Source: Marsupella aquatica (taxonomy: Eukaryota > Plantae > Marchantiophyta). From it: 64,000 nt of DNA. This document shows, piece after piece, positions 1 through 64,000 of the stretch. The stretch lies in contig OZ316895.1 in NCBI GenBank assembly GCA_973895155.1, positions 22,146,558 to 22,210,557 on the forward strand. The letters are read 5' to 3'. Numbering within the stretch: the stretch's first letter is position 1; each line of letters opens with the position of its first letter. A program made the translations under genes and the position numbers. Below the pieces are notes generated by a model that ran no database searches, was not told the DNA's origin, and saw only the letters and a list, made by a program, of their open reading frames with translations.

Positions 1-3000
1 GATTCCTGATGTTCTTGGTACATACGAGCATCCTGAACGTTCGCCCATGTCCGAATCCAGGAGGACTAATTTTATATTCAGAAACTGACAAAATTGTGTC
101 CATAACCAAATCAGAGTCCAAATTGAATCTGATTATAGAATGCCAAGAGGCAAAGGTATTAGCCTACATTGCAAATCCCACACCACCCAAGCAGTAGTGT
201 GGACAAACGTTAGTCATGCATGTCCTACATGTCAAGCGTTTTCCTAGCCTCGTAGAAAGAGAGGACTTGCTCTACATGCGAATGGTGGTGACTCGGGAAA
301 GGACTTCTAGCGCATACTTTGTCTCCTCTGCAAGTGCGGACCATTTCCTGAAAGGCTGAAACTCAAGTAGCTCACTTCTGAACTACAGTAGCTCTGTTTC
401 TAAACAGCTGAAATCCTGTCCGACATATTTGCTAGAATCTTCTAATGATCTGTAGCTTTTTGTTGCTCGAGCAAACCAAGGACAAGTTAAACATCCATGA
501 TGCATCTACTGAACTACCGTAGTTTTTATGACTTCAAATTGTATAAGCCAAACAGTGAAAGCTCGTTGATGGAAAGTCATCAATTGAGACAGTATGTTGG
601 AGTGATTGGAGTTTTCCGTTTGTTGATGTGTTTACTTCTTTCATTTCAAACCTATGGATAACAAGTATTCAATCAAAATAGCTGGAGCACTGAAGACTTG
701 GAATGCACATAATGAGATTTAACGGTTTGAGAATCTACGGAGGAAAACTGTCACCCTTAGACACCCAGAATTGGTTTTCGTGGGTGGAATCAGGTGTATC
801 AACTTCATGCTGTTTTGTGTTTTGAGTCCAAAGGTTCAAGATCATTCTACGAACTGAAACTTGATTCACTAAGCCTGGACGTATAGGTGGAGATATCCTC
901 CACTAGCTTGCAATTTCTCCAAGAAAATAAACCATAAAAATCAGTTAGTAACACGGATGAAGAAACATTGTGCCTGGATAGGAAAATCCCCGGCCTCTGT
1001 AAAAGGTTTCCAGGAACCTCCACCATCTGTGATTCTGTCTGCTCCAACTCGTTTGTAAGTTGCTCTTTGTGAGGAACAACTCTGGCTCCAACTCGTTTGC
1101 AAGCTGCTCTCTGTGAGGAACAATTGCTGAAGCGAACAAGTGGGTGATTGTAATGTGGTATTCAAGAATTCTTTCAACCTGATTTTAAAAGTTGTAAGCC
1201 TACTCGGATAACAGGACCTAGTAAAGTAAAGCAGAGACGCAAAACATCCGTCATCATCCCCAGAGAATTTATTTCCTAACCTTGTTTTTTCCTGCTCCTC
1301 GTAAGAATCTGTCTCGTCGACAGTCTTAGCTTTTCATCTACATACTTCATTTCTACAGAAAGGTTTACTTACGTAAAAAATTATAACGGTGCAGAACCAC
1401 TGCTCAGGAGTGACAACTTGCCAGCATTGAGAGCCGAACTATATTGGAATCTCTTCCAGTGGTCCCAATGTAGAAAACTATAATTTCAAATTGTCTGATA
1501 AACAAAAATGAAGACACTCAAGTCGACCACTATAAGGCCCTTTGTATATCATTCAAAATCTGTTCGAATATTCACCTTACCACTGAAAACCCAGAGTAAG
1601 TGAGATATGCAGGTCTCATGTGAGTGGCAGCGGCTGCGTGGACAGACAAAGCTCCGCGATGACTGATTGGTCTTGAACTCAGACTACAACAAAGGAATTG
1701 AAACAGGGTAAAAGAGAAGAACGTATCCACTGTCGGCAAGGGCGGGTCAGTGCGGGCCGTTAGAAAGAGCTCAGAATTCCAGCTTCGCAGCATATCAACA
1801 AGTCTCGCTGGTCCACCAGTAAGGTTCCAGCCTTCCTGTCTGTGCAAGGTCCAGGCCAGAGCTGAGCACGAACCAAAATCAAGCTCTCAGCCAAGGTCGG
1901 AGCTAGAACAGGCGCGACAGCTGCGTGGGAGACCACGTGATGCTCAGTGCTCTCCGCGCAAACTGACTCAGGGGAAGTGGGTAAAAGAGGGGGTGGTGGA
2001 AGAGAATTCGAATGAGGAGAAATGACGCCAGGACTTCCTTGCATACTCCATTGCAAATTGAAATGAATATGACAAATGAGTAAACAGATCGAAATGGGAC
2101 TGGCTGGAAGAGATTGAGAATTGTACCTCAACAGGATTGAGGATTGAAGCCTGCACTGAATCCCGATCCACCTGTACAAATTTCTCACCTAAACAATACT
2201 CACTGAACGACGACGGCTTGGGAAAGCTGCTGTAGAGTGTCGACACCGTGGAAATTACCGTTGTAGCTCCCCTGCAAAACTTTGCCCACCAAATCCTGAA
2301 TCACCGACTTCAGAACTAAGTGGACAGGGCAGTGCTGTACAACATTGCACCCACTTTCACCGTACTAGAAGGTGTAAACAACTGGAATCAGAGTGGAGGT
2401 TGCTCAGACAATGCGAGAGAATGGGCTAAAGGAAGTTTCTGAGCTCTGGAGCACAATTATGTTCTGTACAACATTTCGATTTCCGGTACCGAAAGTCGAG
2501 AACTCAGTGTACTTGCAGTGACAGTTCGAAACTCGACACCTCACATTACTTTGGCTTTATTAGTGTTTGGCGTTTGTCCGCTTTGGACCTCAGTGGTTTC
2601 CCTCCATCGGACTTTGTTTTGGCCACGTTTTGTAATTATGACCACTTTCTTCTTTAGGAGGATCGAACCAGAACGACAAATAGGATCTCAAGAATCTGTA
2701 GATCTTCCTCAGGAAGAATCTTTAGATCTTAGGGACTTAGGGTGGTGCGGGTCTATCAGTAGAGCTCTCTAGAGTAGAAAATTCTCGTTCCCGGCTTCCC
2801 CCCTGACTTCTACGGAAGAGGACTTTTGGGAAGGTTTTATTGTGACAGAATCGAACCGAGTTCATCAGAGGCAACTTGGGACGCAGAATCTTCACAGCCT
2901 ACTCTGGCTACTCATAGACAGATGTACCGCGTTTGGAGGACAAAATTATGATGAGCTCAGCAGCTGGGGGTTGCAGCAAAGGACCAATTGCAGTGAGCTT

Positions 3001-6000
3001 ATGTTCGGTCACAGGTAATCCGAGGACGGGCGATCACGTACCACTTGGTATGGCAAGGCACCACACCGCAGCGAATCGCCGGGGAAAAAATCACCCAACG
3101 CCATGCAGTAGCTGTGACCGATCTCTCTCGTCTCTCCGTCTCTCTCTCCAGTCCCCACCTCACTTTAGTGGTTGGCTCTTGCGAAGCTGCGCCCCGAGCA
3201 GTGCTCATAAATTGACGGCGGGTATTGTAAACATCTGGACTGTGCATTCATTCACGTGACTATGAATCGAAGGATAACTGTTTTGGAGTGAATACGTACT
3301 CGACTGGTAATCTAGTTCACCAAACCACGAATGAGAGAAATTCTTTTTAATCGACCCATTTTGTTGGGAGGTGTCGAGAGAGCACAGTGCAGTTTTCAAT
3401 TTCTCAGGATTCACGAGTCGAGTTTCAATTTCTAAGGATTCACGGGTGACCGGGAGCTCGTTGAGCGATTTCGCATTTATTGCTTAGGGTCATTCATGTT
3501 GTGTGTGATTCAGGAAGAAAGGCAACCTCGACTCTCATTTATGAACCTGAAGCAATCTGCGTCTGAATGTGGAACACTCTGTCGCAACGCTCGAAGTAAG
3601 TATGTCATTTTTTTTAACGTGTCAAAAGCTATGGAAGAGGGCTAACTTGAAGAGTCTCGAGCAGTCACACAAGACATGAACTATGTCATTTTTTGTCCAA
3701 GTGTCAAAAGATGTGTGTGACCCCGCTTTTGGGTGGGATGAGAATGAACTCATAGACCAAACAGGTTTTGATTCTTGCACCTGGCCTGGCCCACTCATGT
3801 GGTCGGTCATTGACCCATGGTCTGGTCGATCTCTCATGTCGAGTGTTTATTTCCTGAGAAGGAATGCAGATTATGGGTGTGTAACCATGCACATTAGGGG
3901 TCTGTAACTATTTTTGGAAGTACCCGCCATTCCCAAAAATCTCTTGTCCAAAAGGAACCTTTTTCACACTAATTTCTTATTATTTTAATAATGGAGGCCT
4001 GGGCAGGGTTCCAGCCTGAACCCTTGCTCCAAGAAGCTCAGAGAATTTCCCTCAATTTGCCTATCAGGTTTTCCCTCACTTTTCCTCACTTTCTAGCCAC
4101 AGGGTTACGGGCTAATAACCCCATACCAACCCCATACCAGACCGCCATGAGCCTGTACATTTCTAAGGTAGGGCAATGGGAACAAAGGCCTTCCAGACTT
4201 GATTAGCCTAGAAGTTGTCTCTGGTCCTAAATTTGTTTGTGTGCTCCCTGTGTACCATAATCCTACTAGGCATATGAGGTTGTTTGGAGAAAACGGGTAG
4301 GAAATTAAACTCCAGGCACTACAATCTGGGCTAGGGGGGGGGGGGGACCTTACTTGATTGTTTGCTCCAATCACAAGACTAATCAGTCTCTATATATGAG
4401 GGGGAGCTACTTGCAAAAGATATATGTAACACTGTGCCAAAGAAAAAAATAGTCAAACCAAGACACATGATACCAAAGGCAAAAGACCCAATAAGGTGGA
4501 ATAGACTACAACACAGGTCTTCCTTTCACCAAGGCAAAGGAACAGTGTGGGTTAGGGCAAACTCCCGGGGGCTTCAGTAAACATTAATCCAATAAGACTT
4601 ATATAATCACAACCAAAAGCTACTCTTCAAGGCTTCCTGTCTAGAGTGAAGGTACTAACTATAGTTGTGACTCTTGGGACATAATTGAAATGGGGGGTGC
4701 GGGTGAAAACGAAAGATTTGGGGCAGGATGAGCCTCTGAAACAACGCAGCATAAGAAGCCAATTGAACATGAATTGGTGCACGGCAGTCGACCATAGTAG
4801 CGGGTAATAATTCAAGCCAACCACGAGTAATACTTCAACGACCAACCTCGATGGCTCAACGAGAGGCGATGGATTCAATTCACACCAAACTGTAGCTGTG
4901 TAGCAAGAGGCTGACGAAAATATAATATAATAATGACACCTGACATTGATTCACACCAAAGTGTAAATGTTCCAAGAGGCTGACGGAAATAATAATGATA
5001 CACGACATTGATTCACACCAAAGTGTTTCCAAGGCCCAAGGGGCTGCTGAGGAAGCTCATGATAAACCTTGATGAGAGCGCAGCGGGATGTCATTTCGGA
5101 CCCAGAAACAAAAGGAATGTCCGGTCCGGTCCACCTGGCGGCGGGGCTGCGACACCGTCTGCACCGGAGAATCATTCCCGTGCGTCAGGATCCACTCCCT
5201 CTCAAAGCCCACGTTCGTACGGACGAGATTCGGTCATATCCCTCTCTCTCTCTGACTCTCCGTCCGTCAGTTTTCTGCATTTTGCTGTCTTCGCAAAGAC
5301 GGTCAGAACTCCCGTCCGCTCATTCGTTCGATCGCCCGACTCTTGTGGCCTAAGATTGTGGCCTAAGATGAATTCTCAGCCTCTCGCTCTGGGCCCACCG
5401 CCCCCCCCCCCCCTCCATCCCGCGGGCAAAATGACCCACACCGTCCGTCGATTCGCGCATTTTAGTCCGTCCGTCCGTTCCTACAGAGCGGGGTTGGTGG
5501 GCCCGCCGTTTCGGTCGACATCAGTGCTCACACCCGCCAAGTGCGTCGTTTGTCCGGGGCGTTGTCTGTATCGCATGAGTAAAATTATTTGCCACTTTGC
5601 AGTTTTGCACGTGGACCCTGAGGTTCGGACACCACTACACCAGTGTCTTGTTCCTTGTGTGGGCTGGCCTTGGTCATTTTTGTGTCTAGACAATAGCACA
5701 TCAAAAATTTGGGCTGGCAATGGTTATCTTTGCTCACATCAAAATTTATACATATTCAGAACACCATTCAATGATTTTTTAAAAATATTTATATTTATTA
5801 TGATATGAAGCAAAATGACACAATATACTATAAATTGTCACATTTGAGATACAGTTACCAGGACGTGCCAGTGAGGTGTATATGGTAAAGTTATGCTCAA
5901 AGCCCGTGTGGGATATAATTCACCAAAAAACGTTCAATTGAATATTGAGCTCATTCAATTTGACGGTGCATTCTTGTCCAATGATGCCACACCCCCCCCC

Positions 6001-8786
6001 CCGCGGGCCGGTTATTATTGCCCATATCCCCTGGTAACATGCACTAATGCACTTCATTCTTCAAAGATTCTTCAGCGCCACTATTTTTTATTCTGTTTCT
6101 CCTTCTACACACTTGAAGACACACAAATTTCATGCATTTTATCTTCTTTACCAACAGACAAGTACGGGACAAATCTTAAGGGGTCACCAAGAGACAAGTA
6201 CAGGACAAACATTGAAGTACATCTGATGGGAATTCCCCTCCATACACGAAAAACATACACAAAGAAAATTCCTGGAGGAATCAATGTTTTCTCGTTCTGG
6301 CCAAGCTGGTATTCTTTGGGTATAACTAGCCCCTGCCATCCCCATCCTTACTATCAAACATAATCTACATATCAAATTTCTCGTTTTGCTGAGCAATTTG
6401 CACCTATGGCTTCACTCTATGAAGCAGGTCCTAATGGTAGATTTCACTAGTGAAATATTATATGTACAACATAAGATAAGATCATAACCTTTTTTGGAGT
6501 CCCGTAACTGCGCTCTCTCCAGGTGCTGTTTTGTCCCTGCACTACTTGGGCTTGTACTCCACCCACAGTGGTTAGTAAATGTTTGCTTCCAAAGCAGAAG
6601 CTGAGAATATCAAATGGCCTGGCATATTTTGTTCCCACAAGCAACTAAGACTTTTCAATGAGATGGGGTTTGGCAAACTTTTGCCACGAAACATGTTGCT
6701 GCTGGCTACTTTGGGAACCTCACCCAGTAAAAGGTTCAGGTGTACTTATGGGTGCTTTACAAGAAGGTGGGGGCCTTTCAGTCTCTCTTCATCCAGAGCA
6801 AAGTTGATGGCCATTTCTTTCCATAAAAGTTAAAATGCCTGAGCCAAAATGTGTCAAGTTGAAAATAATCAATGCAATTCCCTGAAACTAAGTGACCGTT
6901 TGCTCCAGGTTTTTAGATCACCTCAAGAATGAATGGCTAGGATTGTATCTCTCACTTAGAACCGGCCACACTTCACTTTCCTCCCACATATGAATAGTTA
7001 GGATTGCATCTTTCACTTAGAAAAAAATAAAATTGCTGTCCCCAAGTCCTTGTAAAGTCACCCTTAATCTACCTTTCTAAAATCACTTTTGGTACCTCTT
7101 TCAGCATATTGTTTTTAATTTATTTTGGAAAACTGGGAGCTTTTATTAAACACCATGTGTGAAGTACACAAACAAGTGCAGGAAGAAGCGACAGAGAATT
7201 TAATGGACGATCCCAATTATAAATTTTAACCTGAAGAAGAGCAGAGAGGTCAGGTGAGCAAAACACACTACTGTAGATGACACAGTCAGGTCCGAGTACG
7301 ACAAGTACAGAAGGTACATAAAAGTACTGTACCTACATTATAGGCCTTTCAACTTTTCCAGTTTCGACTGTTAGGACCTTTCTATTTCACAGGTGTTAAT
7401 GCAATTGAAAACAGGAGCAAGGTGCACCACACCCAAACTAATGTCACTAATAAAGCTGATGCAAAGCAAGGATTCACAACCTAGGATTTAGAGTCAAGAC
7501 CATGACTATAGCGGGCACAGCCAGAGTTGAGGTTGGTTGTTATCGCACCAGTCCACCCAGCCCTAGGCCAGCTGACTAGAGTACTACATTCACAACTTCA
7601 TATGTAATTGACAACCATTGGATGTGAAGGGGATAACCAATGAACAAAAATAGTGGCATTGTGATAAACAGAACAAAACAATGGCAATGTTAGTACTGTG
7701 CCCCAAAAGAGTGACAATCTGGTCATTCCCTGGTTGATGAAATTTTAGGCAAGGAATGCTGGAGAAGGTGCTCCAACACCAAGACAAATTCAATGACTGA
7801 AGCTTGATGTGAAGAAAGGATTCATGGACAATAGTTTAGAGTGAAGCTGTACACCGTGACTTTCGGTGCACCATCAGAGTGTAGGTTGGGGTGTGAAATG
7901 AGTGGATTGACGCAAGCATAGACCTCCCCCACTACTTACATTCAAAGTGTGAGTGGTCGGGCTACCGGTAGTAGTGAGCATTAATTTAGAATACCAACAC
8001 CACACTTTGTGGGTGCAGTCAAAGTTGAGGGTGGGGATGTGAGGTGAATGGACGCAGCATAGAGGCCCCGCCTCTACTTATGTTCAAAGAATAAGTAGTG
8101 AGTTAATAAGCATTTTGATTTTTGGTTGATAGAACTATATTTGAATACAATGTACAGCTGACTTTCGATTTGATTCCTTGTTGGGTTTTCAAAATAACAA
8201 TCCATAGTTGTGTGAATTTGACTTCTAGTGTGGAGGAAAACTATGGGCGGGCTGAGTTTCAGCTGACCATGGCTACTACTTGCAATAAACTAAAAGAAGC
8301 TTGTTGTCAAACTTTGCATTTACTCCTTAAAGAAAGCAAACCTAGTAACCTTTGGAGACGCACTAAAAAAGCTCAAGACGACAATATTTGGCACATTGGG
8401 ATGGTTTTTCAGGGCATTTCTGGCAAACCCCCAAAACAAGATTCCATTGGATACCAAGGGAGATATTATATGTCAAAGTTAGCTACTCAACAACTTTCAG
8501 AAGTGTGTCATGCGGGTGTGTATGGTGGTCAATGCATGTTGCCATACTCTCTGCATGCCTACTAGTGGACACTGGGGATGGAATAGTCATCAGAAACTCA
8601 CAACTCTATCAATTCTTTGTGAAAATGAGATAAATTTGACTGGTCTATCTTTTCAAACTGCTTCTACCTAGCCAATTCCAATCGCTTTCAAGGGAAATAC
8701 TAAAGGGTAGAGAGAGAGAGAAGGTGTAAAAGGTGTCAGAGTCTAGGGGGTTGCATGGTTAATGGGCTGGGTCCATGGGAGCATTA

Positions 8787-9054
8787 TCTATCTGTATCTA
8801 TGTAAATTCAATTCCATATCTACAACAATAATAAGGGATCCCGTTTTCATATTTTGTCCCAATATAAAAAAAGCTCTTGGGCAAGAAAGATCCACAACCG
8901 TTGGATTCGTTTGGCTGTATTCTTTGACCATTGATGGAGAAAATGGGCACCCTTGGTGCATATGTGCTTCCCCACACTGCCCCATAAATGCCCTGGCTCG
9001 ACTTCCTATGGGCCGGCCCTCCTTGCGCCGTGCAACACACGGGCATAGGGCTGG
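8787..9054 (+). mobile_element. Small non-autonomous Helitron
   Basis: Candidate 5' end A|TCTATCTGTATCTAT at 8787 (alternative A|TCTACAACAATAATAAG at 8819). The 3' end has hairpin CCGTG-caaca-CACGG (9028-9042), then GCATAGGG and CTGG|T (CTRR at 9051-9054). Insertion between A and T with no TSD, as expected for Helitrons. Confidence 0.65.
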
Positions 9055-9597
9055 TATATTATAACTTGCAATCAAAGTCTAGCTAACTTTCATAACCTTC
9101 TCCGAAGCGTGAAGCCATACGTCCGTCCTACTTCCTTTGGTTACAACAAATATTGGTTGAATATGTTTGTGAATAGAGGGGGGCATGGGCAGATTTTGAT
9201 CCTTAGATTAGGCAGGTGAGTATGGACAGTACGGGGAGCCCTTTCTATCACTCCTTTTTATTCATATGCATGGTTATCCGAGCTACTTTTAAATAAAGGA
9301 GTCGTTTGACTAGTTGAATTTACTTAAGAGAGGCTGAGTGGGATTGGTGGAAGGTTGGAGATCCGGAGCTCCATGCCATGCTGCTGTGTCTGGCCCACTG
9401 GACTTGGGGGAGCAGCTAGAGTTGAGGTAGAGGTGTGACGGGATAATTTACATCTCACATCTACTTTTGTTCAAACGAACGAAAGGCCTGGCTAGTAAAG
9501 AGAATTGAATATAATAAGCTCTCCCCGGCTCACCAAACAGCCCCACGATCAGGTAGTTCAGTACAGACATGGATTGCAAATGGGGTGACAAGCTTCC

Positions 9598-9870
9598 CAC
9601 CCGTCCAGCCATTCACCTCACCAAAGGCTGACGAGTCTCTACACTTGCTGAGTCAAATACATTTGATCAAGAAATGGAAAGCTGCCATTCACACTCACCA
9701 AAGGCTGAAGAGTCTCGACACTTGCTGAGTCGAGTACATTTGATCAAGAATGGGAAAGCTTTGCGAATGGGCCTACTACAAGCTTCCCCACCTGTCCAGC
9801 CTTTCACTCTCACCAAGACTGAAGTGTCTCTACACTTGCCGGTATTGAGACATTTGATCAAGACTGGGAA
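9598..9870. repeat. Degenerate tandem repeat, ~3 copies of a 70-110 bp unit
   Basis: Recurring GCCATTCAC..TCACCAAAGGCTGA.GAGTCTC.ACACTTGCTGAGTC...ACATTTGATCAAGA at ~9607, ~9684 and ~9799. Confidence 0.7.
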
Positions 9871-12800
9871 GGCTGAACTGTTTTGGCAAGGTGTGGCCTT
9901 CTTGATTGTGAAGTGCAAGACTGTCCACCTCCTAATAATGGCTACCACAAGAACAGGGTGCCTAGACTAGGGCATAGTGAGGTTTCTGAAACGGGGCATG
10001 CAGGCTGGTCCCGCTTTAGTCACTCCCAGCCAGGCTCTATAAGTGGACCGTTGGGAGTCTCTAAGAACCTAAGAAAGGGGGCCCAGGCTGGTTGAGATTA
10101 ATCAGATTGGACCCCCGAGCTTCATGCCATACTGCTGTGTGTAGCCCACCGTACCCACAATCATGGGAAGCGGGAGAGGACAGAGAGAATCGACCTGTAG
10201 CTGGCCTATATGACCATTCAGGCCGACGGAAGAGGTCCTAGCCTAGGACTCCTAGGCCATGCTTGACACTGTGGGAGTAGTTTTTTAATGGGGGCTGCTG
10301 CAATGCCATTAATTTATGTCCTTTCAGCTCCAGTCCAAGCTCTGGCTGCCGCTCGTTCATTCCGTCGTTTGTACGAAACGAGAGGCTGAGGAAAGCTGCT
10401 TTCGAGGGAAAGGAGCTCTGTTGAATGAAAGAAACTACTGTAGTTCGTCGAAAGGAGATGCTGGACACTGTGGGAAGCTTCGGCCATGCCATGCCATTAA
10501 TTAATATGATTATGCCGTTCGTTGCCGTCGCAGATATGAAAAGAAGAGAGATAAACTTCCCTCAAAAGGAGTAGTGCTGAATGAAAAGAAACGAGCGGGT
10601 TGGGAGAGTCCAGTAGTTATTTGAGGGGAGATCGTTGTTTCTATAGTCGTGTGAAGCATGGTGCAGGTGGGCGATTTTGCTAATTCGATTCGCGGTTTCT
10701 GTAGGGCCATGCTAGACAGAACCTCACAACCTCTGCCTCACACATTGCCCATGACGTAGTGCCACTTTGTCTAGATGGTGGAGGTTGCTTGGGTCTTGGT
10801 CCACGCCCCTGTTTGTCTCGTTCTAGGACAGGAGCGTGAGTAGGACTTCTCGTCTAGCCAAAGTTTGGAAATCAACTGGGAGCTAAACTTATTCTCTCTT
10901 TTCCTTGGGAAATAGATTATGTCACAAAACGTTTGATACATGCATGTGAGACCGTTTTATTTCCCTAAATGTTAAGGCGCCCCATTGAGATCTGCTGAAC
11001 AATCCTCTTGGGGAGCTTTACAGGGGATAGTGGTGACTTTTCTCCACCAATGCAAAGTGGAGGGTCGCTAGTTCCTCTAAAGATAGAATCAAGACCAAAA
11101 TCCCTTTCAAAGGAAGTTCAGGGGGACTCAAATATAGCCTGCAGGTCCTACGATAGACCATGTCTAGGTTCGGCCAAAAAGTGTGCAGCACAGCCACTGC
11201 TTAGCCCACACACTCAAATTGGGGAATTTTTCTTTTCCCGATGGCCAGTCCCCCTCAACCCCACCACAGCCTGGTTGCTGAGAGACTGAAAAAAAACCAA
11301 CTCAGAACATATTGAAGTCATCAACAGGTCATGTCATAGGCGGATGCCCTATCCAGCCGAAGAGAACAATGTAAAAATATTTGAGACCCCTCATAAACAC
11401 AAATCCCTTCCATGAAATAGCCACAGTTTGAAAATCAACTCGAGCTAAATTTATTCTCTCCTTTCAGTGGGAGTAGTAGATTTTATGTCATAAAACATTT
11501 GATTCATGCCTGTGATTTGACCATTGTATTTCACTGAATTTAAGGGGCCCATTAAAATAACCTTGTAGGGTGGCTTTAGGAGAAGCCAGGGAACTACCTG
11601 TAGTGAATGTTTTTCAGCATAGCAAGCGTGAGGGTCACTTTTTGTTAGGAAGATATTCCAGACCAAAAATGTTTTGAAATTAACTCAATAGATCCAATCC
11701 TTTGAACGAAGGAGCCAAGGTTTGGAAATAGTCTCTCAAGGTGGTCTACCATCCTAAACTATAATACACAGTTGCGCCAAAAAATGGCATGGTCGTCATT
11801 CAAATTTGGAGTGTCCTTTTGGGTGAGAATAATTGAAACCTGTAAATATGGAACCAATAAGGGGGAAAATAAAAGGAACGTGAGAAAACCTGGTATAGGG
11901 CTTGGTGTGCACAAAACAAGTACACAAAGATGCACAAGACAGGTACTATTGTACCTTCAGGTATTGCATATGAGCTCATTACTCTTAGGAGCCCCAGGTA
12001 CAAGGTACAAAGGGGATAGAGGTCCTATAAAAGGAGGTACAATTGTACCATCAGAGTACAACTTTTAAGAGAGAGGGAAGAGGACTCAAATTTCCTTTTG
12101 GAGTTTGGAGCTCTCTATTCCAAGCCTATGTGAGTTTATAAGGGCTCCAGGCATTTAATGAGTACTTTTAAGCAACAACAATTACCCAATGGCAAGAAGA
12201 GGGAGTGTGAAGAGGAGCAATACCCATTACCCAATAGCTAGAAGAGGGAGAGCGATGAGGGAGAGTGAAGAGGAAGGGATGATGACTCCTGAGACTACCC
12301 TGGCCCTGGCCTCATCCAAACAACGTAGTTTTTAGGTGCAAACTTTTGCCAAATTCCACCTCCCCAAAATATGTTCACCACTTTTTCCGTCACTTTTGCC
12401 AAAAAATTGCTAGATTCTTTGCATACCATTGGCCACTCTCCCACCAAATCATGGACCCATTTGCCAAAATCTAACCGTTGTACGTCAATCTAGGGATATC
12501 TGATGAAGAAGATATAATTCAAGAAAAATTGTTGAAGAATACTCCTAGCATTTCCTTCCTTTGAGAGGCTGACATTTGTCACACTGGCCAAAAACAAAAA
12601 AATTATGTTGTAAAAAATGCTAGACCCAACATCCCGGGGTGGAATGAAACCCGAGACCCCAAGGTCCCATCCCCAACCTAACTCAATCTTGCCCCGGGTT
12701 CCAACTCCCCAACAACCCCTCAGTTGTTGTTATGTCTTGCCACTTTGTTTAGCACAGGAAGAGGCATGGGTTGGGGGCCAAAATATCTGGACCAAAGTTG

Positions 12801-12948
12801 GTCCGGGGGTGGCAGGTCCTCCAATGTTGGAAAGTGTTGCAAACCACACCACCACCCTAGGGGGGCATGGTATTGGCGAGTAAGGAGCCAAGTAAACTTG
12901 GATGAGGTTACCAAAGGGGTTCCATGGAAGGGGTAGGCAAATTGTTTT

Positions 12949-13430
12949 GTTGAAAAGTGGGCTGAGTCGTACCGTTGCCCCAAGGGAAATTGGCATTGGG
13001 GCGGCCACAGCCAAGTAAGCGGCCATGGTCAACTTTAAGCAAACTAAGCTTAAAGTAACCAAAAAAATTGGGGTTACTGATGGGGTTCCAAGATATATGC
13101 AAGGGCAGTTGAAAAGTCAGCCAAGCTGCTCCGTTACCCGAGGGGGTCTTGACATTGGGGCGGCCAATGCCAATTAAGCTATTGCGGCGACTTTAAGTAA
13201 GAACTCTAAGGTAGCCAAAACTTTGGGCCTAATGGGGTTCTAAGATGCAAGGGGTAGTGAAGAGTTGTTGAAAAGTCAGCCAAGCCGTGTCATTATCCCA
13301 AGGGGTCTTGGCATCCCGCTCGGCATTGGGGCGGCCAAAGCCAAGTAAGCAGCCATGGTAACTTTAAGTAAAAAGCTTAAAGTAACAAAAACTTTGGGGT
13401 TATCAATGGGGCTTCAGGATGCAAGGGGTG
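12949..13430. repeat. Tandem repeat, 3 copies of a ~160-bp unit
   Basis: Each copy runs GTTGAAAAGT... CATTGGGGCGGCCA... ACTTTAAG... ATGGGG...GATGCAAGGG; copies start at ~12949, ~13108 and ~13268. Confidence 0.8.
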
Positions 13431-13499
13431 GCAAAAAAAGTGGCAACAACTTAACAACTTTTTTTACTTAACATGGTTTACTAGCAATATTTTCAATTG

Positions 13500-14750
13500 T
13501 ACTTAAGAACATCTTTTACTTCACAACTTACATCTTTGTCTAATGACATCCCTTTACTTATCGACCATTTTGTACTTAACAAAAAACTACTTAATAACAT
13601 CTTTCGTAAAACATAATCTTTTACCTGACAACATCTTGGACATAAAGACATCTTTGGTGCAACGACATCTTTTACTTCACAACATTTTTCACATAAGAAC
13701 ATTTTTTCTTCACGACACCTTTGGCATCACGACATCATTGTTCTTAATGACATCTTTTTACTTCACAACATCTTTCACATATTAACAACTTCTTTGGCAA
13801 CATGACATCTTTTTTCTTAACGACATCTTTGGCAACATGACATCTTTTTTCTTAAAAAAATCTTTGACAACACAACATGTTTTTACTTAACAAAATTGTT
13901 GGCAACATCACCTTTTTTCATGACAACATCTTTGGCAACACAACATATTTTTTCTTAACGACATCTTTTGTGCAACGCACTGGTATTGAGCCATCTTTCA
14001 CATATTAATGACATATTGGGTGAAACTACACCTTTTTATTTATAACATCTTTTACTTCACAATCACTTAGTTTGGCAAAATGACACCTTTTTCTTAACGC
14101 CATCTTTCACATAATGATATCTTTGGAAAAATGACTTCTTTTTTCTTAACGACATCTTTTTACTTCATGACATCTTTCAGATAACAACATCTTGGGCGAC
14201 ACGACATCTTTTGTACAATGCACTGATATTTTTCCTCAATGACGTCTTGGCCAACACGACATTTGTTTTCTCAACGACATCTTGGCCGACACGACTCTTT
14301 TTTCACAATGATGTCTTGCCCGACACAACATATTTTCTCTCAACGACGTCTTGGCCGACATGACATCTTTTTTCTCAACGACTTCTTTGCCAACACAAGA
14401 TCCTTTATCTCAATGATTTCTTGGCCTGTCACATGACATCTTTTTTATCAATGAGATCTTGGCCAACACGACATCATTTTTCTCAACGACCTCTTGGCCA
14501 ATACAACTTTTTTTCTCAACAACCTCTTGGTCGACACGACATCTTTTTTCTCAACCAAATCTTGGCCGACACGACATATTCTGTTTATCATCAACATCTT
14601 GCCGACACAACATCTTTTGTTCTCAAGAATTTTTTGGGCGACACGACATCTTTCTTCTCAACAACCTCTTGGCCGACATGACCTCTTTTGTTCTCAACAA
14701 TATCTTGGCCGTCACGACATCTTTTGTGCAACGCACGGGTATTGAGCTAG
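13500..14750 (+). repeat. Degenerate ~30-35 bp minisatellite array ending in a Helitron-type 3' terminus
   Basis: Many copies of (A)ACGACATCTT with GGCCGAC/GGCAAC or T-run linkers. The array ends in GTGCAACGCACGGGTATTGAGCTAG|T (14726-14750), matching the plant Helitron 3' motif (..GCAACGCACGG + spacer + CTAG, followed by T). Confidence 0.75.
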
Positions 14751-17700
14751 TTCAAGACATAATAAGCACTCCCATCAACATTTCTTTTTTCTTTGGGCCC
14801 ACTGCTTGCCATGTAGGGTAGGCTATGTACGATAGGTAGACTGAAAGACCCTGAGAAAACTTTTTGGATAGGAGAAATTGTAATGGCCACCAGCAAAAGT
14901 CTGGAGGCAAGTAAAACTAACTTTTAGCAATTGTGAATAGCGAACCTAGTCAATTAGGTATTGCGAGCTGCTGCATTAATTAGGTCATCTCCCAAATATG
15001 GAAGCTATGAACTCAGCCCATTGTCAGCAATCTATTGTAGGGTGTTAGACTGAAAAGATCTTGGTCGAGATATTCTTGGTTGCTGACCGCACTCTCCAAA
15101 AAAGCCAAGTGCCCAACAGCCCCAAGTTTGGCGGTCTGGCCTTCTGAGAGTGGAGTTCAATAAAGTCAGTGTCTACAGATTTTCCACCTCCCAAGTGGCG
15201 CGTCAAGATCTGTGGAGTTCTGGACTGCAACTTTTGGGACGGGAGCTCCAATATTGCCCAGATTTGAGTGTTCCGTGAATCCTGCCATTTTATAATAAGG
15301 GCGTGGTGGTTCAGGATTTGATCTGCAGGTTGTCGGTGTCATGGGAGTATTCGACCAGAAGTGTCCAACTGTCCTAGAGACTCCACTAGCTTCTCTGCTT
15401 TCTCAACCAGTCTTTTGAGAACGAGCCAAAAACTATACTACGTGACGAGTGCCAGACTTCCCAGAATTGCAGTCCAACGGTGGAGGCAATTAGCTTGTGT
15501 CACAATAGTGCGTCTCAAATCTCTCTTTTCTGTCTTCTGTCGCAGTCAGCGACAAATTGTGTCCACCACTTTTGTGTGTGGACACAAAAATGCGTGTCTG
15601 CACACCCTGTTCCCTTGCCCAAAATTGGTAGTTTTGTGAGTCATTTTTTTCCCCAAAGTTCAAGGTTTGAAACTCCCTAATACAGTCTACCATGTCTAAG
15701 TGCATGCTCCCCGAGCAACTCCCCAACCTGGACTTATCCTGGTATATATCTATCAGTCTAAAGTATAATATATATAATCCTATTGTTTTTTGTGATAAGT
15801 TTATGAAATGTGATTATGGTGGGAAGCTTCCTGGTCCTTGGATTATGGTGACTTTTTATTACCATGAGATGGACCAAAAGGGACACTTTTCATGTCCAAC
15901 CCACCCATCAGTCTCAGCACAACTCACACACTCCTTGAAATCCAGTTGGCAAAGCAACGGCAAGTTGCTTTGCCAACTCCCATGTAGGATCCAAAGGCCG
16001 GATTGACCATCTCACTTATGTTCCACAACACTTTTCAAGACTGAACTTCACTTTCAATGAACAATACTCTGTAATGCATAGGCTAATGGACTACATTCTA
16101 AGTGCATGGGATATACATAATGCACTTATGTATTTGTCATTTAGTGCTGGTAATTGTTGTTTACATAGGGTCAATCTCCTATGCAAACTGAATTTTTTTG
16201 GTGCACTCTCAAATGAAATTGCTCCAATATTAGGGGACTACATGGTGGGCCTGCACTTAACTATAGAATGCACTGATGCACTCTAGAATGTAGATTACTT
16301 TCGCCCTTAGGTTTTTGTGTTCAGTATTTGCTTTGTCAGCCTCTCCTCAAAGTAGACAATGTGGAATTCACTTTTCCCTACTGCATTAGTTTCTTGATTT
16401 GCAACTAGACCATGTGGTCCTTTTCCCTAAGTATATTTGTTTTCTTTTCAGATCTGGGTGTAGGCTTTCTTGACCACTAAAAGCCTAATACGCCTGATTG
16501 CGAGAACACCTAAGGTAACTCCTCATCATAGCATAGATGAACGATGCTTTATAGGCTGGACATTGGCATACTTTTTTGCTGGTTTGGTGGGCAACTCGTT
16601 GCACAAATCTCAAGAATGACATTTCTTATGTGCTTCACACAAAATTTATTTAGTGAGTTATTCAAGTAAATAAGTGTTGGCTCTTGCACACTAGTGTGGG
16701 ATGTAGTTCCCGTAAATGGCACTTATCAAGTCTAAAAGGACTTAAAGTCTGTGTGCGACAGGAGGTGATGCTCCATCACAGCGGTTACTGGTGGATCTTA
16801 CCATGGTCCAGAGGATCAACGTACTTTGGCAGATGTAGTGGCGACAAACCCATTCATTTACGCCAAGACATCATCGGGACAGCAGCAACAAAGGTAGGGG
16901 CAGCAGCATCACGAGCGACAACAACGTAAGAGGCCAAATATGTTGCACGAGCTTCATCTGATAGCTTCCTCCCCCTTGCTCTTGAGATATTTGGGCGGTC
17001 TCCATCATTAGTTCGATAGGTTTCTTCGACAAGTTGCTCGGGATGTTCATGGCCGGATGGGTCCCATCGGACCCCCGCTATATGTTTTGACCACACACTT
17101 TCATCAATGTATTTCAGTCACCTTACAACGTGCTCAAGCTCAACCATCTATCGTCAACTTTGACAGTGGGTGCTAGTGTGCCTCCACAATGGCTAGCCTC
17201 CCTAGAGGACATTCCAATCTCACTTGCCGATTTAGTTTCAACACTTGATGTGGACCATTAGTTTTTTGCCACATTTGCTAGGAATGATGAAGACCTTGGT
17301 CTATTTGCGGTAGTTTTAGTTCCTCTTCTTGGTTTTTAGGGGTTTCCTTTTGCTCACTTCTTTTAGTTTTTCTTTCTTGGTTTTTTGGGGTTTCCTTTTT
17401 CTCACTTCTTTTGTGTTTGGTTTTGTCCACTTGGGATCTCTTTTGTTTATTCTTTTGTATTCTGTTTGGCACTTTTCTATAAAAATTTTGTATATTTTTC
17501 CATTAAAAAAACCTTAAAAGCGCAAACCACATATGTAATCGTACCATGGATTTTGGTTCCCTCAATCTGCTTTATACCACTTAAGAATTAAGATTCTATT
17601 ATAGTGTGGTCGTCATAAACAGACTTTACTCTAGCTTAGTTAGAGCACCCCCATTCTAGCTGCTATCTGGTCTACAGTAGATCTGGTCTATATAATCCCC

Positions 17701-18849
17701 CAAAGCTAAGACTACCATGGGTGGCTTTACAAAGAATTTTGGGGCAGATGTGACTTTTGTTTCCACCCAAAACAAACTGGAGGGTCACTTCTGACTCCCG
17801 CCAATAATCTTTTGAAATGAAATGAAGAAAATAATATCACTTCCCTTGAACGAAGGAGGCTTACCATACCTGAAAGGGCTGCCAAGGTCTTGTAAAAGCG
17901 ACTGCAGTTCCACACATTAAAGAGTCCAGATTCCAAACTTAATCTCGTAGGGACTAAAAAGGAAGCATGGGGCACTTGTGAATTTTTTCTCACCAAAGCA
18001 AAATGGATGACCACTTATTGTTCTAAAGACAGACTCTAGACCAAACATCTTTCAAAATGAAAACTCTATAAATAAAAAAATTCTGGAATGAAGGAGCCAA
18101 AAATTTTGAAATGTTTGGACCACTAGCATACATTGTACTCAATGCACCTGGGTAATACACCTTGTGAAAGCAAATTGACATGAATCAAGGATCATCTGGA
18201 GTGGGTTGTCTGATTTCAAGTTGATGTTGAGATGGAACATTTGACCTGGGGACTGTAGCCCAAGTATTTTTTGACGCCCTAATATGTTAGCATTCATGCA
18301 AAAGGAAGACTGTACTTGAATAAAAAGATATAATATGTTTAAGTTGATCCATGCAAGTGCTAACGATCGATCAAGTAAGCATTCATGCAAAGGAAAGATC
18401 GATCAAGTAAGTATTCATGCAAAGGAAAGATGCTGCTTGAGTGAAAAGATTATTTAAATATGACCCATGCAATTTTCGACGGTCGTCCAAGCATCTCGTC
18501 AAACATTATGATTTACGAGGGCTTTCTATTCACTATTTCACCAAGGGGCCTTTTACAAAAATGATGCTCAGATGGACCACGACCAGTAACCATGCAATAC
18601 ACATTTGAGGGTGTGGGTCAATTTGTTGGTCACTGAATTTTTTGTACGTTTTTCAACTTATGTTTGCAGCCCCAAATGTGAAAATTGACCATGCCTATAG
18701 TTATAGTCGATATGAAAACCCCAGATAGTAGCATGTTTTTATGGATTTTCCCTCAGTTTACCCTTATAGGGAAAATCCCTCAGATAACTCCCCAGTGTTT
18801 TACACAAAATGCACAAACAGTTCACTGTTACAAGCAGGGAATTTGGGAG

Positions 18850-19035
18850 TTTTGGCAAAGATGTCTATGCATTGAGTTTGCATCCAAAATTTTCACATTG
18901 GGGTTGAAAAAACGATGAGTAATAATACAATACACATTTGGGTCACTGAAGTATTTGTCAGTTTGACCAAAAGTTGCACAAGAATGGTTGTGAAATTGTG
19001 GATGCAAACTCAATGCATAGACATCCTTGCCAAAA
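18850..19035. repeat. Inverted repeat (~47-bp arms, ~90-bp spacer); MITE remnant or hairpin
   Basis: 18850-18897 (TTTTGGCAAAGATGTCTATGCATTGAGTTTGCATCCAAAATTTTCACA) is the reverse complement of 18989-19035 with about 2 mismatches and 1 indel. No TSD seen. Confidence 0.75.
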
Positions 19036-22000
19036 ACACCAGGGAGAAATTAAGAATTTGAAGTGCCCATGGACCATAAGGTTGGACTTTGAATTCCCAT
19101 GGACCACATCTCCCAGAATTTGAGCTTAACTGTAATAACTTGATATTCAAAATTCAAACATCTTTCTAGTTATGGGAATATGCTAGAGAAATTGATAAAC
19201 TACACTTCCATCAAAGTGACAGTGAATTTTAGACATGTTGACTGGTTTTTCATCACAGAATGTGTAGGGGTGATTTTTGTTGGATTAATTTTCATTATAT
19301 CAATATGGCATATTTGGGTGACCTGTGTTTTTTTAAGTCTCCTCGTTCTCTACACCTTGCAAGTGAAAAATTAATCCGTGGACCCCCATGTTCATCCAAG
19401 GAATGTGTGCATGATGAAGTGAAATCAATTTTCAGCAAGGCAATGACTGACGGTTTTGAGTCTCCCAATGGTGTTGGTGTGTACTTGTATAAAAGAAAAC
19501 GCTCAAAAGATAGAGGAGATTTATCAAACAAAAGGTTGAATGTGGAGGAATTGAGTTTTTTGACAGTTTTTGCTTACACATTATTGGAGAAATTGTGTTT
19601 TTACCATTCTTGATTGATAATTTGTGAGTTACATTGAGCATTACCGCCACAAGACAGACTGGAGGACAACACTCAGCTGTTGGCAAAAGAGCGCTTGTTG
19701 ATTCGGTGAGAAGAACACATAAAATGAACGAGCCATCACTTCACACGAAGGATTTGTAGTTTTTTTATTTAAGAAAACTATGGTGTGAGGGGGAGACCAA
19801 CAATTGTTTCTTTGACATAGAGGTTGCATTTGGCGTCAACCTGTCTTCACAGTGAGCTTCAATTGAAGACTAGAGGGATGCAAACAATTCAAGTCAGGAG
19901 GCAAGCATTGTGGACAAGCGATGACGATGTAATCAAAGAAATCAATTTGCAACGGCTAAGTTTTTGACAATGACGAGATTGTGATATCTCTCAATCGAGA
20001 AAGGGTTTCCAATGAGCCTCAGATTGACAAATTTTGTAAAGTTCTAAATGAGTTTTTGAATTTGTTTGCCTTTCCAATCATGAGTGTGAGTATAAGAAAT
20101 TTTGATCATGAGTTCATGAATTCTTTTCGCTTTCCAACATTGAGTTCAACATTGTCAGATTTTGTCACGGTACTAGAGAGATCATGAGGTTTTCAATCTC
20201 TTCAGCTTTCTAATGTGTGACATTGAGACTATTTGTCAAGAATTAGAGAGATCATGAGTATCTGAAATTCTCTAGCTTTCCAATGAACCTAACATTGATA
20301 GATTTTGTCAAGTACTAAGGAGATGATGAGTTTTTAATTTTACTCTAGCTTTCCAATGAGAGGTCTATGTTTCTAAATCTTGATCTTGAGTTTTCCAATG
20401 AATCAAACATTGACAGATTTTATCAAGTACTAAGGAGATTGATTATTTAGTTTTACAATGTGAAGCCAAAGGGGTTTTAACTATGTACATTTCTATCAAT
20501 TGGTTTTTTCAAACTTGCAAACAATTAAAAAATACAAGCATTTTGATATAAAACACTTATACATCTTTGACAAACATCATCATGGTAACTTTATTTTACT
20601 AAATGACATCTCTTCCTTTGTATTTTGGTTTTTTTACATTTAATATTTATGGCATGGCGCCCCAAAAATTACATTACTTTTGCCACAAACAGGAATGTTC
20701 ATGTTTGTCATTGTTAAAAGTAGGATCATTCATGTTTGTGGCTGGTTGTGATGATGTGGCGCAACCTTGTGGCAGAGAATTTGCAAGAGACTTCTCATGG
20801 GGGTCCGTAATTAAAAATTCTTTTAATATTCTTAATCCTCAAGTTAGGAACTCCAAATTCCAAAGGACTATTAAACTGGGATCCATGGGAATAACGTGTC
20901 CAGCATGGTGGTCCATCCTAGCTTCAACTTTGAGAAATAAGCATTGAAAAGAACCTTGAAAATTGAAAACGCAACCGAGAGATATGCTTAGTGGACCTCT
21001 AAATCAAATGTTTTCTCTTAATAGACCAAAAGATGGAGATTCTTTCCCAATGGACCTTTGGACCCACTCCGTAGAGCATTGCTCTTGTGAAAATGTTAAC
21101 CACACACTGCAGGCTGACGATGCAGCCTGATCACACTATGGTTAGTCAAGTATGGTAACATCAAAGGGTAGATGTGTAATGCATGAACAACAAAGGCCGT
21201 AGCCACTGGCCACAATGGAGCACCAATTGCCCAAGCGCAACAGCTTTCCTGTTTAGCTGAATACATTGTAACTATTGTATTCAAACTAGAGATGAAGGGT
21301 CTTATGGTTGCATTGGAGCATCCAGGCCAGTGCAATGGCGAGGCCTCCCAACTTGGTGGATTCAAACTACAAATGAAGGATCGTATGATCGAATTGGAGT
21401 CCCCTTAATGGGGGGGGGGGGGGAGGTTTACTATCCCGGTCACTATATGAAGGGTCATACATCACATGCTACGGTTTGGGTCATTTATGACCCCCCTAAG
21501 TCACTTTCTATAAAGTTGTACGACATCAATCATGTGATGACATGTATGCATTTTGTGATTAAACAATCCTATGATTCCATTGAAAACTTAATAAGTCTTC
21601 TGCCAAAACCATTTAAATGGCCGTATACTTCGTGGCATGTGATATGCCACTTCCATGAAAGTGACCCCCCCGAAGGAGTACCCAAGCACTGTAGTGTCAC
21701 CTGCTAGCTTGATTGAATACATTATGGCTATTCCATCCAAACTATGAAGGAAAAACTTTATGACCGCACTGAAGCATGCAAGCCCCGTAGCTTCCCCAAA
21801 CTCATTGCTTTTTGAAGACGATGTGAATATTATATAAAAAAATCAACAATGATTTTTAAGATTCAAATGACTGTGCTCTCCTTTTAGAAACCTGTTTTTC
21901 CTCTCATTGCGTGTAGGTTCATTTCTTGACATTTTCTTGTGCTGCTTGTTCTTGCTGAACATTCAATTCTACTCGTGTTCTTGCTCGTGTTCCTCCGACT

Positions 22001-23789
22001 CCTATGGCTACCCTTTAAGATGTGCAAACTGCAATGAAGGGGTGTCCATTATCATTGGGCCAATCCAAGTTTATGCCTGCAATTTGGAGGGTCTTTGAAT
22101 GTATACAATCTACATAATATATTTTGTTTTGTTCAAGATGCACATATTCATTTTGATTTTACATGCCTATGCTAGGGTATGCCCTAAACTCTAGTCCTCT
22201 AATTATATGTATACATTGTTGTCAATGTATGGAAGTTCTTTGCAATGCTTGGTGCTGTGCGATAGCCGCACAGCAAAAGATTCACTTGATATTGTCGTTA
22301 TAGTTTGACGCATTTGGCGACATGGTCAGACACTCAATAACCATAAAGTATCTTGCATTTTGAAATGACTTTATCAAATTATAAGAACTAAAATGACTTT
22401 ATCAAATTATAAGAACTAAAATGACACGGTCACACTCAACAACCATAGAATATCTTGCCTTTTATAATGACTTTCTCAAATTATGACTACTAAAAATTAT
22501 GTTATAAGAATGTGTGACATGAAACGTACTTTGGGAGAAAATTATGTTATAAGAAAGTGTGACATGAAACTGTATTTTGGGTGAGCCGGGAGGTCCATTG
22601 GAGCAAAAATGCATCTTTTGGTGGGTTAAAAAAATGGTTGCATTTGGATTCGTCGATGTATCAAACGAAACCACATTTAAAAATAAGGTGGCGAGGTGTC
22701 CACAGGTCACAGCACTACCTGGGCCGCATTCATTCTCCCAAGTAATGTGGTAGTTACACCCTCACCAGCACTGGGAGTCTGGGACACCCTGGCTCTCTGC
22801 CCGATGCCCCTCCCCGACCGTCCGTCCGTGCTTCAGTCGGCGTTCAGACTTCAGTAGTACTAGTAGTAGTAGTGGTTCAGTCCCACACCAAACGAGGCCA
22901 TTGTTTGTCCGCCTCTCCCCTCCTTTGCCCGCAAGTATTATTTAGAAGTTAGAAACCAGGCGAGGCCAACCAACCTGAGCGCGTCAGCTACACCGCAAAT
23001 TACTCGACCTTCTAATTCAAAAACCCGTGTTTAAACGGTCGAGATCTTCCCCCAGAAGCGAGTGCGCCGCACCAGCCGTTAGATGGGGCAGAAGGCCGGG
23101 TTAACAAAGCCAGCGGTCCAGGGTTCGAACCCTGCATACGCGGAGAAACAACCCAACAGTTGTCCGGTAGCGGGGATGGTATTATTATTTTTGTTGTTTG
23201 TTCGGACGGCCACCCTTTTCCGGCTCGGGGCATAAATACGGTGCTCTGCGCGGAGTAGCAGCAGTCGAAGGCAGTCTTCGAGGCGCTCGACTAGAGACTC
23301 AATTCAACTCAAATCAACCCAATTCGTCGACAACAGCTCCCTCGAGCGGCAGCTCAGCGAAATGTCAGCTAAATTGTGTGGGGATTGTGCGAGTTGAGAG
23401 AAGGGGAGGGACGAATTCACGGAACGTACATTTCTCGTGCTTCTTACAATTCTCCACGGACTGCCAGCTCGTTCCTCGAGAGGAGTACTCACTGACTGCT
23501 GACTGCATGCAGTGGGCCTGGCAAATCAGTCTTTCATTTTGTGCTGGACGGAGTGCTGTCCGGTTCGGAGAGAGCTCGGCTCAGCTGTGGGTATTTGATC
23601 CTTGGGAATTGAGAAGTGTGGGCTGTGTTTGTTGTGAAGGGAGGAGATCAAGAGAGGGTAAAGTGAGAGAGAAGGAGCTGTGCATGTGAACAACAAACGG
23701 AGTCACTCTCTACTAGGGAGTGAAAGAAGAAGCGTGTGGCTTGCGGGACGACGAGGGAGAACGAGGAAGGTGAGGTGAGTGTGAGGACG

Positions 23790-26700
23790 ATGGGGAATTC
23801 TGAGATCGAGTCGCCGTTGCTAAGGGAGGGAGACGCTGAGAGCCAAGTGAACGATAGGATTTCCCGTGTGAATGACGATTACGTTGCTCTGCCCGAAGCA
23901 GAGGCCGGTGGTGTAGAGAGACGGGTTGGAGGGGGTTTCCTTGCACAGAAGGGCCGGAATATCCTGCTCGTGGTAGGGATTTCCTGCATTGCAGCCATTT
24001 TGCTCGCGAGCGCCGTTTTTGTCTCTTACAACTTGCAGTCCGATGGCCTTGACGGGGATGGTGCGAACTCGCCTGCTGACAATGCCGAGTTCCTCAAAGC
24101 ACAACGCACGTCCTTTCACTTCCAACCCGAGCGGAACTACATGAGTGGTATGGTTTCCTCGTCCTTTCCCTTCCTTTCCCTTCCATTTTCGAGAAAAATT
24201 CGTTTCTGAGTTGATTTCTTTTGTGTCTATTTTGGCGTATTAGTCGAGCTTTTCTTCATCGTTTTGCTTCTCGTTGGACTATCGCATCTTGAGTTTTTCA
24301 ATTGGGCTTGTCACCAGTCGTCTTGAGCTTCATAGAGGAGTTTCTAACATGTGTACTTGTCGCTTGTCTGTTTTGATCGACTCTGTATCGACTGCTGCTG
24401 CCGACAGATCCTTGTGGTGAGTTCTCCCTTCTCTGTTTCGAATGTATCTTCCCTCCATTCTGTTGTGCTTCCCCCTAGAGTCGATCGGGCAGGAGAGAGA
24501 TGGATCCTCCGAGCTTGTATAGGAGGAGAGATTGATGGATCCTCCTAGTCACTTTTATAGAAGAGATGGATCCTGTCGGGTCTTTAACAATTTAACGGCA
24601 GTCTGTCCTTGATGTCGTTTGATGTCTTCTGTAGAGTCCTAGAGACTTTGCTTCTTTAACTGCCTCTCGTTCGAGAGATGACAGTGCTATAGACTCTGCT
24701 TCTTTAACTGCCTCACGTTCGAAGATGACAGTCCCATTTACTCTGCCTATGGTCCTGTACAATCACCTTCTGAGCCTACTGTTGGTAGATCACAGCTGTT
24801 CAGTTGTGAAGGAGCCATTGGTACGATTGTCTTGTCCGAACACGCGTTGAATAACTTCCTCTTGGTAAGGTTGTATGGACGGCCATGAGGAAGTTCATTT
24901 AAAGCCGGGTGTACAAGAGCAAAAGACAGTGCCTGGAATTCTGAAGTGTGTTAGCATGTGCGGGCTTCTCTCGTTCGTATCATTCATTCCGTACAATTCA
25001 TCGAGTGGTCATGAAGAGTTTAGAAGTCCGCGTCATTTGATCCTGGCTGTCACAAGTGACTGTATGAAGTGAAGCCAACGAAATGGGTCCAGTTTAGTGA
25101 GATTTATTCAGTAGACAGACGTTCCTCTGCATCTGACATGGTGTTGAATTGAATAATACGACGATTCCTTTCGAAGGCTCGTTGCACTCCTCTAACAACG
25201 TTTTCATTGAATTTTACAGCTCCGTTGTATTACAAAGGATGGTATCATCTCTTCTACCAATACAATCCTAACGGCGCTAGCTGGGGAGATATTGGATGGG
25301 GTCACACCGTCTCCAAAGACTTGGTTCACTGGATATACCTGGAAGAGATCCTCAGACCTACCGAATGGTACGACATTTTTGGTGCTTGGTCTGGTTACGC
25401 TTCCATTCGCGAAGACGGGTCCCCAGTCATCCTATACACCGGCGGACGAACTGCATTCAGCAGCTTGGCTGAGCAGTCTCAAAACATGGCGCTACCTGAG
25501 GATCCTTCCGATCCACTATTGAGGAAATGGTACAAAGTAGAACAGAATCCGATCATGCTGAACCCCGACTTCATCCGTCCTCAGGACTTCAGAGATCCTA
25601 CCACAGCTTGGCTCGAGGACGACGGTTTGTGGAGAGTGGCCCTTGGTTCAAGGATTGACAACCCTGACGGATCAAGAGATGGCGCCGCTTTGATGTACAC
25701 CAGCACTGATTTCTATCATTGGAATCTGACTGGTACCATTCTGGACAGAGTGGCTGGAACCGGGATGTGGGAATGCCTCGATCTATACCCAATTTTGACC
25801 GAAGGTCAAATTGGAGCGAACCACTCCGTTCTGCGAAAAGGCTATTGGCCGGCTACCGAGAGTCATGCTGAGCACTACCATAATGACATCAAGTACGTGT
25901 TGAAGGCTAGCATGGACGAACTCAGGCACGATCATTATGCCATTGGTACCTACTCCTTGGATACACACCAGTTCATTCCTGACGACAAGTGGATTGACGT
26001 GGGTATTGGTCTCCGATACGATTGGGGAAAATTTTACGCCTCCAAGACTTTCTTCGACCCAACCACCCGCAGACGTATTCTTTGGGGTTACGTCAATGAG
26101 TCCGATAGCGAGACAGATGATGTGTCGAAAGGCTGGGCCTGTGCTATGGTAGGTGGTCTTGTCTTGTACTGTTTTCAGCCCTTGGAGTATTTGTTGCTTA
26201 AGAATCTAATTTCACACTCTTAGCACTGTGACCTTTCACTGCTTCAGGTTTGCATTGTTGATAAGTAGTTCGTGTTGTGTCGAACAGGCTATTCCCAGGG
26301 CTGTGTGGCTCGACCCAATGACCAAATCGAATTTGCTTATCTGGCCGGTCGAGGAGGTCGAGGACCTGCGTACTTCCCATACCAGTCACACTAACATCGC
26401 ACTCAAGCCCGCAGAGACGTGGAAAGTCAAGGGAGGTGGCGGAAACCAGGTATATAGTCGGCCACTCCTCACATAGTCCTACGTATTTTTGCGTTGAAGA
26501 TCCTTGTCAATTCAATCGTGGTAGTACTGGCCTTATATTTAACGGTCGAGCTCCTCTGCATGTATGTGAAGTACTAGTAGGTGTTTGCCTTTGCGGGTCT
26601 TTGCGGGTCTTTCCATGTATTGGAAGGAACTGCAGTTAGTTTTTCGCATGCGTCTTTAGCGTATGTTGAACCTGACGTCAGCAGTGCGTTTCATGAAGCT

Positions 26701-27760
26701 TCTGTCGTACGGCGTGGAGTTTGGGCTAATGATTATGTCGTTTTACGTAGCTGAACGTTGTGCCAGAAGTTCTCGTCTTTGTTTCTTAGCGTATGGGCGT
26801 CTCCCACTTGTAGCGGATTCGTCCCTTGTTGCTATTTTGTTGGGATTCCTCGTATCTTTCTGATCTGAGGGATCGGTGGGGTTACTGGCTTCTCTCTTCG
26901 GTTTCATTTGGTTCCCTTCCGACGTATGATTCCGTCGGAGTAGGGAGTCTAGTTGTGGGCCAGGGTTTGATAATCAGATTGTGTCGTACCGGTCGACTAT
27001 TTGTCGGTCCATTGCCTATTAGCTGCGAAGTGTAGCTAGTTGTGCCTCAGATGCGAATCCTGTTTGGACACTACCTAATGATGGCCTGGTTTTTGTTCAC
27101 AGTTAGACATATTGGTCACATTTGAGAGGCCCAACGTGAGCGCTGTGGACGAATTGATTCCCGATAAGTTGGAAGAATTCGACTGCAGTCAAGGAGGGTC
27201 TGCACAAAGAGGCACGTTCGGACCTTTTGGTGTCCTCGTCCTCGCGGATGAGAAACTCATCGAGCACACAGGCATTTTCTTCTTCATCTCTTATGGGAAG
27301 GATGGGGAATGGAGCACTAGGGTGTGCAGCGATCAGAGCAAGTCCTCGCAGGCGAAGGGCCTCGACAAAACCGTCTATGGAAGTTTCTTGACGGTTATGC
27401 CGCAAGAAACTGAGCTCTCTCTGCGCATCCTTGTAAGTGTCCATTTCTGGTGGATTGAAGTTTCTTATCTGAAATTGGCTCTCCAAATATCTATAGTAGA
27501 TACTTCCAGAGAAATTGTAATACTTGTCTGAATCTGTTTTGCCGCGCTGACAGTTCTCTGCCTTATGAATGCAGGTGGATCACTCGATGGTAGAATCATT
27601 TGTGCAAGGAGGTAGATTTGCCATCACAGCACGGGTGTACCCTCAGATCGCCTTGAACAATAATGCGGGCGTGTACCTCTTCAACAACGGCACCACTCCG
27701 GTGAAAGTCAAGCGTGTGGATGTGTACAAGATGGGTGCAGTCAAAATGGCCTCGCTATGA
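23790..27760 (+). CDS. GH32 vacuolar acid invertase-family protein, candidate fructosyltransferase (~657 aa, 6 exons)
   Basis: Exons 23790-24147, 24408-24416 (9-nt micro-exon), 25220-26148, 26288-26449, 27103-27432 and 27575-27760. All introns are GT..AG and the exons total 1974 nt in one frame. Motifs: FHFQP..[68 protein letters not shown], RVYP. An N-terminal PLL, YVALP, basic patch and one hydrophobic helix match the vacuolar type-II anchor layout. Confidence 0.95.
24408..24416 (+). other. 9-nt micro-exon ATCCTTGTG of the GH32 gene (encodes D-P-C, including the catalytic nucleophile Asp)
   Basis: Flanked by ...CCGACAG| and |GTGAGT. Phase-1 junctions join exon 1 (ATG AGT G) and exon 3 (CT CCG TTG). 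Same position as the conserved DPN mini-exon of plant acid invertases. Confidence 0.9.
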
Positions 27761-30149
27761 GCGATATCTTGCGAGTCGGAATCTTATCCGTTCGGAGTTT
27801 TCAATCACAAGCAGATCGAGTATCTCAGGAGAGTCTTCGAATTGGCTTTCGCAATGAGTGTATCTGTGTGAAGCTCGTCTTATTCACCAGTCGACGAACT
27901 GGTGACAGGAAGATGCGAGAGAGGAAGATGAAAGTTCAGCCCAGGGCTGAGGATGTTCCACAGACGGAAATTGGAAGCTTGTGTATAAATTGTAGTCTTG
28001 GTTCTAAGTGCATGAGCCTGGATTATTAGGCTGAAGCACCTATGACGATTTGGACTTGAAATTTGGCGCAAAATGCCTGTCAAGGAAAATTGTCAAAAGC
28101 TCAACATAGTTGAGATTGCTGTCTACGTAGTGGCCCTGCCGTAGCGATTTATGCTTACGGCTGACTGGCGGCTCTGCTAGCAGCGGACTGAAAAACCTCA
28201 CGTTTATGTACTCTAGTCGAGTCACAGACAGACGAAAACGATTGGTGTTGTTCGTCTACTTCTAATCGCCCTTGCTGGAGTGCAATTGCAACTTGTAGTT
28301 GCTGGTTAGTATCATAGTGACAGACAGGATCTTGCCAGCGAAGCGTTACATCTTTTTGTAGCTGACCCGCCAAGCTTCACGTAATATCTTCTCGTGGCCT
28401 GACCTTTCAAGGAGGTTTTTAGCTGGTGGAGTTCAGCCGATACTTGTTGGTGATTTTTGAAGTATAAATTATGTTCTGGATTCTCTTTTCGAGCAGGGCC
28501 GGCAAGCACAGAAACGAAGTGTACTGCTGGTGCAGCCTGTATGGTCTAATAGGAAAAACTGAAATGTGTAGTTGCTGGTCCAGCTTCACTGTTCGAGCAA
28601 CATAGCAGCTCAGCTTGATGATCACTGCGATCGTCACTCCCACCATGTACTATTTCGAGAGAATAATAGAGCAAGGACTTGTCACTTAATCAAGCACTGT
28701 GTTTCCAGTACTGGGCTTGCCATCTGTGTCGTCTCCTTGCAAATATTTTCGCACTTTTTCTCCATACCTCTTCATTTTGCTGTGTCTCCATATCGAGTGG
28801 ATCAATTAGCAAATCTGTGAGCACCCAGTTACTGGCACTCTTTGTCCAAATGAATATGGCTTCATTTTCCTTCCACTAAAAATGTAGGGGATTATCACAT
28901 ATTTGAGCACTCAGTTACAAATACGCTTTCGTACAGTTTTTGTCGAAAGGTTTGTTAATAGCATGTGAATCGCTGCCTGATCTTTTTTCGGTTTGCAGCT
29001 TTGTCCTTTGTTACGTACCAGCTGTGTGCCCGCCTGGGCGCTTCATTGGTAATGATGATAATTTTATTTCGTCCAAGCATCTCCGAGGAATGCAAGTGGG
29101 ATAGAAAGCCCAACTTAAGAAAGTGTTGTTCAAAGCCAATTTAAAGTCTGAACATATGATTAACCTTTGGATGACAACCATGACCTCTCCCTGGTATGGC
29201 TTGCAACAGAAACCCACATTCAAGTCCTGAACAAATGACATATCTTGGGTGACAACCATGGCTTCATCAACCACAACGGATGCGAACAAGCTGACAAGGC
29301 ACAAATAATCATCCAAGTTGCTGACAAGGCACACAGAAACTGTTGCATAATATAGTGTCAACCAGCATCCAAGTAAAGGCACAAATAAACATCCCAGTTT
29401 GCTGACAAGGCACAATAAAACTGTTGCAGAATATATACAATGCCAGATTTGCGCACATCCTAATTCTTGGTCTCAACGCAAACCCAATGCAACAGGGAAC
29501 TTCCAGATTTGTCATCAGAGGTTCTGTGATAAGCAAACCACTCAATTGCTGTTATCTTGCATATATGACCCCATGAGCAATGATTGTAATGTCCTTCTTG
29601 AGACCATCTCTAGTAAAATAAGGGGTGTTGTATGATGTGAAACCTATGTGCAATGATTGTAAGAGTCCTTCTTGACTTCTTCTTAAGTCCATCACAAGAA
29701 ACATAAGAGTATTTTATGATGTGAGGAGACCATTTTTGATAGTTAGAGTTTAATTTTTGATTACAAAACAAGAGTGTTAGCGAGTCACTAGTGGTTCTCA
29801 AGATTTTTGTTGAGAACAACTAGGCTTTTCATTTTTGCCACCTTTTGTATTTCAAGGGCATTTCTAAGAATTCATATGGCTAGCAAGTTAGCTTGCCAAA
29901 AGAGGAGTCCTAATATATGGTTTCTTAACTAGGTTGTGGCTATCTAAGGGCTCAGGTTGCTAGCAAGTGGGATTTTCTCCTCCTAACACACCTGGAAAAT
30001 AAAGGCATTATTCCTTATCAATACTTAGAGTTCCCTGGTAAGAAGGATTCATACTTGCAGAAACCCATAACCAATGACTGTAAGAGTTCTTCTTGAGACC
30101 AGCACTTGGAACACATCGGTGGTGTTCCTTACCAAAAATAGAGCACCAT

Positions 30150-30372
30150 GGTAAGACTTCTTTCCCCAACTGAAGTCCCCTATTATCACTTCAGTTGGGG
30201 AAAGAATAGTCTTACCGTACTGAAGTCCACATACGAAGTCCCCTTCCATTCAAAGTTCTGCATACAAATACTTTGGGAAGACAATTTTTATGCAATAAGA
30301 GAAATTGTGTCTGGTCCGACTAGTCTAAACTTTCACAGCCAACGCATCATTAAATAGACTAGTTGGACCAGA
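30150..30372. repeat. Two adjacent stem-loops
   Basis: 30150-30176 pairs with 30188-30216 (27 bp, 2-nt bulge). 30310-30327 pairs with 30355-30372 (18 bp, one G-U). Confidence 0.7.
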
Positions 30373-31018
30373 TGCGAGCAAGATCTGGGTGAAGTACAAT
30401 ACTTCTTGGGTGAAGTTGGCTCTGTCTAAACGCAGACTCCGTATGCAAAAACTGGGTAAGCACAGGGGATGCTCTTCTTGTATTTTATTTTACTCAGAGT
30501 AAGCACTTTTGTGCATCTTTGGTAAGCGTACACAAGCTTGGAATAATTTTGCTAAACAACTTTATAAGTGATAACCCTTTATAAGTGTCATTATGCACTC
30601 ATTGAAAAATGCACAACCCCATAAAATTGCAATTACTGATGAATATATGCATGCCCGTTCTTAGTACTAGACTTTAAAATGCACTTGGTGAGTTTGAGAA
30701 CAGAATTTAGGGCAGGGATACAAGGTATGAGACAGCTCACTGACAGAGGAGCCCATTAAACATTTACGAGAGGGATGTAAATAACTTATTGATAAGTGCA
30801 CTTTTGGGGTGTGCACTTATCCAGGAATGCAACACCTGGTTTAGTGCACACTGGATCTGTCTTCCCAAGAGTGTGAGTTTAGAGACAGTTAACTATACTT
30901 CCTAGTGCCCTGAAGTACACTGGTCACCGCTATTAATGTTATGTAAGGATTAGTGTTTTGTAGCACTATTTTTTGTTGCCTTGAATCCAAATCTAACAAA
31001 TGGGTCTCTGCAGCAACT

Positions 31019-31362
31019 TGTTGAGCATAGACGACATTCGTAACGGCAAGCCCATGAACCATCCAACGCACAATAGTCGACACAGAGAGATACGTGGTTC
31101 ACCTCCATATGAGGCTACGTCCACGGGAACACACAAGAGCTTTACTGCACTCTAGGCCGACCGGCCATACCAAACATCCACAGCACAAGCTCTCCCTATC
31201 TCTCAACTAGCTCCGTAACAATGAGCCTAAGTTCCACCAGGGTCTGGCATCAGCCCTGGCTATATGCACACCAGCACTACCACTAACATTAGCTAAGTCC
31301 TAACCCAAGTTAGACTAACTGTGGTTAGCTCATGAGTCACAAGACTAGAGCAATATCTAACA
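31019..31362 (-). repeat. 3' LTR of the copia element (344 bp)
   Basis: TGTTGAGC...TCTAACA. Direct repeat of 37603-37950 with ~11 substitutions and one 4-bp indel by manual alignment. Confidence 0.95.
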
Positions 31363-31569
31363 AAATCCCATTTGACGCTTGTCTTGGGGACTGGACTAAA
31401 TGCTACCATATGGAATCCTCAACGGGAAGTTCTAGACAATCACCAAACCAGGTCTCCCCCTAAAAACCACAAGGGTTAACTAAGGGTTAACTAGAACTAA
31501 GCCGTAGCCAAATAGGAATGAGTAATTCATATACAAATAGTCACACATTGCTAAATAACTCTACTTGCA

Positions 31570-34500
31570 CTACAACTGCAAAACCTGCAAAATAGCACGG
31601 TGTCTTGAGAAACTCTCCAAAGGAATCACTTTGGTAAATGCATCAGTGGGATTGAGCTTTCCATCAATCTTGACTAGCTCAAAATTTTTATCAGACACTG
31701 CTTGCCTGATAAAATGGTACCTGATATCAATGTGCTTCACCCTGCTATCCATCACCTGGTTAGCAGCCAAGTGAAGAGCACTCTGACTATCACAGTTTAG
31801 AGTCATTTTGCCATGCTCTAAACCCATCTTCGCGATCAACTTATCCAACCAAATTGCTTCCTTTGCTGCTTCTATTGCTGCAACATACTCTGCTTCTGTA
31901 GTAGACTGAGATATACACTTCTGCAAGGTAGATTTCCAACTGATACATCCTCCTCCAAGAGTGTATACAAACCCAGTTGTAGACCTCCTTGTGTCCAAAC
32001 AGCCTCCATAGTCAGAATCTACATAGCCAACTAACTTTTTATCTGATCTGTTATCAAATAGTAATCCATAGTTCTGTGTTCCCTTCACATACCTAAAAAT
32101 CTATTTCACAGCTTCCCAGTTTACCTTCCTTGGATTTGACATGAATCTGCTGACCTTGCCCATCGCTAGGGCCAAGTCAGGCCTAGTACAAGTCATCAAA
32201 TACATCAGACTGCCTACTGCCTTCTCATAAGGAATCTTAGCCATCATACCTTTCTCCACAGCATCCGTAGGAGAGAAAGCCGATGATAACTTGAAATGTG
32301 AAGCTAAAGGAATATTCACTGGCTTACAGTTTTCCATGTTGAATCGTGCAAGTACTTTCCTCGCATACTGGCCTTGACTCAAGCACAACTGTCCAGTCTC
32401 AGAGTTCCTAAAAATCTCCATCCCTAAGATCCTCTTGGCCTTACTAAGATCCTTCATCCTGAATTCAACACTCAATTTCGCCTTGAGACTGTCAACCTCA
32501 GATTGATCTTTAGCCACAATTAGCATGTCATCCACATAGATCACCAAAATGATGAAACCAAATACATCATTCTTGACTGATTTCGTATACACACAAGGAT
32601 CATACACCATCCTTGTATAACCTTGAACAAGCATGAAATCATCAAACCGCTTGTTCCATTGTCTGGGAGACTGCTTCAATCCATACAAGGACTTGAGCAA
32701 TTTGCAAACTAAGTTCTCTTGGCCTTTCTTCATAAGGCCTAGTGGCTGTCTCATGAAGATCAACTCTTCCAAGTTGCCATAGAGAAAGGCAGTAACAACA
32801 TCCATCTGATCCATCACCAGACCAAAAAACACAACAAGCTGACACAAGATCTGAATTTGGGAATACTTAGCCACCGGTGAAAAGACCTCATTGTAGTCGG
32901 ACACTCCTTTCTCTTCAGTGAACCCCTTGGCAACAAGCCTTGCCTTGTAGATCTTATCTCCACCCTCTGAAGGATTGTCCTTCAACTTGTAAATTCACTT
33001 GCTGTCCACCACTTGGTGACCTCTTGGAAGCTCCACCAGCTCCCATGTCTTGTTGTCACTCAAAGATTGCAACTCCCTCTGCATTGCTGCATTCCACTCA
33101 TGCTTTTGCTCTGAAGCACAAGCCTCACTGTACGAAGAAGGCTCTCCTTCTTCCAAGATCAAAGCCATGTCATCATCATCAGGTGCAATATCAATATCAT
33201 CTAGCTTAGATGAGTCTGCCCATTGACCATACCTGGTAGGAGCTCTAGTAGAACAACTGGTAGTTCTTCTAGTAGATGACTCAGGCTGATCTGCTGCTGC
33301 TGGTTGAATTTGAGGTACCCCAGCAACAATCTGCTTCTCCTGTTCCATCGCAGGAACCAGCTCCAAGCCCGAAGCTTCTCCATCTCTCCTGTCATGAACA
33401 ACATCATGACTAATCTCCCCCTCAACTCGGTCCGGGATGGGAGATTTCCCCTTGTCAGTATGGGAGTCTTGAGAACTCTCCCCCTCCTTTGATGATCTGG
33501 ATTCATTAAAGGACACATCTCTACTAACAATTAGCTTACAGGTTACTGGATCCCATAACCTATAACCCTTCACACCTTTCTGATAGCCAAGAAAAATGCA
33601 CTTTTTCGACTTGGAGTCCAGCTTGGATCGAAGCTGGGATGGTGTAAGCACATAAGCATCACATCCAAATATTTTCAAATGTCAAAAATCTGCTGGACGC
33701 CCGTACCTCATTTCAAATGGCGTCTTGAATCCAATAGAACTGGATGGAGAAACATTTACCAAATAAGCTGCAGTGTTGATAGCTTCAGCCCAAAACTCAT
33801 GTGGTAAGCATGATTGACTCAACATACTCCTCGAGCGATCCAATAGTGTTCGGTTGAGTCTCTCAGAAACACCATTTTGCTGAGGAGTATAACTTGTTGT
33901 GAGATGGCGGGTAATCGCCTGCTCCTTACAATACGTTCCAAATTCCCCAGAACTGTATTCATCGTCGTTATCCGATCCAAGATATCTCACCTTATTACCA
34001 GTCTGATTCTCAACTTGGGTTTTCCGCTCCTTAAAAGTGGCAAATACATCAGACTTACTATGTAGAAAGTATATCCACACATACCTTGAGTAATCATCTA
34101 TGAACGTGACATAGTATAACCGTCCAGAATGTGAGGGAGTAGGGGTTGGACCCCACACATCACTATGTACATACTCAAGTACCTCCTTGCTGGTGTGAGC
34201 TCCAACTCCAAAGGGTTTCCTATGCTGCTTCCCAAGCACACAGTGCTCACAAAATTCCAACTTACAACTGAGACTGCAAATTAGAAAGTAATCCTTTCTT
34301 CTGAAGAATAACCAAACCTTTTTCACTCATGTGGCCCAAACGGAAGTGCCATAGCCGGGCCGTCTCCTCATGAGATAAAGTTACATCGGCTTCATCACAA
34401 ACTACACTGCCCTCCAAAACGTATAGATTGCTATGTCTCTTTCCCTTCAATACAACTTTAGTACCAGTTGAAACCTGAAGGAACCATTAGCAAAACTCCA

Positions 34501-35846
34501 CTGATGGCCATTTGCTTCTAAAACTCCAAGTGAAATGAGATTTTTCATCATGCTGGGAATATATCTCACATTTCTGAACGTTCTTACAGCACCATCAAAC
34601 ATCTGAAATCTAACAGATCCAAGTCCAACCGCTTGGCATGGGATTCCATTTCCCATCAACACTGAACCGTTGGAATCCATGTAAGAACTGAAAAATCTCT
34701 CCTAGAGCAAATGTGAAAAGTACATGCGCTATCTAGAATCCAGTCATCACTACCTGGATTTGACACGATGTTGAGAGCATAACCTTGGCATCACAATATG
34801 TCATCATCATCGAGTAAATCTACCTCATACAAGCTCAATGCCAAGTTAGCAGATGCAGTAGGGATCTTTACTCAACAATCCCTTTTCATGTGGCCTGGCT
34901 TGCCACAATTCCAACATGCAAGAGGCTTCCTCTCTTACAATTTCCCTCTGGATTTAGATCTCCCCCGTGATGTAGATCTAAACCTGTTCTGCCCATTTGA
35001 GCGTTGCGTTGCTCTCCCACGGTTCACGTTCAGCGTAGTGCCAGAAGAAGATGCTGTCTGTGATTGACCCAGCTTCTTCTGAGCATCATCAGACAGTAAA
35101 GAGCTCACCACCTCATTATATAAAATGGACTTCAGATCTCTATACAAGAGCACCTGTTTCAAGCCCTGATATGACGATGGCAAGGAGCTTAGTAGAAGCA
35201 AGGCCTTATCCTCATCTTCAACTCCTTTTCCCAGGTTTGACAGATCCACCACTAGACTGTCAAACTCATCCAGGTGATCCTGCATCTTGCTCCCTTCCTT
35301 GAGCCTGAGGCTCATCAAGAGAGACTTCTTGTACAGCCGGTCTGACGCATCTTCCCGGTAGTACTTCTCTCTTAGAGCCTTGAATAGTGACGCACAATCC
35401 GCATAATCATCCAACTGCTTGATGATGTGCGGCTTCAGATAAAGCATCACTGCATTAACAGCAATCACCTGCTCTTGTCTCCACTATCTCACATAAATCT
35501 CCTCCTCTCCATCATACTGCTCTCGCGATGAAAGCAGATGAGCTAAGCGCATGGCCCGAAGAACACCCTTCACTTGTTTCTCCCATAGCAAGTAATCAGT
35601 ACGACCATGGTACTTCTCCATCTCAAACTTCACTCCTCCAAATCTAGCCATCTCCCTCTTCTTCCCCACTACCGACAGCTCTGGTAGTAGTACAGCTTCC
35701 TCCACTGCACGTCGCACTGGTGATCGTACCGGTGTCACTAGTTCCTCCTCAAACAGTAGCAGCTCCTCCTCAGACTCTCCGTCTGACCGTCGCGATCCTG
35801 AAGCTTCACCGATGCCAATTCTTCCAGTATCCTCCGAGTCACTCAT
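31570..35846 (-). pseudogene. copia gag-pol polyprotein broken by stops and frameshifts
   Basis: gag VKFEMEKYHG..YLLW; zinc knuckle CWNCGKPGHMKRDC followed by TGA; protease WILDSACTFH; GAG-pre-integrase LWHFRLGH; integrase VHSDVWGP/FIDDYSR/PQQNGVSERLNR; RT YKARLVAKGF/YVDDMLI; RNase H YVDSDYGG/STTEAEY/CDSQSA. These are spread over several short ORFs. Confidence 0.93.
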
Positions 35847-37588
35847 ATGAAACAATCACAAAAAAACGTCTTTCTTTGAAACTTCTCATAAAACTCAAAA
35901 CTCAACACCGCCGTGTAGCTCACGAAGCTAGGAGTCCAATACTGAAAGCCAAAATCAAAATTCGACTGAAAAGTTATTCAATTTTGATCGGGGTGGGTAA
36001 AACCTTGGGAAACTCCCCCGTTTTGACCACCTCGGAGAATAACCAAAATACCCAGTACAACCCGTCGTCGGAATCACAATGTGATCAGTGCTCCGTGTTG
36101 CTAACTCCAGTGGCAACGTCCTCACCGAAAAAGAACCAAAAAAGTCACCGTTTGGTGGACGGAATCTTTGTCGGACGGCCGGAAAACAGCTCTCTATTTT
36201 TGGGAATATTCCCGCATAGTACAGCAGGTCTCACAGGGGGCCGTTCCCCCTGTCGGAGTGGTTAAAATGGAGGGTGACCGGTCCCGGGACAGCCAACAGC
36301 ATCAAACCGGCGAAAAAACAAAAAATGGGCCCTTAAAAGGGTGTTAAGCCCTATATACCCTAAAATACAGGTATAAAAAAAGGTGCATACGCCTATACGC
36401 GAGGCGGGCCAGGGGGTGTACAGGGCGTCGAGGCAGGGGCAGGGAGTAAAAAACAGCTATAAGAAATGCCCTAAAAGGGGTGCAAAGCCCTTTTCGACCC
36501 AAAAATACCAAGTATTATGGCCGGGGTACGAAGGGCGTATGGCAGGGCGCATACCTGGGCGGCTGTGTATGCAGCCGCGTACGCTATGTGCCGGGCCGGG
36601 GAGGGAAAGGAACGGCCGAGGGCGCGGGGGGGAGAGAAGGGCAACCGGCGGCAGCTGCCGGCCGGCTCTAGGTGTTAAAGGGGGCCGGGGTTAAACGGGG
36701 CCTTAAGGGGGGGGGGGGGGCGAGGCGCGTACTCACGCGAATAGCGCCGGCCGGCGCTGCATGAGACGCCGTAAAAAATGGGGTGCGGGGGGGGGGGGGC
36801 GTACGACGGGTACACCGCGGGGGTATACGGGGGTAGCACCTTGTGTGTGTGTGTACACACACAAGAAAGTGCCCTAAACCCCCCAATAAAGCAAAAAACT
36901 TCCCCGGGAAAGAGTGAATGATTTACTCACCTAAATGCCGCCGTTTCTAATGAGTAAACAAATCGCCGTCGACAGGAAATGTTGCCAAATTGCACGAGCA
37001 CAGTCTGCAGCTCCAGCAGAGTAAACAATTTCCACCGCGGTCTTCACTCCGTGTCAAGTGCCAATCCTAGACTCAAAACGACCGCCTCATCGCGATCAAA
37101 CCGTTGAGCCGTAACACTTCACGTTCCTTCCACCGAGTCAGACGTCACGAAGAGAAACCCGGTTCAGATGTGAACAAGCTCCATAGCTTGTGAAAAAACC
37201 TGAACGCCTCCTTCACTCGTCATGACACACTCGGTAACAACTCGGCAGCAACCTAGCTACCAAAACGACCAGCTCGCTTCAACCTTCAACTTGAGCTATA
37301 ATGTGCGATTCCTTCTGCACCGCACAGCTCACACCGTTGAAAAATGCGAACTCTGGTCTCTCCCCCGAAAACCCGTCAAACACGAATAAAGCCTGAACGA
37401 CGCAAGCTTTGATTCCTCCGCACCACGGATACCGATCAGCGAGTTCTAACCACCATTACAAAGCCCTCTCACTAACCTATCCACACAGCCACACACATTC
37501 AAGTTTCATGCGACAAACTCCGAATGTCCCATCGACAATGAACGCTGAAAAAACCTATCACGAAAAAACCTCGTCACCTCCCAGGTAT

Positions 37589-37600
37589 GCTCTGATACCA
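37589..37600 (-). other. Primer-binding site (tRNA-iMet)
   Basis: Minus strand reads TGGTATCAGAGC, 2 nt inside the 5' LTR. Confidence 0.92.
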
Positions 37601-37602
37601 CT

Positions 37603-37950
37603 TTTTGAGCATAGACGACATTCGTAACGGCAAGCCCATGAACCATCCAACGCACAATAGTCGACACAGAGAGATACGTGGTTCACCTCCACATGAGGCT
37701 ACGTCCACGGGAACACACAAGAGCTTTACTGCACTCTAGGCCGACCGGCCATACCAAGCATCCAGAGCACAAGTTAGCTCTCCCTATCTCTCAACTAGTT
37801 CCGTAACAATGAGCCTAAGTTCCACTAGGGTCTGGCATCAACCCTGGCTATATGCACACCAGCACTACCGCTAACATTAGCTAAGTCCTAACCTGAGTTA
37901 GACTAACTGTGGTTAGTTCATGAGTCACAAGACTAGAGCAATATCTAACA
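37603..37950 (-). repeat. 5' LTR of the copia element (348 bp)
   Basis: Copy of 31019-31362. The inner terminal TG is mutated to TT (37603-37604). Followed by TSD CAACT. Confidence 0.95.
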
Positions 37951-38216
37951 CAACTACCCAACAGTTAAGTACCTTATTGACATCAAGAACTTAATTAAAA
38001 TTTCAGGAGCTAGACTGAGCAGCAAACCTTCAAGTAAAGCGAGCAGCAGCACGAGCAAACTGGGCCAGTTCACAAGGGAGAACATCTACTTTGAGTAGAA
38101 CCAGCAGCTGCAATGACCACAAAGCATAAATTGTAGCAGCTTTGATCTCAAAACTTGTGGCAAAACTGAACACAACAGTGACGAACTTGAGTAGAAACTT
38201 TTGGGTAGCAGCTCTT

Positions 38217-39044
38217 GAAAAAAAAGACTTGATGGGGCCCCTCCTGGGAAAGAAACCCCTCACGAGGCCCCAACTTTGAAAAAGAACTTCCTGGGGCCCC
38301 CTTTTCCCTGTCCCACTTACTCATCACGGGTGGTCATTGTATTTCCCAACTCCATCTAACATGGTACACTGAGCCAGATGCCCAGTCAACCAGACACTAA
38401 TGTACTGCTCAAAATCAACTAATAAGCAAGGACTCCAAGTGCCATTTCCCACCTTTCCGTAAGCAATCAAAGCACAACAAATGGTTTGTGGACGGTGGCA
38501 GAGTGGTGGGGAGCCCCCAAATGGCAACCTGACTATTGCAGAGCACAGGCCCAAGTGTGCAAACAAATGCCCTAATGAGAGTGGAATAAAAATGCCGCAA
38601 TTCCAGTGTAGTTGTAACTGGCAACTGCAGCAAAGGTATGCCATCGCTGGCGACTGTAAGGGAGCTAAGTACATTGAGCTCTACTGCGCCCTCCATTTTA
38701 TTGTAAGCGGCACTCTATTGCCCACCTTCCCTGTCAGGGCAGAAGGTTTGCTCTGTTCTCCCCAAGGAATATGACTAAACTTTAGCTTGTTTGTGTTGAT
38801 TCTCACTTGAATAAAAAGGGAAACACAAATGGAGCTCAAGAGTACTAGCCTTGTAGAGTATTGTGTAGTAGTGCTTCAGGAGGTTGACTGGAGAATATGT
38901 ACGTGACAATAAGGTGTACCATGTTGGATGGTCACCCGTGATGAGAAAGGGTAACAGGGAAATAGGGGCCCCACGAAGTATTTTTTCAAAGTTAGGGCCT
39001 CATGGGGTGTTTCTTTCCCTGGAGGGGCCCATCAAGTTTTTTTC
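38217..39044. repeat. Old inverted repeat (~120-bp arms, ~590-bp spacer); foldback/MITE-like remnant
   Basis: 38217-38337 (AAAAAGACTTGATGGGGCCCCTCC...CTCATCACGGGTG) is a diverged reverse complement of 38928-39044. Confidence 0.7.
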
Positions 39045-39753
39045 TCAGCAGCTCTTCAATGAATGTAGTGGCACCCCGAGTTGAGGTAGAGCAGCAACAG
39101 CTCTACCTCAACTATAGTAGCAGTACCGATGACTTTAAGCAACAACATCAACATTCAACTTTGTCTGAGCAGCAGCTTTTCATTGACTTCAGCACCAACT
39201 TCCTCTCCCGGACTATTTAAGCTGAAGAGCGACGTCAACCTCACCATGCTGGACAGAGAAGCCAGCATTATCTCTGATGAGAATGAGGTAATGTACTGAG
39301 GGAAAGAGCCCCAAACACTCAAAATCTGGCCCCGTCCTGTGTCTCAAAAAGCCGAGGGCATGCCGTGATTTAGTCATGGCTTCAAATTGTCCCTACCTTG
39401 TGGACAAATGTTAAAGCTGGTTGAAGAGCTGTTACTGCCATGCGTTTCTGAAATTAGAGTGTTTTACGGTTAGTGCAACCAATGTGGAGCAGCACTCGGC
39501 AGATCGTAGTGTCTTTTTGGTTTTGAGGGGACGGGGTGAATTGGTTCATAGATTTGTTTCTTGGCAATGTGTTTTTTCAATGTGTTTATTTCACGTCTGC
39601 AGGATATGCCAGAGGCTGCAGGATATGCCAGAGGCTGCTGGAGCAGTAGCAGTAGCAGCAGCTGCAGTGTCGGATCGCTTATTGGGGCCTAGAGAGCGCC
39701 GACAGTTGGCAATTGTCCTGGTATCTTACGCGTAGAACCAGCTGCGTTTCCTC

Positions 39754-40008
39754 TGTGACGGGGTCCCGCCACGGTAAGTCACCATTAGTGTCACCAGCAA
39801 GACACTTGTAAATAAATAAGCCCATAGACGCGAGTTTTTTTTAATGTTCTTTAAGTTTGTAAAGTTTTTTAAAGCATCTCAAGATAGTCGGAGACCCCAA
39901 CAGTTTTGTCTAGACCCGGGTTAATTATGGGGCAAAACCTGGGGGGTTTTAAATCGTGACTTTCCGGGAAGGTAAGGAAGTCCGGGAAATAAGCATTTTT
40001 TGGTAACA
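39754..40008 (-). repeat. Putative complete 255-bp LTR (3' LTR of the parent element) with adjacent PPT
   Basis: Bounded by imperfect inverted ends TGTGAC...GTAACA. On the minus strand it is immediately preceded by CCTTAGAAGGGG (PPT-like, 40009-40020). Confidence 0.65.
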
Positions 40009-40253
40009 CCCCTTCTAAGGCAACACTCAGACAGGACTGGGGAAGTATGGGGGGGTTTAATTAAACCCCCATTAAATCCTTCCGCGAGTGGGCAGCGAGG
40101 AAGGGGGGCTCCGCGAGTGACCGGGCAGGGGGGCCGCGAGCCCTGCATAGGGCCGCGAGCCCGCGAGGACGCAAGCTGCGAGGAAGGGGGACTCCCGCGA
40201 GTTGGGTGTCGTGCGCATAAACATCACTACACAACAGAGTTTTGGTGGGGAGA

Positions 40254-40490
40254 CACCCACAGGCCACGGCTTGTAGCCGATTCATCTTGGTTGTGTGGGT
40301 TGGCACCCACAGCCCATGGCCTGTGGCCTCTTGCAGTTTGGTTGCGTGGGTACTCACCCACAGGCCACGACTTGTAGCCGATTCATCTTGGTTGTGTGGG
40401 TTGGCACCCACAGCCCATGGCCTGTGGCCTCTTGCAGTTTGGTTGCGTGGGTTGGCACCCACAGCCCACGGCCTGTGGCTGATTCATCTT
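40254..40490. repeat. Tandem repeat, ~101-bp period made of ~50-bp subunits
   Basis: CACCCACAGGCCACG.CTTGTAGCCGATTCATCTTGGTTGTGTGGGTTGGCACCCACAGCCCATGG... starts at 40254 and 40355, with a partial third copy. Subunits contain GTGGG..CCCAC hairpins. Confidence 0.9.
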
Positions 40491-40893
40491 CAAGAATAAT
40501 CGAACAACGATTGATGCCAATCAAACACACAATCTTGTCTGACGCGATCACACACATATGAAAGCCTCAAACCTACATAGTCCGATATCCTATACTACCA
40601 CTCAGACACGGGACAAAGGAGGGCTCCGGGGCGCAAGGTGAAAAGAAGCTCCCGGGAAGGGTTTCGTTGTTTTTTTTCTCTCCCCTCTTTTCTCCTTTTC
40701 ACACGACCCTTCTCTTGCCGAAAGCAAACTCGAGTTTCTCTCTCTTATTGCCGAAAGCTTTCTCCTTATGTTACAATTATTTGAGCTCTCTCTCCAATTC
40801 TTCTCAAGGTTCACTCATGGGGGATTACGGGGGCTGTTTCGGGCCAGGGAATTGACATTGCTACGGGTGACGATTTGATCTCGGGATGCATGA

Positions 40894-42726
40894 ATGCTAG
40901 ATCAACAGGAGTTTAGTGTGGCATGCATTCGGAGATACAAGGCTGCTTACCGTGACTACGTGGAGACTTTGATTGCAAGGGAGAGAGAAGAGAGAGAAGC
41001 TACGATGAGCACGGGATTGGCAGCAGGTTCCACACCGGTGGGTAGGAGGATTTTTTGTCAAATTTATCCCAAGACCTCCGCCAAGGTGATGGAGGATTGT
41101 CGGAATATTTTCCAAGCCACCGGGGTTACAGAATTCATGAAGGTGGAGATTACCATCCCTCCGGAGAAGAGCTGGGACATTGAGGCCGGGATGGAGTTAC
41201 GAACGGAGGGAATCTACTTTGAATGTCTCAAACGTGTAGTGCCCCATGTGGAGTTAGCTAGGCTGCTGTTTCTGGAGAATCAGAAATTCTCATTCACACC
41301 TCGGCATATTAGGGGAGAACTCACGTTGAAGATGGTGGCCACTTGGGTGATTAATCCCACCTCCACCACTGCCATCCCTCTTTCCGCTGTCAAGGATGTT
41401 GAGTATAAGGGATTCCTGGCCAAGGTTCATCAACGGGTCCTTGGCAACGTGCAATCCGGGGTGGTGAATGAAGAGCATTTCGTGGTAGCTATGGACATCA
41501 AGAACCACCCAGCCCATGTGTACGGATGGTGGTACTACGGGTTGAAGAAGCTGTTGGCCGCTGATCCCGGGAGTGTGAAACCAGGTGGGGCTGTACATTT
41601 GATGGGGTCATTTGTATTGGCCAGGGCAGAAGGGTTGATTGGTTCCCCGGGACAGGAAGACACGGGATCATCTCTCACCACGGAGATCCGGAGTATTGCC
41701 ACTACCATTATAGGGAAGCTCACGGAGGAATCATCATCGGCCGGTGGGGATGAAGATAGAGGAGAAGAAAACCAGGATGAGGATTACACGTTGGAGTGGC
41801 TTGAATCACTCGTGGGAGATCCAAAAAAGCCCCTGGTCTACAACATTCTGGATGTTTACTTGGCAGAGCTACGGGATTTCAGAGAGGGAGTCCATGAGGG
41901 ACTCAAGCTAATCCACGCATTAAGAGATTCTCTCAAGCATGCCTCAGCCAGAGTAGAGACGTTAGAGCAGAGTACCCTGTCTCTGAAGGAGGTGATCAAG
42001 GCCAAGGAGGGGACCATTCATGAGAAGGATAAGCTTCTCCAAGCAGCTCACGTAGAGATCTCCAACTTGAAGGGGGTCTTGTCCACCAAGGCCAAGGAAG
42101 CAGAAGAGGTGGGAGCGTTGAGACAAGCATTGGCCAAAGAGAAGCAGAATTCTGGAGAAGTGGTGGAGTGGAGAAACCAGGTGGGAGCACTACGGAGTCA
42201 GGTGGCCGCCTTTGAGACACGAGCGATGAGGAGTGAGGCCTTGAGTCTGGGGAAACGGAAGAGCCCCGACACACCTAGCTCCACACTTTCCCCGGATTTG
42301 ATCTCCCAGGCTATTAAGATGGTGGTGAAGGAGGTTAGTGGGAAGTATGGGCCCTTGTTGGATGGAGTCAAGAAGAGTCAGGAGAAGAGCAAGGGCTTGG
42401 AGAAGAAGCTCCGGGAGGTACGGAAATCGTTACGGGAGGCTCAGGTCAGTACGGGGATGCCACCCAGGTCTGTCACCCCCGGGACTCCCATGGCCACAGG
42501 GCAAGTTCTACCGTTGGAGTTGCAGTCCGGAGAAGAGGCTACCCTATGGAAAGACACCATTGGTGAGGGGTACATCAAGGCGTGGCAGGCCTTGGCCACT
42601 TTGAGGAAGCAAGGGAGCGGCAGCACGAAGAGTACCCCGGTAAAGAAGAAGAAAAGTGAGGTGGCACTCACTCCCGTGAGTGATGAAGAGGAGGCCCACT
42701 CACGGGTGATGAGTTGTAGATGGTAG
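40894..42726 (+). CDS. Retrotransposon accessory ORF of unknown function (globular N-domain, acidic linker, long coiled coil, basic NLS-like tail), 610 aa
   Basis: Uninterrupted 1833-nt ORF inside the inverted-ended element. Heptad-rich segments (LRDSLKHASARVETLEQSTLSLKEVIK..., KGLEKKLREVRKSLRE), GKRK and VKKKK basic clusters, and a pyrimidine-rich leader at ~40650-40800. Confidence 0.8.
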   Translation: MLDQQEFSVACIRRYKAAYRDYVETLIAREREEREATMSTGLAAGSTPVGRRIFCQIYPKTSAKVMEDCRNIFQATGVTEFMKVEITIPPEKSWDIEAGMELRTEGIYFECLKRVVPHVELARLLFLENQKFSFTPRHIRGELTLKMVATWVINPTSTTAIPLSAVKDVEYKGFLAKVHQRVLGNVQSGVVNEEHFVVAMDIKNHPAHVYGWWYYGLKKLLAADPGSVKPGGAVHLMGSFVLARAEGLIGSPGQEDTGSSLTTEIRSIATTIIGKLTEESSSAGGDEDRGEENQDEDYTLEWLESLVGDPKKPLVYNILDVYLAELRDFREGVHEGLKLIHALRDSLKHASARVETLEQSTLSLKEVIKAKEGTIHEKDKLLQAAHVEISNLKGVLSTKAKEAEEVGALRQALAKEKQNSGEVVEWRNQVGALRSQVAAFETRAMRSEALSLGKRKSPDTPSSTLSPDLISQAIKMVVKEVSGKYGPLLDGVKKSQEKSKGLEKKLREVRKSLREAQVSTGMPPRSVTPGTPMATGQVLPLELQSGEEATLWKDTIGEGYIKAWQALATLRKQGSGSTKSTPVKKKKSEVALTPVSDEEEAHSRVMSCRW

Positions 42727-42784
42727 GCCTTGATGTACCCCTCACCAATGGTGTCTTTCCATAGGGTAGCCTCTTCTCCGGACT
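42727..42784. repeat. 58-bp fold-back (perfect inverted copy of 42524-42581)
   Basis: GCCTTGATGTACCCC...CTTCTCCGGACT is the reverse complement of AGTCCGGAGAAG...GTACATCAAGGC. Confidence 0.95.
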
Positions 42785-43010
42785 TCCTTACCTTCCCGGA
42801 AAGTCACGATTTGAACCCCCCCAGGTTTTGCCCCATAATTAACCCGGGTCTAGACAAAACTGTTGGGGGTCTCCGACTATCCTGAGATGCTTTAAAAAAC
42901 TTTACAAACTTAAAGAACATTAAAAAAAACTCGCGTCTATGGGCTTATTTATTTACAAGTGTCTTGCTGGTGACACTAATGGTGACTTACCGTGGCGGGA
43001 CCCCGTCACA
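42778..43010. repeat. Right terminal inverted repeat (inverted copy of 39754-39985)
   Basis: Ends ...CCGTGGCGGGACCCCGTCACA|TCCTC. Its first 7 nt (CCGGACT) overlap the end of the fold-back segment. Confidence 0.95.
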
Positions 43011-44425
43011 TCCTCCTTGCTTGGTAGCAGGTCAACAATACAAATTAGGATGTCATTGTTATATACAATACCGAGCTGTGACCTCCTTGATTCTTAATTC
43101 TGTTAAGAATGGAAGTGAGAAGTAGTCCATTAACTCCGGCCCCGGTTAAGCAAGCAAACTTCGGTTTCAATTTTCCTGGAATGGCACCATGCCCCCTGTT
43201 TAGTAGAGGCGTTACTCTAGTACGGGTTTAGATCCGTCATGGAGCATAGTAGGCAGTTCCCTTAGTGACAGTCATCTTGACGAGAGCGTTGGTTGCACAG
43301 GTCGGTCTGCCTGCCCGGGGAAAGACATTCACAGCGGCGAAGTTAACTCGATACTTGCGTTGGCTTGGTCATGATACCAAGCATTTTAACGTGGGGAAAG
43401 TAAGATTTTTGTTGTTTGCACGTACCAATGTCACCAATTTGTAGCTTTCTAAAGGGTTGTTGGTTCTGCCGAGTGGTCAGTTTGACTGAAGGTCTTCATA
43501 TGGCTTGATTTTGCAGTACCGTCGCCTGAAGCATGGATGTAGCCAGGTACAGTTTTGCGTCCAACAATTTGACATTTAGCGATGAGCTACTAGGACTAAA
43601 TGGTGCACTCTAGCTGATGGCGCTGTTTTTTTGCATCCTTGCAAAACTTTTGGGCGACCCAGATTACTCCTCTCCACTGAAATAATCTCTTCTACTCTGT
43701 GCTATTTAGTCAGCAGATTTTTTCCGTGCCGACAATCGAGAGGGTGTCGATGCAAGGAATGAGGTACGCTTTCTCCAAAATGCGGTAGTTGTGCCAGACG
43801 GTCTGAACGCATCCGGTATTTAACAGATGAACTCAGTCATTTGTATTCCTTCGAGAGTGTCTATTTAGTTAAGGACGAAATTGTCTTGATTAGGAGTTTC
43901 TTTGGATTCTAACAATTCCTAATTCTGCTCTCAAATGCATTTTCTGTGTACAGGTAGCCATTGTCCAGTATAAAAAGCAATCCAAAATATCGCTAAGTAG
44001 CACTAATTCATGTGCCGTAATTGCTGTTTGAACAACATTAGTGTGAGTAACATTCATTTAGTAGAGCACAACATTTTCTTGACCAGTGAGAATTAGTGTG
44101 AGCAACACTAATAGTGGTGAAGAGTGTCTACTTTCCTTCCCAAAGTCAACTTTCTTTCCTTTCCTTTGCACACTGTAGTCCACATGATGACAAATCTGGT
44201 TCGAATTTCTTTGAAAACTCCTCTTGGGCTTTGGTAGTTCCTATGCAACTCTATACCCTGCATGGCATGGAAGTCATCAAGAGCTTTGGGGGATAGGGGC
44301 CAATGGCAAGAGTTCAGACAGGCTCAACTTTTAGCTGCGAGTCCCATGGACCAAACATAATTCTCAAGTATTCCAGGTGTTTTACCCTAAACTAGGAGGA
44401 AAAATTCCCACTCTCTTTTTACAGC

Positions 44426-44731
44426 TATAAGAATCACTTAACTATAGGAATCCGTCAGCTCCAGACTAGACACCTATTGTGGAACATGAGATGACTCAAT
44501 CTCACATTACACCAACAACACACCACAATGGAGAAACTCTTAATGATCCATAGCTCATGAGAAAGTACATGTGAAGAATGAGGAAAATGATGCTCTCCCT
44601 TCAACCTATACCCCCCAAGGGGGCCCAGATTGTGGGCCTAAACTAAACGGATCTTATCCTAGTGTAATTCAAGGTTAGTTAACCCTAGTAAATAATTAAC
44701 TAAAGCCAGGAACTAGAGTAAATTTCTAACA
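44426..44731. mobile_element. Possible degenerate solo LTR (copia-like)
   Basis: Ends ACTAGAGTAAATTTCTAACA, similar to the copia LTR end ACTAGAGCAATATCTAACA in this window. Left boundary and TSD not resolved. Confidence 0.3.
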
Positions 44732-46794
44732 TTAAACTCACAGTCCATGGAGGTTGTAAGATTCATGGGCTATGATCCATCCAGGCATTCTTTTTCATTT
44801 GAATTCGAAAGAATTTAGTACAGGACAAGGATATTTGTCAAGGATATGGAGTTCATGGCCTTCTCTATCATATTAGGAAGGGAAGGTCAAAACATCAAAA
44901 CTGTCAAGGATGATATCAAGGTTGACTTTTCATGTACAGTAGTATATTTCCTTCAACATCAAGAACAAAGTTGATTGACAAGGCAGAGAAAAACATCCTG
45001 AAAAAGCAGAGGTACATCCCACAGAAGATTCCAAATCAACAGGTAAAAACAAATGTCTGTAGACAATATCTACTAACGCGGGTAGATAAATCAAATTTGG
45101 TGATCATTGATAGATATCCACCAAAGCCAGAACATCTTATAACTACATCATGATACTAGGGATCTGTTACACTGACTTGTACATGAGAATGGTGGTGAAG
45201 CTATTTTCTTTTGCCTTCAAAATTCAACTTCATTAACTCTAAAAAGAACAACACAAAGCGAAGAGGAATGTGAGGAATGAGGCCGATCATAGGATCTCTC
45301 AGCAGAGAGCCCAGGTCAGAAGTGCTGGCCAGTGAGAATGGTGCAAGGCCACAAAAGAGTTAATGGCCAGTGAGAATGGTGCAAGGCAACAAACGAGTTA
45401 ATGTACAGGGCCCTTCTTTTGTTAACTTAACCTGACAAGACCCACCTTTTTGAATTTGACTTAATGGGGCCCACGTTCTAGTGTCAGGTGGGACATTTAC
45501 TTATTGAACAATCAAGCCCCAACTGGCCACACTACCTCACTCGGATCCTCTCCTCTCATTCCTTTCCATGTCTGAATCAACATGGTCCTGTCTCCAAAAG
45601 TCAAATTGGACTTGAGCTGGGGGGGGGGGGGAGGTGTTTCTGCTACACAACCTTCAGGAGGCATATTCGATATTATTAGATAGCTCATATAATGAGTTTT
45701 TGGTCGGTACCATAAGTCACTATGAAAGTTATACGATTAACTTAACTTTGTGAGAGACTTTTTGAAAAATAGTAGAGGAAACATTGACTCTAACGTAAAT
45801 TTTATATGCTAGAGTCCTTTTTTAACTTTACATGACGCCCTCATAACACAACGTAACAAGACTTTGTCATATCCACTTTACAGAAGAGACATAACTAGAA
45901 TATATGTAGCCGTTAGCGCACCGTCACAAGATTTTATCATATAAACTTATACAATATATACCACAAAAAAATGTGTAGCCTCATAAGAGGCCAGACTTGT
46001 GTAACCATGCACAGGAAATACCCAAAGTTGTTGATGGCCTTCACAAGATTTTATCATGTAACCCTTACGGAGGATACACCACAAAAAGTATCTGTAGCCC
46101 TCATAAGACTCCAAGATTCTACAATATAATCCTACATAAATGCAAAGGAAAATCACACGAGTTTGTTAAAGGTGAGCACACCTGCAAACGATTTTATCAC
46201 ATGAGCATTAGAGAAGATGCACAGGAAAAATCAATGAAGTTGTCATATGTACCATACTCTAAGATTTGAGAGATTTGTTTGGTGGAACCCTAAAAGGAAA
46301 TGTTTTACTTGATAGGACCCTTGAAAGTTTGGGTCCATCTATTCAAGGTAAATCAACGGCCTGGATCACTCAGGGGTCCTATCAAGTAAAACATTTCCAT
46401 TTGGGTTCCCACCAAGCAAATCCCTCGGCAAGATTCATCTACAATCAAATGTTATTTAAGGTGAAAGATGCACTATCCCTCAAATTGCCACTGCCCATGA
46501 GACTGTGAGATGACAAACTAGGCACTCAACCTGCCCATTTCTATACTTCAATTTATTTTTGACCAACTATGGTGCCTGGATCTACCAGGTTATGAGGAGC
46601 GCCCGCAGCGCTTTCTGATTCACGCAAGATAGTTGAATCACAATGAAGCTAATCAGTGTTTACAACATTGTGATTCAGCACAGTCACAATGGTGCTAGTT
46701 GAAAGTATCTACTTCATGGAAAAAATAAATAACAAATGGTGCTAATCAACGTTTACAACGTTGTAATCTCGAAAGATGCATTCTACACTTACTT

Positions 46795-47880
46795 CTTTGT
46801 TTTCTTAGCTAAATATATACACACCGCCAAAAAACAAAAAATGCCAAACAGGGAGAGAGATCCCAAAGGTAAGAGATCCGGTAAAAAGGTGAAAAACAAG
46901 CGAAATTCTTCAAACCTGGAGACCGGATTCCGCCGAAGACAGAAAGGGAAAAGGAACAATTTATTTATAAATAGCCAAACGAAATACAATAGAGTAAAAC
47001 GCAAACGGGGTCCCACGAAGACAAACACAAAAGGCAAACGCAAACTTCAAACTAAGCAGATCATAGGTGGAAAACAGACCACTCCAATAATGCTCTACTG
47101 GTCAGCATCTAGTGTAGTAATTTAGTGTACAAGTGGGACATGAATAAAAAAGGAATTCAATGATGCTCTAGTAGTGCGCGTCGAGTGTTGTAACTAAGTC
47201 TACATGAATGAAAGGGAGATCTGACAAAGCGGAGAAAACAAGGGGAAAAACCATGAAATATTGAAAGCAAAAGAAAGATGCACTCTGCATCGAATCACAA
47301 TGGTGCGAATCAGTGGTTACAAAGTTCTGGGGCCCATTTGGCGAGAGAAGCAGGGGAGCAGGTGGATGGAGCCACCACGAGCCTCTCTTCATGCAATTCC
47401 CAAAGTCTGCGTATTCTTTGATGGAAAATTACAGACTCCCCTGATTTTTTATTTGGTCGCAGCACTGCAGACAGATTCGAACCCGATACCCAAATTCGTT
47501 CACTACTTTGGAAATGTGGATCGTGTTCTTTTAAAGTAGGGAGACCATCTGGCTTTCTAGATATTCCGGGTGGGTACTTGCAGGAATAATTCTCAAGAGT
47601 TTGGTATTGTGTGTTTAAGTGGGTGGTCCAGTGCACTGCGACATTATTTTGTAGAGAGATGGAAACCGTCCTAGCAGGGGATGCCGTCTGAAGGATCTGT
47701 TGGGCCCATTTCCAGACCACAGCGGAGATAGGGCAACGTATGATGCAATGATCAATGTTCTGTGTAGTATGCGGATGGGATCTGGTACACCAAGTAGAAC
47801 TTTGCGTTCTTGGTGGTTTTGGTGGCTGCAACCTCTGCGTAGCTGCAATTCGGTGCGATACCCACAGCACACAACTCTCA
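46795..47880 (-). mobile_element. Degenerate LINE (L1-like) 3' fragment
   Basis: A minus-strand frame reads WCTRSHPHTTQNIDHCIIRCPISAVVWKW, resembling the C-terminal zinc-finger (zf-RVT) region of plant LINE ORF2. It is followed by a T-rich 3' region and a decayed A-rich tail near 46795. Confidence 0.45.
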
Positions 47881-50103
47881 TTTCGCTGATGTGAACGGCT
47901 TCCATACCTCTGCCTAGGTGCCTAATTTCTTGGAATTTGTTAGCTTGGAGATACCCATTACTTGCGGAAGCCAACAGTTCTCATTGGCTGATGGGAACGG
48001 CTTCCATACTTTTGCCCGGGTTGTTTAATTCTGGAATCTGTTTACGTAGATACCAACGTCATGATTGACATGTGTGTCCCCTGTGTTCGTGCAATCTTTA
48101 ACTTACGTTTTTCCTCCATTCACAATTTCACATTGTAAGGAAATGCTTGGAATTCCATAGCTGGACCAACTAGGCTACGCTGACGCAAAGAGGAATTGCT
48201 AATTATACATGATTGTCTGTAGTACTTCGTCTACTGGCAGGACTGGATTCCGAAAAGGCGAAAGCACACCATTGACAACGCATGCACCAATGGCAAGGAC
48301 GTACCGTGTGGGCTCCACAGAGATGTCACATACTGTATCGGAGCCTGGATTTCCAATGTAGTTGGTACCTACTCTTCAGTGCGTGAGTTCTGTATTTCTG
48401 CATTCTGTATAGATGATTGGTTGATGTCTCAGGTTTGAGACCAGCCTCTCATATATATGCTTGCAACAGAGTCCATCCTGCTTGCAACAGAGTCCATCCT
48501 GCTTGCGACACCCCTCATGATTCGCGTTTCACTAATGAGCGATTGACGTGATTCTGTGTGCACTACCGGCCTCCATTACAGCAGCTCCTTCCAGCCAATT
48601 AATTGAACGAGTAACAGGCTTTCGATGCGTTTTCAGTGTAATCTACGCCCTGCATGATAGGATCTTGTTCACGAATTGAAACTTCCCCTGTCAATGGCTA
48701 CTGCAACAAGGTGGCGAAAGTACGTCTTAGATGCCTTTTCCATACAATCTACGACCTGCACAATTATGAATTTACGTTCTTGCGTGTTGGTGAGGCAGTT
48801 GAGCTACTTTGTGGCAGCTCTTGTTCACTAAATGAAAACGCCCTTGTCAAAGTAAACTTTAACAAGGTGGCGAAAATACGGTTGTTCACACGCGTCCAGG
48901 GTGGAAAATCACAGTAGCCTTTCTGTCTAGGGCCTTTAATTAATACGGATCTTGCAGCAATGTCTCCCTCAAATTGGACACCATATAGAGTATGTGCCTA
49001 TTCGTCCTTCAGGTGCAGTTTCTGTTTCCCTAATTGTGTGCTGCTAGTAAGGTTTTCGCTTGAAGAGGACTATTGGTCGGATACACCATCACGAATTTGT
49101 TGTTCAGTTAACCATTTAAGAATGATAAGAGCCAGATGACATGAAGTCAAGAGGCCTTCATTGCCAGAGAACTCGTCCCTACCAGAACGCTTCGAAATAG
49201 AAGGAGACTACGGTTTTGATCATGCGGATATTCGGACACACCATTCGTATGAGGGCGTGAAAAACGAGAGGAATAATGCTGGCAGAACGCATCATGCTAC
49301 GACTTTAGTTGTTGTTGCATGGATTGAATAAACTAAGATCAACAATTCACCACCTCCCCCCGCTTTGCTCCTGTGTCCAAACCAGCCGAAATTTTGACGA
49401 AAGCGTAATCGACACCGGTGCGTGAACATACACCGGCATAAATCCATTTCCGGAAGCGGACCAACGAAGCGCTTATATTGCAAGACGAGAAGGGCCTTCA
49501 ACAATGGAGACTAGCAAGAATGTACTCTCAACATCATTCTGCAACAAAATTGCAAGGAGTATACAGACAAGTGGTGTAGCAGGGAAAATAATGTCGATGT
49601 CTAATTTATCACCACGACGTGAGTGGGTACACCGTTCGACAATATCTCCTTGGAATGCAGGAGGGCGGGAATAGTTGAGAAAGCAGCCAAGATTTGACTC
49701 TAAGTATGATTCCAAGAAGACCGACAATGGATGGGTCGAGAAGCCCTGTCAATTAAGCGATGAACCGGATGGGTGACTCGGTAATAACATTCCACTTGAA
49801 TTACGATGGATCTTCCAATCCACCAAATCTAACAAAATCCCATGAACTCAGGGATCCTCGACTTTCAAAAGCTAAACCTTTGCTTCCGACGAATTAGCTC
49901 AGAATACAACAATCAATGTCCTGGACTTGTGATCTATTAATGAGAGAAGAAATACGAGGTTGGGCGGACTAGTGATACAAAGAAAAACGCGATGGAAAAA
50001 CCATCCATGCGTCTCTCTATAGTCTCAAAGATACTACAGGAGGATCTCGCATATTCCACGATAAAATATTCACGATATCATCTGTTGATTCGGAAAATTC
50101 GTC

Positions 50104-51570
50104 TCAGGCGACATGCGCTACCTCTACCAGCCGTTCGTAGACACAGCAAATTGCTCTCCATAAACTGAGCTCCTCGTAATGTATTCCATGCTTCTGGCAT
50201 AATTCTTTCACGTGGGGCGCAACCTTCTTCAGATTATGTCTCGGAAGAGTAGGAAAGAGATGATGCTCGATCTGCCTGTTAAGGCCGCCAGTGAACCAGT
50301 CATTGAAGAAGTTACCCTCAATGTTTCGAGTGGAGGTCGCTTGAGCCGTGACGAAATCTCTCGGGTCGTTGTACACATCCATTCCGTTGTGGCTGAGAAC
50401 AAACACAATGCTGAGAAGGGCCCCACCAAACAATTGGGATAGAAACAGCCAGCTGAGCGCCATAGCTGTTGGCAGGAGCCAGAACGCAGCACTAAAGAAG
50501 GCTACATAGTGAGCCACCAGAGAACTCCTTTCCAGGAATCTCATACCCTTGGACATATCAAAATGCTTGGCATGCTGCCAGCTCGAATGGAGCCAGCTGA
50601 ATCTAGCAACGAAGAGGAGAGGGAAGAACAAGATGTGCTGCACTTTGATGATAGACCTGAAAAATTCGTTATCCACCGTGGCAAGAATGTCTTTGCTCCA
50701 GGCAAGAAGTGGCACTGTATCAATGTCCGGATCAATGGGGTTGAACTTCTCATCACATTCATTCGTAGCTGCGTGGTGCACGTTGTGTTTGCTTTTCCAC
50801 CATCCCACGCTATATCCCTGCATAAAATTTCCCCAGAAAAGACCACCCATCACTGTGTTCAGCAGTCGGTCCTCTGCCACCTGATTGTGGAGGAAATCGT
50901 GCGCCAGCCACCCACATTGCTGCCAGAACAGCCCCAGCAAGAAGGCAGAGCAGAGAACCGCAGGAAAACTATGTGACATACTAATGATCCCCAAACTGGC
51001 CGCCAGAATCGCAAAATTCCCCAAGCTCTTGTACGTGTAATAAATTTTGCTGCTTCTGAACTGCTGGGCTTTCACAAGCCCTCTCCTAATTTCTCTGTAC
51101 TCGCTCAAAGCCTCTGTCACTGGCTCCGCAATTTTCAGATCGCCGATGTGACATTCCGGTAAATATGTCCAAGCCTTGGCCGAATGGAAGTTACGGAAGT
51201 TGTCCGTCCCATCACGTCCCGCTTGAGTAAAAATCGCAGCCCCACCTGGATGAGTCTTCCCAAACTCCGTCACATCATAAACCTTGTCATTGATTATGAT
51301 CCAGCAGTCGTCGGCCGTTTTGTGCTGCGCAACCTCTTTCGCAGTCCAAAGACGGCGTCCACAGGGAGAGCGGTCATTGAAATCATTTCCCGCTCTTGAT
51401 CTCAGCTGGCTTTCTGTTGTAGCCTTCCCCTGCTGCTTATCAGTCGGGTTGCGCTTTTCCCGGCTCACCGTGCTACCCACAATCGTCGCCTTGTAGCTCC
51501 ATTTCGACCAAATGCCCTGCGTCGTCGTCGTCGTTGTCGTGGTCGTCGTAGCCGGTGCCATTCTTGCCAT
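50104..51570 (-). CDS. Cytochrome b5-fused front-end fatty-acid desaturase, probably delta-6 (488 aa, intronless)
   Basis: Cyt-b5 domain (DCWIIINDKVYDVT..HPGG); His boxes HDFLH, WWKSKHNVHH and QIEHHLFP; also DPDIDT and DWFTGGLN. The N-terminal GIWSKW resembles liverwort delta-6 desaturase (from memory). Confidence 0.95.
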   Translation of the reverse strand: MARMAPATTTTTTTTTTQGIWSKWSYKATIVGSTVSREKRNPTDKQQGKATTESQLRSRAGNDFNDRSPCGRRLWTAKEVAQHKTADDCWIIINDKVYDVTEFGKTHPGGAAIFTQAGRDGTDNFRNFHSAKAWTYLPECHIGDLKIAEPVTEALSEYREIRRGLVKAQQFRSSKIYYTYKSLGNFAILAASLGIISMSHSFPAVLCSAFLLGLFWQQCGWLAHDFLHNQVAEDRLLNTVMGGLFWGNFMQGYSVGWWKSKHNVHHAATNECDEKFNPIDPDIDTVPLLAWSKDILATVDNEFFRSIIKVQHILFFPLLFVARFSWLHSSWQHAKHFDMSKGMRFLERSSLVAHYVAFFSAAFWLLPTAMALSWLFLSQLFGGALLSIVFVLSHNGMDVYNDPRDFVTAQATSTRNIEGNFFNDWFTGGLNRQIEHHLFPTLPRHNLKKVAPHVKELCQKHGIHYEELSLWRAICCVYERLVEVAHVA

Positions 51571-52622
51571 ATCGATCGATCGATCAATGTCGTTCCTCAG
51601 ACGAATAAGGAGCGACGCTCAGTCCGTTATATCATCAAGGGCCTTCACAAGATTCCAATCCCGCCGCCCACGTCCGAGGCAATGCGCATCACCCAGTTCT
51701 TCCTCTTCCTCCTCAGTCGCAGCTCTGCGGCAGCCTCTCGAGACGTGAGTGATGGGACCGAACCACGAACACAAATCGAACTCTTCTCTCTAGCTCAACG
51801 GCGCTCCTGTAGCTGGCCCCACGTGTATTAATGGGATCTACTAAACATGTGATTGCAAATCGCTCCTCGGTCCTCAGCTACTGCTGCCACTCGAGCGGAA
51901 GGTATCTCCAAAATGCAGAACGAAGTCAACTGCCGGTGCCTTCTCCGTTGCTCTGCTGCCGAGTCATGAAGAAGAAAGGCTCATTCAGCTTCAGCTGCTT
52001 CCGAAGGATTGGGAGAAAGGCTCATTCAGCTTCAGCTAGCCAGCCAGACACTCGTATCGAGCGGGAACACAGCCGTGGTAGCGAGGCAAGAGGGCCCGGT
52101 CGAGTTGTTATTCTGGTGAGAAAGTAAGGGGAGCACGAGCACCATATACTGTGCAATCTCGCTCACCTCCCAAGATCCTCGATGGCGACTGGAGCTTGAA
52201 AAAGCGCAATTCCTACCTTCTCGCACCGACATGCAGCTGCGCTGCGACGACCGATCGCTGCGAGGGAGTGTGAGGGATTCGCCGTGGGCATCGAGCAACG
52301 TACTGAATCTTGATAGGGGCGGCTGATATTACTATGCGGAATTGCTGGACTACTGCTCGGCTCTGCTCTCCTCTGCTATCAGTGACTATGCTCGCTCAGT
52401 ACGCGCGACTCGACACGGCCATAAGGCCATTCGTGGCGCCCACACTTTTACAGTACTACCTCTGTGGCATCAGGTTCGACCAACAAATTAATTAATCAAA
52501 ATTAATAAATTCCATTATTTTTTACAAAATAATTAAGTGTTTGGAATGGAACAAATTATGCATCGTGTTCGCCCAACAAATTAATTAATGTTAGAATGTG
52601 TGTAAGCCATAGCCATGAGAAT

Positions 52623-52785
52623 CGAGGAGACAAGATGTGGAAACAACAACTACATAGGTCTCAACCACTTTCCATATAATACAGGTCTTTGGTACAATGA
52701 TAACTCTGGCGAGGAGACAAGATGTGGAAACAACAACTACATGGATCACAACCGCTTTCCATATAATATAGGTCTTTGGTACAAA
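52623..52785. repeat. Direct duplication of a ~87-bp unit
   Basis: CGAGGAGACAAGATGTGGAAACAACAACTACAT...TTTCCATATAATA.AGGTCTTTGGTACAA at 52623 and 52710. Confidence 0.85.
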
Positions 52786-52967
52786 TGTATCTCTGGTTAT
52801 GACCAGGGTTAGTTTATTTTAGCGTAGCTTGTATTTTTACTATAATAATTAATTAAATTTAATAGAAATTATGAGTATTGACTTTATAATTAAGTGTTTG
52901 GCGTGGAAATTACAGTACTAGCTTAGTGCCATCGGGTTCACCAGAAAAATGATAAATAGATATTATG

Positions 52968-54794
52968 ATTTTGGATTTTCCTGGAAAATGAAGCATCTAA
53001 AGTGTTTTACTTTCCATTCAATGCTTTGCCCAGAATTATCCATCCCTCCTGTGTTCAGTCTACATGCCCATACATGTTCCAGATAGTCAACAAGTGTTTT
53101 GCCATCTCTAAAATTTGACTATTTTTGGAGATGAAAGACATGAGTGAAAATTTTAAAACAATCCAAAAAAATTGTATAGTGTGTCAAGTGTTGAGCGAAG
53201 CTCTAGTTGGGGAAAAAAGGAACCAACAAAATCTTTTGCTGAGCCGTTGAGTGAAGTTCGTGGGAAAAGAAATGGACGCAACCTTAGTTCTAATCTTGCT
53301 TTGAGTGGAGCTCAAAGTGGCATGTCTCCAGAGAATTACAATAATGGAGCTCATCTAGATTTATTACACTGGTGAATTGAGGACTGTCGGGGAAGGTTGC
53401 AAGCTGTCTTAATGCTAGCCATGGCTCAAGCTTAGAAGACTTCTGGTCCTCGAAACCTTTGACAATTTTGTGGTGACATAAGCTCAACCATGGGATCAAT
53501 GCATGGCCAATTTTGTGATAAACTCTAGGAATATTTTGAATACCTTCAAGCATTTGCAGATTTTGCATGTACATGACTTCACTGCAGTCTTGTAACTACA
53601 CAAATTGTGGCCAAGTACATTCTAATGCTAGTGAGTCCAATTTCCCCATATCTGATAAATTTTCCTTGGTTCTTCCTATTCCTATTGGTTCTCACATACT
53701 AAACTTGAGCACCTAGAACTTCAAATCTAATTTACTAGCTTGCATGGTCTTAAGCTTGCTTGGCAAGCTGCTCCAGATGCACAGTGTCAAGGTTTCTACA
53801 TCTTGTCAAGTCTGTTGCAACTACACACCAGCAGTCATTAGAACTTTGCCTTCCTATAAAACATTGTACATATTCAACTTGCAATTAGCCAGTCTTGCTG
53901 TGAAACTACCCAGAGATTTTCCACTTTGAAATAGTTGATGCACAATCGCCAAAGGAATCTGGTCATGATGGCATTTATCAACGGGAGATAAGTGGTCATA
54001 TGGAGAAGTTACGTTGCCAACTTTTGGGCAACTATCAGTCTTCTTCTTGTCTTTGCCGTGTTTGGATTTGCTCGAGCCCAAGACAAACCAATTGAAGACA
54101 AGTACAAGTAGATTTTCAGGATATTCCAACTATGTTGGATTATTCTCTATAGGTGTGAAAAACTAGACAATATTTGGGTTAGTAGTTATAGTTACCTGTT
54201 CCTTTTAATGTGATTTTCAATTTCATTATTGTTAGCACTCTTTTATGTAATAAAAAATAATAATTTATTTCTAGGAAATAACAAAAGTAACCAAAGCGGT
54301 TACTTGTTAAAAAACATTCATCTAGTCCGTTGTGTTATTGTTTCGTTATGCCTTGCAGGACAACTTGCTTTTACAGCATGGTGACCAAGAATTTTCTCCC
54401 AAATTGGCGCAAACAAGAAGGCAACTGTTATTTTGACTCCCAAAAACGACAAGAAGAAGACTGGTAGCTGCCCAGTAGTTGGCAAGATAACTTCTCCATA
54501 TGACCACTTATCTTTGGTTGATAAATGCCATCATGACCAGATTTTCCCCAACTAGTGCTAACTTCAATGCTTGACACCCAATACAATTTTGTCCAATTTT
54601 TAAACTTTTTTACTCATGTCTTTCATCTCCAAAATAGTCAAATTCAAGAGACAGTAAAACACTTGTGTGACAATCTGGAACATGTATGGGGATGTCAACT
54701 GAATATAGGATGGATGGATAATTCTGGGGAAAGCTTTATTTAAATGGAAAGTAAAAAAATTTAGATGCTTTCATTTTCCAGGAAAATCCAAAAT
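52968..54794. repeat. Long diverged inverted repeat with a split left arm (foldback/MULE-like remnant)
   Basis: The contiguous right arm 54448-54794 matches, in reverse complement, 52968-53216 plus 53956-54051 (roughly 80% identical by eye). About 740 bp of extra sequence interrupts the left arm. Confidence 0.8.
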
Positions 54795-57700
54795 AGGAGA
54801 AAGAGTGGAGGATCAAGAGTGATGATTTACGGTATGTACTAATTGAGCATTGAGAAAGATCAAAATAATATTTGCATAGATTGAAGGCATCATAGACTTT
54901 AGTTAATTCTGAAACTATTGCAAAGAAGATTGTTGACACTCATTTAGGATCCAAAGCTGTATACTCATGATCCAAAGATTTGTTAGGGTCTACAGTAGAG
55001 TGAAGCCTCTAGACCATGACTAAGTTGTGAGTGAAGCTAGGGTTGGGGGTGGAATGGTGATGGGAGCACCATACACAACCCCCTCTGGACTGTTTCCTAC
55101 TTAATTGACCCCCTATGTTCAGATCTGCCCCAATAGATCCCCCAAAGTCTGTTTGTTACCCAATCGACCCCCTTTGATAATTTCTGGTTCATGACATGTC
55201 ATGTATTGCAATTGTAGTCTACCTGAACCTGTCCGTGGGTGCGAGCAACTTGACCAAACCTTCAAAATGCTTGGTTTAGGTTCAGCCGCGTTGCGATGGC
55301 AACAATCAAGGATTTCAAAAATGATATGAGGACAATATGTGTTATGTCTTCACATGTTCATTATTGAATTGTCCTCACATAACTTGGTCCAAATGTTCAT
55401 TGTTTCACATTCTGTCATGACTACTTCTGTTGGTCATGAGGTTTGGGGGAATCTATTGGATTGGGGGTTATTGGGAAGCTCTGTCTCTTTTCGTTAGAGT
55501 TTGCATGCAATCTGGATGGATTGACATTGTAGTGATGTGAGGTAAGCTTGGGGATATTAAATGTTGGAGATTTTGATGTCATTGTGCATCTTTGGCATTG
55601 AGGGAATCTATTTGAAGTGGACATTCTTTAAGGTGACATATTATCACTACAAGACAAGATAGAGCATGCCCAAAAACAAGACTCAATTGCACATGGATTT
55701 AGGATGTGTCTAGGATAACTGGTGGGAAAGCCTATAAGAAAGTGTGTAAGCTAGAATCTAATGTTGTCATCAATTGTTATTGATGTGTATTGTTTATTCT
55801 AGTGAATACACTTGTTGAGAGTCCATAACGCAAAGTGTCTTAGTTCAATTGCTTGTAATGGAAGCAAAGCTAGGCAACTCAAATTCAAAAGGGCAAACAC
55901 TTTAAGGATTTCTGCTTTGCATGGAAGTAAATAATTTTTAAAAAATTGGAGAGTTTATGAGCATGTTAGTTAATAATTATTAGAATTTGAAGTGTTCTTT
56001 GTGCTCATAACCACATAATTGATGATTCATTTCTCTGGAAGAAAATCAGTCTAACTGTATTTATTATCGTATTAGAAAATTACTCTTTAGGGCATAGTGT
56101 CTATAGTGAAGTCTCTAAACCATAACTTTAGGGACACAGCTGAAGTTGGGGGTCTGAGTGGAAAATGGGTAGTGAGGGTGAGGCGGAGTCTCTAAACATG
56201 GCGCAAGGGCTTGAATGATCCCATTCTATATGTGTTTCGATAATGGGCACTAGCTTCTTCCCCCAAACACAACACCATGGTGCTATATTCAAATAGTGGG
56301 CAATGGGGTGTTTTATTCAAATATTCTGCCCAATGCGTTGTCTTTGAGTTGTGACTTTCTGTACGTTTCCAGCTTTTGTATTTGTAGGGCGTAAGTTTGT
56401 GTTTGAAAATGGGCATTAGGTTCAAATGTTGCCTCTGTGTTTGAATATTGACATTGTCATATGATTCTTGAATTTTGTACCTTTTATGCTCAATAACATA
56501 TAACAAATTAGTGTCAAAACTAGAACAAAGCGTTCATCATTCTTCAACCTACATCAGTGTATTGTGTTAAACAGACGTTGTGTTCAAGATATAAGTATGG
56601 CTTTTTTGTCATGGAACCCAACATTTCTCATTTTTTAACACAACACCATGGCAGTGTGTTCAGGGGAAGATGGTATTCTGCATGCCCATCCTTTGAAGGT
56701 TTAAGACTTGAGGACATTTAAGCCCTTCACCCATTTTCAAAGACTTGAATGCGCTCATGCACTCTGCTACAGTTTTTGCAGTTGCACCCCATCTTCAATT
56801 CTGGCTTCAAGTACGGCAACGTCATGGTCTAGAAACTTCACTTTAGTGTATAGACTTTGAAAAGTAATTTTGATCAGGATTATATACTTAGATTTTGGAC
56901 TGTTTGTTCACATAAAATATCATGGTTAAGATTGTGGAGAAAGTTGTTAAAGTTTTGGAATGCTTATGACATCTCAAGAGTAAGTTTGGAAGTGGGATGT
57001 AAATTAATGCTGAGAATGTTACAAACAGCTTGATGTGAACTATGACTTTTCAGTGTGGATGTCAGCTTTTGAATTGAAAAACCAAAGCAATAATACTTTG
57101 TTGTTTTCACATTTGTTGGAATAAAAAATAATAGATAGTTTAGATAGCACTAGGGTATGTAGTGGGCGTAGAACCATGCTGACAACTTGAGAGCGATCCA
57201 TCACAGGCCCCTTTTACATTAGTACCATAGTGCCAACTAGTTGGTGCAAAAACAAAATGTTGGACTACTTGTGAAACCTCATAAGGATTTGACGAAGTAG
57301 GCTTTGAGGACATTCTAAACATCTTGATGTAAAGCACTGATTGTAGACAGTATAGGTTTAATTGAAAACTAAAACAAAAGAATACTAGTTTGGCTTTGGT
57401 GATTTCTCGGAATAAAATCCAATCTATATTTTGGGTGGAAAACCACAGAGTACGAGGAACCATGCGGGCGGCTTGACAGATTGAATTGTCGATGGCCACT
57501 TTTTCATTAGTGCCATCCCGTCACATGGAAAATTATTAATCAATAAGATTTTAACACGACCTACAAAATTATTGATTAATAAGATCTTGAACCCAACCTA
57601 CAATTTTTTTTAAATGTTGGAGACTTGGAGCAGTGGTGAAACATCAAAAGAATTATGCATGTAATTTTGAGACAACTCTAAATATCTTGCTTACTCCTTA

Positions 57701-59933
57701 AATGATTTTGGACCGGACCTACAAAATTATTGATTAGTAAAATTTTGAACTCAACTTGATTACAAAATTATGAAATGTTGTGACTTGGAGAGTTGATGAA
57801 ACATCAAAAGAATTCTGCATGTAAACTTTTAGACGATTCTAAATATCTTGGTTACTCCTTAAATAAAAAACCTTAAGAGAAGAATAATCTTGCGGCATTG
57901 CTTATTTCTTGGAATAAAAATAAAATAGATATTCGGATACAACTTCCCATACAACTCTGGTAGTGAAAAAACCATGCTGGCCAAAACTTACATCGTACTA
58001 GGCAGAGTTGGGGACATGGTCAACAGTTGCTGTGAGGTTTGTTTTGTGAACTATGATCTTCACAAAATAAGTTATTTCAAGTTCATCATTCTCACAACCA
58101 GATGAATGAACAATGGAATGAGCAAACCATACAACACAAGCTGCTGCAGTTCTGCCAGGAGGCTGCATCAGTGGTGCTCCTGCATGTTTTGGGTCATGAC
58201 AGACAGCAAGGAAGACAGTTGAGAATGACAGAGCTCTTGTGTGGCTTCGTTGCGTCAGCCTGTCCATCCATCACTGTCTGATGAAGCAATGTGCCCCTCC
58301 CTGGCTTTGCATCGATCATCTGTTGGTGGATTCATTTGGCTGTCTGAACCGTTTCTCTCTCCGTCAATCTATGTCCTATCAGTAGAGTACTAGTGTAGGA
58401 TTTCAACAATGCTATGCACATTCCATAGGTGCACAGTGGTGAACACGGATGTCGGTTTGGGATGGGCTGAAGGTCATGGTTTCCTTTGACGATCGTGCTC
58501 TTCTCGCATTAATATTAGGGTGTCTCAAGCCTCTCAGTTTTGCCTCTGATTACAGTCAGACAGATTTTCCCAGAACTGAAGTGCAGAATCTAGAAAACAA
58601 GGTGACCAATTACATCATGAATTCTGAGTGGTGTAGTGCATCCATCCCGCTGATTTGAAGCCTGCCTTGATTGAGCCATTGAAAGTAGTGTCTTCTTTAA
58701 ATAACCTTCTTCAGGCATCCAAATGAATAGCGGGTGTACACTGCACTACAAATGGCTCAGGCATTCACTGTTTTTATGTAGGGCCGAGGCTCTTGGTCTT
58801 AGGGCGTCTAGACAAATTCCCCTTCATGATCCTTCTATGCAGTTTACTGAAGAGATTTACCATACTTTTCAATTTGCTACTCAGTAGGGCTTTAGTTCTT
58901 CAATTTGCCATTATAGGGGACAGTTGGGCTTGTTGGCTCTTTATTTGCATTTTCGCCCCGTTATTGAGTTGAACTTCTGAGCATCCTCTAAACTGAGATG
59001 TAAGCAAATGTTCGTCACTTCAAGATCAAATTAAAATTAATTTGACACTAAAACACATAATATCAGCTATAATTGTGGTTGATCTATTGCATTCTTCCAC
59101 TCTTGACGCTCGCCAATTCCGAGAGAAAGGCAAACACCTAAAGTTTTGCCTATACTGGATCCGTGCATTGCAACAGATGCCTGTTCATTTCAGAGAAATG
59201 CAAATGGCCTTGTGTATTACGCATTCCGAAACCTCACTTTTGCTTCTTCCCTTCCCACATCGACGCCATCTTCGCCTGGCGATGATTATGAGTATATATT
59301 TCGTCGAGATATAACGTGACCTCATATATGAGTGACTAACACTCGTAGATGGAAATTATATTCATTAATTCACTTGAATCTGGGCACCAATTCTGCCACA
59401 ACCTCGGAGGTGGTAAATGATTATTATGGACCTCACTGATGTGGACGATGGTACATGGAGTCACGGATCTGGATTACCCTATCAAGGCGTTTATATTAGA
59501 GCACACTAGAAAGCAACTCGGTGAGGAGCGAGCTCAGGAGAGGCTAGAGCGAAACCGACGAAAGACTTCATTGATTGATTCACCAGGTTCAAGTGAATAG
59601 AGCCTGCTGACGGGCATGCCCTCTCTGTCTGAGGTTATATGGAGACGTGAAAATCCTTATCCAGCTCTTGGTCCCAACTAAATTATGGCAGAGAAGACTC
59701 ACACCAGCTCACATTACTACGATGGAGCACTTACTACATCGCAATGAGCTACCGAAGAAATGTGGGTCTTCGATCAGGTCAGCGACTGGCTGGCTACGGT
59801 ACGTAGTAGGGAAGATCTGCTGACCGTGCTACTTTAATGGATGTCTACGCTACGGAGCAAGGACGATGGCAATAACCTTTCACAAGCGAAATCACCACTG
59901 GATGGCGGTGTGGACAATGACGAGAGTTCAACG

Positions 59934-60196
59934 AAAGGAGCTAATCATTGCAGAAGGCTGGACAGGAGTTCAGTAGCTGGACAATGAAGAGAGTTCAACC
60001 AAAAGAACTAGTCACTGCAGAAGGCTGGACAGGAGTTCAGTAGTCAGGGAAAGGAACTAATCACTGCAGAAGGCTGGACAGGAGTTCAGTAGTGAGGGAA
60101 AGGAACTAATCACTGCAGAAGGCTGGACACGAGTGCAGTAGTCAGGGAAAAGAACTAATCACTGCAGAAGGCTGGACACGAGGTCAGTAGCCAGGG
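59934..60196. repeat. 49-bp minisatellite, 5 copies
   Basis: Unit AAAGGAACTAATCACTGCAGAAGGCTGGACAGGAGTTCAGTAGTCAGGG. Copies 2-5 are head-to-tail; copy 1 has a longer linker. Confidence 0.92.
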
Positions 60197-62056
60197 ATTA
60201 TAGTGAAAACAACAGAGTTTCAATTTACGGATAGGAGGCTTGAGGTAGCCTTTGGTGACTCTATCGTTCATTTGTTTGCTCGTGTATACTTAGAATGTAC
60301 CGTCCTACTGAACAGGTTTTCGCAAGGTTGTCAGTTTCATATTGAGCACGTACTGTTGAGGTCAGTGAGTAAAGTTGGGTTGAAGATAATTTTCGATGTT
60401 TATCAGTATGCTTAGGAGAGCAACATGCACATCTACACGCCTTGTATGTGGGGTTCACCAGGGCCGTAATTGAACCAACTCTGAGTTACAAGGTAATGAT
60501 GAAAAAGATTGTTTCAGCAGTCATCAACTACCATAGAAATGTCGAGGAAACTGTGCAGCACTTCCGTCGGTGATGCGATATATTTCAACAATCATTGTTT
60601 CAACAGTCCTAAACTGCCATAGAATTTCGAGGAAAGCTTTAAATTGTGCAGCAGTCCGTCATAAAATATACTTGTGTATTATATCCATGGAGTTGTGTTC
60701 GTTAACTGCGATCAAAAGTGTTAGTTCAGCGAGGTGTCAACCTCGAGATACATCACAGGAGGAGACTGTGTCACATGACCTCCTATCAACTGCAGCTCAA
60801 CCTACCGAACTAGAATAGTCCAGCAATCCCATCATCTCGAATTATTTACTTCTAAATCACTATGAAGGCACTGGAGATTGACTGGAGACAGGTGTGCCTT
60901 TAACAAAATATTGGTTGTGAACACGTCTAACACAACAGAAATGAACGATCCTCACCTTACAGTCGTTCCTTTCCTGACTCGGACTAGTCAGTTCGGTGTG
61001 CCACGATTTTTTTGTCGAGTCAGACACTGAAAACACCTTCTCGAGCCTGTAATACTTACAATTGTTGAGCGTTGCTAACCCTGTAAGACAACCCCATTGG
61101 CAGATTCGTCGATTGATTCCCATTGCGGCAGAATTGTTGCTGTGATCGAATCCACGTCGTCTTCGATGTACTCGACCAGCTGGAGCACTATCAGTACTAC
61201 TAGGTTCATTAATAAAAGCCTCACAACAAAGCCAACTGCAGGCGATAAGGTCAAATCAAATGAGGGACATACATGAAAGCGCTAAACGAGGGCAGTGTTC
61301 TATCCACGGTCCGAAAATGTGAGCTGCCTGTGTCAGCCGAGATTGGGTTCACACTCCGAACTGACATCAGGTGCTACTGGAGGCTTCGCTGGGCCCTAGC
61401 GAGGATCAGGCACTGGACCGATCAGGTAGATCACGCATCTACTACACTAGACATTCTAAGGTCCAGACGAACTAACACTTTTTTATACATTGTCCTCACC
61501 AGTGAGTTGCATCGGTTTTGTCCCAGATAAAATAGGGAACCTTCTACATGTAGAATTTCGCAACTTTGATCACCGTTGCAGTACCAGGTCAACAGGATAT
61601 ATACTAACAAGTCTACTGAGCGTTCACCAGTGAGGATGAGTTTCGGGTTCGTGGGTATCTTAATTGAAGGAATTGATGGAATTTTTGGCTAGCCTGCTAT
61701 GCGGCCTTCCATGGGCATGGGCTTTCCTCTTTGTTAGATGTTTGGAAGGATAGTCTGAAGAAAAATAGATCCGAGCTTCACTGATTCCTTTTGTTCATCT
61801 CTGGCTGCTGTCGGCCATCACGGTTTAGAGTCCTGAAGGCGCACGCTGTAGAGGAAATTGCTGTGAAAAGAGGCTTGAATGCAATACTCGAGCTCTCGGT
61901 TTCCTCCTGTAGCCCTGAAGCACGGCAGGGGTTCAAGTCACGGCCAGAAGGGAAGTTCCAGCGAGTTCCTTTCGGAGACAAGGTCCAGAGTTTCTCCGAC
62001 CCAGTGCTGGTGACTTGACCATCGGTTGTGTTTGGACTCCCGCATTCGTGCTCTCG

Positions 62057-62473
62057 ATGGCTGTACCAGCGAAGGAGTCTCCACCGGGGGAGTCACCATC
62101 GCCGGTGATTCCCCTCATCATGCTCGTAATTGTAATAGCAATGATGGCGATCCCCAGCATGATGGCATACGATCCCGCGTTCTACTGGAACTCCACGATT
62201 GCCGAGGTGCAGACGCATTTCGCCGTGGGCGCTTTCTTAATTCCCGTATGTTTGGTGCTGGCAGTGCAGGCCTTCGGCATGCCTCATGTCAATCCGATTG
62301 AGCCCAGCCCTCCATCTTCACCCTTCGTGGAGTCTATCTCTCAGGATCTGCCGACTTCCGTCACACTCGTTGCGATCATCCTCTTCCTGTTCATGCTCAT
62401 TCCTCTTCGCAACGTCTTTCAGGGTCCCTGGCAGCCTCCACCACCTTCTGCCCGCCCCAGGCGTTGGTGGTGA
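62057..62473 (+). CDS. Small multi-pass membrane protein of unknown function (~138 aa)
   Basis: ATG at 62057 within ORF 62015-62473. Three hydrophobic segments (VIPLIMLVIVIAMMAI; FAVGAFLIPVCLVLAV; VTLVAIILFLFMLIPL) with Pro/Ser linkers and a W/P-rich C-terminus. GC-richer, coding-like composition relative to the flanks. Confidence 0.65.
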   Translation: MAVPAKESPPGESPSPVIPLIMLVIVIAMMAIPSMMAYDPAFYWNSTIAEVQTHFAVGAFLIPVCLVLAVQAFGMPHVNPIEPSPPSSPFVESISQDLPTSVTLVAIILFLFMLIPLRNVFQGPWQPPPPSARPRRWW

Positions 62474-64000
62474 ACTCGTAGAGCTTGCCAGGTCCCGGAG
62501 ACAGCTTGTTATACTCGAAGGATGAGTTTAGGTCGAACACGGATTGGGGGTTTCCTGTGGAGGCATTCGATTGCCTAATGTCCGACAACCTTGAGAGTAC
62601 TACAGTACTCAGATACAGAACAGGTTTGCAGAGCGCCTTATTTGCCAGGAGAATGTACCGGTGGTTGGAATTGATGTCCCGGCGTCCTGTTTTCCGAGGC
62701 TATTAATTGTCCTGTGCGACGGGAATTTCGTGGGCCTCAACCAGGAGCACCCTGAGCATGTTTTCAACTTTCCCTGCAACAAATAACCTGACTGGACGAT
62801 ATGGTTTTCGATAGCTCGACTGATCGACCTCGTAATATTCTTCTGAAATCGATTAATGGAATGCGCAGCCTAGAAGGTTCAGGCACGGTTCAAGCTAGAC
62901 GACAGACAAATTCAAGGGTGCTTCTTTCGGTTGGTAGAATTGAAGCTAGTTATCTCTGGACAGAGGCGACTATGAATTCCCGACTGACGATGGATGGAGT
63001 TTGACAACAGAACTTTTCAACTCATCTAGTTGAGAGCATCGTACTGCTTTCTGAGACGAGGTAACTGAGGAGGTAAACAGCCATTACGGGTTTTGGCAGA
63101 TAGCAATCAGAGGAACCTTGTTGTAGGCGTTGTTGGTATTCTAGAGCACTCAGGGCCGATTTCAACGATGAGGCTAGCGACGCAGGTCGAATCACCCCAA
63201 CGATCATGATGCTGAACTATGAAATACTGGATCAACGAAGAAATGTGTCGAAGCATTTCCCGTGACAGATGGAACAAACTACTTGTACTAACTTCCCGGG
63301 TGTTGCTCAGGAGATCGATATCACTGATACTAGTAGATAGATAGAAAACAAATTCACAGTTCTGTTGGCACTGGCGAACGTCCCATCGATGGAAGTTCTT
63401 CGATTTGTGAAATTTTTGTCATTTTTTGTCAGTAAACGTCACTCTTTATTTACTTGAGGCTGTCGAAGAATAACAGCAGATTCCGGATAGAATGAAGAGA
63501 GAGACAGCGTATCTTCCTAATTGAGTAAGTCCAATGACAGATTGGAGCAAGGGGTTTCATTCAGGACAAAAGAGTTTCGGGCACCAGCTGACCGGCATAG
63601 CCTGGACTCTCGGCTTCTTCGGTTATGTGGTCACTTTATGATAGCAATGGTGCTAGACTGCTAGATGTAACACTTTGCATGTCATTGATGTCAAGGAGAG
63701 CATTAATTTTATTTCAATCCGCGCACGCACATGATTTATGGTTGGAGTCAACAAAGCAGTACGATTCGTAGGCTTTAAATGATTGCCCCGTGCACATTTC
63801 AAAGCCACAGCCGTGTTCTCGCACGGAGAGCAATCAAAATCCTCTGAAGGAAGTTCGACAGCTAATGAGAAACGCAATTGAACCTGTTAGCGGGAACCCG
63901 GGTTCACATTGGAACCCGAAGCCCGCCACGAACTTCATTGAGGACCGACGAGAAAAGGGTGAGGGTGAAATTTCACAAAGTAACAAAGCATTTTAACTGT

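What the first reader, a model, noticed from the sequence alone, without database searches (positions are those of the whole stretch)
39754..43010. Integrated 'copy-back' retroelement: LTR-type integration signature but inverted ends
Seen: a 3257-bp insertion with TG...CA termini, a perfect 5-bp TSD (TCCTC) and ~232-bp terminal INVERTED repeats about 98% identical. The left repeat is part of a 255-bp LTR-like unit (TGTGAC...GTAACA) with a PPT-like tract beside it. The right repeat is the same LTR end inverted, missing the 23 nt nearest the PPT. There is no gag, RT, integrase or transposase. Known: a 5-bp TSD with TG...CA ends is the footprint of retroviral-type integrases, and LTR elements normally have DIRECT repeats. 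Inference: the parent's minus-strand cDNA terminated early, copied back onto its own 5' end, and made a panhandle molecule with two identical (U5) att ends that integrase inserted in trans. This is analogous to copy-back defective-interfering viral genomes, and a possible route from an LTR retrotransposon to a TIR-like (Ginger-like) element. Alternatively it is one member of an undescribed non-autonomous TIR family mobilised by an integrase.
Basis: partly seen in the sequence, partly recalled or inferred. Interest (0 to 1): 0.88.

Follow-up and report, generated by a model that had tools for sequence, protein, structure and literature searches.

The report
Retrotransposon scrap with two identical ends
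A 3.3-kb insertion in an intron of a liverwort sugar-metabolism gene has the same 232-base end on both sides, facing inward, and is likely a one-off faulty DNA copy of a common retrotransposon that folded back on itself before insertion; it could make hairpin RNA against its relatives, which is untested.

Summary
In detail: 39754-43010, TG...CA ends, 5-bp TSD, 232/233-bp inverted ends with 4 differences. Contigs of 3 of 4 public runs show the empty site with one TCCTC; the fourth hints at the filled right junction. An artefact is unlikely.

New here:
- The host is a liverwort, and the insertion sits 33 nt into an intron of a 6-phosphofructo-2-kinase gene.
- The 610-aa ORF is a high-copy, liverwort accessory-type ORF, cut about 14 codons before its normal end.
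- The break falls exactly at the only perfect stem of 9 bp or more in the 2.95-kb left part.
- After the break come 20 untraced nt, 58 nt of inverted ORF, and a 7-nt microhomology jump into the terminal repeat.

This fits a fold-back during reverse transcription with insertion by a helper integrase (0.6). Not shown: the parent's direct LTRs, whether the ends are U5 or U3, and whether the junction is unique. The 'route to Ginger' idea has no support. This scan noted similar two-identical-end insertions in four other windows (unchecked notes). Verdict: new variant of a known kind.

The parts
39749..39753 (+). Left copy of the 5-bp target-site duplication TCCTC
   Evidence: single copy at the empty site in X2, X4, X5
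39754..39985 (+). Left terminal arm (232 bp), part of the parent's terminal repeat
   Evidence: depth at 39950 is 7-11 times the flank in X3-X5
39986..40008 (-). Rest of the proposed 255-bp LTR, starting TGTTAC on the minus strand; boundary inferred, rival boundary at CA 39994-39995
   Evidence: contig ends are ambiguous
40009..40016 (-). Candidate polypurine tract, 8 nt
   Evidence: lower bound of the 8-49 nt range given in PMC7264820
40245..40490 (.). Tandem array, about 4.7 copies of a 50-51-bp unit
40894..42726 (+). 610-aa ORF: N-terminal helical domain, acidic linker, coiled coil; accessory-ORF type; last 6 residues come from the filler
   Evidence: depth at 41823 is 56-483 times the flank
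42673..42706 (+). Perfect 10-bp stem with 14-nt loop, ending exactly at the break from the parent sequence
   Evidence: family contigs leave the window's sequence behind 42706 in X2, X4, X5
42707..42726 (+). 20-nt filler, source not found
   Evidence: longest match 7-8 nt, same as shuffles
42727..42784 (-). Inverted 58-nt copy of ORF 42524-42581, 100% identical
42778..42784 (-). 7-nt microhomology AGTCCGG shared by ORF 42524-42530 and terminal repeat 39979-39985
42778..43010 (-). Right terminal arm (233 bp), inverted copy of 39754-39985
43011..43015 (+). Right copy of the TSD
39721..43300 (+). Host intron (GT...AG) of a 6-phosphofructo-2-kinase/fructose-2,6-bisphosphatase gene; 318 nt without and 3580 nt with the insertion
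   Evidence: splice motifs, frames; downstream exon 43301-43399, PF01591 E 3e-14; upstream exon inferred from frame and recalled plant homologues

Best explanation
This is a real, polymorphic insertion with identical inward-facing ends, likely a one-off dead by-product of reverse transcription of a Gypsy-type LTR retrotransposon that a helper integrase likely inserted by two copies of the same LTR end. Inferred steps: (1) first-strand cDNA copied the LTR, PPT, tandem array and antisense accessory ORF, and stopped at 42706 where its 3' end can fold into a 10-bp hairpin; (2) after 20 untraced nt it re-primed on itself and copied 58 nt back (42581 to 42524); (3) it jumped through AGTCCGG onto an LTR-length DNA (its own 5' end or a strong-stop-type molecule) and ran to the LTR tip; (4) a second primer completed the duplex; (5) integrase supplied in the particle inserted it with a 5-bp TSD. 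U5-U5 is favoured over U3-U3 by about 2 to 1. With no gag-pol and no good PBS it is predicted to be immobile.
For: TG...CA ends, 5-bp TSD and empty allele. A normal Copia element in the same window shows the same footprint with direct LTRs. The family's ORF continues past 42706 in X2, X4 and X5, and homologue P0076 runs about 14 residues further, so the junction is a break and not the family's normal form. The break coincides with the only perfect stem of 9 bp or more (loop 3-30) in 2953 bp. The 58-nt piece is 100% identical to its source while family contigs differ by 7.6% (P 0.015 if drawn from the family at large), so it was copied from this molecule or a near twin. The jump used a 7-nt match near the LTR's inner edge although a 12-nt match from the same donor lay at 41160; 1 of 27 matches of 7 nt or more with donor at or after 42480, and 3 of 80 overall, end in 39965-40008 (windows chosen after the fact). 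This suggests capture of an LTR-length intermediate. The order terminal repeat / purine tract / tandem array / ORF pointing away matches the pol-3'LTR region of Retand-type elements (PMC11963269, passages; PMC7264820, part 1 of 3). The Atlas lead is Transposase_32/ATHILA at 0.86-0.87 (lead only).
Against: No parent with direct LTRs or gag-pol was seen: no genome is held and the metagenome scan found nothing. Contigs of X3, X4 and X5 cross the proposed LTR edge at 40008 without a break, and X4's begins at 39966, which would put a branch just after the CA at 39994-39995 (my reading of the from_end column, assuming 31-letter words). That fits a U3-U3 reading with a 242-bp LTR; Tcn1-type elements of non-seed plants have a T-rich tract and no PBS there (PMC2864245, passages). 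Terminal depth of 1.4-1.9 times the adjacent internal depth fits direct and inverted repeats equally. Snap-back insertions with microhomology are also typical of polymerase-theta repair (recalled). The filler is unexplained. Only 15 of 16 joints and 24 of 440 loose ends were displayed, so other copies of the junction are not excluded.
Confidence: 0.6

Rival explanations
1. Integrase paired like ends from two cDNA molecules, or inserted a longer palindromic product, and host end-joining or a later deletion trimmed and joined the inner ends.
For: A hairpin at the break, an inverted templated insert from 125 nt upstream, a filler and a 7-nt microhomology also match synthesis-dependent end-joining (recalled). 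An earlier scan note (e1-9366127, unchecked) read a two-U5 element this way.
Against: The right arm stops 10-23 nt short of one full repeat unit and passed over a better 12-nt match, which random trimming would not favour. The filler is no better matched to nearby DNA than shuffles (P 0.71).
Confidence: 0.22
2. It is one member of a non-autonomous TIR family (Ginger/TDD-like) moved by an integrase-related transposase, carrying a captured retrotransposon ORF.
For: TIRs, TG...CA ends; terminal sequence 1.4-1.9 times deeper than adjacent internal sequence in 3 runs. At 39950 the from_end value of 36 in X3, X4 and X5 could mean contigs ending at the TIR's inner edge 39985 (it could equally mean a start at 39915 or a SNP at 39955). 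Integrase-related TIR elements occur in lycophytes and bryophytes (PMC6839031, passages).
Against: No transposase. The right arm is attached through a messy three-part junction that cuts an ORF which continues in other copies. In X4, contigs carrying about 650 of 736 depth units reach 39994, beyond the TIR edge. No strand-changing joint among the 15 of 16 shown. TSD is 5 bp, against 4 or 6 bp given for Ginger1, Ginger2 and GingerRoot in PMC6839031 (5 bp for Tdd-4 is recalled).
Confidence: 0.12
3. Assembly or library fold-back artefact.
For: No listed contig spans the whole element, and the inner junctions were not seen in an independent run.
Against: The arms differ at 4 sites. Both ends abut unique flanks with an exact TSD that matches the empty allele in 3 runs. 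X3 has a 212-nt contig aligned end to end over 42982-43193, with 29 letters on the element side (below the tool's 31-letter bar), and X3 shows no empty-site joint.
Confidence: 0.04

Closest known systems
Template-switch 'complex' LTR retrotransposon insertions (Sabot and Schulman 2007, PMC1950507; part 1 of 2 read)
   Same: Aberrant structure bounded by one 5-bp TSD and near-identical outer ends, attributed to abnormal template switching before integration.
   Different: Those have three direct LTRs and two full bodies. This one has a polarity switch, inverted ends and no gag-pol.
Defective HIV-1 proviruses with deletions, inversions and asymmetric LTRs (PMC9278108, passages)
   Same: RT misalignment makes deletions that start in an LTR, and inversions, which still integrate.
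   Different: The passages read describe no provirus with the same LTR end on both sides.
Retand/Tat/Athila-type Gypsy pol-3'LTR region with accessory ORFs (PMC11963269 passages; PMC7264820 part 1; PMC11728184 passages)
   Same: Tandem array and accessory ORF next to a terminal repeat; Atlas lead to Transposase_32/ATHILA.
   Different: Retand is reported only in flowering plants. No TRP28 or other Pfam hit here, and without RT the lineage cannot be assigned. Liverworts have their own Tat cluster (PMC13468544, passages).
Mu killer of maize (PMC3440606, abstract)
   Same: Partial inverted duplication with two copies of one transposon end, placed where a host transcript could read through.
   Different: Mu killer derives from a DNA transposon, has a proposed hairpin of about 4 kb and shown silencing. 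Here the arms are 232 and 58 bp and no RNA was examined.
Ginger1, Ginger2/TDD, GingerRoot (PMC6839031, passages)
   Same: TIRs with TG...CA-like ends and an integrase-type footprint.
   Different: They encode a DDE transposase, form multi-copy families and have 4- or 6-bp TSDs by that paper.
DIRS-1 (PMC7192593, passages)
   Same: Inverted terminal repeats plus an internal complementary piece.
   Different: The DIRS ICR matches the element's tips and a tyrosine recombinase inserts it. Here the internal piece matches the ORF and there is a 5-bp TSD.

Membership tests
Ty3/Gypsy LTR retrotransposon | TG...CA termini and 5-bp TSD | tested here: met
Ty3/Gypsy LTR retrotransposon | Two LTRs in direct orientation | tested here: not met
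   Only inverted arms; no direct copy in the window. Parent not seen.
Ty3/Gypsy LTR retrotransposon | PPT next to the 3' LTR | tested here: inconclusive
   8-nt purine tract before TGTTAC on the minus strand; contigs cross this edge unbroken
Ty3/Gypsy LTR retrotransposon | PBS next to the 5' LTR | tested here: inconclusive
   Best candidate matches 8 of 12 letters of the PBS of the window's Copia element and lies 5 nt (12 nt in other runs) from a CA
Ty3/Gypsy LTR retrotransposon | gag-pol with Gypsy domain order | tested here: not met
Retand/Tat/Athila-type element | Accessory ORF with TRP28, Transposase_32 or ATHILA domain | tested here: inconclusive
   No such Pfam hit for the ORF or 14 relatives; Atlas lead under 0.9; folds unusable
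Retand/Tat/Athila-type element | RT phylogeny | not testable with these tools
   No RT in the element and no genome held
Ginger/GingerRoot | Terminal inverted repeats with TG...CA or TA...TA ends | tested here: met
Ginger/GingerRoot | Integrase-like DDE transposase | tested here: not met
   (a non-autonomous copy would also lack it)
Ginger/GingerRoot | TSD of 4 or 6 bp (PMC6839031) | tested here: not met
   5 bp; a 5-bp TSD for Tdd-4 is recalled, so this is not absolute
Ginger/GingerRoot | Several copies with the same paired TIRs at different sites | tested here: inconclusive
   one search shows only part of the joints and loose ends
DIRS | ICR complementary to both tips | tested here: not met
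   The 58-nt piece matches the ORF, not the tips
DIRS | Tyrosine recombinase | tested here: not met
Mu killer-like silencer locus | Inverted duplication of a transposon end inside a host transcription unit | tested here: met
   (structure only; upstream exon inferred)
Mu killer-like silencer locus | Hairpin transcript, small RNAs and silencing in trans | not tested
   The one run search was for DNA and listed no RNA run

The most novel reading that the evidence does not exclude
LTR-retrotransposon reverse transcription recurrently makes fold-back molecules with two identical ends that integrase accepts in vivo, and this one, lying in a host intron, works as a Mu killer-like locus: the host pre-mRNA carries a 232-bp terminal duplex and a 58-bp ORF duplex that yield small RNAs against a family with tens to hundreds of copies, in carriers but not in empty-site plants.
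Probability: 0.12. Interest if true: 0.7.

Novelty: new variant of a known kind. Interest (0 to 1): 0.38.

Why it matters
It is an in vivo record that an LTR-type integrase can insert a molecule with two like ends. Annotation tools that need direct LTRs would miss it or call it a TIR transposon. Because it is present in some plants and absent in others and sits in a host intron, it offers a natural test of whether such accidents start silencing of their own family. As it stands it is most likely one dead copy with no shown effect, and the scan's own notes suggest the class recurs, so this instance is not unique.

Tried and rejected
ORF homologue searches by shared words found nothing. The first Atlas search gave no hit. 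The metagenome scan found 278 pattern matches and none confirmed; the alignment version could not run. Both folds were too poor to search with (pLDDT 36.5 and 46.6). Rfam gave 2 hits far below gathering score, taken as chance. The filler source was not found. Run X1 (share 0.10) was never laid and is not used. Depth is summed contig depth, not copy number, and is used only as a rough ratio. The 12 displayed ORF differences from the other runs are 4 synonymous and 8 non-synonymous, which fits drift, but they are only the 12 ORF rows among 40 of 269 rows shown. DIRS was rejected on the ICR, recombinase and TSD. Post-insertion inversion of a normal element was rejected because both tips are the same end and abut the TSD exactly. 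Literature searches for a published like-ended LTR insertion returned none that describes one, judged from listings and the passages named; the library lacks most subscription papers and no supplements were read.

Full report
1. Observation. The element spans 39754-43010 with TGTGAC...GTCACA ends and TCCTC on both sides. The arms align over 233 columns with 4 differences, 1.7% with a Poisson interval of 0.5-4.4%. No other copy of the arm or ORF lies in the window. No retroelement or transposase domain was found in the long ORF or in 10 other frames.

2. Is it real? No genome is held. The run search listed 5 runs from 3 studies with shares 0.10-0.56; I laid 4 of them, all as contigs. Three (X2, X4, X5) show the joint 39748 to 43011, skipping 3262 nt, which is the element plus one TSD copy, with 206, 46 and 255 letters on the shorter side. 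X3 shows no such joint and has a 212-nt contig aligned end to end over 42982-43193. Only 29 letters of it lie in the element, below the tool's 31-letter bar, so this is a hint that X3 carries the insertion. Flanks of the four runs differ from the window by 0.4-1.4% in the pieces shown, the same order as the arm divergence. The inner junctions were not seen in independent data.

3. Host and site. The neighbouring desaturase is closest to liverworts (Calypogeia fissa 73%, Marchantia 65%). The exon after the element is 6-phosphofructo-2-kinase (PF01591, E 3e-14; PDB matches). A GT at 39721 and an AG at 43299-43300 put the element 33 nt into an intron that grows from 318 to 3580 nt. The upstream exon has no Pfam hit of its own and is inferred from frame and recalled plant homologues.

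4. What the body is. The ORF region is 56-483 times deeper than the flank at 41823, the terminal repeat 7-11 times, and the stretch just inside it 4-8 times (summed contig depth, rough). The full-library search gave 14 relatives. Of the 10 looked up, 4 are unnamed Calypogeia fissa proteins, 5 are Logan and 1 ENA fragments. One starts at the same methionine; P0076 matches residues 533-599 at 67% and ends about 14 residues beyond the break. So this is a nearly complete stand-alone ORF, not the start of gag-pol. The Atlas points to Transposase_32 (25% of members, 0.87) and ATHILA (17%, 0.86), a lead only (the first search was blank). Those families are accessory ORFs of Athila-type Gypsy elements (PMC11728184, passages). 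[quoted passage not shown] The parent is therefore inferred, not seen, to be a Gypsy-type element.

5. Which end is doubled? The same letters read on the plus strand as a PBS-like start, but they match only 8 of 12 letters of the PBS of the Copia element in this window and lie 5 nt from a CA (12 nt in X3-X5, which have 7 more letters there). Against U5-U5: contigs of X3, X4 and X5 cross 40008 unbroken, and X4's begins at 39966, which would place a branch after the CA at 39994-39995. Logan contigs drop rare branches, so this is weak. Tcn1-type elements have a T-rich tract and no PBS at that position (PMC2864245, passages). A fold-back is easier on the first strand, which is single-stranded after RNase H (established knowledge). 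I put U5-U5 at about 2 to 1.

6. The junction. Family contigs follow the window to 42706 and then leave it in X2, X4 and X5. The only perfect stem of 9 bp or more with a 3-30-nt loop in 39754-42706 ends at 42706; that the stem is letter-perfect in the parent was not checked. Then come 20 nt with no traceable source (P 0.71 against shuffles), 58 nt of inverted ORF at 100% identity, and a 7-nt microhomology into the terminal repeat. Both inverted pieces are copied from the same strand in the same direction, so one polarity switch and one jump explain the order. The jump passed over a 12-nt match at 41160 and landed 10-23 nt from the repeat's inner edge; 1 of 27 nearby matches does so (post hoc). 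That favours capture of an LTR-length reverse-transcription intermediate, modestly.

7. Mechanism. Shown: like ends, TSD, empty allele, order and identity of the pieces. Inferred: arrest and snap-back of the cDNA, the jump, completion of the duplex by a second primer, and insertion by an integrase supplied in trans. Host end-joining of two cDNAs, or later trimming of a longer palindrome, gives the same product and cannot be excluded (0.22). A TIR family (0.12) and an artefact (0.04) are less likely. The element lacks gag-pol and a good PBS, so it is predicted to be dead.

8. Possible effect. A host transcript through this intron would contain both arms (computed duplex -444 kcal/mol, longest perfect run 128 bp) and the 58-bp duplex (-124). 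That resembles Mu killer, a partial inverted duplication read through from a flanking gene (PMC3440606, abstract). No RNA data were examined.

9. What is known. Template-switch complexes with one TSD are published (PMC1950507, part 1 of 2), as are deleted and inverted HIV proviruses (PMC9278108, passages). Six searches showed no paper on like-ended LTR insertions; the library is partial. Ginger-type and DIRS membership fail on defining features (PMC6839031, PMC7192593, passages). The scan's notes list four such insertions elsewhere, three U3-U3 or front-end and one U5-U5 (unchecked), and none for this sequence or genome.

10. Verdict. Real; new variant of a known kind; interest 0.38. The silencer reading has probability 0.12 and would deserve 0.7.

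Noticed in passing
window 31019-37950, minus strand: Ty1/Copia element with direct LTRs (about 95% alike), TG...CA ends, CAACT TSD, a canonical PBS and a coding region broken by in-frame stops (gag, integrase, RT). Used as an internal control.
   Followed up: partly
window 38210-39053: About 840-bp MITE-like unit with 123-bp inverted ends, 85% alike, probably in or near the same host gene.
   Followed up: no
window 52968-54794: Inverted repeat of about 250 bp, 84% alike, with a third partial copy at 53956-54054; possibly an old TIR element.
   Followed up: no
window 50104-51618, minus strand: Intronless cytochrome-b5-fused fatty-acid desaturase, 65% identical to Marchantia MpDES6.
   Followed up: partly
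window 25153-26223: Glycoside hydrolase family 32 exon.
   Followed up: no
window 12913-14747: Degenerate tandem arrays of 17/35-bp units.
   Followed up: no
window 46268-46426 and 18850-19035: Short imperfect palindromes of 160-190 bp.
   Followed up: no
window 39754-40826 versus 40826-42706: The ORF is shared with a far more abundant family than the terminal region, and Calypogeia fissa has at least four copies annotated as ordinary genes: likely an undescribed liverwort retrotransposon accessory protein family.
   Followed up: partly
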